The notes under the pieces: model-generated | What the model saw: the letters and a program-made list of their open reading frames with translations, nothing else | Database searches by the model: none | What the model was told of the DNA's origin: nothing | Position numbers and translations under genes: made by a program | Shown here: positions 1 through 25,237 of the stretch, one piece after another | How positions within the stretch are numbered: the stretch's first letter is position 1 | Layout: each line of letters opens with the position of its first letter | Origin: a virus | Lineage: Duplodnaviria > Heunggongvirae > Uroviricota > Caudoviricetes | IMG/VR virus record: IMGVR_UViG_2706794662_000005 | Length of the DNA: 25,237 nucleotides | Strand: one strand, 5' to 3'

Positions 1-250
1 TCAGATCGCACAATCCGGGCTAAGTTCCCTCAAAGTGATCTACTATTCCGCGCAGCTATTTAGAGGATTATGCGAAACGCACAAATCAAAGCATTCTCGC
101 TGTAAGAAGGCAGGCTGATAGATCGGTAATTCCCGTTACTCAAGAAGGAAGAAACACAAAACGCAAAGTAAATCTCTTCGCAATTTTCCTGAAAACCATC
201 AGAAACGCAGAGAAATACGTGCAGATGACAAAATAACGAGGTGTCATTTT

Positions 251-589
251 ATGCTGAAGCAACGCCGTAATTTTTGTACCGGAACAGAACGCCACGCTAA
301 CCGTTTCACTACCAGTGCATCACGCAGCAACATCCGCTACAGCCTGAGTGATACACACGCAACGCCGGATGGCTACCCAGTAAAACAAATCGGCGAGCAC
401 GCCTGGCTGATTGAGAAAGCTGGAATCGTGATCCACAAATGCCCACGCAATCCGTTTACCGGAAACCGCATTTTTGCACTGAGCTGTGGCGACAATCAGT
501 TCGGGCAGGATTTCACATTATACGAAGCACTTCGCACGGTTGATCGTCTGCTTCGCGGGCAAAGTTTTATTAAACAGGCTGATTTATAA
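251..589 (+). CDS. hypothetical early-region protein (112 aa)
   Basis: ORF-track ORF, co-oriented with and tightly packed against the downstream early genes; GAGG-like RBS about 9 nt upstream. No motif recognised. Confidence 0.45.
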   Translation: MLKQRRNFCTGTERHANRFTTSASRSNIRYSLSDTHATPDGYPVKQIGEHAWLIEKAGIVIHKCPRNPFTGNRIFALSCGDNQFGQDFTLYEALRTVDRLLRGQSFIKQADL

Positions 590-599
590 CAGGTGCTTT

Positions 600-887
600 A
601 TGACCAAAGACAATGCACAAGGTGTATTTATCCGTTTTATTGATTTTCGCGGTGAACTGTTATTACGTGCATCCGCTATTGACGGAGTGACTCCGGCGGG
701 TAAAAACGGAGCCGACGAAGCCACTTACGTTTATCTGAACGGCACGCGACTGCTTGTGGAACTTCCGTACCAGACCGTACGAGAAATCATCAGCGAAGAT
801 GAAAAGGCACGCCAGGTTAATGGCGATGAACCCTATATCGAAATTATTTGTATGGATTCAGAAGCTGAAATACAGAAAGCAGATTAA
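600..887 (+). CDS. hypothetical early-region protein (95 aa)
   Basis: ATG at 600 lies 10 nt after the stop of the previous ORF, same frame as ORF-track 486-887. Acidic C-terminus. No motif recognised. Confidence 0.45.
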   Translation: MTKDNAQGVFIRFIDFRGELLLRASAIDGVTPAGKNGADEATYVYLNGTRLLVELPYQTVREIISEDEKARQVNGDEPYIEIICMDSEAEIQKAD

Positions 888-898
888 AGGGCGTTGTG

Positions 899-1141
899 AT
901 GGGCAAAGAATATAAAACTCTCATTAACAAAGCACTTGAGCGTTTTTATTTTCGCTTAAGTGCATCAGGCGCTCATGCTGAACGTGCGGCCCGTGACTCA
1001 TTGACCAGAGCAATCCGAAGTCTGTATGACGTGGCTTTTTACGCTGATGATCTGGATGCACTTAACGAACTTTCCGAGCTGATCTGTGCCGCAGAATGCG
1101 GGGAACATATTGAACCGTATAAGCTGGGAAATATCGCATGA
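899..1141 (+). CDS. hypothetical early-region protein (80 aa)
   Basis: ATG at 899 preceded by AAGGG; the ORF track starts at GTG 896. Its stop overlaps the start of the next small ORF (ATGA). Confidence 0.45.
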   Translation: MGKEYKTLINKALERFYFRLSASGAHAERAARDSLTRAIRSLYDVAFYADDLDALNELSELICAAECGEHIEPYKLGNIA

Positions 1142-1251
1142 GTATATTTATTTCATGGCTTGTTCTGATTATTTCGGTGGTCTGCGCCATTGGGATTATG
1201 CGAATTATTAATTCAGTAAAAAAGATTGAACGCTTTTTCACTGAAGAATAA
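1138..1251 (+). CDS. small hydrophobic peptide (37 aa), putative single-pass membrane protein
   Basis: ATG at 1138 overlaps the upstream stop (ATGA). Translation MSIFISWLVLIISVVCAIGIMRIINSVKKIERFFTEE has one hydrophobic helix and a charged tail. Too short for the ORF track. Confidence 0.35.
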   Translation: MSIFISWLVLIISVVCAIGIMRIINSVKKIERFFTEE

Positions 1252-1337
1252 CCGCGCAAATAAGACCCCAGGTTAAATAAGAAAATGTGAAAACAATCCG
1301 CATTCGCGGAGGTATTCGCACACGCCAAGGAGGCGTA

Positions 1338-1541
1338 ATGGCAATTAAGCATTTTCCTGTCGTTCGTTTCACCTCCAGAGGACGTGAATACGAAGTTGAC
1401 GAACGCCTGATTACCACAATCGACAAACACCGTTCAGAAAAGGATGCACATCATATCTATCTCACTGACGGCACTTACTTCTGCGCCACCAACGTGGTGC
1501 AGGTGAATCTTATCAGACAGGTACAGGAGTCACGCAGATGA
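1338..1541 (+). CDS. hypothetical protein (67 aa)
   Basis: ATG at 1338 preceded by a strong AAGGAGG RBS at 1327-1333; the ORF track gives a longer frame from 1287. Confidence 0.45.
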   Translation: MAIKHFPVVRFTSRGREYEVDERLITTIDKHRSEKDAHHIYLTDGTYFCATNVVQVNLIRQVQESRR

Positions 1542-1783
1542 CCATTCTGGACTACATCGCTGCCAATCCGGGTTGTAGCAGTGGAGAAATCGCCGCAGCA
1601 CTGAATACACCAACCACAACCATTAATGCGGAGCTACGCCGTCTCTGGCGCAGCGGTTTAGTCACAAGAAAAGAGCGCAAAACAGGCGGTCGCTTTTCTT
1701 ATCAGGTAAACCTGATGCCGTTTGGGTGTAGCAACCCACTAACCCAGATGTTCAACCAGCTACTGAGGGAAATCAGAGCATGA
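1538..1783 (+). CDS. putative winged-helix DNA-binding protein (81 aa)
   Basis: ATG overlaps the upstream stop (ATGA) with AGGAG upstream. The sequence (GEIAAALNTPTTTINAELRRLWRSGLVTRKERKTGGRFSY) is consistent with a helix-turn-helix plus wing; the fold call is inference. Confidence 0.45.
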   Translation: MTILDYIAANPGCSSGEIAAALNTPTTTINAELRRLWRSGLVTRKERKTGGRFSYQVNLMPFGCSNPLTQMFNQLLREIRA

Positions 1784-1924
1784 GCACCTCCAACTGCCGG
1801 AAACCACGTCGGGCTTCAGCAGCTCATCCGGCAGCAAAACAAACTCCATTAATTCCTGTTCCGGGCCTTTCCTGCACCTTGCGGCGGGAGGCCTTCGCAC
1901 ATCTGTAACAAGAGGATTGCCGCA

Positions 1925-2290
1925 ATGATTCTCGCCAACGACTTTCTTGAATACCTGCTCAACACAGAGCGTGATCTTGCCGCTCGCGTGCGTGATCGTT
2001 ATGACATGTACCTGAAATCCCTGCCTGTACCGCAGCTCGCTGACGGAAAGATTGTTATTGATGGTCGCTACATGATTGACAGCCACGAGGGAAATTACAG
2101 GCTTTACCGCATTGAAGGTGGCACCCCGTCCGTTATTGGCATTTACCAGCGCCCATCCTCTGCAATCGTCGATGTGATTGCCGACAGCATCCGCATCACA
2201 CATCGCCATGCCGACACAGAAGACACCGTGCTGGAAATTCAGCGGCTGGCTACAGTCTGCCGCGACACCCTGAATGGCATGACGAAGTAA
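1925..2290 (+). CDS. hypothetical protein immediately upstream of the rep gene (121 aa)
   Basis: ORF-track ORF ending 6 nt before the rep start codon; same strand as the operon. Confidence 0.5.
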   Translation: MILANDFLEYLLNTERDLAARVRDRYDMYLKSLPVPQLADGKIVIDGRYMIDSHEGNYRLYRIEGGTPSVIGIYQRPSSAIVDVIADSIRITHRHADTEDTVLEIQRLATVCRDTLNGMTK

Positions 2291-2296
2291 ATCACT

Positions 2297-5119
2297 ATGA
2301 CGGCAGAGTACATCAGGGACTGGCAACAACCGCGCCACGCAGTGGGGCGTGAAGGAACGGGGATCCCCGCTCCTGAATCCGCGCTTTCCTCCTGGCTGGA
2401 TGCCCACCGGGCAGAGAACGAGCGCCGCCAGGAAATGGCTGATGCGGCGTTCTCCGCCACGCCACTGGGCAACCTGATTAATAAAAGCCTGGACGCACAG
2501 GAAAAACAGGACAAAACCATCACACTGGCAGGAGACGCCAGAAAACAGGCACGCGGCGCGGTGGATGAAGCCATGGCCTCGCTGCGCCTGCTGCCGTCCT
2601 ATCTGCGCGATCCGCTTATTCGCCACCTCTCCTTCCTGCGCAAAAAACAGGAAGCCGATCGCCGGAAAGGCAAAAAGAGCTGGCAGGCGGAACGCTATGC
2701 ACGCGGAACCCTGCGCAAAATATTCGAACGTCTGGATCGCACTGACGGACACTGGCTGACACCGGGTTATCGCTCCCTTGCCGGACGTGAACGCCTGGAC
2801 GATTTGCTTTACCTGCCGCAACTCAACAAACACCAGATACAGACGCTGGCCACCATGACGGCGGCGATGTTCAGCAGCACCTTCGAAAAACTCTGCGATG
2901 GTTTTGGCGCGACTGATGGCGAGCTGACCATGGATGTAACGCTGAAGGCGTATCAGATGCTGGCCCGCATGGCGTTACACTTACACGCCATGCCTCCGCA
3001 TTATGACGCACTGACAACAGACAAAGACCGGAGGCACGAACCGGACACAGAACTGCTGCCGGGCGCAATCCTTCGCCTGACCTGTGCGGAATGGTGGAAA
3101 CGCAAACTGTGGCTGTTACGTTGCGAGTGGAGAGAAGAACAACTTCGCGCCGCCTGTCTGGTTTCCAGAAAAACATCGCCCTATCTGAGCCAGGACGCGT
3201 TAAGCGAGTTTCGCGCACAGCGCGAGAAAACACGCGATTTCCTGAAAAGTTTCATGCTGGAAAATGAAGACGGGTTCACGATTGATCTCGAGACGGTGTA
3301 TTACGCGGGAGTAAGTAACCCGGTTCACCGTAAGGCAGAAATGATGGCCACCATGAAGGGGCTGGAACTTCTGGCCGAAGCCCGTGGCGACAAAGCGGTG
3401 TTTCTGACTGTCACCTGCCCGTCAAAATACCACGCCACAACGGAGAACGGTCATCCGAATCCCAAATGGAACGGGGCCACAATGCGCGACTCCAGCGATT
3501 ACCTGGTTAACACGTTTTTTGCGACGGTCCGCAAAAAACTGAACCGCGACGGCCTGCGCTGGTATGGCATCCGCACGGCGGAGCCTCACCATGACGGCAC
3601 CGTGCACTGGCATATGATGGTCTTTGCTCATCCGGAAGAAATCGACACCATTGTGTCCCACACCCGCGATATTGCCATTCAGGAAGATCGTCACGAGCTG
3701 GGCGATGACATAACTCCGCGCTTTAAGGCGGAGTATGTAGACGGCTCAAAAGGCACGCCAACCAGCTACATCGCCACCTACATCGGGAAAAACCTGGACA
3801 GCCGCGCCGTGGATGGCATCGACCCGAAAACGGGCAAGCCACGCGTTGACCACGAAACCGGAAAATCAATGGCCGAGAGCGTGGAACGCGCCATCGGCTG
3901 GGCGCGCCTTCACCGGGTCCGCCAGTTCCAGTTCTTTGGCATCCCCTCCCGCCAGGTATGGCGTGAACTGCGCCGCCTTGCCAGCCAGATGGCACGCAAC
4001 CCGGAAGGCCCGCAACGGCTGAAGGATGACGCAATGGATGCGGTTCTTGCCGCCGCTGATGCCGGATGTTTTGCCACCTACATAGAGAAACAGGGCGGCG
4101 TACTTGTTCCACGCAAAGACTACCTGATTCGCACCGCCTACGACCTCGCCGATGAGCTGAACGATTACGGCGAACAGAGCGTACAGATTTACGGGATCTG
4201 GTCACCACTCATCGGGGAATCCTCCCGTGTGTGCACGCATCCGGATAACTGGAAGCTGGTAAGACGCAAACCGGAAGCGGAAGACAGCGCCCGCGAAAAT
4301 GGTTTTGACCTTCAGGGCGGCCCTGCCGCCCCTTGGACTCGTGGCAATAACTGTCCCCGTGTACAGGAAACGGACAACAACGGGACAGAACAGCCGGAAG
4401 AACGGCCAGCACCGTGGCCGCAGCTCCCTGACGGCGTTGATGTGGATGAATGGATGCGCTCACTGAAACGGCACGAACGCCGGGCGCTGATGCGTTCGCT
4501 TCGTGACAAACAGGCAAAAAACAGCAGTGATGAAATGCAGAGCTGGACACAGAGCCGCAAACAGCAGCGGCCTTTGCCTGATAACCACGAATTACTCGCT
4601 AAAGAATGGCGGGAGTCTGCTGAATCTCTCGGCCTGCATATCGGTGAACAACAGATGCAGCACCTGTTACGGGGCGGCAGTCTGTACGTTGACGGCAGCA
4701 TCATTGCACCGCAGGGATTTGAAATTGTACGCAAACCGGATACCCGCCCGGACAGCCGAATCACGCAGCTCTGGCAGCGCCTGAGCCGTAATCATGGCGT
4801 AAGCAGCACGGAGATCCGCCATAACCCGGTCGCCAGCTATCTGACACAGCTGGGGGCATCAGACCCTGAAGCCGCCGCACGCCTGGCATCCACACTTCAG
4901 CAGGACCAGAACACCATGAAAACACCCGTTACCGTGCTTTCTGACATGCTGCGCGCCATCCGCGACGCAGAGCACGCACAGAGAATCAGTGAAACCACTG
5001 AACGCGCCCGCCGCAAAGCAGACCTGCTGCGGGGTGGCCTGACCAGTGGAAACAAAAAACAGACAGAAACGGGACTCACGAATCCCGTAAATGAGCAAAA
5101 AACGCGCAGCGATATATGA
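2297..5119 (+). CDS. A: rolling-circle replication initiation endonuclease, P2 gpA-like (940 aa)
   Basis: HUH motif TVHWHMMVFAHPEE (about 3596-3640) and a paired-tyrosine motif YIATYIGKN (about 3763-3790), both typical of P2 A-family nickases. Longest ORF in the window. The C-terminal third is hydrophilic and low-complexity. Confidence 0.9.
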   Translation: MTAEYIRDWQQPRHAVGREGTGIPAPESALSSWLDAHRAENERRQEMADAAFSATPLGNLINKSLDAQEKQDKTITLAGDARKQARGAVDEAMASLRLLPSYLRDPLIRHLSFLRKKQEADRRKGKKSWQAERYARGTLRKIFERLDRTDGHWLTPGYRSLAGRERLDDLLYLPQLNKHQIQTLATMTAAMFSSTFEKLCDGFGATDGELTMDVTLKAYQMLARMALHLHAMPPHYDALTTDKDRRHEPDTELLPGAILRLTCAEWWKRKLWLLRCEWREEQLRAACLVSRKTSPYLSQDALSEFRAQREKTRDFLKSFMLENEDGFTIDLETVYYAGVSNPVHRKAEMMATMKGLELLAEARGDKAVFLTVTCPSKYHATTENGHPNPKWNGATMRDSSDYLVNTFFATVRKKLNRDGLRWYGIRTAEPHHDGTVHWHMMVFAHPEEIDTIVSHTRDIAIQEDRHELGDDITPRFKAEYVDGSKGTPTSYIATYIGKNLDSRAVDGIDPKTGKPRVDHETGKSMAESVERAIGWARLHRVRQFQFFGIPSRQVWRELRRLASQMARNPEGPQRLKDDAMDAVLAAADAGCFATYIEKQGGVLVPRKDYLIRTAYDLADELNDYGEQSVQIYGIWSPLIGESSRVCTHPDNWKLVRRKPEAEDSARENGFDLQGGPAAPWTRGNNCPRVQETDNNGTEQPEERPAPWPQLPDGVDVDEWMRSLKRHERRALMRSLRDKQAKNSSDEMQSWTQSRKQQRPLPDNHELLAKEWRESAESLGLHIGEQQMQHLLRGGSLYVDGSIIAPQGFEIVRKPDTRPDSRITQLWQRLSRNHGVSSTEIRHNPVASYLTQLGASDPEAAARLASTLQQDQNTMKTPVTVLSDMLRAIRDAEHAQRISETTERARRKADLLRGGLTSGNKKQTETGLTNPVNEQKTRSDI

Positions 5120-5167
5120 AGCGCGCACAAAACAGGCAAAAACGGGATTTCAGAATCCCGTAAACGA
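5051..5167. repeat. two copies of a ~42-bp direct repeat, each holding a 6-bp inverted repeat (ACGGGA-N8-TCCCGT); candidate parC centromere/operator or replication origin
   Basis: Palindrome cores at 5069-5088 (acgggactcacgaatcccgt) and 5142-5161 (acgggatttcagaatcccgt), with shared flanks aaacag.ca.aaacggga...gaatcccgtaaa. Copy 1 overlaps the last codons of rep; copy 2 lies 35-55 bp upstream of the parM start. Confidence 0.4.
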
Positions 5168-5195
5168 TTAATTAATCAACATAAGGAAAAGCGAC

Positions 5196-6155
5196 ATGAA
5201 AATTTGTATCGACGACGGCTCCACCAACATCAAGCTGGCATGGACTGAGAACGGCGAACGCCGCAACGCCATCAGCCCGAACAGCTTCAAGTCGGAATGG
5301 TCTGCGCCGTTCGGTGGCATGCAGCCCGCGAACTACATGCTTGATGGCGTGCGCTATGGTTTTGATCCGGTCAGCGATCGCTTTGTCCAGACAACCGACA
5401 CGCAATACCAGTACAGCGATGTAAATGTCATTGCCATTCATCACGCGCTGGTCAAATCAGGCATCACGCCACAGGAGGTGGATGTGGTTGTCACCCTGCC
5501 ACTGAGCGAGTATTTCGACACAAACGCACAGCCGGACATGGCCAACATCAACCGCAAAAAAGCGAACGTTATGCGCCCGGTGGAGTACCAGAACGGCGAA
5601 GCATTCACTATCCGTAACGTGCGGGTTATGCCTGAATCCATTCCGGCTGGCTTTAAGGCACTGGCTGACATGAGTCCGTTTGAATCCCTGCTGATTGTGG
5701 ATTTGGGCGGAACCACGCTGGATGTGGCAAAGGTTCAGGGGCAACTGGCAGGTATCAGCCAGGTGTTTTGCGATCCACACGTAGGCGTTTCTCTGATGGC
5801 CGATGCCGTACTGTCGGTGATGGCCACTAACGGTATGCGCACCAGTCACCACATCGCCAATACCATTATCGAACATCGCCATGATGAAGCCTGGCTGCGC
5901 CAGCACATCCACAATGACGCGCATTACGCCAGCCTGATGGCGGTTATTCGTGAAAAGGAAGAAACACTGAAACAACGCGTGATCCGCGCGCTGGCGGGTT
6001 TTTCGGGTTACGGGCGGGTGATGGTTGTCGGTGGAGGGGCGGAGATTGTGGCACCCGCTATCCGCGAAGCCTGCGGAGTTAATGCGACTTTCATCGCGGA
6101 CGGGGTGCCACAGTTTGCTCTGGTTAATGGGCTGTACGCAATGGACAAGGAGTAA
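5196..6155 (+). CDS. parM: actin-like segregation ATPase, ParM/StbA family (319 aa)
   Basis: N-terminus MKICIDDGSTNIKLAW and downstream blocks (ISPNSFK.EW, YQYSDVNVIAIHHAL, LIVDLGGTTLDV) match my recollection of plasmid R1 ParM. RBS AAGGAAA upstream. Confidence 0.85.
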   Translation: MKICIDDGSTNIKLAWTENGERRNAISPNSFKSEWSAPFGGMQPANYMLDGVRYGFDPVSDRFVQTTDTQYQYSDVNVIAIHHALVKSGITPQEVDVVVTLPLSEYFDTNAQPDMANINRKKANVMRPVEYQNGEAFTIRNVRVMPESIPAGFKALADMSPFESLLIVDLGGTTLDVAKVQGQLAGISQVFCDPHVGVSLMADAVLSVMATNGMRTSHHIANTIIEHRHDEAWLRQHIHNDAHYASLMAVIREKEETLKQRVIRALAGFSGYGRVMVVGGGAEIVAPAIREACGVNATFIADGVPQFALVNGLYAMDKE

Positions 6156-6159
6156 ACCA

Positions 6160-6471
6160 ATGACGACACCAACCAGACGGATAAGTTTCTATCTGAAGCC
6201 TGCGGCCGTCAAGAACGAAAGCGAAGCATGCGCCTGGCTGGGCAGCCTTACACCAGAAGCCCGCAAAAGCGGCCAACGCGTGGCTTTTCTGGCCGGGCTG
6301 GCACTTCTGAAAATGAATCCAGCAGAGGCTTACCGACTGGCTGCATGGGCTGACGATGAGGCGTTATCGGTGACACAAACCAGGACAGAACGCCCCGTGC
6401 CACAGCCAGTACCAACCGCACAGATAACCAGTCAGATAGCAGGGAATATCCGGGCATTATTTCCTGAATGA
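6160..6471 (+). CDS. parR: ParR/StbB-like centromere-binding adaptor (103 aa)
   Basis: Starts 5 nt after the parM stop with AAGGAG RBS. Small protein; N-terminal RRISFYLKPAAV and C-terminal IRALFPE resemble R1 ParR as I recall it. The ORF track lists the frame from 6025; 6160 is the in-frame ATG with an RBS. Confidence 0.65.
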   Translation: MTTPTRRISFYLKPAAVKNESEACAWLGSLTPEARKSGQRVAFLAGLALLKMNPAEAYRLAAWADDEALSVTQTRTERPVPQPVPTAQITSQIAGNIRALFPE

Positions 6472-6531
6472 CGAATTTGACGGCTTTTAATTTTATCGGG
6501 GTGCACTGTCGCCCCGCACGAGGAAAACACG

Positions 6532-7056
6532 ATGAAAAAATACGAATACATGCTAATGAAAGAAGCACTGCGGGCTGGTCTGGCTCCCTGTCCTGTATCC
6601 GTAGAAGCTGTTGTTGGGAACACGATTTTCCGAACGCTGCGAAATCGCGTATCCGTGAAGATGGTTCACCAACCACCCAAATCTACCAGCATGATCTATC
6701 TGCCGCTGCCCGAGGCTATCAAACTTATGCGTTCGCTGAAATTTGCGATTTGGATGCAGACACAAATCAACAAAGCGGTGCAAAACACCTTCGTTAAGAG
6801 ACTAATACCGGAGCTTGCTGCCAGATGTGCAAAATGTACCAGACCCGCACTTCAATTTGATCTGTCATTGATTCAACAAGCTACGGAGGCAGAACTGTAC
6901 CGCCTGTCACCTATCCGTGATGCTCACACGGAAGCATCAGAAATGTTCCGGCTCATGTTTCAATTTAATTTTGCCGTTCGACGCACACGCGTTCAGGTCA
7001 ATCGCATGATGCAGGAGCAGGAAGAGTTAACACAGTACAAAGGGGGCAGCCAGTGA
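6532..7056 (+). CDS. hypothetical protein (174 aa), first gene of an accessory cassette
   Basis: GAGGA RBS, ATG at 6532. No recognisable motif. Noticeably more AT-rich than the structural genes by eye (not computed). Its stop overlaps the next start (ATGA). Confidence 0.6.
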   Translation: MKKYEYMLMKEALRAGLAPCPVSVEAVVGNTIFRTLRNRVSVKMVHQPPKSTSMIYLPLPEAIKLMRSLKFAIWMQTQINKAVQNTFVKRLIPELAARCAKCTRPALQFDLSLIQQATEAELYRLSPIRDAHTEASEMFRLMFQFNFAVRRTRVQVNRMMQEQEELTQYKGGSQ

Positions 7057-7292
7057 GTAATTCAGCACGACTACAGCTTGGTTTTTCACCGCTATCAAAA
7101 ACCATCGTATTGGCAAAAATGCGTGACTTAGGAGACGGAACAAAACGCCGCGTAGGAAATGATCGCGGTCGCGATGTAACCAACGAGGCCGCTCAACTCG
7201 TTTGGCATCTAGTCATGGCAGAAGGCGGTGAAATTAATTGGGAGCTGGATGATGGTTCTCGTATGATTTTGAGGGCCGAGAAGAGTAAATAG
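7053..7292 (+). CDS. hypothetical protein (79 aa), second gene of the accessory cassette
   Basis: Translationally coupled to the upstream gene (ATGA overlap at 7053-7056). No motif recognised. Confidence 0.5.
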   Translation: MSNSARLQLGFSPLSKTIVLAKMRDLGDGTKRRVGNDRGRDVTNEAAQLVWHLVMAEGGEINWELDDGSRMILRAEKSK

Positions 7293-7306
7293 CTCAAGGG
7301 GGATTA

Positions 7307-7492
7307 ATGCTAAATGATGATGAAGAAGAGCTGCTTATGCAGGAATGGTCGCTCGGTGATTATGATAATGGTGAAAATGGGTGCCCGCATTGTGGCCGTT
7401 ATCGTTTATGTATCTGCCAGAATGGAAAACACAGATGTGAAAAGTGCAATTGGTCTCCGGAACTTAATGACTACGTGCCGATCGAGTGGTAG
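7307..7492 (+). CDS. small Cys-rich protein with putative zinc ribbon (61 aa), third gene of the accessory cassette
   Basis: AAGGGGG RBS upstream. Cysteine pattern CPHCG...CICQNGKHRCEKC and an acidic N-terminus. AT-rich. Confidence 0.5.
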   Translation: MLNDDEEELLMQEWSLGDYDNGENGCPHCGRYRLCICQNGKHRCEKCNWSPELNDYVPIEW

Positions 7493-7499
7493 AGGTAAG

Positions 7500-7980
7500 T
7501 CACACTAGGTGTTTTTTAGTTGATTTTATAAATGCACAATAGTGCACAAATTTGCACAATTTTTTTGAACGACTTTTTGCCCTTCCGGCCCGCGTGGCGG
7601 CTGGATCCGTCAAGGATCCGTGCATGCACAAAAAAACGCGTTTTTTCTGCGCGCAGGTGACGGGGGAACAGCCCGCGTTTCAGGGGGTAAATAGCATTCC
7701 CTGAACGATGTCGCAGAGATACAACAGAATGGCTGTATTTCTCACGCTGAGCGTGAAAAAGACGTGAGGGCTTTTGATTTGATGGGGTGAAAGGTAAGGC
7801 CGTCAAAATCGCACTGAGACGGCGAGAATATGCAGTCAACGAGGTGGGATTGCGTAAGAGTCTGACTGTCGATGATGGCAATCAGCAGGAAAGCGTCGTG
7901 AAATTATCTGACTGATACAGGAGCTGGAGAGTCGGGGCATAAATTTTTTATGCCCCGGCGAAGCAGCAGACAAGCGAAGC
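7500..7980. other. non-coding cos / packaging region (putative)
   Basis: About 490 bp without a convincing ORF between the cassette and the portal gene, where P2-family phages carry cos. Contains TGCACAA three times at exact 10-bp phasing (7533, 7543, 7553), GGATCCGT twice (7603-7610, 7614-7621), an A6-CGCG-T6 palindrome (7631-7646), a GC-rich 19-mer ggtgacgggggaacagccc (7656-7674) that loosely resembles the P2/186 cohesive end as I remember it, and a perfect 10-bp-stem hairpin at 7933-7957. Confidence 0.45.
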
Positions 7981-7983
7981 GCG

Positions 7984-9030
7984 TCAGGATGTGGGCTGGG
8001 TGTCTAACAGTGCGTAAGGGTTAAAGCGGATCACCTCTTCGCCAAGCCAGTCATTGATGTGCTTCATGGCCTCCATGACGGGCATCAGCTCGTTAATTGC
8101 GTAAACCCGCGCGGCCTTCTCCACATCACCAAACGCACTTTTTTCGCCCGGCATCGCCCCCATCAGTTGCGGCGGAACGCGGTGCGCAGCCAGCACATCA
8201 TCACGGGATGCCGCCTTAACATTCATGAACTCATCCTTTGCGGTGATCTGCTGGAACGGCAAAATTTGCACCCCCTCTTTGCCCCCGTTGGGCGCATGAA
8301 TGAGCACGTTTTTAAACGCACCACCACCACGTGCCCCCTGTAGCGTTTCTTTCAGGGAGTCCATGCTTTCGCGGTTTACCTGCGCTGCACCGATGTAGAT
8401 GATGCACCCGGCGTGGGATCCGTTGTCGTAGTACAGTTTTCTGAACATGTCCGCCGAATGAGAAAGGCTGGCCGAGAGTAATGCGCCAAGATATTCCGGC
8501 ATGCCGTAGATTTCCTGGTTAATATCCGGATTCATCAGGTGGCACACTTTGCCAGGACGAAACTGAAACGCATCCTTGCCATCCTGCACATACCACCATG
8601 ATTCAAGATCGCTTCCGCGTCGCATGTATTTCGCCAGGGCGTGCCGTAATTTAAGCGGTTCGCCGAGCATATTGCTCCGAAGCTCAAGGAATGCGTTACC
8701 GAACACAAACCAGTCCAGCGCCAGCGCCGAGAAATCCTGCCGGGAAAGCAGCGGGTGCGGAATATAGCAGCCGAGCAATACATTGCGCTTAAAGTAAAGC
8801 GCAGACTGATGCCAGGACGTTTGCCGGGCAGCTCTTGCCAGACCGTACCAGTCCACCGGGGTTTCATACCACCGCCCGTTATCAGCACAGTACATATTGT
8901 CCAGCAGGTCATGCCCGGTCAGGCGGTAAGGACCATCAAATGTGAATGCACTGAGCGACGATTCTTTCCTGAGCGCATCAGCGAGATCAATGCGTGAACT
9001 CATGCGCACTTTTTTATTTTTTCTGCTCAT
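7984..9030 (-). CDS. Q: portal protein, P2 gpQ-like (348 aa)
   Basis: Size, position next to the terminase and translational coupling (TGATG overlap with gpP at 9028-9032) match the P2 Q-P arrangement. Confidence 0.88.
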   Translation of the reverse strand: MSRKNKKVRMSSRIDLADALRKESSLSAFTFDGPYRLTGHDLLDNMYCADNGRWYETPVDWYGLARAARQTSWHQSALYFKRNVLLGCYIPHPLLSRQDFSALALDWFVFGNAFLELRSNMLGEPLKLRHALAKYMRRGSDLESWWYVQDGKDAFQFRPGKVCHLMNPDINQEIYGMPEYLGALLSASLSHSADMFRKLYYDNGSHAGCIIYIGAAQVNRESMDSLKETLQGARGGGAFKNVLIHAPNGGKEGVQILPFQQITAKDEFMNVKAASRDDVLAAHRVPPQLMGAMPGEKSAFGDVEKAARVYAINELMPVMEAMKHINDWLGEEVIRFNPYALLDTQPTS

Positions 9031-10781
9031 CAGAACTCCATAACCGTGAAACGCTCGTTTTCTCCTTCGCCGCCAATCGGTTCGTTAATGACAGCAAGCA
9101 TGGTTGCCCACGCAAGGTCGCCGTGGCTGATCCCCCTCGCGCGGTCCGTTTCGTAAGTGATAAAACCGCCCGGTGTTTTCACCTTACGCACGGCGTTAAA
9201 GGCCGCAACCAGCTCGCGTTCGGCGCGATCGTATTCCCACCGCCCGGCACGCATTATTTGCAGCATTTTCAGTACCAGCGACCGTTTTGATGACAGCGTG
9301 AAGGTGTAAGGGATGGCGGCGGGAAAAAACCGTTTCACTATCTGATAGACGGCATCCCCGTGCCCTCCCGTCGCATCAATGCCGATGTGTTCCACGTTGT
9401 AGCGATACGTGAACTCTTCAATAACTCTGGCCTGCTCTTCAAATTCCAGCCCCTGAACGCGTCGCGTCTCCACCGTTCTGAAACGACCACCAGGAACAGC
9501 CGGAGGAACCACCACGGACACAGCGCCGCTGTCGCCGTTACCACTGCTGCCGTTTGCGTCATACCCAATCCATACCGGACGATTCCCCATCGGGCGGGGG
9601 GCAAAGGGTTTCCAGTCTTTCCAGTCGTCGTATCCGTCAACACCGCAGCCAATCAGGATATTCAGGTTAAATGCCGATTCCCCTTCGCGGACAAACTCAC
9701 ACATATAGAGATTGCGGAACTCGTCTTCGGTGTTTTCATCACGAATTTCATCAATATCGGTGTGTTTCCAGCCGTGATTAACCACATCTTCCAGCGTGAC
9801 AATTTGCCGCCACGTCCGGTCAGGGCAGATAAGCCCGTTATGCAGCGTTTTCCAGTCCACAGAAAAACGCTGGCGTTTATGCGCGGCCTTTTTCTCGTTC
9901 CAGCGGTCGCCGTTCCAGTAGGCGTATGCCTCGTGCGTTTCGGTGGATGGCGTGGAGAAGCAGGTGCGCCGCAGTCCGCTGAGGGTTGCCATAGCGCCAG
10001 CCACCTTGCGCAGTTCAGCAAAGCGACTGACCCAGAAAAATTCATCAAAATAAAAATTGCCCGTGTAAGATTGCGCCGTCGCAGCAGAAGTGCCGAGAAA
10101 ATGCATCTCTGCGCCGTTGGAGAGGATGATTTTATCGCCCCCTTTCAGCTCCACATCGACTTCAGCCGCGGCCTTCTGAATAATGCTTTTAAACTGGAAC
10201 GCCTGACGACGCGACGCAGACAAAAAAATCTGGTTACGCTGGTAAGGTTGTGCCACATCGTCACGCAGCGCCATCAGCAGTGCTTCCTGTGCAAAATACC
10301 AGGTCGCCCCAATCTGTCGGGATTTCAGGATCATCCTGTTACGTATCCCGGCTTCCCTGCAAAGCGTCAGGGAGTCAAACCAGCCCCGCTGATGCCACTC
10401 CAGCCTGCTGATGATTTTTTCCCGCAGTGCGGCAATCTGTTCCGGCGTGAAATGATTTTTGAGTTTTTTCGCCCGGCCTTTCTTTCCTGTGGCCGTCGCA
10501 TCCGGCTGGCCATCATGCAGTTTTTTAAGCTGCCGGGTCAGCAGGTCTATTTCCTTAAAGTCACCACCTGTTTTATTCTGTTTTTCAGTAAGCTGGATGA
10601 GGCGCGCATCGATGGACTGCGTGACACGCTGCACGGGTGGCGTTTCATCCCACTGGTCGCGTTTTTTCCACGCATAAATCGTGTTCGGGTTTATTCCCAT
10701 CAGACGTGATATTTCTGCGGGCGGATAACCCTGCCAGTAAAGTTGCCGCGCACGCTGGCGCACAAAAGCGTCCTGAATCAT
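9030..10781 (-). CDS. P: terminase large (ATPase) subunit, P2 gpP-like (583 aa)
   Basis: 583-aa minus-strand ORF divergent from the scaffold gene, with GGGGAG RBS. An N-terminal HTH-like region (YPPAEISRLMGINPNTIYAWKKR) is followed by a large ATPase/nuclease body, as in P2 P. Confidence 0.9.
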   Translation of the reverse strand: MIQDAFVRQRARQLYWQGYPPAEISRLMGINPNTIYAWKKRDQWDETPPVQRVTQSIDARLIQLTEKQNKTGGDFKEIDLLTRQLKKLHDGQPDATATGKKGRAKKLKNHFTPEQIAALREKIISRLEWHQRGWFDSLTLCREAGIRNRMILKSRQIGATWYFAQEALLMALRDDVAQPYQRNQIFLSASRRQAFQFKSIIQKAAAEVDVELKGGDKIILSNGAEMHFLGTSAATAQSYTGNFYFDEFFWVSRFAELRKVAGAMATLSGLRRTCFSTPSTETHEAYAYWNGDRWNEKKAAHKRQRFSVDWKTLHNGLICPDRTWRQIVTLEDVVNHGWKHTDIDEIRDENTEDEFRNLYMCEFVREGESAFNLNILIGCGVDGYDDWKDWKPFAPRPMGNRPVWIGYDANGSSGNGDSGAVSVVVPPAVPGGRFRTVETRRVQGLEFEEQARVIEEFTYRYNVEHIGIDATGGHGDAVYQIVKRFFPAAIPYTFTLSSKRSLVLKMLQIMRAGRWEYDRAERELVAAFNAVRKVKTPGGFITYETDRARGISHGDLAWATMLAVINEPIGGEGENERFTVMEF

Positions 10782-10935
10782 TGCTCCCCCTGAGTAATTA
10801 CAGGAAGATTACCCGCGCGCGAAACCGTTCTCCTTAACCCCCTGTTCTGGCCGTTTTCTTACAACAAAAGCCCTTTGTATCAGCCTGTTACGCTTTGCCA
10901 TCATGACTGAAGAACCAGTCAGAGGGGCAAAAACT
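10782..10935. promoter_or_regulatory. divergent late-promoter region between gpP and gpO
   Basis: 154-bp intergenic between divergently transcribed P and O, which in P2 holds the activator-dependent late promoters. I could not find a clean TGT-N12-ACA activator site by eye, so exact promoter elements are not called. Confidence 0.45.
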
Positions 10936-11772
10936 ATGGCTAATGAAAAAAAGACATCCCGCAAAAAGTTTCGCGTGGCTGTCTCCGGATCAACTGTTGA
11001 TGGCCGTGAAATCAGTCCGGTGCATCTGCGTGAAGCCGCCGAGAACTTCAACCCGGATGTTTACGCTGCCCGCGTGAACGTTGAGCACTATCTCTCGCCA
11101 TGCCCGTCAAGCGAATTTTCCGCAATGGGCGATGTCACCGCACTGAGTACGGAAGACATTACGGAAGGTCCGCTGGCCGGACGTACTGCGCTGTATGCAG
11201 AAATCGAACCGACCGAGCGCATGAAGCAGCTTGTCGCGGACGGCAAGAAAATCTATTCCAGTATCGAACTGCACCCGCAGTTCTCCGTTAACGGGCGCGC
11301 CTATCTGGTCGGGCTGGCGATGACCGACACCCCGGCAAGCCTGGGCACTGAGCGCCTGAAATTCACGGCACAGCAACGTCAGGCGGTGATGACGTTCAAC
11401 AGTATCCAGGGTGAAGCACCGCTTATCTCCGAAGCCATCGAGTCTGAAATCATCGAAATGGCAGAACAACGCCAGGAAGAAGGCACCCAGTGGTTTAACC
11501 GCGTAATGGGGATTATTGGTCGTGGCCGCAAAGCGGATGACGCCAGTTTCTCCCGTATTCAGGAAGCGGTGGAAAGCGTCGCAACGTCACAGGCCGACAT
11601 TATCGACCGTTTTAATGCGCTGGAAACACGCCATCAGCAGGACAGCCAGAAAATCACTTTACTGACCACGGAGCTGACAGCACTGAAGGAAAAACTGCGC
11701 ACGCAGGACGGCGATCCGCAGAACCGGTTCACCGCAACGGGCGCAGCCTCCGACCAGCTGGCTGACTTCTGA
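10936..11772 (+). CDS. O: capsid scaffolding protein, P2 gpO-like
   Basis: MANEKKTSRKKFRVAVSGSTVDGREISP... and internal blocks (YLVGLAMTDTPASLGTE) resemble P2 gpO. ATG at 10936 has an AGAGGGG RBS; the ORF track uses an upstream in-frame ATG at 10903. Confidence 0.85.
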   Translation: MANEKKTSRKKFRVAVSGSTVDGREISPVHLREAAENFNPDVYAARVNVEHYLSPCPSSEFSAMGDVTALSTEDITEGPLAGRTALYAEIEPTERMKQLVADGKKIYSSIELHPQFSVNGRAYLVGLAMTDTPASLGTERLKFTAQQRQAVMTFNSIQGEAPLISEAIESEIIEMAEQRQEEGTQWFNRVMGIIGRGRKADDASFSRIQEAVESVATSQADIIDRFNALETRHQQDSQKITLLTTELTALKEKLRTQDGDPQNRFTATGAASDQLADF

Positions 11773-11795
11773 TAAGACAAAGGAGCAAATTTTTT

Positions 11796-12756
11796 ATGAA
11801 TCTGGTGATGTCAGATATTACCCGCAACAAGCTGGGTTGCTATATGGCGCAGCAGGCGTCGCTTAACAATATCCCGGTTTCTGCACTGGTATCGCGATTT
11901 ACCGTGGAACCTGCGGTGCAGCAACGTTTTGAAAACGCCTCAAAGGATAGCACCGAACTTACAAAAAAAATTAACGTGATCGGCGTGACCGACCAGAAAG
12001 GCGAAAAAATCCTCCTGGACACCACAGGACCGATTGCACGCACAAATACCAGTTATGACGGAACAAAACGCCGTAACCCGAATAACGTGGTTGATCTGAA
12101 AAACCGCAAATACCAGTGCGAACAGGTGAACTACGACACGTTTATTTCGTATCCGCAGCTTGATGCCTGGTCGGCACACAGCGATTTTCAGTCCCGCATC
12201 AGCGCACAGATTGCCCGACAGGTGGCACTTGACCGCATCATGATCGGTTTCAACGGCACATCTCACGCGGATGAGTCCAACTTCAGCACCAACAAGCTGC
12301 TTCAGGACGTTAACGTGGGGTGGCTGGAGCACATCAGAACCAATGCCAGCGAGCGCGTAATGAATGACGTGACGCTGACTTCCCGCAACATGGACAACAC
12401 CGTGGCGCACGCGGGTAAATACGCGAACCCTGATGCACTGGTACAGGACGCGCGCTCATCTCTGCTGGATGAATGGCACAAGGAAGCTGACGACCTCGTG
12501 GTGATTATGGGGCGCAACCTGTTTAACTCGCTGCGTCTGCCAGTGCTGAACAGCATCAGCGGCCAGAATCCCAATGCGGAATTACTTGCCGGGCAGCTCA
12601 TCCTGTCATCGCGCACCATTGGCGGGCTGGGTGTGTTCCTTGCACCGTTCTTCCCGGATGCAACGATGCTGATCACCTCATTCAACAACCTGTCGATTTA
12701 CTGGCAGAAAGGTTCAATGCGTCGTCTGATGAAAGACGAACCGGAATACAACCGCA
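11796..12756 (+). CDS. N: major capsid protein, P2 gpN-like (3' end lost in N-gap)
   Basis: AAGGAG RBS. Blocks FTVEPAVQQ, KYQCEQVNYDTFISYPQLDAWS, IMIGFNGT, LQDVNVGWL and NLSIYWQ match gpN as I recall it. The ORF track fuses it to gpM through the N-run. Confidence 0.88.
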
Positions 12757-13026
12757 NNNNNNNNNNNNNNNNNNNNNNNNNNNNNNNNNNNNNNNNNNNN
12801 NNNNNNNNNNNNNNNNNNNNNNNNNNNNNNNNNNNNNNNNNNNNNNNNNNNNNNNNNNNNNNNNNNNNNNNNNNNNNNNNNNNNNNNNNNNNNNNNNNNN
12901 NNNNNNNNNNNNNNNNNNNNNNNNNNNNNNNNNNNNNNNNNNNNNNNNNNNNNNNNNNNNNNNNNNNNNNNNNNNNNNNNNNNNNNNNNNNNNNNNNNNN
13001 NNNNNNNNNNNNNNNNNNNNNNNNNN
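12757..13026. other. assembly gap (N-run, 270 nt)
   Basis: Run of n characters; hides the gpN 3' end and the gpM 5' end. Confidence 0.99.
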
Positions 13027-13676
13027 CCAGAAGCGCGAAAGCCGACATCAAAAAAGCGTTGTTGCCGGACTTTTCCGGCTGGATTGAGGGAACGCTGGAG
13101 GCTGACGGCGGGCAACAGGACGAAGTGATTGCCACGCTGATGGTGTGGGCGATTGACTGCGGCGATCTTCCGCTTGCGCTGCGTATTGGTGCGTATGCGG
13201 TCCGTCACAACCTCATCATGCCGGATAACTTTGGCCGTACTGCTGCCACAGTGCTGACCGAAGAAATCTGCAATCCGGTACTGACGCAGGCCGGGACGGA
13301 TGCCGACGCGGATTTGTCCGTCTTTATCGAACCACTGGACACACTTTGGGAAATTGTCGCCAACCAGGATATGCCGGACGAAGTGCGCGCCAAATTATGC
13401 AAGGCGTGCGCCTTTGCCCGCCGTGGCCTGAGCGATGCGGACAGCATGGCCTCATCACTGAAGCTGCTGCGCGAAGCGATGCATCTGAACCAGAACGCAG
13501 GTGTGAAACGCGAGATTGCAACCCTTTCCCGCGCCCTGAAAAAAGCCGATTCCGCAGCCGCACCAGAAGACGCCAGCGCACAGCAGGCGCAGGACGAAAG
13601 CAGCGAAAGTAAAAAGACAACGCGGAAGCCTGCAACACGAAAAACCACCGCGACGCAGAAGGCGAAGCGCGGTTAA
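13027..13676 (+). CDS. M: terminase small (endonuclease) subunit, P2 gpM-like (5' end in gap)
   Basis: Post-gap translation ...VWAIDCGDLPLALRIGAYAVRHNLIMP...DMPDEVRAKL...NAGVKREI... followed by a basic tail resembles P2 gpM. Confidence 0.82.
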
Positions 13677-13691
13677 CGACTGACCCCGTCA

Positions 13692-13764
13692 GCGGGCGGC
13701 GTGCGCGGTGTTCCGGTTTGGCTCCGTGACCGTTTACACCGCGCACCCACCGCCCGATTTTTTC
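13692..13764 (+). terminator. long imperfect hairpin followed by T-run between gpM and gpL (possible attenuator or partial terminator)
   Basis: gcgggcggcgtgcgcggtgt (13692-13711) pairs with acaccgcgcacccaccgcccg (13736-13756), then attttttc (13757-13764). Confidence 0.35.
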
Positions 13765-13777
13765 AGGAGTGAACCCC

Positions 13778-14272
13778 ATGAGTATGGTTGCCAGAACTGA
13801 ACCCGGACCCGCAGAGGACGACATCACCGACACCGAAGATGGCGATACCCGTATTTCAGCGGGTGCATTCTGGCCGGATATTGTGCTGCGCGAGCTGCGT
13901 CTGGCGGTACGACTGCCGGGCCGCGTGACCACCTCCCGCCTGCTGCATACCGCCACCGGGGCCGTGGCACACGTTACCCGCGAGCTGGAAGCATGGCAGC
14001 AGGAACAGCAGGCGGCTGGCCATCAGACGCTGGCCGATGTTCCGGCACCTGTAATTAACGGAGAAAGCGTCAATCTCTGGCACTGGCGCAATGCTGTTTA
14101 TACCGCCACACGCGCCCTGATTCTGGAGCGTTACCGCGATGCGGACACAACGGACAAGGGCGACCGCCGGGCGGACGCACTGGATATACAGACATCGGAT
14201 TTGTGGCGCGATGTGAGCTGGGCCATCTCTGACATTCTGTGCCGCCCGCGAATCTTTGCGGAGTTGTGCTGA
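13778..14272 (+). CDS. L: head completion / stabilisation protein, P2 gpL-like
   Basis: ATG at 13778 with AGGAG RBS at 13765-13769 (the ORF track starts at GTG 13769). Position after gpM and a size of about 165 aa fit gpL. Confidence 0.8.
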   Translation: MSMVARTEPGPAEDDITDTEDGDTRISAGAFWPDIVLRELRLAVRLPGRVTTSRLLHTATGAVAHVTRELEAWQQEQQAAGHQTLADVPAPVINGESVNLWHWRNAVYTATRALILERYRDADTTDKGDRRADALDIQTSDLWRDVSWAISDILCRPRIFAELC

Positions 14273-14469
14273 TGAAAGTGAAGACACTGGAAGGCGACAC
14301 CGTGGATTCGCTCTGTTTCCGGTACTACGGCACGACGCAGGGCGTCACCGAAAAGGTGCTGGATGCCAACCCCGGACTCTGCCGACAGGTATTTCTGGAA
14401 GCCGGACAGGAGGTGGAAATGCCGGAGCCGGAGAAGAAAAAACAACGAGAGATGATACAGCTATGGTAA
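14272..14469 (+). CDS. X: tail protein X, P2 gpX-like (65 aa)
   Basis: ATG overlaps the gpL stop (TGATG). MKVKTLEGDTVDSLCFRYYG...LDANPGL resembles gpX; the ORF track uses an upstream start at 14239. Confidence 0.7.
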   Translation: MKVKTLEGDTVDSLCFRYYGTTQGVTEKVLDANPGLCRQVFLEAGQEVEMPEPEKKKQREMIQLW

Positions 14470-14765
14470 CAGGTTTTTTTCAGCGGGTGAGTGACTGGAT
14501 CACCTTCTGGGCATCAGTCACAGCCACCACAATAGGCGTGATGACCATCAGTGAAAAAATCGCCCTTGCCGGGTTGTTACTCGGTTCTCTGTCTGCATTA
14601 CATGCCTGGCGACATCGCCGCCTGATGGAAACCGCCATGCAGCGTCGCAATGAACTCATCGCCAGTATCCTGGCGCAGTCAGACGCACGGCCACTTCACG
14701 ACAGTGAGCGTCAGGCTCTGAACATTCTGCGGGATAACGATACACATGATAAAGCTGCCCGTTAA
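14463..14765 (+). CDS. putative holin with two transmembrane segments (100 aa)
   Basis: In-frame ATG at 14463 inside ORF-track 14256-14765. Two hydrophobic stretches (WITFWASVTATTIGVMTI and IALAGLLLGSLSALHAW) are followed by a charged tail, immediately upstream of and overlapping the endolysin gene. Confidence 0.55.
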   Translation: MVTGFFQRVSDWITFWASVTATTIGVMTISEKIALAGLLLGSLSALHAWRHRRLMETAMQRRNELIASILAQSDARPLHDSERQALNILRDNDTHDKAAR

Positions 14766-15294
14766 ACGTTACGCCGTAGCCGCCATTGTGGCGCTGGGGT
14801 TCTCCATTGCCCCTCACAAACTCCGGACCAGCCCGGAAGCGCAAATCCGCATTGCCACATGGGAGGACTGTCGCGCAACGCCTTACCGGGATATTGCCGG
14901 GGTAATGACCGTGGGGTGCGGCTCGACCGGGCATGTGGAAAATCGTCTGTACACCGAAACGGAAGTCGCCGGGCGCTGGGTTAATGATATGCAACATGCA
15001 GAAAACTGCATAAATCAGAACTTCAGCGGCAACGCCATGCCACAGTCCGCGTTTGAGGCAATGACAGATGCCGCCTTTAATCTTGGATGCAGAAATCTTA
15101 TGTGGTTCAGGGATAAGAACCGTAACTACCACCGCACCACTATCTGGAAACATGCACAGGCGCACAACTGGCCTGACATGTGCAACAGACTGACTGACTT
15201 CGTGAACAGCGGCGGCGAACGCTCACAGGGACTGGTTAACCGTCGTACTGATTTTCGTGCATGGTGCTTACGTGACACCGGAGGCCAGTCATGA
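14746..15294 (+). CDS. phage lysozyme / endolysin (GH24-like) with N-terminal hydrophobic signal-anchor-like segment
   Basis: Catalytic Glu-Asp-Thr arrangement in ATWEDCRATPYRDIAGVMTVGCG, as in T4/P21 lysozymes. The N-terminal AVAAIVALGFSIA stretch suggests a SAR-type endolysin. Occupies the P2 K position. Confidence 0.85.
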   Translation: MIKLPVKRYAVAAIVALGFSIAPHKLRTSPEAQIRIATWEDCRATPYRDIAGVMTVGCGSTGHVENRLYTETEVAGRWVNDMQHAENCINQNFSGNAMPQSAFEAMTDAAFNLGCRNLMWFRDKNRNYHRTTIWKHAQAHNWPDMCNRLTDFVNSGGERSQGLVNRRTDFRAWCLRDTGGQS

Positions 15295-15567
15295 AAGTGC
15301 GTTACATCCTGATGATGGCACTGACCGTCCTCACGCTGCTGACCATAACACTCTGGCAGACATTCAGACTGGGGCAGGAAGACGGACACAACCGTTATAC
15401 ACAGGCGCAACTGGACGATTACAGCCGGACCCTGAAAGAGGCCGGCACCATCATCAGCACCGCATCCGGTGTACTGCGTGACGTCATGACAGCGCGCCAG
15501 AACCGACAACAGGAAGGGGAAATCCGACGTGAACAGCTACGCAACGATATCACGACAGATGCATGTG
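15291..15567 (+). CDS. Rz/LysB-like inner-membrane spanin (3' end lost in N-gap)
   Basis: ATG overlaps the endolysin stop (ATGA). N-terminal transmembrane segment (ILMMALTVLTLLTITLW) is followed by a charged, coiled-coil-like region. Confidence 0.6.
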
Positions 15568-15839
15568 NNNNNNNNNNNNNNNNNNNNNNNNNNNNNNNNN
15601 NNNNNNNNNNNNNNNNNNNNNNNNNNNNNNNNNNNNNNNNNNNNNNNNNNNNNNNNNNNNNNNNNNNNNNNNNNNNNNNNNNNNNNNNNNNNNNNNNNNN
15701 NNNNNNNNNNNNNNNNNNNNNNNNNNNNNNNNNNNNNNNNNNNNNNNNNNNNNNNNNNNNNNNNNNNNNNNNNNNNNNNNNNNNNNNNNNNNNNNNNNNN
15801 NNNNNNNNNNNNNNNNNNNNNNNNNNNNNNNNNNNNNNN
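15568..15839. other. assembly gap (N-run, 272 nt)
   Basis: Run of n characters; hides the spanin 3' end, any embedded outer-membrane spanin and the gpR 5' end. Confidence 0.99.
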
Positions 15840-16298
15840 ACTGATTCCCTGCGTGAAGCCATGACCCGTTCATGCCGGTGGTGTCATGCCAACCCGGAAA
15901 AATTCACCATTTTCGTGGAGAGCGGCAACATTGAAACGACCGGAGAAACCCCATCGTTTGTTTACCGCTATCAGATAGTGATGTTTGTCATGGATTACGC
16001 CGGAGAGCTGGACGACCTCACGCTGCCGCTGCTGGCGTGGTTATCCGAAAATCAGCCACAGTTGTTGCTCAATCCGGAGCGTAATCAGGACATCAAATTT
16101 TCCGCCGTTATCAATGACGATGACAGCGCCGATCTCCTGTTTACGCTCCCCCTGCGGGAACGCGTTCGCATCACGCGCAGCAGTCAGGGCACACCGCAGG
16201 CAGAACACCTGCCGGAGCCAAAACCCCGCCTGCCCTCTTCCGAAGGCGACTGGTCGCATGTATTCCAGGATGTGACGTGGGGGGAAAGCGATGGATAA
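15840..16298 (+). CDS. R: tail completion protein, P2 gpR-like (5' end in gap)
   Basis: Post-gap block LPLLAWLSENQPQLL matches the gpR family as I recall it. Ends with an ATGGATAA overlap into gpS. Confidence 0.72.
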   Translation, partial: TDSLREAMTRSCRWCHANPEKFTIFVESGNIETTGETPSFVYRYQIVMFVMDYAGELDDLTLPLLAWLSENQPQLLLNPERNQDIKFSAVINDDDSADLLFTLPLRERVRITRSSQGTPQAEHLPEPKPRLPSSEGDWSHVFQDVTWGESDG

Positions 16299-16926
16299 GG
16301 CATTCACCCGCGTGGATGAAACCTTTGAGGCTATCCGCGACAGCCTGAATCAGCAGGCCATTAATAACATCGCCAGAAAGCTGGCACAGGATTTACGCCG
16401 CGCCCAGCAGGCGCGTATCCGGTCACAGAAAGCGCCGGACGGGACCGCATGGACACCACGCAGACGCCGCGTAACCCGGATACAGGAGCGCATTCGCTTT
16501 ATCTGGAATAACGAAGCACGCACGCTGAAAAACTGGCATCACGACACGGGGAAATACGGGCGAACCATCACCGGGTGGGATGAGGATAAAAACAATATCC
16601 GCACGTTTTACCGGGATGACATCGACCGTTTTCTGGAAATACGCACCCGGCGCATCAACCAGGACAGCACCAGGCGCGTCTCCATGTTCGTAAAACTGCG
16701 CACCGCCCGCTACCTGAAAGCCCGTGCAGATGCTTCCGGTGTGACGGTGGGTTACAGCGGCGTGGCCGCACGTATTGCACGCGTTCATCAGTTCGGTGAG
16801 CGCGATCAGGTTGCGCCGGGCATTTTCACCGATTACCCGGTACGTGAGCTGCTGGGTATCAGCCAGGCAGATGAGCGCCTGATTTATAACACGGTGCTGG
16901 GCCGGATTGCGGAGGCTGTACGATGA
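16291..16926 (+). CDS. S: virion morphogenesis / tail completion protein, P2 gpS-like (211 aa)
   Basis: Position between R and V, translationally coupled on both sides. Longer than P2 gpS (about 150 aa by recollection). Confidence 0.7.
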   Translation: MDKAFTRVDETFEAIRDSLNQQAINNIARKLAQDLRRAQQARIRSQKAPDGTAWTPRRRRVTRIQERIRFIWNNEARTLKNWHHDTGKYGRTITGWDEDKNNIRTFYRDDIDRFLEIRTRRINQDSTRRVSMFVKLRTARYLKARADASGVTVGYSGVAARIARVHQFGERDQVAPGIFTDYPVRELLGISQADERLIYNTVLGRIAEAVR

Positions 16927-17490
16927 GCGCAGAACTCATGCGACTGCTGAGCAATATCATCCGCACCGGGATCATCTCTGAAGTTGATGAGGAATCCTGG
17001 TGCGTGCGCGTTCGCAGCGGCGAANNNNNNNNNNNNNNNNNNNNNNNNNNNNNNNNNNNNNNNNNNNNNNNNNNNNNNNNNNNNNNNNNNNNNNNNNNNN
17101 NNNNNNNNNNNNNNNNNNNNNNNNNNNNNNNNNNNNNNNNNNNNNNNNNNNNNNNNNNNNNNNNNNNNNNNNNNNNNNNNNNNNNNNNNNNNNNNNNNNN
17201 NNNNNNNNNNNNNNNNNNNNNNNNNNNNNNNNNNNNNNNNNNNNNNNNNNNNNNNNNNNNNNNNNNNNNNNNNNACTTTGCAGGCATCCATCAGCGTGAC
17301 ACTGAACACGCCTGTCGTGGAATGCACAGACCTTCTGAGAACAGCGACGCTTGACGTCACAAAAGGGGGAACGATGAGCGGCAATATCACGCACAGCGGC
17401 GGCGATTTCACCTCAAACGGCATCACAGTGCATACGCATAAGCACGGTGGCGTTAAAGGTGGCAGCGATTCGACAGGAGGCCCGCAGTGA
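16923..17490 (+). CDS. V: baseplate spike / assembly protein, P2 gpV-like (interrupted by N-gap)
   Basis: N-terminus MSAELMRLLSNIIRTGII... before the gap and C-terminus ...TKGGTMSGNITHSGGDFTSNGITVHTHKHGG... after it both match gpV. The two halves are in different frames across the N-run, so the N length is not the true gap length. Confidence 0.8.
17025..17274. other. assembly gap (N-run, 250 nt)
   Basis: Run of n characters inside gpV. Confidence 0.99.
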
Positions 17491-17837
17491 CAACCCGCTA
17501 CACAGGAATGAACCCGGACGGGACGGGAAACCTGAACGATATGGCGCACCTGAAACAGTCAGTCAGGGACATCCTGACCACCCCGCTGGCAAGCCGGGTT
17601 ATGCGACGGGAATATGGCAGCCTTGTGCCTGATTTGATTGACGAACCCATGAATAACACCACGCGTCTGCAATGCATGAGTGCTACCGTGATTGCACTGA
17701 CACGATGGGAACCACGCATTGCCCTGAACGCCATCGACGTTGTCTGGAAGGCAGGAGGCCACGCCGGGGTGACGCTGTCGGGCACTGTCATGCAGACCAT
17801 GCAGAATGTTGAATTAACCATCACGCTGAGGGAGTAA
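17487..17837 (+). CDS. W: baseplate wedge protein, P2 gpW-like (116 aa)
   Basis: GTG start overlapping the gpV stop. MTTRYTGMNPDG...VMRREYGSL...W.PR matches the gpW/GPW family. Confidence 0.85.
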   Translation: MTTRYTGMNPDGTGNLNDMAHLKQSVRDILTTPLASRVMRREYGSLVPDLIDEPMNNTTRLQCMSATVIALTRWEPRIALNAIDVVWKAGGHAGVTLSGTVMQTMQNVELTITLRE

Positions 17838-17840
17838 ATC

Positions 17841-18737
17841 ATGCCTGCCGTTGACCTTTCCCAGTTACCGGAACCCGCCATCATCGCGGAGCCTGACTTT
17901 GAGGCAATTCTGGCTGACACAAAGGCCATGATGATTGCAGCTTATCCCGCCGAACAGCGTGAAGTCGTCTCCGCCGCACTGGAACTGGAATCGGAACCCC
18001 TGAACGTTATCGCTCAAACCATGTCGTTTCGTGAAATGCTGTTACGCCAGCGGGTCAATGAGGCCGCACGCGCCTGCATGTTGAGCCACAGCGCCGGAAC
18101 AGACCTGGACAACCTCGCGGGCAATATGAACACAAAGCGCCTGGTTATCACTCCGGCAACGGATACCACCGACGTGGTGATGGAGAACGACACCTCGCTG
18201 AGACTGCGGGCGCAGCGGGCGTATGACGGCCTGAGTGTTGCAGGCCCGTCAGGCGCATACGAGTATTTTGCCCGCAGCGCCAGCGGTCTGGTGCGCGATG
18301 CGCGGGCCATCAGTCCGTCTCCGGCAAATGTGACGGTTTCCATCCTGTCCACTGAGGGCGACGGCACAGCAACGGAGGCGTTGCTTAATACCGTTCGCGC
18401 CGTTCTGAATGCAGAGGATACCCGCCCGGTGGCCGACCGCCTGACCGTACAGAGTGCCAGAATCGTGACATGGCGGCTGAATGCAAAACTGTACTTTTAC
18501 CCCGGTCCGGAATCCGAACCTATTCTGGCTGCGGCTGAATCGTCGTTCAGGAAGTGGCTGGCTGAGCAGGGGCTTATCGGTCAGGACGTGGCGTTGTCCG
18601 CCATTGCTGCCGCACTGCATGTGCACGGTGTGCAACGCGTGGAGATAATCGAACCCACACAGAATATGGCCATCAGCGACATACAGGCGGCGCGCTGTGA
18701 GTCATTCACCATCAGCGAAGGTGGGCGTAATGAGTAA
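17841..18737 (+). CDS. J: baseplate assembly protein, P2 gpJ-like (298 aa)
   Basis: Size and position after W; GGAG RBS upstream. Confidence 0.85.
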   Translation: MPAVDLSQLPEPAIIAEPDFEAILADTKAMMIAAYPAEQREVVSAALELESEPLNVIAQTMSFREMLLRQRVNEAARACMLSHSAGTDLDNLAGNMNTKRLVITPATDTTDVVMENDTSLRLRAQRAYDGLSVAGPSGAYEYFARSASGLVRDARAISPSPANVTVSILSTEGDGTATEALLNTVRAVLNAEDTRPVADRLTVQSARIVTWRLNAKLYFYPGPESEPILAAAESSFRKWLAEQGLIGQDVALSAIAAALHVHGVQRVEIIEPTQNMAISDIQAARCESFTISEGGRNE

Positions 18738-19260
18738 TTCACTGTTACCACCATCAGCCAGCAATTTCATGCGTTGTGCCGAAGCCGTCGGAACACGCAT
18801 TACAGACATTCCGGCAGACCTCAACACGCTGTGGTCGCCGGACACCTGCCCGGTGCATCTGCTGCCTTATCTCGCCTGGGCGTTTTCCGTTGACCGCTGG
18901 GATCGCAACTGGCCGGAAGAGACAAAGCGACAGGTGATTCGTGATGCATGGCTGATACACCGACACAAAGGAACCATCAGCGCCCTGCGACGGGCCATTG
19001 AGCCGCTGGGATACCTCATTCGCGTGTCTGAGTGGTGGGAGTTCAACGGCGAACCCGGAACATTCAAGATTGATGTTGGCACGCTGGACAGTGGCGTGAC
19101 GGAGGAAATGTATCTGGAAATGGAGCGGTTGATTGCTGATGCCCGCCCGGTCAGCCGCCACATGACAGGGCTGAATATCATTCAGGAGATTCAGGGAGAT
19201 ATTTTCGCGGCAGCAGCAACTTACGACGGTGAAGTCATTACCATTTATCCGGACGATTAA
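18730..19260 (+). CDS. I: baseplate protein, P2 gpI-like (176 aa)
   Basis: ATG at 18730 overlaps the gpJ 3' end. Size and position between J and the tail-fibre gene. Confidence 0.82.
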   Translation: MSNSLLPPSASNFMRCAEAVGTRITDIPADLNTLWSPDTCPVHLLPYLAWAFSVDRWDRNWPEETKRQVIRDAWLIHRHKGTISALRRAIEPLGYLIRVSEWWEFNGEPGTFKIDVGTLDSGVTEEMYLEMERLIADARPVSRHMTGLNIIQEIQGDIFAAAATYDGEVITIYPDD

Positions 19261-19262
19261 GC

Positions 19263-21299
19263 ATGAGTACCACAACACGAAAATTTAAAACCATTATCAC
19301 CGATACGGGTGCAAAAAAATTAGCGCAGGCAACCGCGCCAGATGGGAAACCTGTCCGCCTGACACATATGGCCGTGGGTGACGGCGGCGGTACTTTACCC
19401 ACGCCAGACAGTAAGCAGACCCGTCTTGTGCATGAGGTGTGGCGACATACCGTTAATCGCGTCACCCTGGACGCAACACATCAGAACCACATTATTGCGG
19501 AGCTGGTTATTCCTCCTGAAACGGGCGGATTCTGGATCCGGGAAATTGGTGTGTTTGATGAGCACGGCGATTTGATCGCGGTAGGCAATACTGCCGAAAG
19601 TTACAAGCCAACCGTTGCCGAAGGATCCGGACGTGCACAAACATTTCGCACCATTCTGACCGTATCCAGCACTGCCACTGTGGCGCTTACCGTGGATAAC
19701 ACCATGGTGATGGCCACAGTGAATTACGTGGATGACAAACTGAAAGAGCATGAACAGTCACGACGTCACCCGGACGCCTCGCTGACCGCAAAAGGCCTTG
19801 TCCAGCTCAGCAACGCCACCAACAGCACGTCTGAAACGCTGGCAGCGACACCAAAAGCCGTTAAGGCAGTAATGGATGAAACGAACAAGAAAGCCCCATT
19901 AAACAGCCCGGCACTGACCGGAACGCCAACAACACCAACTGCGCGACAGGGAACGAATAATACCCAAATCGCAAGCACGGCTTTCGTTATGGCTGCGATT
20001 GCCGCACTTGTAGACTCTTCGCCTGATGCACTGAACACACTGAACGAGCTGGCGGCGGCGCTGGGCAACGACCCGAATTTTGCGACCACCATGACTAACG
20101 CGCTTGCGGGTAAGCAACCGAAAGATGCCACTCTGACGGCGCTGGCGGGGCTTGCTACTGCGGCAGACAGGTTTCCGTATTTTACGGGGAATGATGTCGC
20201 CAGCCTGGCAACCCTGACAAAAGTCGGGCGGGATATTCTTGCGAAATCGACCGTTGCCGCCGTTATCGAATACCTCGGTTTACAGGAAACGGTAAACAAG
20301 GCTGGTAACGCCGTGCAAAAAAATGGCGATACGTTGTCCGGTGGACTTACTTTTGAAAACGACTCAATCCTTGCCTGGATTCGAAATACTGACTGGGCAA
20401 AGATTGGGTTTAAAAATAATTCGGATGCAGACACCGATTCCTACATGTGGTTTGAAACAGGCAACAACGGCAATGAATATTTCAAATGGAGACACCGCAT
20501 CATTGGCACCCGGCCTAAAGACCTGATGAATCTTAAATGGAATGCTTTGTCTGTTCTTGTTGAAGCCCTTTTCAGCAGTGAAGTGAAAATATCGACAGTC
20601 AATGCACTGAGGATATTTAATTCATCTTTTGGTGCCATTTTTCGTCGTTCTGAAGAATGCCTGCATATCATCCCTACACGAGAGAATGAAGGGGAAAATG
20701 GTAATATAGGGCCACTACGCCCCTTTACGCTTAATCTCAGAACTGGCCGGATAAGCATGGGGCATGGTCTTGATGTTACAGGGGATATATTTGCAAACCG
20801 TTTTGCAATTAACAGTAGTACCGGCATGTGGATTCATATGCGTGACCAGAATGTTATTTTGGGACGTAATGCGGTATCCACTGATGGTGCTCAGGCTTTG
20901 CTCCGTCAGGACCATGCCGACCGCAAATTTATGATTGGCGGTCTGGGAAATAAGCAATTTGGCATCTACATGATTAATAACTCAAGGACAGCCAATGGCA
21001 CCGATGGTCAGGCGTACATGGATAATAACGGGAACTGGCTTTGCGGCTCGCAAGTTATTCCCGGCAACTATGGCAATTTTGATTCCAGATATGTGAAAGA
21101 TGTTCGACTTGGTTCACAGCAATATTATGGAGTGAACAACTGGCAAACATGGAATTTTCAGTGCCCGTCAGGCTATGTACTGACGGGGATTAACGTACAG
21201 GATACCGGAAAAAACTCTGCCGATAATATTGCAGGCGTTCATTACAGGCCAGTGCAAAAGTATATAAATGGCACTTGGTATAATGTGGCGAGTATTTAA
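19263..21299 (+). CDS. H: tail fibre protein, P2 gpH-like (678 aa), C-terminal part inside invertible segment
   Basis: N-terminus [23 protein letters not shown]... is typical of P2 H. From about residue 340 (LGLQETVN) the sequence is the variable receptor-binding part, ending ...[11 protein letters not shown]. Confidence 0.9.
20263..20296. repeat. left inverted repeat / invertase crossover site (gix-like) inside gene H
   Basis: ttatcgaatacctcggtttacaggaaacggtaaa; its reverse complement occurs at 23330-23363 with 2 mismatches. Confidence 0.8.
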
Positions 21300-21300
21300 T

Positions 21301-21828
21301 ATGATGCACTTAAAGAACATAAAAGCAGGTAATGCTAAAACAGTGGAGCAGTATGAGTTAACAAAGAAGCACGGAGTCATCTGGCTTTACTCTGAGGACG
21401 GAAAAAACTGGTATGAGGAAGTGAAGAACTTTCAGCCAGACACAATAAAGATTGTTTACGATGCAAATAATATTATTGTCGCCATCACCAAAGATGCCTC
21501 CACGCTTAACCCTGAAGGTTATAGCGTCGTTGAGGTTCCTGATATTACAGCTAATCGTCGTGCTGATGATTCCGGTAAGTGGATGTTTAAGGACGGAGCT
21601 GTGGTTAAACGGATTTATACGGCTGACGAACAGCAACAACAGGCCGAATCACAAAAGGCCGCATTGCTTTCCGAAGCTGAATCAGTCATCCAGCCGCTGG
21701 AACGCGCTGTCAGGCTGAATATGGCGACGGACGAGGAACGCACACGACTGGAAGCATGGGAACGCTACAGTGTTCTGGTCAGCCGTGTGGATACGGCAAA
21801 GCCAGAATGGCCACAAAAGCCTGAGTAA
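21301..21828 (+). CDS. G: tail fibre assembly chaperone, P2 gpG-like (175 aa)
   Basis: ATG at 21301, 2 nt after the H stop. [20 protein letters not shown]... and ...[24 protein letters not shown]... are near-identical to the N-terminal half of the minus-strand paralogue at 21857-22390. Confidence 0.85.
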
Positions 21829-21833
21829 AAATT

Positions 21834-21853
21834 AAGGCCCGATATCGGGCCTT
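21834..21853. terminator. bidirectional hairpin terminator between convergent G and G'
   Basis: Perfect 20-bp palindrome aaggcccgatatcgggcctt with an A-run on the left and T-rich sequence on the right. Confidence 0.6.
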
Positions 21854-21856
21854 GTT

Positions 21857-22390
21857 TCATTCTGGTTGTTCGGGAAACGTTACTGGCAGGCTGGAGGTGT
21901 CTGTGGATTCGACCTTCTGCGCATAGAGCATCCACTCGGTTAATTTTTGTTTATTCTCGTCGGAAATAATGCCCAGCCGTAGCTGTGAGTCCCATAGCTG
22001 GGTTTTATCCCTGACGAGCTGTAGCAGGCTTTGCTTTTCATTTTCCGCTTGTTGCCTCTGCTCTTCCCCGGTATAAGTTCGCTTTATCACTACGCCATCT
22101 TTGAACATCCATTTACCTGAAATATCAGCCCGGCGATTTGCTGTAATATCAGGAACCTCAACGACGCTTGCGCCTTCCGGATTAATTGCTGAAACATCCT
22201 TTTCAATACAAATAATAACGCCGTTGTGGTCATAGACCATTTTCAACGTATCAGGCTGAAAGTTCTTTTGTTCCTCATACCAGTTTTTCCCATCCTCTGT
22301 ATAAAGCCATTTGATGTTAAATTGTTTCGTTAGCTGGTATTGCTCTTTTGTTTCAGGATTACCAGCAGAAATGTTTTTTAAGTGCATCAT
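21857..22390 (-). CDS. alternative tail fibre assembly chaperone (G'-like, 177 aa)
   Basis: N-terminal half nearly identical to gpG (MMHLKNISAGNPETKEQYQL...), C-terminal half divergent. Minus strand within the invertible segment. Confidence 0.85.
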   Translation of the reverse strand: MMHLKNISAGNPETKEQYQLTKQFNIKWLYTEDGKNWYEEQKNFQPDTLKMVYDHNGVIICIEKDVSAINPEGASVVEVPDITANRRADISGKWMFKDGVVIKRTYTGEEQRQQAENEKQSLLQLVRDKTQLWDSQLRLGIISDENKQKLTEWMLYAQKVESTDTSSLPVTFPEQPE

Positions 22391-22392
22391 CG

Positions 22393-23355
22393 TTAAATAC
22401 TCCCCGCGTTATACCACGTCCCATTAATGCAATACTGAATTGGCCTTGCCTGAGTTGTATCAATTAGTTCATCTCTGTTTGAGTTAACGGAACCGGTAAC
22501 AACATAACCTGACCTGTCAGACCATCCGGGACCATTCCATGTCTGAACAGATAACAGACCACCAAGGCGAATACCTGTAATAAACCTTGAGTTACATTCT
22601 GCCTGCGTATATGCACCAACATCTCCCGCAGAGGGTTTGCGGGTTGTGGTGTAAAACTCTGACCAGTCAGCTTCAAAGCCATAACCATCACGCGCTGAAC
22701 GATAAAAAATACCGCCGTTCCTGTAATTCACGCGGAACTGTACAGCAGGGCAGCTCCCCGTATTCATATTGAAGTGGAGGATTAATGTCGATGCGCCACC
22801 AATGTTTGCGTTATAGACCCCGCTATTCCAGTTCCAGCCAACAGCTTTATCATTTCCGACAGTGCTTCCTGTTTGCCCTAAAGCAAATGCAGGTTGTTGA
22901 TTTTTCGTGTTGTAGTCTCGTCGCCAGCCAGGAGCGTAAGCATCACCATGATTAATATAAGTGAATTGAGCGTTAGTAATTCCGCCACCGCTGGACGTGC
23001 TCGGCGTGGTAACGCGTATGGTCATTGCGCCGCGAGTGCCAATAACTTCCACCACAGCACCTGCAAGACAAATATTTCCGCAACCTGTATCTGTAATGAC
23101 CTTATTATTTGCATAAGCCCATGAGCCTTTGCACATCCAGTAAGGATGGTTAAATGCTCCCTGACTCTCCAGCCACGAAATAAATTGCGCGGTTGTCCAG
23201 ACCTGACTATCGCCACCAATATTCAGCCATGAGCTATATGCGCGGCAGGCACCAATATTTTTGGTGAAGGTATCTTTCCCCGGAATATCTGCGCCGTTCT
23301 GGTTTTTCTGTAATGCGCCAGAAGCCTGATTTACCGTTTCCTGTAAACCGAGGTT
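22393..23355 (-). CDS. alternative tail fibre C-terminal cassette (H' variable region, start-less until inverted)
   Basis: Minus-strand frame is open from the crossover site to the stop at 22393-22395. It begins [21 protein letters not shown]..., matching H at LGLQETVN, and ends ...CINGTWYNAGSI. The ORF track shows only the part from the first internal Met (22393-23136). Confidence 0.8.
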   Translation of the reverse strand, partial: NLGLQETVNQASGALQKNQNGADIPGKDTFTKNIGACRAYSSWLNIGGDSQVWTTAQFISWLESQGAFNHPYWMCKGSWAYANNKVITDTGCGNICLAGAVVEVIGTRGAMTIRVTTPSTSSGGGITNAQFTYINHGDAYAPGWRRDYNTKNQQPAFALGQTGSTVGNDKAVGWNWNSGVYNANIGGASTLILHFNMNTGSCPAVQFRVNYRNGGIFYRSARDGYGFEADWSEFYTTTRKPSAGDVGAYTQAECNSRFITGIRLGGLLSVQTWNGPGWSDRSGYVVTGSVNSNRDELIDTTQARPIQYCINGTWYNAGSI

Positions 23356-23363
23356 TTAGATAA
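23330..23363. repeat. right inverted repeat / invertase crossover site (gix-like)
   Basis: tttaccgtttcctgtaaaccgaggttttagataa; the core ttcctgtaaaccgaggttttagataa (23338-23363) closely matches my recollection of the Mu gix site. Confidence 0.8.
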
Positions 23364-23417
23364 TGGCCGTTTCCGGCCTGCATGGCATGATTTGCGCTTT
23401 TGGACGGGAGATTCAGC

Positions 23418-23706
23418 GTGCTGATTGGCTATGTAAGGGTATCAACAAATGACCAGAATACAGACCTGCAACGAAACGCTCTTGTTTGTGCAGGATATGA
23501 ACAAATATTTGAAGATAAATTAAGCGGAACAAGGACAGGCCGACCTGGATTAAAACGTGCTTTAAAGCGCCTTCAAAAAGGTGACGCACTGGTTGTCTGA
23601 AAACTGGACTGACTGGGTCACTGTATGCGGCATCTTGTCGTGCTGGTGGTGGAAGCCTAGAAAAAGTATCGGGTGTTGCTGAACCGTGTTGATACATCAA
23701 CTGCAC
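23418..23706 (+). pseudogene. Pin/Gin-family serine invertase, 5' copy with in-frame stops (decayed or sequence-error-affected)
   Basis: LIGYVRVSTNDQNTDLQRNALVCAGYEQIFEDKLSGTRTGRPGLKRALKRLQKGDALVV is intact and holds the catalytic-serine motif. It is followed by TGA where Trp is expected (23598-23600) and TGA where Arg is expected (23610-23612), then diverged MRHLVVLV-like sequence, TAG at 23658-23660 and a small deletion. Start is GTG 23418 or ATG 23400. Confidence 0.55.
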
Positions 23707-23956
23707 NNNNNNNNNNNNNNNNNNNNNNNNNNNNNNNNNNNNNNNNNNNNNNNNNNNNNNNNNNNNNNNNNNNNNNNNNNNNNNNNNNNNNNNNNNNNNN
23801 NNNNNNNNNNNNNNNNNNNNNNNNNNNNNNNNNNNNNNNNNNNNNNNNNNNNNNNNNNNNNNNNNNNNNNNNNNNNNNNNNNNNNNNNNNNNNNNNNNNN
23901 NNNNNNNNNNNNNNNNNNNNNNNNNNNNNNNNNNNNNNNNNNNNNNNNNNNNNNNN
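23707..23956. other. assembly gap (N-run, 250 nt)
   Basis: Run of n characters within the invertase locus. Confidence 0.99.
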
Positions 23957-24345
23957 GGCGAAGCATGAAACATCTGATTTCTCTCGTCGGGGAACTACGG
24001 GAGCGAGGAATTAATTTTCGCAGTCTGACCGACAGCATAGATACATCTTCTCCAATGGGGCGTTTTTTCTTCCACGTGATGGGTGCCCTGGCTGAAATGG
24101 AACGTGAATTAATTGTTGAACGTACACTGGCCGGACTGGCGGCAGCACGCGCACGGGGGCGCACAGGCGGACGTCGACCGAAGCTGACAAAAGAACAGCA
24201 TGAGCAAATAGCAAGGCTGATCAAAAACGGGCACGACAGAAAACAACTGGCAATAATTTACGGCATTGGTATATCGACGATTTATCGTTACCACCCCGCA
24301 GGAGAATCAATCGGAACAATAGAGAAGAGTCAGGAAACAAAATAA
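23957..24345 (+). CDS. Gin/Hin/Pin-family DNA invertase, C-terminal part (5' end in gap)
   Basis: ...RSMKHLISLVGELRERGINFRSLTDSIDTSSPMGRFFFHVMGALAEMERELIVERTLAGLAAARARGRTGGRRPKLT... followed by a C-terminal HTH region, a strong match to serine invertases. It covers residues also represented, in decayed form, before the gap. Confidence 0.88.
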
Positions 24346-24372
24346 CCGCTAATCTGACCATTAGCGGTTTTT
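24346..24372. terminator. rho-independent terminator after invertase (likely bidirectional)
   Basis: Stem ccgctaat / attagcgg with loop ctgacc, followed by ttttt; on the opposite strand it is followed by ttatttt, downstream of the convergent gpU-like gene. Confidence 0.6.
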
Positions 24373-24380
24373 GTGTTAAA

Positions 24381-24875
24381 TCAGAACAACCCTTTAACTG
24401 AACTGGCCGCGCTGTTAAGGGATGATGTTACCTTATCTTTGAAGCCGGACAGCATATCGCTGAACGATGAGGATTGCAGGCGCTCCCGCAAATCCTCATC
24501 ACAGCGTTCAAGAGTCAGTGAAAATTCTATCTTTTTCGCCTTACCGTAGCGATCAAACTCGGAGCGGGTCGTATTCGTTTCGGTCAGGACATACATGCCG
24601 TAAATCTGCCCGACGCCATCAATCAGAGGCCAGGGTCGTCCTGTATACGCCTGCGTGGTCAGCAGCGACAGCGACACTTCGCCACCTGTAATTTCAGGAT
24701 AAAGCACACCAGAAAGAACGATGCGCTCATCACCTGCACCGATATACTGCCAGCTTGCCGAACGGTTAACGCGTTCATTTTTCACATGCCGCCAGCTTTT
24801 GTTTTGCTGTAACTGCTGATGCGGCAATGTACGCAGCTCAAAAACAAACATGCCGTAGATCATCATCATGGCCAT
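24381..24875 (-). CDS. phage tail protein, P2 gpU-like (164 aa)
   Basis: YGMFVFELRTLPHQ...KSWRH...RVNRSASWQYIGAGDERIVLSGVLYPEITGG...WPLIDGVGQIYGMYV...KIEFSLTLER matches the gpU family pattern as I recall it. GGAG RBS; the start lies 6 nt after the upstream ORF stop. Confidence 0.65.
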   Translation of the reverse strand: MAMMMIYGMFVFELRTLPHQQLQQNKSWRHVKNERVNRSASWQYIGAGDERIVLSGVLYPEITGGEVSLSLLTTQAYTGRPWPLIDGVGQIYGMYVLTETNTTRSEFDRYGKAKKIEFSLTLERCDEDLRERLQSSSFSDMLSGFKDKVTSSLNSAASSVKGLF

Positions 24876-24881
24876 GACTCC

Positions 24882-25181
24882 TCAATCTTTATCGTAAAAA
24901 CTGCCACGCCCGGCACGGGCGCGCCGTTCCATTTCTGCCCTGACCATTTCACCGACCAGTTTCGCCAGTTCGCGGGGATTCTGCGTAACAACGTTATGCA
25001 GATGAACATGAATTTCACCACCAAATCCGGAGGCAACAGGCTCCCGGTTACGGGAAGTTACAGGAACTGATGCCACTGGAGAGCGTATGGCCTCCGCCAC
25101 CGGGCGGGAGCTGGCCGCAACAACAGGGACCAGCGCCGGAGGCAGCGGAGCCGGGACCACGGGTGTGAGGTGTACTGGCAA
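24882..25181 (-). CDS. short ORF directly upstream of the gpU-like gene; possibly a remnant or 3' end of a tape-measure (gpT)-like gene
   Basis: Occupies the position of the T 3' end in P2-like phages and is coupled to the gpU-like gene, but an in-frame TAG at 25191-25193 closes the frame upstream. The putative start is a TTG, and the sequence beyond is AT-rich. Confidence 0.3.
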   Translation of the reverse strand: MPVHLTPVVPAPLPPALVPVVAASSRPVAEAIRSPVASVPVTSRNREPVASGFGGEIHVHLHNVVTQNPRELAKLVGEMVRAEMERRARAGRGSFYDKD

Positions 25182-25237
25182 TAGCGGACACTACCATTTG
25201 TTCTTTTTTTAAGCAGCCATCTGATGATATTTTTCCC

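Follow-up and report, generated by a model that had tools for sequence, protein, structure and literature searches.

Two palindromic repeats upstream of parMR in a P88-like prophage of Escherichia coli: a probable parC-type centromere

ParMRC is the textbook machine of plasmid segregation, and a close relative of the R1 proteins is encoded here by a P2-like prophage that is integrated in the chromosome. The locus raises the question of what is done by a pair of palindromic repeats that lies directly upstream of the phage parM gene and reaches into the end of the replication gene, rep; a first-pass annotation had offered two roles for the pair, a parC centromere and a replication origin. The window analyzed here (the whole stretch of 25,237 nucleotides) is a P88-like (Xuanwuvirus, P2-like) prophage of Escherichia coli, and a literature search on parMR of P88, Xuanwuvirus, or CP-933T found no functional study of the locus. 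The reading to which a probability of about 0.7 is assigned is that two 42-nt modules with CGGG-N10-CCCG dyads are the parC-type centromere of a phage-borne type II (ParMRC-like) cassette.

The rep gene (2297-5119, plus strand) encodes a P2 gpA-type replication endonuclease of 940 aa (Pfam Phage_GPA, 6.6e-131), which is 30% identical to P2 A, and it is followed on the same strand by parM (5196-6155) and, after a gap of 4 nt, by parR (6160-6471). The parM product is an actin-like segregation ATPase of 319 aa (Pfam StbA_N, 2.7e-82; ParM_N (ParM C-terminal, PF21523), 1.3e-68) that is 46% identical to R1-type plasmid ParM and matches the R1 ParM structure 1mwk at E = 8.5e-93. The parR product is a ribbon-helix-helix adaptor of 103 aa (Pfam Plasmid_stab_B, 5e-23) with a predicted DNA-reading strand, TRRISFYL, and a C-terminal tail, N-x3-LFPE, which aligns with the C-terminus of R1 ParR. 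As a single sequence ParR gave no direct match in the PDB, and the family profile alone reached the pB171 ParR/StbB structure 2jd3 (5.3e-17). Judged by these matches, both proteins are members of the R1/pB171 type II family. Immediately before parM, a conserved element, ATTAATCAA (5171-5179), and the parM Shine-Dalgarno sequence, AAGGAA (5184-5189), were located on the plus strand, and TTAATCAA is common to the E. coli, Plesiomonas, and Hafnia loci.

The repeats were delimited by a repeat search, which returned two 42-nt direct repeats, 81% identical and 73 nt apart from start to start, neither assigned to a strand. Module 1 (5053-5094), the reference copy of direct-repeat family D1, lies in the 3' tail of rep, and module 2 (5126-5167), the second copy, is intergenic. 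Each module carries one 20-bp dyad of the form ACGGGA-N8-TCCCGT, so that there are four half-sites in all. Dyad 1 (5069-5088) reads ACGGGA-CTCACGAA-TCCCGT and has its CGGG-N10-CCCG core at -126 from the parM ATG; dyad 2 (5142-5161) is a palindrome with 8-bp arms, ACGGGATT-TCAG-AATCCCGT, with its core at -53. The modules are separated by a spacer of 31 bp (5095-5125), within which are found a GC-rich inverted repeat, CGCGC...GCGCG (5103-5125), and the rep stop codon (5117-5119), which thus falls between the two repeats. When one mismatch was allowed, ACGGGA-N8-TCCCGT had exactly 2 matches in the window, where 0.01 were expected, and none of 100 shuffled windows had two or more. The repeat pair is therefore real and non-random. 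Its description in the first-pass annotation, as two direct repeats of about 42 bp that carry this motif about 73 bp apart, was confirmed at the same places, as was the position of the second dyad, which was given as 35-55 bp upstream of parM and was found 35-54 bp upstream of the ATG (5196). The first repeat does lie in the coding end of rep, as had been said; it was also said to encode the final residues, and that part did not hold, since it covers codons ~919-933 of 940 and is near-terminal.

A comparison of repeat conservation across related phages, which had been proposed as a check, was performed using the relaxed dyad YGGG-N10-CCCR. A pair of such dyads was found at -126/-53 from the parM ATG in the E. 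coli phage, at -132/-60 in a Plesiomonas phage, and at -129/-56 in a Hafnia phage, with spacings of 73, 72, and 73 bp, respectively, so that the position of the pair is kept in three phage lineages. ParM is only 62-63% identical among these phages and the DNA around the dyads cannot be aligned; each locus of ~9 kb contains 2-3 such dyads in total versus 0.4-0.5 expected. When viral, genome, and metagenome contigs were searched with ParM and ParR for further lineages of the dyad type, only P88-like loci were returned beyond those of the Plesiomonas and Hafnia phages.

The gene that accompanies the repeats was identified from loci in which rep and parMR are separated. In the Hafnia phage an ORF of 167 aa lies between rep and parM, and dyad 1 is inside that ORF and not in rep; in Enterobacter two genes lie between rep and parM. 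The reverse arrangement is provided by a prophage of E. coli EC5931, whose rep is 88% identical and is followed by AAA-ATPase and S8-peptidase cargo, and no dyads were found beside this rep. Homology to EC5931 stops ~20 bp before repeat 1, with the break in rep at about 5030-5035, and module 1 lies to the right of this break. The repeats are thus linked to parMR and not to rep. By the same alignment, the last ~28 codons of rep (from about 5035) are assigned to the parMR cassette. Over repeat 1 the reading frame of this rep tail is unconserved among relatives, and because natural frameshifts and length variants occur in it, it is the DNA rather than the protein that is conserved there.

These observations bear directly on the origin role. 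The repeats could be part of the phage replication origin, or accessory Rep-binding sites, in view of their closeness to the 3' end of rep and of the location of P2-family origins inside gene A (P2 record annotation); P2 is of the same phage family, its Rep is of the same protein family, and its ori is likewise an element near the 3' part of rep. However, the best match to the 30-mer of P2 ori around the annotated nick site (NC_001895 position 29892) was found elsewhere, at 4325-4354 on the plus strand, where 25 of 30 positions are identical even though the proteins share only 30% identity. This probable nick region is preceded by a GGGCGGC/GCCGCCC inverted repeat and was present in 6/6 rep genes, across which CAATAACTGT is invariant. 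It lies 794 bp before the rep stop here and 332-794 bp before the stops in the six genes, and its distance to the repeats varies among them. The replication origin is probably at about 4335, ~750 bases upstream of the repeats and outside parC, which corrects a tempting misannotation. Given also that the repeats travel with parMR, are absent beside the 88%-identical rep, and in Hafnia and Enterobacter have other genes between them and rep, the origin reading was rejected as very improbable.

Variation within the P88-like population was tabulated from 135 haplotypes. Most positions of the dyad arms are conserved and the spacers vary; in dyad 1 the spacer is polymorphic and the left arm shows no variation, and in dyad 2 polymorphism occurs at two spacer positions (5151 and 5153) and two arm positions (5142 and 5159). 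In one relative, a deletion of 73 bp has collapsed the pair into a single hybrid copy. Such a collapse, together with the location of the repeats at a module boundary, would be in keeping with a duplication that has no function, or a scar left by recombination, where the parMR cargo cassette joins its surroundings, but a scar would not be expected to keep its position, spacing, and GGG/CCC cores across three genera with fully diverged flanks, nor to conserve most arm positions within E. coli while its spacers vary, and we regard this origin of the pair as highly unlikely.

The form of the dyads also allows a reading at the level of RNA, in which they are tandem intrinsic terminators or hairpins for minus-strand transcription that keep antisense transcription coming from the late operon or the cargo region from running on into rep. 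Read on that strand, each forms a stem of 8 pairs with a T-rich tail behind it (ACGGGATTCTGAAATCCCGT-TTTTGCC...), the T-tract could come from the A-rich left flank common to both 42-nt repeats, and in the P88 lineage they are the top two terminator-like matches on that strand in positions 1-8000 of the window. On the plus strand the hairpins have no T-tract. Against this role, no minus-strand gene lies upstream of the dyads, all annotated genes from rep to 7492 being on the plus strand, and a strong hairpin lies directly 3' of the portal gene, at about 7934-7960. No Rfam family matched the repeat region, and in an RNA fold of the region the two palindromes merely paired with each other. In the Plesiomonas and Hafnia phages the stems are only 4 bp, with loops of 10 nt and no T-tract, and because the GGG/CCC cores and their spacing stay while the stems shrink, it is the dyad sequence and not the pairing strength that is conserved. 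A terminator function is accordingly rated as quite unlikely.

The first-pass annotation had also drawn on R1 parC, in which iterons overlap the parMR promoter, and had placed a parM promoter at the repeats; neither feature was recovered. Consensus scans for sigma70-like promoters, from which a weak or activated promoter could escape, found none at the repeats at 9/12 or at 8/12 in the window. At 8/12 four other phage loci likewise had no such site, and the Plesiomonas and Hafnia loci had weak 8/12 sites only; plasmid parC loci carried a core promoter in 4/4 cases, scoring 8-10/12. The best candidate by eye for a parM promoter over dyad 2 was only TTCAGA-N16-ATTAAT (8/12), in which an A at position 2 fails the -10 rule; it was reported by neither promoter scan, and no comparable fit was seen at the Plesiomonas dyad. 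Unbiased autocorrelation at lags of 10-11 in segment 5050-5172 showed no periodicity (z < 2), which leaves a hidden R1-like array of 11-bp iterons unsupported; the same measure gave z = 5.3 for an R1-type parC and z = 4.0 for a Cronobacter plasmid, and the repeat search detected 11-bp spacing solely in the R1-type locus. To the eye, AAAC-type units at 5057, 5067, 5100, 5130, and 5140 look phased, and a motif defined post hoc, A[AT]AC[AG][GC][GA], is nowhere in the window clustered more densely than here, where 84 bp contain 5 copies.

With so few sites and no iteron periodicity, the dyads might instead be operators that play no part as a centromere. They would then serve either some DNA-binding protein that is not ParR, or ParR itself, if its only task where rep meets parM were to regulate transcription or to stand as a roadblock to it. 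Dyad-symmetric elements of 18-20 bp, here only two, are typical of dimeric repressors, and candidate regulators are encoded upstream: a winged-helix protein gene at 1538-1783 in the window, and Cox and C, annotated further upstream in phage P88. Counted against an operator are that the dyads accompany parMR and disappear where it is missing, and that no promoter was found there for it to regulate; moreover, in type II systems one set of sites does both the operator and the centromere jobs (PMC2241845), and the repeat type follows the ParR beta-strand from lineage to lineage. Taken together, these points make a pure operator unlikely.

The tracking of repeat type was seen in four classes of strand with four types of repeat. 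ParR proteins with the beta-strand TRR[IV]SFYL are found with CGGG dyads; those with NRK[IC]SFY, in Serratia and Enterobacter phages and an E. coli plasmid, with ATTTTTCT-containing repeats; those with RRKI[LT]FY with xTTCTC iterons; and those with RRTIAFKL (R1 type) with AAACCC iterons. This covariation involves few independent lineages, three for the dyad type, and is suggestive, not statistical. In the P88-like population the same dyads adjoin ParR alleles whose overall identity is just ~52%, and no covariation was found between ParR alleles and dyad haplotypes, the dyad polymorphisms not tracking the alleles. The missing covariation within the group is explicable because the ParR beta-strand is invariant in this population.

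The parC role of the repeats is supported by their position relative to parM, kept in three lineages, by their absence where parMR is replaced, and by the match between repeat type and ParR beta-strand. The parC of known type II systems is made of repeated ParR sites and immediately precedes parM (PMC2241845, PMC5016525). The repeats described here are multiple and directly upstream of parM-parR, with ParM and a ribbon-helix-helix ParR encoded in cis; the repeated sites are fewer and differently arranged than in the characterized type II centromeres.

Among the closest known systems is R1 parC, whose 2 x 5 direct 11-bp iterons flank a core of 39 bp in which the par promoter lies (PMC2241845). 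R1 parC also lies directly upstream of parM-parR, the phage proteins are homologous to those of R1 (ParM 46% identical, ParR of the same Pfam family), in both cases two repeat-containing blocks flank a short core, and a GGG/CCC core is found in the repeat unit of each (R1 iteron AAACCC, phage half-site A(A/T)TCCCG). In contrast to the 11-bp array of R1 (z = 5.3), the phage has two 20-bp dyads 73 bp apart (z < 2); its core is 31 bp and has no consensus promoter, and its site overlaps the 3' end of rep on an integrating phage, not a plasmid. The candidate centromere thus differs in architecture from R1 parC in that it has two dyads, lacks an iteron array, and contains no recognizable promoter. 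In pSK41, as here, a few longer repeat units replace many short iterons and are recognized by a ribbon-helix-helix protein (PMC5016525), such recognition being predicted for the phage. The pSK41 repeats are contiguous and in tandem, whereas the phage sites are 53 bp apart, and according to the literature its ParM and ParR are no more than distant relatives of the R1 family. P2 ori remains a different element: the P2-type nick motif is at 4325-4354 and not at the repeats, which segregate with parMR.

For a segregation-type cassette on an integrating phage, the best functional precedent is AlpAC/alpS of the CGP3 prophage of Corynebacterium glutamicum, an actin-like protein with an adaptor that binds repeats upstream of its own operon; these genes are switched on soon after induction, and efficient replication of the phage DNA requires them (PMC4446434). 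The AlpAC proteins are unrelated in sequence to those described here, the host is of another phylum, and alpS comprises 24 short TTAAnnG repeats; AlpAC rests on experiments, whereas the E. coli prophage cassette is known here from sequence.

If the repeats are parC, ParR dimers would use the N-terminal beta-strand TRRISFYL to bind the dyads, whose separation by seven helical turns puts both on one face of the DNA. The C-terminal N-x3-LFPE tails of ParR would then capture the ends of ParM filaments, and polymerization of ParM would move the DNA molecule that bears the dyads. Because no promoter was recognized in the repeat site, parMR is probably co-transcribed with rep, and it would form the far end of the phage early (rep) operon. 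On this timing, the cassette would act on excised, replicating phage genomes and not on the integrated prophage. Binding, filament capture, and timing are all inferred. Several points weigh against a parC assignment: the architecture departs from every characterized type II centromere checked, with only two strong sites and no 10-11-bp periodicity; no embedded promoter was recognized, and autoregulation, the other side of the parC paradigm, is thus not apparent; the covariation across groups involves few lineages and has no counterpart within the P88-like group; both dyads of the P88 lineage resemble terminators on the minus strand; and the locus is almost always chromosomal, where a centromere has no obvious role.

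Of 5426 complete E. coli genomes, 1374 carry the parMR locus, O157:H7 and ST131 strains among them, and it is chromosomal at 1543 of the 1545 places where it occurs. One circular 'plasmid' record of 34.5 kb is a whole phage genome, which hints at a carrier state.

We suggest tentatively, as a possibility with the odds against it, that an R1-type actin machine, with a promoter-less, dyad-type centromere, has become wired to the early lytic operon of a P2-like phage that integrates, and that it lies silent in the chromosome of about one in four complete E. coli genomes; once the phage is excised, the machine may move or separate replicating phage genomes, as in the comparison with AlpAC of CGP3, or sustain a transient plasmid-like carrier state. 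If ParR binds the dyads, the locus would offer a compact and easily mutated centromere with which to find the smallest number of ParR sites able to cap a ParM filament, it would be a natural case of partition genes under phage early control, and the use of a partition system to an integrating phage that replicates by rolling circle would become directly testable.

The prophage was identified as P88-like (genus Xuanwuvirus, Peduoviridae, P2-like); its 4900-5300 interval matched 14 phage records at 96-99.5% identity, and the P88 annotation shows the same gene order. The plus-strand gene at 2297-5119 encodes a 940-aa replication endonuclease of the P2 gpA type (Rep; Pfam Phage_GPA, 6.6e-131), which is 30% identical to P2 A. 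It is followed on the same strand by parM, an ORF starting at 5196 (StbA_N, 2.7e-82; ParM C-terminal domain, 1.3e-68) whose product matched R1 ParM structures at E = 8.5e-93 and shares 46% identity with the ParM of an R1-type plasmid, and by parR at 6160-6471 (Plasmid_stab_B, 5e-23). A profile built from ParR relatives matched the crystal structure of pB171 ParR/StbB (2jd3, 5.3e-17), and the N-x3-LFPE tail at the ParR C-terminus, which we take to be the ParM-binding tail (PMC5016525), can be aligned to the end of R1 ParR. By these Pfam, structure, and tail matches, the window encodes the proteins of a bona fide type II partition system. Among P88-like prophages, ParR is highly polymorphic, with dozens of alleles and two allele classes that share only ~52% identity, and only the N-terminal beta-strand TRRISFYLKP and the C-terminal LFPE tail are fixed. 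The parR locus has a mosaic structure with its breakpoint near 6356, and the neighbouring ParM is 98-100% identical.

A repeat search identified a pair of 42-nt direct repeats at 5053-5094 and 5126-5167 (81% identity, 73 bp spacing), each enclosing a dyad of the form ACGGGA-N8-TCCCGT, located at 5069-5088 (dyad 1, within repeat 1) and 5142-5161 (dyad 2, within repeat 2). With at most one mismatch allowed, these were the only two sites in 25,237 bases (0.01 expected), and two or more matches were obtained in 0/100 shuffles. Repeat 1 is contained in the 3' tail of the 940-codon rep ORF, the stop codon of which falls between the repeats, and dyad 2 lies 35-54 bp upstream of parM. The first-pass annotation had described these paired repeats with their 6-bp inverted repeats, the first within the end of rep and the second just upstream of parM, and was confirmed. 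The repeat region gave zero family matches in Rfam. Across 135 P88-like haplotypes, the left arm of dyad 1 is invariant and arm positions are mostly conserved; polymorphisms fall in the spacers (5075, 5080, 5151, and 5153) and, within the arms of dyad 2, at the outer A of 5142 and at C5159, and the dyad haplotypes do not track the ParR alleles. Among fetched relatives of the 5000-5170 interval (L006-L248), dyad-to-dyad spacing ranges from 72 to 74 bp, and in one relative an exact 73-bp deletion has merged the repeats as a single hybrid copy.

The possibility that the repeats are a replication origin was not supported. The ori nick site is annotated in the P2 record at position 29892, inside gene A, and the surrounding P2 DNA (GCCGCGCC-TCGGAGTCCTGTCAATAACTGT) aligns to 4325-4354 (GCCGCCCCTTGGACTCGTGGCAATAACTGT) with 25/30 identical bases, within a gene whose product shares only 30% identity with P2 A. 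A GGGCGGC/GCCGCCC inverted repeat lies just upstream of this motif in the window. Five diverged relatives, including those of Plesiomonas, Hafnia, Serratia, and Enterobacter, keep the motif in rep, with CAATAACTGT invariant, and among the rep genes examined it lies 332 to 794 bp from the stop codon. The conservation of this P2 nick-site homologue across rep genes points to 4325-4354 as the probable origin, with a likely nick around 4335, some 750 bp upstream of the repeats rather than at them.

For comparison, diverged ParM homologues were fetched with their genomic contexts. In P2-like phages of Plesiomonas, Hafnia, Serratia, and Enterobacter, whose ParM proteins are 63%, 62%, 58%, and 54% identical to that of the window, respectively, parM-parR lies between rep and the portal gene. 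Using the loose dyad pattern YGGG-N10-CCCR, with positions counted from the parM ATG, a pair was located at -126/-53 in the window (spacing 73 bp), -132/-60 in Plesiomonas (72 bp), and -129/-56 in Hafnia (73 bp); the pattern occurs only 2-3 times in total per 9-kb locus, and the DNA flanking the pairs is otherwise unalignable among the three. The conservation in related parMR phages that the first-pass annotation had proposed to check was found in Plesiomonas and Hafnia, at a like distance from parM. In Hafnia, a 167-aa ORF lies between rep and parM, with dyad 1 in the end of that ORF; two genes occupy this position in Enterobacter. The rep of the E. coli EC5931 prophage, 88% identical to that of the window over 927 aa, has genes for an AAA ATPase and an S8 peptidase behind it in place of parMR, and the dyads are absent from this locus. 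Homology between EC5931 and the window ends at ~5030-5035, some 20 bp short of repeat 1; the last ~28 codons of the window rep therefore belong to the parMR cassette. Since this rep tail shows frameshifts and lengths of 33 to 69 residues past a fixed anchor among relatives L006-L248, it is the DNA repeats that are conserved and not the peptide. Linkage to parMR and conservation of the dyads argue against two less likely explanations, namely that the repeats are a functionless junction duplication or that the dyads are bound by a regulator other than ParR. The position following rep is a hotspot for cargo, holding the AAA ATPase and S8 peptidase, possibly a defence pair, on the EC5931 chromosome (L249, 3620-7120, the counterpart of the window from about 5035 on); genes found downstream of parR in relatives encode HicAB (Serratia, L092), a KAP NTPase (Enterobacter, L094), or a DUF3800 protein (L093).

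On the minus strand, each dyad forms a hairpin with a T-rich tract behind it, and the two are the top terminator-like matches in the first 8 kb, so that they may also act as minus-strand terminators, a minor reading compatible with a parC role. Against this as their main function, the plus strand carries all genes from rep to about 7492, a strong hairpin is present at about 7934-7960 directly after the leftward portal gene, and the Plesiomonas and Hafnia stems are only 4 bp and lack the T-tract, with GGG/CCC and the spacing retained. The 7934-7960 hairpin is long and perfect (CGGGGCATAAA-TTT-TTTATGCCCCG), lies at the convergent junction of plus-strand cargo genes and the portal gene, and is likely a bidirectional terminator.

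Repeat type was also compared with the predicted DNA-reading beta-strand of ParR. Homologous loci on Pantoea, Cronobacter, and E. coli plasmids and on an R1-type IncF plasmid have short direct iterons in two blocks upstream of parM, flanking a core with a sigma70-like promoter, whereas parM in the Serratia and Enterobacter phages is preceded by a large inverted repeat with arms GGGAAC-N-ATAGAAAAAT. The strand TRR[IV]SFYL was found with CGGG dyads (three lineages), NRK[IC]SFY with ATTTTTCT-containing units (two phage lineages and one plasmid), RRKI[LT]FY with xTTCTC iterons, and RRTIAFKL with the AAACCC iterons of the R1 type. Repeat type may follow the ParR strand, as expected of a ParR operator or centromere, a covariation that is only suggestive, as the independent lineages are few. 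The linkage to parMR, the conservation of the dyads, and this covariation make the proposed parC the best-supported reading, with a probability of about 0.7 that the repeats are the centromere of the phage ParMR system, both binding and function being predicted from sequence.

R1 parC is 159 bp long and consists of two sets of five 11-bp direct iterons with a 39 bp promoter-containing gap, about one ParR dimer being bound per iteron (PMC2241845). Unlike R1 parC, the phage site has no 10-11-bp iteron periodicity (z < 2; an R1-type locus scored 5.3 and a Cronobacter plasmid 4.0) and no sigma70-like promoter detectable in or around the repeats by the standard rule or by a relaxed 8/12 rule, which found a core promoter in 4/4 plasmid loci. 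These consensus scans do not support the earlier description of the paired repeats as straddling a parM promoter. A hidden phased array of AAAC-type units was rejected as a post hoc pattern that failed the periodicity test. The E. coli, Plesiomonas, and Hafnia loci share ATTAATCAA (5171-5179), located immediately before the ribosome-binding site of parM in a leader that has otherwise diverged; it is at best a weak -10 candidate. A scan for plus-strand terminators between rep and parM was likewise negative. With neither promoter nor terminator detected at the junction, the simplest reading is that parMR is transcribed with rep as the distal part of the early operon; judging from the scans, it would be expressed after derepression and silent in the lysogen.

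The rep-parMR junction (4900-6480) was found in 1374/5426 complete E. coli genomes, including O157:H7 and ST131 strains, in up to 3 copies per genome, and was chromosomal at 1543/1545 places. A 34,461-bp PLSDB 'plasmid' (L250, NZ_CP148288.1, deposited as pZ1323PEC0009-2) comprises a whole P88-like genome in circular form, encoding integrase, C-type repressor, cox, rep, parMR, and structural genes; it may represent a plasmid-like carrier state or a replicating form produced by excision. A contig labelled Vagococcus sp. WN89Y, a Gram-positive genus (L007, NZ_JBQPOM010000071.1), carries this enterobacterial prophage locus, with ParM 98% identical; contamination or a wrongly labelled assembly is the probable cause. 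The literature searched yielded no paper on this cassette or on its centromere. AlpAC, from the likewise integrated Corynebacterium prophage CGP3, is the closest functional parallel: its adaptor binds repeats that precede the operon, and after induction the system promotes replication of the phage DNA (PMC4446434). The element is a new architecture for a known type of system; its importance is raised somewhat by its prevalence in E. coli and by the question of what role a partition machine has for a phage that integrates.

Follow-up and report, generated by a model that had tools for sequence, protein, structure and literature searches.

Actin-like partition systems of the ParMRC (StbA/StbB) type are carried by low-copy plasmids, among them R1/NR1, pB171 and members of the IncF and IncK groups, where a cis-acting site is followed by parM and parR. 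The cis site of R1 consists of two sets of five 11-bp iterons flanking a promoter, and R1 parC is reported to be strongly curved (PMC2241845); in R1 ParR, the ParM-binding part is the C-terminal 17 residues (PMC3794156). Comparable systems are found in elements that integrate. SrpMRC, a ParM-type system of SXT/R391 ICEs, belongs to an element that is normally integrated, excises as a circle and encodes a rolling-circle nuclease, and it reduces the loss of the excised, rolling-circle-replicating ICE R391 (Carraro et al. 2015, PMC4489591). In the integrated prophage CGP3 of Corynebacterium glutamicum, the actin-like filament protein AlpC and its co-transcribed DNA-binding adaptor AlpA are induced early and are required if the circular phage DNA is to replicate efficiently (Donovan et al. 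2015, PMC4446434). The P1-like phage-plasmid D6, annotated by gene-for-gene comparison with P1, carries an StbA/StbB pair of the same families as the plasmid proteins. Finally, Rousset et al. (2022, PMC9122126) report a putative plasmid partitioning system in the gpA-gpQ hotspot of roughly one in four P2-like phages of E. coli, and plasmid speculation for such a cassette also appears in Pfeifer 2021 (PMC7969092). Both the observation and the plasmid speculation are therefore already published, and the cassette considered here is an annotated feature rather than a discovery. A search of the literature on CP-933T and Xuanwuvirus found no functional data on it.

Here we compare one such cassette, in a 25,237-nucleotide stretch of viral DNA (hereafter the window), with these systems. 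Judged from its sequence, the cassette is complete and apparently working, and the order of candidate centromere, parM and parR bears out the plasmid R1-type arrangement recognized in the initial annotation. Our preferred reading, to which we assign a probability of roughly 0.6, is that of a lineage-conserved type II (ParMRC-type) cassette of integrating temperate phages that serves free phage circles rather than a plasmid prophage.

Genomic Setting

The window belongs to a P88-like (Xuanwuvirus) phage of the P2 family, and the earlier description of the element as P2-like is upheld by 91-98% identity to phage P88 across the window. The genome is a mosaic P88-like one, whose best match among complete E. 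coli genomes reaches ~97% over 8 kb. The flanking genes likewise identify a P2-type phage, with gpA upstream and the portal and terminase genes downstream; parMR comes straight after gpA on the same strand. The features are as follows.

2297..5119, plus strand: gpA, rolling-circle replication endonuclease, 940 aa (Pfam Phage_GPA, 6.6e-131)
5017..5195, no strand: candidate centromere (parC-like), left edge of the par cassette (homology break in variants, repeats, A-tract phasing)
5053..5094, no strand: 42-nt direct repeat, copy 1, inside the gpA coding tail (palindrome 5069-5088, ACGGGA-N8-TCCCGT)
5126..5167, no strand: 42-nt direct repeat, copy 2, in the gpA-parM gap (palindrome 5142-5161)
5196..6155, plus strand: parM, actin-fold ATPase, 319 aa, with filament formation predicted (Pfam, PDB, R1 alignment)
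6160..6471, plus strand: parR, predicted centromere-binding adaptor, 103 aa (Pfam Plasmid_stab_B, 2e-23)
6532..7492, plus strand: three small ORFs of variable cargo, lying between parR and the cos/portal side, outside the par cassette
7984-10781, minus strand: portal and terminase genes, on the downstream side of the par cassette

Of the cargo ORFs, one encodes 174 aa that match no family, one a DUF7446 protein and one a zinc-ribbon protein of 61 aa. Relatives carry at this slot genes for a ClpX-type zinc-finger protein, ead/Ea22, HicAB, a KAP NTPase, or YafO or Doc/Phd toxin-antitoxin genes. Farther downstream, an apparent capsid/small-terminase fusion ORF (11796-13676) proved to be produced by a masked stretch of N and was discarded.

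ParM and ParR

The initial annotation had assigned the 319-aa protein to ParM, and the assignment holds over its full length. Pfam StbA_N matches residues 1-157 (2.7e-82), the ParM C-terminal domain matches residues 159-316 (1.3e-68), and a PDB search retrieved the R1 ParM structures 1MWK, 1MWM and 4A62 over residues 2-316 (E=8.5e-93). By homology, ORF 5196-6155 encodes a full-length StbA/ParM-family actin-fold ATPase, with a global identity of 46.8% to R1 ParM; it is 47.8% identical to the ParM of D6. Comparison of the ATP-binding residues with R1, proposed at the outset, drew on the list of nucleotide-binding and catalytic residues in PMC3794156; P-loop I (residues 8-13), N30, Q73, E148, D170 and G172-T175 (P-loop II, residues 172-175) are all identical, and the sole change is at D223 of R1 ParM, which aligns to N222.

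Asp223 contacts the ribose in R1 ParM, and the Asn found in its place counts against the preferred reading. The equivalent residue is Asn or Ser in several ParMs of the phage clade and Asp in all sampled plasmid ParMs.

The parR start was placed at the ATG at 6160, 4 nt past the parM stop and preceded by AAGGAG; a TTG at 6025, which opens the longest ORF, was rejected in its favor. That a small ParR-like protein lies downstream of ParM, as first noted from the gene order, is confirmed by the Pfam match given above and by PHROG 2515 ("partition protein", 2.3e-56). A PDB search with the single ParR sequence gave no match, and a profile of phage ParRs matched the structure of pB171 ParR (PDB 2JD3, "StbB protein"), a member of the same Pfam family, over residues 9-75 (E=0.0028). 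An AlphaFold monomer was of low confidence (pLDDT 56.6) and was left out of the evidence.

The layout of the protein comprises an N-terminal domain of ribbon-helix-helix type, a hypervariable linker and the C-terminal motif N-I-R-A-L-F-P-E. At 103 aa it is shorter than plasmid ParRs, with about 12 residues missing from the region of the middle helix. In an alignment of 20 phage ParRs, R6-P14 (RRISFYLKP) and the C-terminal residues N96, I97, F101 and P102 are invariant and the linker is variable. The motif N-I/A-x-x-L/M-F-P is common to the ParRs of the phages, IncF, IncK and D6 and is probably the ParM-binding element. This pattern, in which a conserved DNA-reading N-terminus and a C-terminal motif are joined by a hypervariable linker, fits a working adaptor.

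Candidate Centromere and Expression

The candidate centromere overlaps gpA in its final ~33 codons and takes in the 76 bp that separate gpA from parM. Palindromic repeats had been reported upstream of parM, and they exist in the form of a 42-nt direct repeat that occurs twice, each copy holding a 20-nt palindrome. The two copies straddle the gpA stop codon, and their starts lie 73 bp apart, about 7 helical turns. The exact pattern CGGGA-N8-TCCCG has two sites in the whole 25-kb window, both within the 42-nt repeats, and about 80 related loci have it at the equivalent places alone. A corresponding repeat, at a spacing of 72 bp, is found in Plesiomonas phage L092. Among 52 distinct relatives, the palindrome stems are conserved and the loops variable (mean minor-allele count 2.1 vs 7.4). 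In two P88-like prophages without parMR (L098 and L099), homology to the window ends at ~5003-5017, the gpA tail differs and the palindromes are missing. Because they are missing from variants that lack parMR, the 42-nt repeats are likely the centromere, to which ParR would bind. Across the window, A-tract phasing at 10.5 bp also peaks at positions 5040-5175 (top 0.1% of 136-bp windows), so that predicted curved DNA with repeats lies upstream of parM, as in R1.

The candidate centromere has two repeat units where R1 has ten iterons, and the units overlap the end of gpA and are palindromic rather than simple direct repeats, which counts against the preferred reading. Both ParR allele families share the beta-strand and pair with one palindrome core; a search for co-variation of ParR allele family with palindrome variant accordingly found none. 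The palindromes score as terminator-like hairpins on the minus strand, and a reading as an RNA hairpin or minus-strand terminator was rejected, given no compensatory changes over the 52 distinct relatives and no consistent strand signal: wobble-type deviations point to the minus strand for hairpin 1 but to the plus strand for hairpin 2. The stem pairing signal says nothing either way.

Consensus scanning, a crude method, found no sigma-70 promoter in 4800-5195 and, from gpA to parM, no terminator on the plus strand. The pattern TGT-N12-ACA, which is the P2 late-promoter element, does not occur near parM, a weak test. We infer that parMR is co-transcribed with gpA, whose early lytic operon, going by established P2 biology, is shut off in lysogens by the immunity repressor. 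R1-type parC, in contrast, embeds an autoregulated promoter. Because the absence of a promoter of its own rests on a simple consensus scan, a weak promoter, or one under ParR control, may lie close to the conserved ATTAATCAA motif of the phage cassette.

Integrated or Episomal State

ParMRC is the classic stabilizer of low-copy plasmids, and the initial annotation had raised an episomal phage-plasmid lifestyle, an idea also present in print (PMC9122126, PMC7969092) and one for which phage-plasmid D6, with its related StbA/StbB pair, provides a parallel. A facultative phage-plasmid would use the cassette to keep the prophage as a low-copy plasmid, for example in hosts whose attachment site is absent or already taken, and would switch between this and the integrated state. 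Inspection of full replicons for an integrase and an episome went against this lifestyle. In complete E. coli genomes, 1453 of 1455 occurrences are chromosomal. Close relatives possess an integrase, a C repressor and Cox, and their prophage adjoins pheA; an integrase is found in every relative examined over the relevant region. The initial annotation was correct that the window contains no integrase, because the window begins ~1.4 kb downstream of the integrase of its relatives.

Two plasmid-like records bear on the same point. The large "plasmid" match examined in detail, pS2122_1, is a piece of chromosome that landed with its prophage on a big replicon. The sole clear exception is pZ1323PEC0009-2, a circular record of 34,461 bp (34.5 kb) that constitutes a whole P88-like phage and still encodes the integrase. 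This record leaves some room for an episomal state, and a Plesiomonas relative on a 32-kb contig, roughly phage size, points the same way. However, a phage 99.9% identical to pZ1323PEC0009-2 over the 2.6-kb integrase-Cox region sits integrated in another strain, and spontaneous induction explains a single circular contig equally well. The replication machinery argues likewise: the only replication gene in the window is the rolling-circle gpA of the early lytic operon, with no plasmid-type replication gene beside it, no plasmid Rep is annotated in the examined P88 region, and the consensus scan detected no separate parMR promoter. The facultative phage-plasmid is therefore poorly supported, and we consider it unlikely. 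The contrast with the described systems is plain at this point: R1-type loci reside on low-copy plasmids and the D6 pair on a P1-like phage-plasmid, whereas P88-like phages integrate and are chromosomal.

Conservation and Age of the Cassette

The par region is present in 1307 of 5426 complete E. coli genomes and the 3′ half of P88-type gpA in 1355, so the cassette is close to fixation in the P88-like lineage. The order gpA-parM-parR-cargo-portal recurs in P2-like prophages of Plesiomonas, Hafnia, Serratia and Enterobacter, at ParM identities of 54-63%. In a neighbor-joining tree the ParMs of P2-like phages form a single clade, with D6 ParM outside it, and even the nearest ParMs of true plasmids share only about 52% identity with the ParM of the window. 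Since the same slot is occupied in four other genera and the ParMs form one clade, these comparisons indicate that the cassette is an old lineage component of P88-like and related P2-family phages and no recent capture. The suggestion that it is cargo captured from a plasmid consequently fails as a description of a recent event.

All 88 relatives keep an intact parM ORF, for which pN/pS is 0.056 (synonymous divergence 0.078) vs 0.257 for the adjacent gpA tail; the cassette is under strong purifying selection. A decaying relic of past plasmid-phage recombination with no present function might be suspected from the facts that canonical P2 does without a par cassette, that it is missing from a few percent of P88-like prophages and that one ParR of about 88 has a premature stop. 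The integrity and selection data, together with retention of the cassette down to 54% ParM identity, already effectively refute this idea, which we give a negligible probability.

The position of the cassette bears on a further alternative. It occupies the same slot as the P2 gpA-gpQ hotspot ("TO region", old/tin) of defense and accessory genes (Rousset 2022, PMC9122126), and the genes directly downstream are variable, some relatives having toxin-antitoxin pairs there. Were the cassette accessory cargo that serves something besides segregation, it might exclude rival phages or plasmids, for example through partition incompatibility or a filament-based defense. Unlike hotspot cargo, however, parMR is a nearly fixed block that keeps its place beside gpA across genera, and the truly variable cargo starts after parR. 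A defense function was dismissed after PADLOC gave no match for ParM, ParR or the three downstream ORFs. The probable ParM-binding motif of ParR and the linked repeats are conserved as in a segregation machine, and ParR is so diverged that tblastn misses plasmid ParRs, which makes cross-interference with plasmid centromeres unlikely. Such a cargo role appears very improbable.

Proposed Role in Free Phage Circles

The preferred reading, a cassette that serves free phage circles, draws on the precedents of SrpMRC and AlpAC in integrating elements. SrpMRC appears to be the closest functional analogy, and P88 and its relatives combine an integrase, the Phage_GPA endonuclease gpA and parMR, the gene set of an SrpMRC-like integrative element. 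The host of SrpMRC is an ICE and not a phage, and SrpM and SrpR are only distantly related to R1 ParMR (PMC4489591), whereas the phage ParM is a close relative of R1 ParM. AlpC belongs to a different actin-like family and to a Gram-positive host, whereas the phage ParM is of canonical StbA type; the two systems are likened by description. Stabilization of an excised replicon, a third option of the initial annotation, is close to the preferred explanation and plausible.

In the sequence of events that we propose, infection or excision would lead to transcription of the early operon through gpA into parM and parR, and rolling-circle replication by gpA would yield circular copies of the phage genome. 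The two 42-nt repeats with their palindromes, on curved DNA where gpA ends, would be the binding sites of ParR dimers, and the C-terminal helix of ParR would capture the ends of ATP-ParM filaments. Filament growth between two ParR-DNA complexes would then push sister circles apart. The presumed benefit is that extrachromosomal phage genomes would be positioned or partitioned for more efficient replication and packaging, and that daughter cells would inherit a copy before integration or after transient excision.

A more specific version is offered tentatively, at somewhat less than even odds: a P2-type myovirus may use an R1-type actin spindle, expressed early, to separate rolling-circle genome circles during lytic growth or lysogen establishment, with a minimal centromere of two palindromes in the end of gpA. 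If true, this would be the first genome-positioning actin spindle described for a Gram-negative temperate phage, and roughly one in four sequenced E. coli genomes would have it.

Significance

A cassette this common in complete E. coli genomes and this strongly selected, in a phage that integrates, bears on how temperate phages manage their brief extrachromosomal phase. It also bears on how sharp the boundary is between prophage, ICE and plasmid, and on whether such prophages interfere with plasmids.

The par cassette and its genomic setting

The window is the genome of a phage of the P2 family and shares 91-98% DNA identity with Escherichia phage P88 (Xuanwuvirus, Peduoviridae) across nearly its entire length. 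The partition cassette lies between the replication gene gpA and the portal gene.

Features of the window
2297-5119, gpA, rolling-circle replication endonuclease (Pfam Phage_GPA, 6.6e-131)
5053-5094, 42-nt direct repeat, copy 1, within the last gpA codons
5126-5167, 42-nt direct repeat, copy 2, in the 76-bp gpA-parM gap
5168-5180, ATTAATCAA motif (equivalents at 6437-6448 in the Plesiomonas phage L092 and ~7975-7985 in the Hafnia phage L093)
5196-6155, parM, 319 aa, between gpA and portal
6160-6471, parR, 103 aa, ATG at 6160, four bases past the parM stop and preceded by AAGGAG
6532-7492, genes for a 174-aa protein without a family match, a DUF7446 protein and a 61-aa zinc-ribbon protein
7984-10781, minus strand, portal and large terminase genes
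Beyond portal and terminase, scaffold, capsid, head-completion, tail-fibre and gpU tail genes
12757-13026, 15568-15839, 17025-17274 and 23707-23956, four stretches masked as N (250-272 bases each)

A 626-aa ORF at 11796-13676, an apparent fusion of major capsid protein and small terminase, is an artefact of the first N run; the two are separate genes in P88. A second tail-fibre and tail-fibre-assembly gene set (21857-23136, minus strand) directly follows the main tail-fibre genes (19263-21828, plus strand). Because the same opposed arrangement in P88 adjoins a DNA invertase gene, it suggests an invertible host-range segment.

ParM and ParR

Database searches bore out the ParM/ParR pair of the initial annotation at 5196-6471. 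The parM product has end-to-end matches to the two Pfam ParM domains (2.7e-82 and 1.3e-68). It also matches crystal structures of R1 ParM (E=8.5e-93), and its global identity to that protein is 46.8%. The proposed alignment to R1 ParM and check of ATP-binding residues found P-loop I 8-13, N30, Q73, E148, D170 and G172-T175 to be identical. The single exception among the nucleotide-contacting and catalytic residues is the ribose contact D223, replaced by Asn (N222, window 5859-5861). This position is Asn or Ser in ParMs of Escherichia, Hafnia, Plesiomonas and Enterobacter phages, and Asp in those of Serratia phages and in all plasmid, ICE and D6 (a P1-like phage-plasmid) sequences sampled.

The parR product belongs to Pfam Plasmid_stab_B (2e-23) and PHROG 2515 (2.3e-56). 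A single-sequence PDB search returned no match for ParR; a profile made from 20 phage ParR sequences matches the ribbon-helix-helix domain of pB171 ParR (2JD3, E=0.0028). Further comparison drew on 88 loci with this parM, comprising four annotated phage, chromosome or plasmid records fetched first, 83 from ParM scans, and the window; ParR occurs in these loci as 50 distinct proteins. An alignment of 20 sequences shows no variation in R6-P14 (RRISFYLKP) and almost none in the next helices. Also invariant are N, I, F and P within a C-terminal N-I-x-x-x-F-P motif that is also common to IncF, IncK and D6 ParRs. In R1, ParM binding is the job of the C-terminal 17 residues of ParR (PMC3794156). Residues ~60-93 are hypervariable, forming several unrelated allele families among the 50 distinct proteins (L006-L091 and the window), and the neighboring ParM stays at least 98% identical. 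Such conservation is the pattern expected for a functional adaptor, with a predicted DNA-reading head, floppy linker and motor-binding tail. The hypervariability may stem from recombination, from diversifying selection or from weaker constraint on a linker that is disordered. When complete E. coli genomes were searched with the par region, 598 of the 1308 matching records had query coverage below 80%, consistent with a ParR allele diverging after approximately codon 18, as in the phage records.

A candidate centromere

The palindromic repeats anticipated upstream of parM do exist, as the two 42-nt copies at 5053-5094 and 5126-5167. Their starts lie 73 bp apart, and each copy is centered on a 20-nt palindrome, ACGGGA-N8-TCCCGT. 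This exact pattern has no further occurrence in the window, and in ~80 related loci it is found only at the two equivalent positions. Comparison of 52 distinct relatives showed conserved stems, without compensatory changes, and variable loops. The Plesiomonas phage possesses an equivalent pair, 72 bp apart and likewise straddling the gpA stop. Two P88-like prophages without parMR (L098 and L099) encode a gpA 96-97% identical up to window ~5003-5017, beyond which they have a different gpA tail and other cargo, and the palindromes are absent. Moreover, nowhere in the window is 10.5-bp A-tract phasing stronger than at 5040-5175 (top 0.1%). Given their uniqueness, conserved stems, Plesiomonas equivalent, absence along with parMR and A-tract phasing, the repeats are therefore part of the par cassette and not of gpA. 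We infer that the region is a candidate centromere. Like R1 parC, which is strongly curved (PMC2241845), it carries curvature-type A-tract DNA; unlike R1 parC with its ten iterons, the phage site comprises two units. The palindrome hairpins are also scored as terminator-like when read on the minus strand.

ATTAATTAATCAA occupies 5168-5180, immediately before the ribosome-binding site of parM. The short ATTAATCAA motif is kept in Escherichia, Plesiomonas and Hafnia phages, whose ParMs are only ~62% identical, and may serve as a weak promoter element or bind a protein. A consensus scan between gpA and parM, crude in nature, found neither a sigma-70 promoter nor a plus-strand terminator, so the simplest reading is that parMR is co-transcribed with gpA from the early operon. 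By established P2 biology, the immunity repressor would silence this operon in lysogens.

Selection and ancestry

The parM ORF is intact at 319 aa in 88/88 loci. Its synonymous divergence is 0.078 and its pN/pS 0.056, compared with a pN/pS of 0.257 for the final 300 gpA codons. That the cassette is a relic is highly improbable.

The initial annotation also raised capture of cargo from a plasmid. The nearest true-plasmid ParMs are only ~52% identical to the phage protein, and phage and plasmid collections contained no ParMs between 95% and 52%. Intermediates were retrieved from a large protein database in Plesiomonas (63%), Hafnia (62%), Serratia (58%) and Enterobacter (54%), in all four genera within a P2-like prophage ordered gpA, 0-2 small genes, parM, parR, variable cargo and portal. 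Two matches of at most 50% identity with inspected context lie in an integrated plasmid and an ICE. In a neighbor-joining tree built without bootstrap, phage ParMs constitute one clade apart from plasmid, ICE and D6 sequences. The cassette is therefore an old, vertically inherited part of a Peduoviridae lineage, and recent capture did not hold up. Within P88-like phages it appears close to fixed, since separate counts across complete E. coli genomes give 1355 with the P88-type gpA 3′ half (at least 80% coverage) and 1307 with the par region. A 226-kb contig labelled Vagococcus sp. (NZ_JBQPOM010000071.1) encodes a ParM with 98% identity to that of the E. coli phage; its occurrence in this Gram-positive genus is probably assembly contamination or mislabelling.

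The genes between parR and portal vary from phage to phage (relatives L002, L006, L007, L095, L096, L098 and L099), and the slot is a P2 accessory-gene hotspot. Relatives carry a ClpX-type zinc-finger protein, ead/Ea22, HicAB, a KAP NTPase, a Dam methylase with an AAA ATPase, or YafO and Doc/Phd toxin-antitoxin genes. PADLOC matched 0/3 of the window cargo proteins. It likewise matched neither ParM nor ParR, which speaks against a non-segregation role for the cassette in this hotspot; we consider such a role improbable.

Lifestyle

P88 and the E. coli EA2 prophage, which adjoins pheA/pheL, both encode integrase, C repressor and Cox; the integrase is missing from the window because the window begins ~1.4 kb downstream of it. 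Across 5426 complete E. coli genomes, 1453 of 1455 par-region matches are chromosomal. PLSDB yielded seven matches. The best, pS2122_1 (NZ_CP110658.1, Salmonella), is a 272-kb IncHI2 plasmid with a chromosome segment (ffh-pheA) and an integrated P88-like prophage, and several others are replicons of 0.23-1.4 Mb. Positions 1-38700 of pS2122_1 hold core chromosomal genes (ffh, rpsP, trmD, rplS, aroF, tyrA, pheA), and its prophage carries sopE in the tail-fibre region; an IS26 lies at the edge. The block arose either by mobilisation of a chromosome segment onto the plasmid or by misassembly. Another of the seven, the 34,461-bp circle pZ1323PEC0009-2, is a whole P88-like phage that still encodes its integrase, and a phage integrated in another strain's chromosome is 99.9% identical to it across the 2.6-kb integrase-Cox region. 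Spontaneous induction fits this lone circular record equally well as an episome. The Plesiomonas shigelloides contig WEKF01000002.1 (L092, 32,167 bp), which carries the P2-like phage, is approximately of phage-genome size, with an integrase within ~150 bp of one end, and may be a free circle or a contig broken at attachment sites. The phage-plasmid lifestyle proposed initially is thus the less likely reading: the genome distribution speaks against stable plasmid lysogeny, and a facultative plasmid prophage is unlikely.

Proposed role and significance

The cassette is best read as a functional ParMRC-type machine (probability roughly 0.85). Upon infection or excision, early transcription would yield gpA, ParM and ParR together. 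As gpA produced genome circles, ParR would bind at the pair of palindromic repeats, and ParM filaments captured between one ParR-DNA complex and another would push the circles apart. The benefit may lie in the spatial ordering of replication and packaging, or in ensuring that each daughter cell inherits a copy ahead of integration or following transient excision. We hold this entire scheme, timing included, with moderate confidence. Two experimentally studied systems of integrating elements work as proposed here. SrpMRC lowers loss of the ICE R391, whose excised form replicates via a rolling-circle relaxase (PMC4489591), and AlpAC of the Corynebacterium glutamicum prophage CGP3 is induced early and required for efficient phage DNA replication (PMC4446434).

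RefSeq names the genes as ParM and partitioning/stability protein, PHROGs families cover both, and the observation and its phage-plasmid interpretation are already in print as speculation (Rousset et al., PMC9122126; Pfeifer et al., PMC7969092); functional data on the cassette were not found in the literature. Rousset et al. place a putative plasmid partitioning system in the gpA-gpQ hotspot of about a quarter of E. coli P2-like phages. The cassette is genuine and was identified correctly, and what it may do for the phage is of biological interest. Added here are its status as a fixed block beside gpA, kept across genera, as opposed to variable cargo, strong purifying selection, a defined candidate centromere inherited along with it, the modular conservation of ParR, and a genome distribution that argues against stable plasmid lysogeny.

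Follow-up and report, generated by a model that had tools for sequence, protein, structure and literature searches.

Between the replication/partition genes and cos of a P2-family prophage, the initial annotation noticed three co-oriented small genes and proposed them as a novel defence or exclusion module. Were this true, the locus would encode a new three-gene anti-phage system. Do the three genes belong together, and do they protect the lysogen? The evidence says that there is no such system, and it is probable that the three genes are independent small early accessory genes of the lambdoid "ea/exo-xis" type.

Three genes occupy the variable gpA-gpQ slot of a P88-like prophage

The window, that is, the whole stretch of 25,237 nt analysed here (IMG/VR record IMGVR_UViG_2706794662_000005), comes from a P88-like (Xuanwuvirus) prophage of the P2 family. 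The three ORFs, their flanks and their coordinates were confirmed; ORF1, ORF2 and ORF3 are all encoded on the + strand and occupy the variable slot at 6473-7532. The features of the region are as follows.

2297-5119, gpA replication gene, upstream of the slot
5196-6155, + strand, ParM (StbA; Pfam), actin-like segregation ATPase, conserved left backbone of the slot
6160-6471, + strand, ParR (Plasmid_stab_B; Pfam PF10784, 2e-23; PHROG 2515)
6473-6531, + strand, 59-nt leader that moves together with the ORF1 module, SD GAGG 8 nt ahead of the ATG
6532-7056, + strand, ORF1, ATG start, 174 aa
7032-7060, + strand, recombination junction, 29 bp common to the ORF1 module and the ORF2-ORF3 module
7053-7292, + strand, ORF2, GTG start, 79 aa
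7307-7492, + strand, ORF3, ATG start, 61 aa
7493-7532, + strand, 3' tail of the ORF2-ORF3 module, reaching the flank common to P88
7533-7983, strand not given, conserved cos-side flank
7984-9030, - strand, portal protein (gpQ type), right border of the hotspot
9030-10781, - strand, large terminase

The conserved left flank stops at 6472, where homology to three related loci (L001, L002 and L003) ends. Its parM gene is 97-98% identical at the nucleotide level to those of P88 and E. coli prophages, and the product matches Pfam StbA_N (2.7e-82) and the ParM C-terminal domain (1.3e-68). On the other side, the cos-side flank opens with three TGCACAA repeats (a palindrome), encodes tiny ORFs homologous to gp21 and gp22 as annotated in P88, and contains a hairpin at 7933-7957 downstream of the portal gene. 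The 59-nt leader gave no sign of a promoter, a terminator or a known RNA family, and an Rfam search of positions 5000-8100 gave no match at E≤1. A hairpin considered at 6497-6516 in the leader is no more stable than shuffled sequence (z-score 0.02).

Flanked by the replication gene A on one side and the portal gene Q on the other, and adjoining cos, the slot fits the definition of the gpA-gpQ hotspot already described in P2-family phages (Rousset et al., 2022; PMC9122126) and treated also by Moura de Sousa et al., 2026 (PMC13586616), as the initial annotation had stated. ParMR is found in this hotspot in about a quarter of P2-like phages (surveys in PMC9122126 and PMC13586616), and about 21% of the hotspot cargo protein groups match DefenseFinder (10.1101/2024.10.15.618418). 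A survey of the same slot in relatives bore out that its cargo is variable: the flanks are 95-98% identical among close relatives while the slot content differs, including ClpX-type zinc-finger (ClpX-ZnF), Ead/Ea22, DUF3800, XF1762, DUF7446 and other genes. One longer P88-type slot carries SSB, ClpX-ZnF, ORF1 and Ead_Ea22 consecutively, and small co-directional hypothetical genes fill the slot in other relatives. P88-like flanks match in 1,564 of 5,426 complete E. coli genomes.

The cassette is more AT-rich than its surroundings, as the initial annotation had noticed: the GC content is 0.45-0.48 in the cassette (0.480 in ORF1, 0.475 in ORF2 and 0.446 in ORF3) against 0.54-0.58 in the flanks (0.577 in gpA, 0.553 in parM, 0.541 in the portal gene and 0.542 in terL). 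The other "AT-rich islands" in the window, with GC of about 0.2, are runs of N.

ORF1 is the only one of the three without a catalogued family

None of the three proteins had been assigned to a recognised family at first sight. This stands for ORF1, while ORF2 belongs to DUF7446/PHROG 1578 and ORF3 to PHROG 24897. ORF1 is basic (pI 10.0, net charge +12) and has no predicted TM segment; sequence and profile searches found no match in Pfam, PHROG, PADLOC, NCBIfam or PDB. Its family comprises 8 clusters among 5.8 billion proteins, and a profile search returned 3 representatives among 1.84 billion, all of the close family. The AF2 model, of low confidence (pLDDT 49.8), suggests a small beta N-terminal part followed by long C-terminal helices. 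ORF1 constitutes an orphan family restricted to P88-like slots. All 24 ORF1 loci in IMG/VR sit in the slot between ParMR and the portal gene (20 display both ParM and ParR, and the remainder are cut contigs), and no homolog was found outside such slots among the IMG/VR loci. An Ead/Ea22-like gene follows ORF1 in 18 of the 24. Among the 5,426 complete E. coli genomes, 29 carry ORF1.

ORF2 is a full-length match to Pfam DUF7446 (PF24233; 61 bits against a cut-off of 24.1, profile positions 2-67 of 70). It is 81-97% identical to annotated members, most of which have a short variable C-terminal tail that ORF2 lacks. A literature search retrieved no paper that mentions DUF7446, and the second structure model made was also of low confidence (pLDDT 60.9). 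The family is widespread, occurring in lambdoid pL operons, phage-plasmids and a virulent N4-like phage, and is present in 235 of the 5,426 E. coli genomes. In a lambdoid operon (L009), the gene order is N, ral, kil, recT ... DUF2737, DUF7446, ead/Ea22 ... torI (xis-like), int; in phage Bas82, the DUF7446 gene lies in a run of small genes behind the primase gene, and in the virulent N4-like phage EcP1 it lies in the early/middle region.

ORF3 is acidic (pI 4.4, net charge -8) and matches the PHROG 24897 HMM over its full length (E 2.6e-46, positions 1-60 of 60). A variable acidic N-terminal tail precedes a strongly conserved core with two CxxC knuckles that resemble a zinc ribbon. The Cys-rich motif CPHCG...CEKC seen at first reading is present, with the spacing CxxC-x14-CxxC and a rubredoxin-type CPxCG knuckle, and both CxxC pairs are kept in 21 aligned homologs. 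Among the 19 invariant columns of this alignment are C29, C44 and C47, and C26 is at least 90% conserved. Profile matches to the zinc ribbons of RpoM, eL43 and TFIIB are weak and sub-threshold (E 0.02-0.4), as is that to Pfam Zn_ribbon_IS1595 (17.1 bits, under the cut-off of 25.4).

ORF1, ORF2 and ORF3 are genuine genes rather than chance ORFs: dN/dS is 0.12-0.16 in ORF2 and about 0.1 in ORF3, and ORF1, with a dN/dS of 0.38, nevertheless has 73 columns that are invariant across homologs down to 56% identity. We regard it as very unlikely that they are decaying or non-functional hitch-hikers. Such a fate could be read from the tiny distribution of ORF1, from its higher dN/dS, which comes from only 16 differences, and from one natural contig in which an IS3-family element interrupts ORF1 with ORF2 and ORF3 intact. 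However, ORF1 retains an intact frame, purifying selection is clear on ORF2 and ORF3, and ORF3 homologs from different orders of Proteobacteria are still 60-87% identical.

Two modules recombined to give the trio

The initial annotation read the three genes as one system. Their arrangement invites this: they are tightly packed, ORF1 and ORF2 share 4 nt (GTGA), the SD AAGGGGG lying 7 nt upstream, ORF3 follows ORF2 after 14 nt with its own SD, and the same three genes are seen again in Shigella sonnei and in 4 IMG/VR contigs. These occurrences are 98-100% identical and thus represent a single lineage. In all other contexts, each gene was found apart from the others. ORF1 occurs alone in L002, L012 and L013, ORF2 alone in L009 and L010, ORF3 alone in L004-L008, and ORF2 with ORF3 but without ORF1 in L003. 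The 4 contigs are the only ones in IMG/VR with all three genes, and in 41 of the 45 ORF3 loci there, neither ORF1 nor ORF2 lies within 4 kb of ORF3. The complete trio is found in none of the 5,426 complete E. coli genomes. Co-occurrence across genomes and contexts therefore does not show the obligate association of a multi-gene system. A toxin-antitoxin pair of the basic ORF1 and the acidic ORF3 is likewise unsupported, as the two are together in one lineage only.

The modules that recombined circulate independently of each other, and they meet in the trio at a conserved gene junction of 29 bp. Overlapping BLAST segments define this junction, with similarity to L002 extending up to 7060 and that to L003 beginning at 7032; the mosaic breakpoints are 6472, 7032-7060 and 7532. 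Within the junction lie the SD and the stop/start overlap (GTGA), and its coding sequence gives the C-terminal tail KGGSQ, which also terminates the hypothetical protein hyp75 of L003 and the lambdoid DUF2737 protein. The same 4-nt overlap couples ORF1 to Ead/Ea22, and hyp75 or DUF2737 to DUF7446, so that the coupling belongs to the junction and not to a partnership of ORF1 and ORF2. A cohesive novel defence or abortive-infection system of three genes is hence extremely improbable. The trio instead arose when a slot of the type "ORF1 + Ead/Ea22" was joined at 7032-7060 to one of the type "ClpX-ZnF + hyp75 + DUF7446 + ORF3".

The genes probably extend the early operon

ORF1-3 are co-directional with the early A-parMR operon and follow it with gaps of 61, -4 and 14 nt. 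Between parR and ORF3, no promoter or terminator was predicted except for one weak promoter-like match at 7238-7267, and since the scan was a crude consensus search, the lack of an own promoter is a weak result. The match lies in the 3' end of ORF2 and could serve only ORF3. In P2, tin and old are on the opposite strand and have a mapped transcript start of their own; Orf91 runs in the same direction as A. For ORF1-3, this consensus-only scan gave neither the own promoter nor the independent transcription unit of a defence unit of the tin/old type. The early operon of P2 itself carries DUF5405 and a DksA-like zinc-finger gene.

The initial annotation saw no resemblance to Tin, Old or the common defence effectors, and this was borne out. 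No family of PADLOC-DB 2.0.0 matched any of the three proteins at E≤10. The best BLASTP E-value against Tin, Old, Orf91 and Rst_3HP, with sequences taken from Table S2A (Rousset et al., 2022) and Old compared over about its first 400 residues, was 0.95 over 12-15 residues.

Taken singly, one or more of the genes could be a new superinfection-exclusion or defence factor of the lysogen, transcribed when polymerase reads through from the parMR promoter. In lysogens, the parMR operon is probably active, like the autoregulated parMR systems of plasmids, so that read-through could express the slot there, which is compatible with exclusion functions. Small size and a lack of recognisable domains are found among validated defence genes in some cases. 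Moreover, the genes are variable cargo of low GC in a validated hotspot that holds many true defence systems, the proteins are uncharacterised, ORF1 is not found outside this slot, and the slots of relatives hold other co-directional small hypothetical genes. Nevertheless, we consider such a factor rather unlikely, given that the PADLOC search was negative, no own promoter was predicted, the orientation is unlike that of tin/old or of the DUF3800 gene of the same slot, and the TM segments and enzymatic domains typical of effectors are absent from all three proteins. In addition, ORF2 has homologs in early operons of lambdoid type and in a virulent N4-like phage, and ORF3 adjoins packaging genes in many phage types. 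Because of the early-operon orientation and packing, the absence of a predicted promoter, and the ORF2 homologs in a pL operon and a virulent phage, the evidence leans against a lysogen-protecting defence role for ORF1-3. Of the original interpretation, the hotspot, its variability and the lack of similarity to Tin and Old hold, whereas the unity of the three genes does not.

ORF3 is conserved across phage types

The ORF3 family comprises 36 clusters and was seen only in prophages and metagenomic viral contigs; tblastn against 50,697 deposited phage genomes gave no match. One of the 5,426 E. coli genomes has it, as do six genomes of Proteobacteria other than Escherichia, in which it is accompanied by neither ORF1 nor ORF2. 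From Escherichia to prophages of Erwinia, Xanthomonadales, Neisseriales and Methylophaga, the core is 60-87% identical, and the carriers include P2-like, P22-like and other phage types.

This distribution bears on whether the genes serve the neighbouring machinery, ORF3 in cos recognition or packaging and ORF1 in ParMR partition. ORF3 is the last tracked gene before cos/portal in all P2-like loci with cos to the right (about 20), and together with the adjacent cos flank it forms an 89%-identical block in Salmonella prophages. Elsewhere, it is often located at most three genes upstream of the large terminase gene or beside the small terminase gene. In every case found, ORF1 lies behind ParR or behind a ClpX-ZnF gene that itself follows ParR. 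However, packaging and partition proceed in most P88-like and P2-like phages in the absence of these genes, and a single E. coli genome has ORF3 against the 1,564 with P88-like flanks. ORF3 is also found with unrelated terminase and portal types, and operon ends near cos or pac are general collecting points of accessory genes. A role in the neighbouring machinery is accordingly quite unlikely.

That the ORF3 core is so unusually conserved agrees with a conserved target. We tentatively entertain the possibility that ORF3, and perhaps DUF7446 too, is a phage protein that inhibits or modulates either a highly conserved component of the host or the host immune system. In that case, ORF3 would be a counter-defence or host-takeover gene inside what is usually named a "defence hotspot".

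A probable shared pool of small early genes

The explanation that we favour is that the three genes act independently of one another. ORF1-3 would form the promoter-distal end of a rightward early unit in which gpA is followed by parM-parR and then by the slot. They probably come from a pool of coupled small early genes that are swapped among enterobacterial temperate phages at conserved junctions; other members of this pool would be Ead/Ea22-like, ClpX-type zinc-finger, SSB-like, DUF5405, DUF2737 and DUF7446 genes. The proteins would be made from the polycistronic early/parMR mRNA upon infection or induction, and each probably acts singly as a small binding protein: ORF1 as a helical, basic and possibly nucleic-acid-binding protein, ORF2 as a putative small alpha/beta domain, and ORF3 as an acidic tail with a putative zinc ribbon that may be directed at a well-conserved target. 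Judging from gene context, the genes would serve phage development, such as host takeover, lysis-lysogeny balance or counter-defence, rather than protection of the lysogen.

On this reading, ParMR-carrying (P88-like) phages fill the gpA-gpQ hotspot with small early genes that are interchangeable and come from the pool that also supplies lambdoid pL operons. In this hotspot, guilt-by-association should be judged for each transcription unit and each gene rather than for the slot as a whole. All three families are uncharacterised; a targeted interaction screen would be worthwhile for DUF7446 and for the putative zinc ribbon of ORF3, given how well the two are conserved.

Comparison with known systems

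ORF1-3 resemble known P2 hotspot cargo in their position, in the same slot adjoining cos, and in being content that varies between near-identical backbones. They differ from tin/old, an opposite-strand unit with its own promoter, in that they probably extend the early operon. The proteins of the validated hp+hp+hp system (Rst_3HP) are about 230-360 aa and have no similarity to ORF1-3.

The C4 zinc-finger regulators (the TraR/DksA-like Orf73 of lambda, P2 Orf82 and Ogr/Delta) are similar to ORF3 in size, in the acidic N-terminal segment preceding a four-cysteine zinc motif, and in the setting as an early accessory gene. ORF3 is not a member of the TraR/DksA-like or Ogr-like families, as no zf-dskA_traR or Ogr_Delta match was obtained (Pfam, E≤1). 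With no family match and a different ribbon likeness, the similarity is an analogy only.

The small genes of the lambdoid exo-xis region and the P22 "ea" genes (ea22, ea8.5, orf60a, orf61, orf63 and orf73) are likewise small, coupled, non-essential and arranged in shuffled early arrays. BLASTP of ORF1-3 against lambda ea8.5, ea22, orf61, orf63 and orf60a gave no match better than E = 6, and a literature search on DUF2737, DUF5405 and Ea22-like proteins yielded nothing relevant. A place in the pL operon, with the recombination genes on one side and xis-int on the other, was seen for the ORF2 family (L009), and the array of ORF1-3 is attached to a P2-type replication/partition operon, whereas the exo-xis array is attached to pL. 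The exo-xis genes have been reported as the earliest-expressed modulators of the lysis-lysogeny decision (PMC7093339; PMC8614690). The likeness to such arrays lies in the DUF7446 gene standing beside ead/Ea22 in a lambdoid prophage and in the Ead/Ea22-like genes that are the usual partner of ORF1 in the P88-like slot.

Three small genes between ParR and cos

The window is part of a P2-family phage or prophage of the P88-like type (genus Xuanwuvirus, Peduoviridae). Its region 5100-8000 is 94-98% identical to Escherichia phage P88 and relatives, the match being limited to both ends of that region.

Features of the locus (coordinates in the window)
2297-5119, gpA replication endonuclease (Pfam Phage_GPA, 6.6e-131)
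5196-6155, ParM
6160-6471, ParR (Plasmid_stab_B)
6532-7056, plus strand, ORF1, 174 aa
7053-7292, plus strand, ORF2, 79 aa, GTG start
7307-7492, plus strand, ORF3, 61 aa
7533-7983, conserved cos-side flank
7984-9030, minus strand, portal
9030-10781, minus strand, large terminase

The coordinates, gene order and base composition bear out the initial annotation, which placed three co-oriented ORFs between the replication/partition genes and cos and described them as looking more AT-rich than the flanking structural genes. GC is 0.480, 0.475 and 0.446 for ORF1, ORF2 and ORF3 versus 0.54-0.58 in neighbouring genes. ORF3 begins 14 nt after the ORF2 stop codon and carries a Shine-Dalgarno (SD) sequence of its own. 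All three are genuine genes. That they are non-functional is very improbable given a dN/dS of 0.12-0.16 for ORF2 (versus lambdoid and Bas82 homologs) and ~0.1 for ORF3 (versus Salmonella homologs), and 73 ORF1 columns that are invariant among homologs as low as 56% identity; dN/dS for ORF1 is 0.38, computed on 16 differences only.

Other elements were noted in the window. A 42-nt direct repeat in two copies (5053-5094 and 5126-5167; 81% identical, 73 nt apart) straddles the gpA stop codon and the spacer before parM; the palindrome ACGGGAyT..GAATCCCGT is present in both copies, and the repeat could be a parC centromere/ParR binding site or a replication element. Exactly at the start of the conserved cos-side flank, an imperfect palindrome with three TGCACAA motifs (7533-7565) may bind a protein, either one connected with cos/terminase or a regulator. 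Two tiny ORFs within this flank, 7552-7704 (50 aa) and 7787-7915 (42 aa), correspond to genes annotated gp21 and gp22 in P88, and may be real genes or simply conserved cos DNA. Four runs of N (250-272 nt) lie within structural genes (12757-13026, 15568-15839, 17025-17274 and 23707-23956); the apparent AT-rich islands (GC ~0.2) in the composition profile are this masked sequence and not biology, and the runs also create artificial long ORFs such as 11796-13676.

ORF1 and ORF2-ORF3 are independent modules

Breakpoints were placed by local BLAST against fetched relatives. The left conserved flank stops at 6472; from 6473 to 7060 the sequence matches E. coli PEC41 at 98% identity, and there an Ead/Ea22-like gene follows ORF1 via an identical 4-nt overlap. 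E. coli FDAARGOS_943 matches 7032-7532 at 99% identity; in it a ClpX-type zinc-finger gene and a 75-aa ORF precede ORF2 and ORF3, and the right conserved flank begins at 7531-7533. The two modules thus share 29 bp (7032-7060; 6561-6589 in the ORF1-only relative L002 and 6001-6029 in the ORF2-ORF3 relative L003), consisting of the SD AAGGGGG and the GTGA stop/start overlap of ORF1 and ORF2. The C-terminal tail encoded by this junction, KGG(S/N/K)Q, ends the otherwise unrelated ORF1, 75-aa ORF and lambdoid DUF2737 proteins, the last of which is encoded upstream of DUF7446; therefore, the coupling belongs to an exchange linker and not to an ORF1-ORF2 partnership. The linker looks like a recombination joint through which P2-like and lambdoid phages would exchange small early genes.

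Across the fetched loci, each gene was found without the other two. In all 24 ORF1 loci of IMG/VR, the gene occupies the ParMR-to-portal slot (ParM and ParR are both visible in 20, the others being cut contigs); ORF1 is partnered by Ead/Ea22 in 18, by something else in two, and belongs to the trio in four, which are 98-100% identical to the window. Neither ORF1 nor ORF2 occurs within 4 kb in 41 of 45 ORF3 loci, ~16 of which are P2-like prophages without ParMR and the rest other phage types. Of 5,426 complete E. coli genomes, 29 have ORF1, 235 have ORF2 (with 48 places on plasmids), one has ORF3 and none has the full cassette; the trio is present in Shigella sonnei GCA_900160585.1. In locus L017 (IMG/VR UViG_2850808358_000008), probably from a Shigella host, an IS3-family element (IS600-like orfA/orfB, 2193-3433) cuts ORF1 at about codon 54 and leaves ORF2 and ORF3 intact, so that ORF1 has been knocked out naturally in a member of this prophage lineage.

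The initial annotation had proposed the trio as one novel defence, abortive-infection or superinfection-exclusion system. As every gene occurs without the other two and the coupling belongs to the shared linker, the three very likely do not form a cohesive system, and we give that original proposal almost no weight. This particular trio is a rare recombinant and one more example of the mosaic of accessory genes carried in the P2 gpA-gpQ hotspot.

Cargo of the slot and protein families

From 18,150 E. coli loci, Rousset et al. (2022, PMC9122126) defined the stretch from gpA to gpQ as a hotspot and noted a partition system there in about a quarter of P2-like phages. The flanks of our slot match 1,564 of the 5,426 complete E. 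coli genomes, and the contents between them are very different: a ClpX-type zinc-finger gene and hypotheticals in P88 itself, Ead/Ea22-like genes, an XF1762-family gene, DUF3800 on the opposite strand, and further types. The premise of a known, variable P2 hotspot was therefore sound, and the proposed survey of relatives found the cassette to be rare. In E. coli strain 605 (L085, 1104-1910), the DUF3800 gene stands alone on the opposite strand of the same ParMR slot in a tin/old-like layout; the slot thus holds two cargo architectures, stand-alone opposite-strand units and co-directional arrays of small genes.

The locus type, the ORF2 family and the ORF3 family are already catalogued, and the ORF1 homolog annotated in PEC41 (WP_000759755) is already listed as 'hypothetical' in the published hotspot table (PMC9122126). 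The claim that no protein belongs to a recognised family stands for ORF1, which had no matches in Pfam, PHROGs, NCBIfam, PADLOC or PDB sequences, and falls for ORF2, a full-length Pfam DUF7446 member (61 bits against a cut-off of 24.1) also in PHROG 1578, and for ORF3 (PHROG 24897, E 2.6e-46). ORF1 forms 8 clusters among 5.8 billion proteins, with 3 representatives in a profile search of 1.84 billion; ORF3 forms 36, and ORF2 at least 372 across Enterobacterales with a mean column identity of 80%. ORF1 is strongly basic (pI 10.0), ORF3 strongly acidic (pI 4.4), and none of the three has a transmembrane-like segment. Structure prediction of ORF1 gave no usable answer (pLDDT 49.8).

By sequence comparison, the trio matches no known defence family, in agreement with the initial annotation: PADLOC models gave no match at E<=10, and BLASTP against P2 Tin and Orf91, roughly residues 1-400 of Old, and each protein of the three-component 'hp+hp+hp' system validated by Rousset et al. 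gave no E better than 0.95. A role of a single gene in exclusion or defence is unlikely but deserves weight, since the hotspot holds many true defence systems, ~21% of its cargo protein groups matching DefenseFinder (10.1101/2024.10.15.618418), and transcription of parMR probably continues in lysogens, where the slot could then be expressed by read-through.

ORF3 is conserved across phage types

The Cys-rich motif reported for ORF3 is upheld by two conserved CxxC knuckles; profile matches are all sub-threshold and all to classical zinc ribbons (RpoM, eL43 and TFIIB). The 61-aa core retains 60-87% amino acid identity in Erwinia, Rhodanobacter, Lysobacteraceae, Craterilacuibacter, Marilutibacter and Methylophaga (L088-L093), and the family spans several phage types (IMG/VR loci L019-L059). 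Packaging genes often adjoin it: in P2-like prophages with cos to its right, ORF3 is the last tracked gene before cos/portal (~15 of the ~16 without ParMR), and in other phages it often lies <=3 genes upstream of the large terminase, sometimes with an HNH endonuclease or integrase nearby. We regard a packaging or partition accessory role as improbable. This conservation and spread suggest a conserved target and make ORF3 the most interesting remainder.

Comparison with lambdoid early genes and P2 tin/old

DUF7446 occupies the exo-xis or 'ea' region of a lambdoid prophage, whose pL operon reads N, ral, kil, recT, ... DUF5405, DUF2737, DUF7446, ead/Ea22, ... torI (xis-like), int. Other homologs are found behind the primase gene of phage Bas82, among a series of small genes, and in Enterobacter phage EcP1 (NC_019485; L097, 2495-2674), whose early/middle region has a shortened version of 59 aa (71% identity over residues 6-61) near a dCMP deaminase gene. 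EcP1 belongs to Schitoviridae, N4-like phages with an obligately lytic life cycle. Lysogen protection is an unlikely purpose for a gene that a virulent phage keeps, which speaks against the exclusion or defence role.

A longer metagenomic P88-type slot, with SSB, ClpX-type zinc-finger, ORF1 homolog and Ead_Ea22 genes in succession, looks like a lambdoid early accessory array, and P2's own early operon includes DUF5405 and a gene for a DksA-like zinc finger. In lambda and Stx phages, exo-xis genes are reported to be transcribed among the first and to tilt the choice between lysis and lysogeny (PMC7093339, PMC8614690); Orf73 is reported to target RNA polymerase directly (PMC9239242). We consider it probable that ORF1, ORF2 and ORF3 are independent small early accessory genes and not one system. 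They would be expressed from the far end of the early/partition transcript, and each protein probably acts alone as a small binding protein to the benefit of the phage, in host takeover, a developmental decision or counter-defence.

A consensus scan found neither a promoter in front of ORF1 nor a terminator ahead of ORF3, and no Rfam family or unusual RNA structure was present. Gene orientation argues against the old/tin model, because the trio runs the same way as A-parMR, spaced by 61, -4 and 14 nt, whereas P2 tin and old lie on the strand opposite to A and are transcribed from a mapped start of their own; Orf91 is the sole one of these three P2 genes that continues the A operon.

Follow-up and report, generated by a model that had tools for sequence, protein, structure and literature searches.

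The locus described here raises two questions: whether the end of a phage tail-fibre gene can be exchanged by inversion of the DNA that encodes it, and whether the neighbouring invertase gene could still bring this about. The window, meaning the whole stretch of DNA that was analysed, is 25,237 nucleotides long. The region of interest is very probably a Din-family (Gin/Cin/Pin/Hin-type) inversion switch for the tail-fibre tip of a P88-type, P2-like (Peduoviridae, Xuanwuvirus) E. coli prophage. Such a switch is a well-known kind of phage host-range switch, here a near-copy of the Mu G segment. The switch type is already known biology, and the new point is that the invertase gene reads as interrupted in the window. 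The crossover sites, reading frames, cassettes, homology and the presence of both orientations among near-identical prophages are shown directly by the sequences compared here.

Crossover sites, fibre ends and chaperones

The features of the segment are listed below, the hairpin without strand.

19263-21299, plus strand: tail-fibre gene H, an open reading frame of 678 aa (Pfam Phage_tail_fib at the N-terminus, E 3.8e-56; Phage_fiber_2)
20263-20288, plus strand: left crossover site (gixL-type, 26 bp), TTATCGAATACC-TC-GGTTTACAGGAA, inside H, where it encodes ..IEYLGLQE..
21301-21828, plus strand: tail-fibre assembly chaperone G, 175 aa, partner of the expressed variable part Hv (Pfam Caudo_TAP, PF02413, E 3e-37; PHROG 136)
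21833-21854: hairpin of high GC content, T-runs on both strands, where the convergent G and G' meet; terminator-like on both strands by consensus match
21857-22390, minus strand: alternative chaperone G', 177 aa, silent in the present orientation (Pfam Caudo_TAP, PF02413, E 7e-37)
22393-23355, minus strand: alternative fibre C-terminus H'v, start-less, open over 320 aa (Pfam gp37_C)
23338-23363, minus strand: right crossover site (gixR-type, 26 bp), reverse complement TTATCTAAAACC-TC-GGTTTACAGGAA

The initial annotation had described inverted repeats of about 34 bp with two mismatches and a gix-like core, and both descriptions hold. The 34-bp stretches are 20263-20296 and 23330-23363, they differ at 2 positions, and the limits it had assigned to the segment, 20263 and 23363, are the outer ends of the two 26-bp sites. 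Around them, the repeat arms extend over 65 nt (20259-20323 and 23303-23367) at 80% complementarity, and both arms contain an exact 25-nt core, ACCTCGGTTTACAGGAAACGGTAAA, found at 20272 and as its reverse complement at 23330. Each site consists of two 12-bp half-sites of imperfect symmetry, separated by a 2-bp core, as in the Din family. The same asymmetric core (...ACC TC GGT...) is present in both and the sites are inverted relative to each other. In Mu (AF083977) both gix sites read TTATCCAAAACCTCGGTTTACAGGAA, which the window sites match at 24/26 and 25/26 positions, with the 2-nt and 1-nt differences all falling in the outer half-site.

A scan of the whole 25-kb window for the 26-bp site, allowing <=3 mismatches, returned these two matches and no third site; the same scan on 100 shuffles gave 0 matches, the chance expectation being 0. 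As there are exactly two sites, two states are expected. A multi-site shufflon or Min-type system was considered and rejected, since two sites only are present and the recombinase is serine-type, not tyrosine (Rci).

The left site divides H into a constant part, which extends to about 20275 (aa 1-337), and the expressed variable part Hv (20276-21299). On the other strand, the frame of H'v opens with NLGLQETVN right after a TAA, and its first ATG is reached only at 23136, 73 codons in. When inversion was simulated with exchange at the site centres, an in-frame H::H' fusion of 656 aa resulted, so the earlier proposal that a start-less minus-strand C-terminus joins H at LGLQETVN proved correct. 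A shared end of the two fibre tips, which had also been proposed, is confirmed: the tips have in common only their last ~75 aa (40% identity), and one of them ends in INGTWYNAGSI. The overall layout, with one constant N-terminus outside, two facing C-terminal ends inside and the silent one lacking a start, is that of Mu G and P1 C. The same H protein, letter for letter, recurs in 228 blocks of public assemblies.

Downstream of either tip lies a dedicated Caudo_TAP chaperone, as in the U/U' arrangement. G and G' are 58% identical overall and, as had been noticed, are alike in their N-terminal halves (86/120 residues, 72%), compared with 16/55 (29%) C-terminally. The hairpin between them, judged from its consensus match, would terminate transcription whichever way the segment lies.

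Relationship to Mu, P88 and other inversion systems

The Mu G segment with Gin, also present in D108 and SfMu, is the closest model for this locus. It is a 3-kb segment bounded, as in the window, by 34-bp inverted repeats that hold 26-bp gix sites (for its biology and repeats, see PMC4406740). There, a constant Sc is joined to either Sv-U or S'v-U', and the invertase gene lies just outside gixR with an enhancer inside its 5' end. At the DNA level, 21249-23608 shares 92.9% identity with the G segment and the 5' end of gin. Protein identity to the Mu counterparts is 66.7% for Hv (S variable part), 90.3% for G (U), 97.7% for G' (U') and 98.4% for H'v (S' variable part); the window segment is therefore a Mu G homologue, closer than the initial annotation had assumed. 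The structural matches agree, as H matched PDB 5yvq (Mu S) at E 2.4e-147 and H'v matched 8ju3 (Mu S/S' fibre) at E 3.8e-219. Hv diverges from Mu S in the last ~60 residues. In contrast to Mu, with its Sc of ~170 aa, the constant part in the window is a P2-type gpH N-terminus (Phage_tail_fib; 337 aa), and the invertase is followed by P2-type tail genes, without com/mom genes.

The tail module itself is P2-like, as first proposed, and this is upheld by synteny and identity with P88 (KP063541 / NC_026014; Xuanwuvirus P88, Peduoviridae). The P88 annotation has the same P2-type order, V-W-J-I-H-G, inverted G' and H', invertase, gpU and tape measure, and its crossover sites are identical to those of the window. 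For 19263-24400, 91% of which aligns, identity to P88 is 93.7%; for 1-19262, 83% of which aligns, it is 96.7%. Relatives carry the Pfam P2 families gpR, S, V, W, J, I, U and E. Closer still is a P88-like prophage of E. coli FDAARGOS_943 (NZ_CP065615.1, ~4.2-22 kb), which has the same gene order, an H of the same length (2037 nt) and 99.8-100% identity over 7032-25168 outside the masks.

The G protein is 92.6% identical to that of P88, and Hv is 80% identical to P88 H. The latter is 764 aa long; its constant part contains additional repeats, and its tip is not that of the window H. P88 host range is set by the H tip, with HR2 at aa 716-746 (PMC5285337), a paper in which inversion is not mentioned. 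Residues 617-661 of the window H, a region that overlaps P88 HR2, find no counterpart in P88 at the DNA level.

The P1/P7 C segment (Cin), the e14 P segment (Pin) and the Salmonella H segment (Hin) share with the window the recombinase family, the 26-bp site architecture and the Fis-enhancer logic. Over about 3 kb, DNA identity between the window and the P1/P7 C segment is 87-91%; the P1 C segment has longer inverted repeats, of ~0.6 kb. Hin flips a promoter, not alternative coding ends (PMC3798978). P2-like prophages with a comparable arrangement are known from EPEC E2348/69, where tail-fibre segments were measured to invert, by sequencing and PCR, and where clonal cultures proved to hold different orientations side by side (Goldberg et al. 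2014; PMC4272514). As in the window, an invertase and inverted repeats switch tail-fibre C-termini at these loci, although one of them has three repeats and four variants, compared with exactly two sites here.

Both orientations among related prophages

Prophages with an identical J protein were found in both states. L028, L036, L037 and FDAARGOS_943 are arranged as the window; L033 and L035 are inverted and have a 656-aa H followed by the 177-aa chaperone, and their opposite strand carries the 175-aa chaperone and Hv. The window flipped in silico is colinear with L033 at 99.96% and with L035 at 99.83%, and the predicted 656-aa fusion differs from each of their fibres by 1 residue. The alignment breaks that accompany the change of orientation lie inside 20259-20303 and 23356-23367. 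Among complete E. coli genomes, the inverted junctions are contiguous in 126 and the junctions as in the window in 320. An annotated inverted example, which keeps the outer half-site, is the P2-like prophage of O103:H2 12009. The segment thus does flip in this lineage, because prophages with the same J carry exactly the inverted state, the comparison being between isolates and not within one culture.

Could the repeats instead be scars of cassette duplication or horizontal exchange, flanking a segment that never inverts and minus-strand reading frames that are dead remnants? One assembled sequence shows one orientation only, and the adjacent invertase reads as broken, both of which would fit. 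This explanation is nevertheless barely credible. Prophages that are nearly identical to one another are found in either state, and their breakpoints lie within the 26-34-bp repeats, with the outer half-sites still in place. Both silent frames are uninterrupted over their 320 and 177 codons, and their products share 98% identity with functional Mu proteins. The sites, in turn, agree with gix at 24-25 of their 26 positions, and the core is the same. These breakpoints and the two orientations support the element type originally suggested, a Mu/P1-style host-range switch on a P2-like tail.

For an inversion switch, the following sequence of events is proposed. Late transcription would pass through V-W-J-I into H, whose first ~337 codons would be fixed, and the frame would then enter the 3.1-kb two-way segment at the left 26-bp site. 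In the present orientation, this would yield the Hv tip followed by its own chaperone, the Mu U-like G. After inversion, the H N-terminus would be fused in frame at LGLQETVN to H'v, followed by the Mu U'-like G'. The cassette facing away is expected to be silent because it has neither a start codon nor a promoter.

The remaining steps, namely the enhancer, Fis dependence, the chemistry and the hosts recognised by each tip, are carried over from Mu, P1 and Hin. By this analogy, dimers of the serine invertase would bind the two inverted 26-bp sites and be activated by an enhancer, occupied by Fis, that lies within the 5' part of the invertase gene. Cleavage would occur at the central TC/GA dinucleotide, with strands exchanged by subunit rotation (for the invertasome and Fis enhancer in Din-type inversion, see PMC3798978 and PMC3378877). 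The two tips may differ in receptor specificity and host range, an extrapolation from Mu and P88, and a lysogen population could then release a mix of virions with two receptor specificities, which would amount to bet-hedging on host range.

The invertase gene, interrupted as read

An intact invertase, which had been presumed in the initial annotation, is absent from the window as read. The region to the right of the segment contains the following.

23418-23600, plus strand: serine invertase 5' fragment, GTG start, 60 codons (Pfam Resolvase, E 2.9e-15)
23497-23706, plus strand: foreign stretch, 100% identical to a lambdoid-remnant truncated invertase pseudogene plus a tail-fibre-assembly (tfa) 3' fragment
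23707-23956: mask of 250 N, which hides the junction back to the P88-type invertase and whose real length may differ
23959-24345, plus strand: invertase 3' part, codon ~67-68 to stop (Pfam Resolvase, E 8.6e-21; HTH_7, E 5.8e-14)
24344-24369: hairpin and T-run after the invertase stop, terminator-like on both strands
24381-24875, minus strand: gpU-like tail gene, convergent with the invertase gene and sharing its hairpin

The 5' fragment is 95% identical to Gin residues 1-60, holds the catalytic-serine motif YVRVSTNDQ and ends at a TGA where relatives have Trp. The foreign stretch departs from the P88/FDAARGOS type, with the tfa fragment starting from about 23661, and the switch to the lambdoid type may lie anywhere in 23330-23496. 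In-frame stops are found at 23598 (TGA), 23610 (TGA) and 23661 (TAG). The 3' part, which comprises the end of the catalytic domain and the HTH_7 DNA-binding domain, does not share the frame of the 5' fragment. It matches at 100% identity the uninterrupted invertase encoded by the FDAARGOS_943 prophage. That protein has 195 aa, is 85.6% identical to Gin and matches the Gin structures 3uj3/4m6f (E 1e-100). P88 also has an intact 195-aa invertase, in contrast to the window with its lambdoid-type stretch and stops. As the gene reads interrupted, the segment could flip only with the help of an intact copy, concealed or wrongly assembled at the mask, or of a different Din invertase present in the cell. 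The doubt that this raises concerns the activity of this one copy and not what kind of element it is.

In the Gin, Cin and Hin systems, the Fis-dependent recombinational enhancer acts in cis from within the 5' part of the invertase gene. The DNA of 23300-23608 shares 93.5% identity with the Mu sequence from gixR into the 5' region of gin. The coding sequence of gin contains Fis sites some 550 bp ahead of where mom starts (PMC3378877), and alignment to Mu gin places a candidate Fis-dependent enhancer at roughly 23480-23590. A scan of this DNA with a degenerate Fis motif gave no decisive pair of sites.

The chances are about even that the disruption is not biological, and that it reflects either a chimeric join, in contig or scaffold, at a repeat that a lambdoid prophage remnant also carries, or an intact P88-type gix-invertase 5' end lying under the mask. 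The 167 nt of 23330-23496, a span that takes in gixR and the start of the invertase gene, do not differ between the P88 type and one variant of the lambdoid remnant, making this an ideal place for a wrong turn in assembly. In the IMG/VR scaffold L027, from an isolate genome, a lambdoid piece is placed between P88-like pieces at exactly this repeat, via single-N gaps. Further support comes from the relatives: the invertase is an intact 195-aa protein in all ten that were read and retain the gene, the flanks are 99.8-100% identical to FDAARGOS_943, and the arrangement of the window was found in 0/5426 complete E. coli genomes and had no match in the collection scans. In addition, the P88-type stretch from the gixR interior to codon 66 needs 266-287 nt, which falls within the 264-288 nt that the three other masks in the window stand for, though this argument is arithmetic and the hidden letters are unreadable. 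Also against an artefact, the P88 type returns shortly after the lambdoid stretch, so that a simple wrong turn would need a second join. If the disruption is artefactual, the prophage has an intact 195-aa invertase and an autonomous switch, as in FDAARGOS_943 and P88.

A real disruption, in which ectopic recombination or repair with a lambdoid remnant pseudogene replaced or split the invertase, is possible but rather doubtful. It takes the sequence as given, with its three in-frame stops and halves out of frame, and 23497-23706 is 100% the remnant allele found in hundreds of E. coli genomes. Decay of the switch is also common in relatives, by deletion in three of them and by IS insertion in four. 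Conversely, the arrangement is unique across all collections searched, no homology or microhomology was found to account for the right-hand junction, and the repeat at 23330-23496 is demonstrably mis-scaffolded in another assembly.

If the disruption is real, the window holds an orphan switch, locked in the H-G state unless another Din invertase (pin-type, from other prophages) acts in trans. Such action on the segment is plausible. It is established that Gin, Cin, Pin and Hin cross-complement one another, and Kutsukake et al. in 2006 reportedly described the invertase of a P2-like prophage (Fels-2 fin) acting on hix. Invertase-5'-like sequence is present in 4531/5426 complete E. coli genomes, at a median of 2 places per genome. 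Orphan segments beside the same truncated invertase do occur in both orientations: in lambdoid remnants with this 60-aa protein, the 3.1-kb segment was found both ways at 99.8% identity (L006 compared with L011/L015).

Among the relatives in which the switch has decayed, the silent cassette and the invertase are deleted in L016, L019 (the same record as L030) and L025, and IS insertions are present in L017, L021, L022 and L028.

Crossover sites, fibre cassettes and predicted mechanism

A repeat finder places two inverted arms of 65 nt (80% identity) at 20259-20323 and 23303-23367. In an alignment of the arms, 25 nt in the core are exactly the same and 34 bp contain 2 differences, which bears out the inverted repeats of about 34 bp with two mismatches described in the initial annotation; the limits it gave, 20263 and 23363, are the outer ends of the 26-bp crossover sites. 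With up to 3 mismatches allowed, a degenerate scan of the 25 kb picks up these two sites and no other, and in 100 shuffles it picks up 0. The two gix sites of Mu (record AF083977) are TTATCCAAAACCTCGGTTTACAGGAA, and their centres are the annotated boundaries of the G segment. Comparison with these Mu sites shows that the gix likeness first described is right to within 1-2 bases, with all deviations in the outer half-sites.

Features of the invertible segment and its flanks
19263-21299, + strand: H, expressed tail-fibre gene, 678 aa, with a P2-type fibre N-terminus (Pfam Phage_tail_fib, Phage_fiber_2)
20263-20288, + strand: left crossover site, 26 bp, TTATCGAATACC-TC-GGTTTACAGGAA
21301-21828, + strand: G, Caudo_TAP chaperone
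21833-21854: GC hairpin that separates the convergent chaperone genes; both strands have T-runs
21857-22390, - strand: G', Caudo_TAP chaperone
22393-23355, - strand: H' frame, open for 320 codons, with TAA directly before NLGLQETVN and no ATG for 73 codons
23338-23363, - strand: right crossover site (gixR), 26 bp, TTATCTAAAACC-TC-GGTTTACAGGAA
24344-24369: second GC hairpin with T-runs, 3' of the invertase gene

When the DNA from one site centre to the other is flipped in silico, the result is an in-frame, 656-aa H::H' fibre, as expected if the start-less minus-strand C-terminus joins H at LGLQETVN. Outside the junction residues and the last ~75 aa, the two fibre tips are unrelated; the shared INGTWYN..SI ending noticed earlier falls within those ~75 aa (INGTWYNAGSI in one tip). 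The chaperones are alike in their N-terminal halves, also as first described: G and G' are 72% identical in the first 120 residues versus 29% in the last 55. The fibre gene of such prophages has two valid products, here of 678 aa and 656 aa, and the second, Mu S'-like tip should be counted in when host range is predicted from a P88-type H or when such phages are engineered. The practical value of these results lies in annotation. The annotations of P88 and of the near-identical prophage in the E. coli genome FDAARGOS_943 contain a 247-aa "tail fiber protein" at 22393-23136 (- strand), which begins at the first ATG inside the start-less H'; this call, made routinely, is an annotation artefact of the silent cassette.

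By homology, the switch is a Din-family serine-invertase system. In the Din-type mechanism, a Fis-bound enhancer activates invertase dimers, which cleave the central dinucleotide and rotate their subunits (PMC3798978), and gin contains Fis sites (PMC3378877). Here, invertase dimers would sit on the two inverted 26-bp sites and be activated by an enhancer that binds Fis within the 5' portion of the invertase gene; cleavage at the central dinucleotide would then be followed by exchange through subunit rotation. The enhancer, the Fis dependence and this chemistry are predictions, as are the host specificities of the two states; in Mu, G(+) phage infect E. coli K-12 and G(-) phage other enterobacteria (PMC4406740). 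Scanning for Fis motifs at the spacing of an enhancer gave no informative result. Across 21700-24450, a promoter scan turned up sigma-70-like sites in smaller number than in shuffled sequences, and therefore no invertase promoter is claimed. A multi-site shufflon was considered and rejected because there are two sites and a serine recombinase. Every tested defining feature of a Gin-type inversion system and of a Mu G / P1 C cassette switch was found, save that the local invertase may or may not be intact.

Orientation and decay of the segment in related prophages

Comparison between prophages indicates that the segment does invert. Among prophages with an identical J protein, three (L028, L036 and L037) have the window's arrangement, and two (L033 and L035) encode a 656-aa H followed by a 177-aa chaperone, with a 175-aa chaperone and the window's variable tip, Hv, on the opposite strand. 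Direct alignments of the window to L033 and L035 break within the repeats; once flipped in silico, the window is colinear with both (99.96% and 99.83% identity, respectively), and the predicted fusion differs from their fibre by one residue. Of the complete E. coli genomes, 126 contain the inverted junction as contiguous sequence and 320 the junction as it stands here. The flipped state is annotated, for example, in the P2-like prophage of O103:H2 strain 12009, where the outer half-site stays in place. In P2-like prophages of EPEC, inversion of such loci has been measured within clonal cultures (PMC4272514).

Lambdoid remnants near trpA also carry 3.1-kb segments, which are oppositely oriented in L006 versus L011 and L015 and 99.8% identical. 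All three have the truncated, 60-aa invertase seen in the window, and opposite orientations beside the same truncated gene point to inversion by invertases supplied in trans.

Relatives with an identical H or J show decay of the switch. L016, L019 and L025 have lost the invertase gene, the whole of H' and the greater part of G', and gpU comes directly after G (L030 is the L019 record). In L017, L021 and L022, IS3-family insertions lie between H' and the invertase gene or within G' (L028 is the L017 record).

The apparently interrupted invertase gene

Intact relatives have a 588-nt invertase gene, and the FDAARGOS_943 protein is 85.6% identical to Gin. The gene in the window has a normal start at 23418, and from 23497 it is an allele of the truncated invertase pseudogene of lambdoid prophage remnants near trp/ompW. 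The first of its stops, TGA at 23598, replaces a Trp; TGA at 23610 and TAG at 23661 come next. They are followed by the 3' end of a gene for tail-fibre assembly, a fragment that begins at ~23661 according to the annotation of NCTC86, a genome with the remnant allele; this annotation rules out that 23609-23706 is a second, degenerate copy of the invertase. Beyond the 250 N, the P88-type invertase resumes at codon 67 in a different frame. The lambdoid copy on the IMG/VR scaffold L027 is identical to window 23330-23706, so the change to the lambdoid type could fall anywhere in the 167-nt repeat, including gixR, and an earlier placement between 23466 and 23496 is withdrawn.

Runs of N in the window
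12757-13026: 270 nt
15568-15839: 272 nt
17025-17274: 250 nt
23707-23956: 250 nt, within the invertase gene

The masks do not preserve length: where the first three lie, the FDAARGOS_943 prophage, 99.8-100% identical, has 288, 277 and 264 nt. Frame arguments across them are therefore unsafe, and genes that span them, such as baseplate gene V (16923-17490), look frameshifted for this reason alone.

There is roughly an even chance that the interruption is an assembly or scaffold chimera, or that an intact copy lies under the mask, for which 266-287 nt would be enough. The window's arrangement is absent from the other collections searched. Gapped patterns spanning the mask had no match in genome_contigs (N{240,260} and N{261,291}), nor did such patterns in viral_contigs or metagenome_contigs; an exact 151-nt pattern had none in metagenome_contigs, and in IMG/VR it matched only L027, in its lambdoid copy and not as the hybrid. 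The two mask flanks were never joined in the complete E. coli genomes searched. Look-ups of the exact 60-aa invertase fragment gave no window-like contig, all matches being lambdoid remnants near trp, and those of the exact H and J proteins gave no contig with the window's arrangement. L027 itself (IMGVR_UViG_2695420708_000013) also joins lambdoid and P88-like pieces at the same repeat via single-N gaps: a 5-kb lambdoid piece lies between P88-like pieces, with the gaps at reverse-complement 1594 and 6670 and the joins exactly at the shared gix/invertase repeat. This join probably arose in scaffolding and calls for caution at this locus. The broken-looking invertase of the window is likewise a warning: the gix-invertase 5' repeat common to P2-like and lambdoid prophages is an assembler trap.

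A real rearrangement that left an orphan switch is somewhat unlikely. That the 5' end of the gixR-invertase region was exchanged with the pseudogene of a resident lambdoid remnant via the 167-nt repeat, leaving a switch without its own recombinase that is flipped only by the invertases of other prophages, is itself a doubtful proposition; no microhomology was found between the right-hand junction and the NCTC86 downstream sequence. An orphan switch could still flip, since remnants with a truncated invertase occur in both orientations and most E. coli genomes have ~2 invertase-like loci. If true, such an exchange would show concretely that inversion modules of unrelated prophages can recombine and engage in cross-talk within one genome. 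The repeat is possibly a real recombination hotspot.

Relation to Mu, P88 and FDAARGOS_943

Judged by sequence, the segment is homologous to the G segment of Mu and not merely Mu-like. Window DNA 21249-23608 is 92.9% identical to Mu. At the protein level, the silent tip (H'v) has 98.4% identity to the variable part of S', G' 97.7% to U', G 90.3% to U and Hv 66.7% to S. The fibre tips match solved Mu structures (8ju3, S/S', E 4e-219; 5yvq, S, E 2e-147). Most of the divergence of Hv from P88 H and from Mu S falls in its last ~60 residues, which overlap "HR2" of P88, a segment shown experimentally to determine host range (PMC5285337).

By the same kind of comparison, the remainder of the window belongs to a P2-like prophage of the P88 type. 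Escherichia phage P88 (Xuanwuvirus) is 96.7% identical over 83% of window 1-19262 and has the same layout of H-G, G'-H', invertase and gpU. The FDAARGOS_943 prophage is 99.8-100% identical over 7032-25168, the masks and invertase excepted, and 228 blocks of public assemblies encode exactly this H protein. For Mu and P1, host-range segments that invert are textbook biology. Since the same element is also deposited and annotated in P88 and many E. coli genomes, it is already known and offers little new; mild novelty lies solely in what looks like an exchange, at the shared gix-invertase repeat, with a lambdoid remnant.

Compared with P88, H lacks 86 aa in its constant part here (678 versus 764 aa), and window 19787-19867 aligns at two places in P88 (2105-2292 of the P88 locus, L001), suggesting gain or loss of fibre-shaft repeats. 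The lysis region, 14461-15839, does not align to P88 and is of the FDAARGOS_943 type (the endolysin is an M15 peptidase in P88 and lysozyme-family in FDAARGOS_943), so a module has been exchanged inside the P88-like group. The interval 6470-7531, flanked by the parB-like stability gene and the portal gene, has no match in P88, and its left part, to 7031, none in FDAARGOS_943 either. This interval may be an accessory-gene hotspot and contains the following frames.

Open reading frames in 6470-7531
6532-7056: orphan ORF of 174 aa, in no Pfam or PHROG family
7053-7292: DUF7446 ORF
7307-7492: small zinc-ribbon-like ORF
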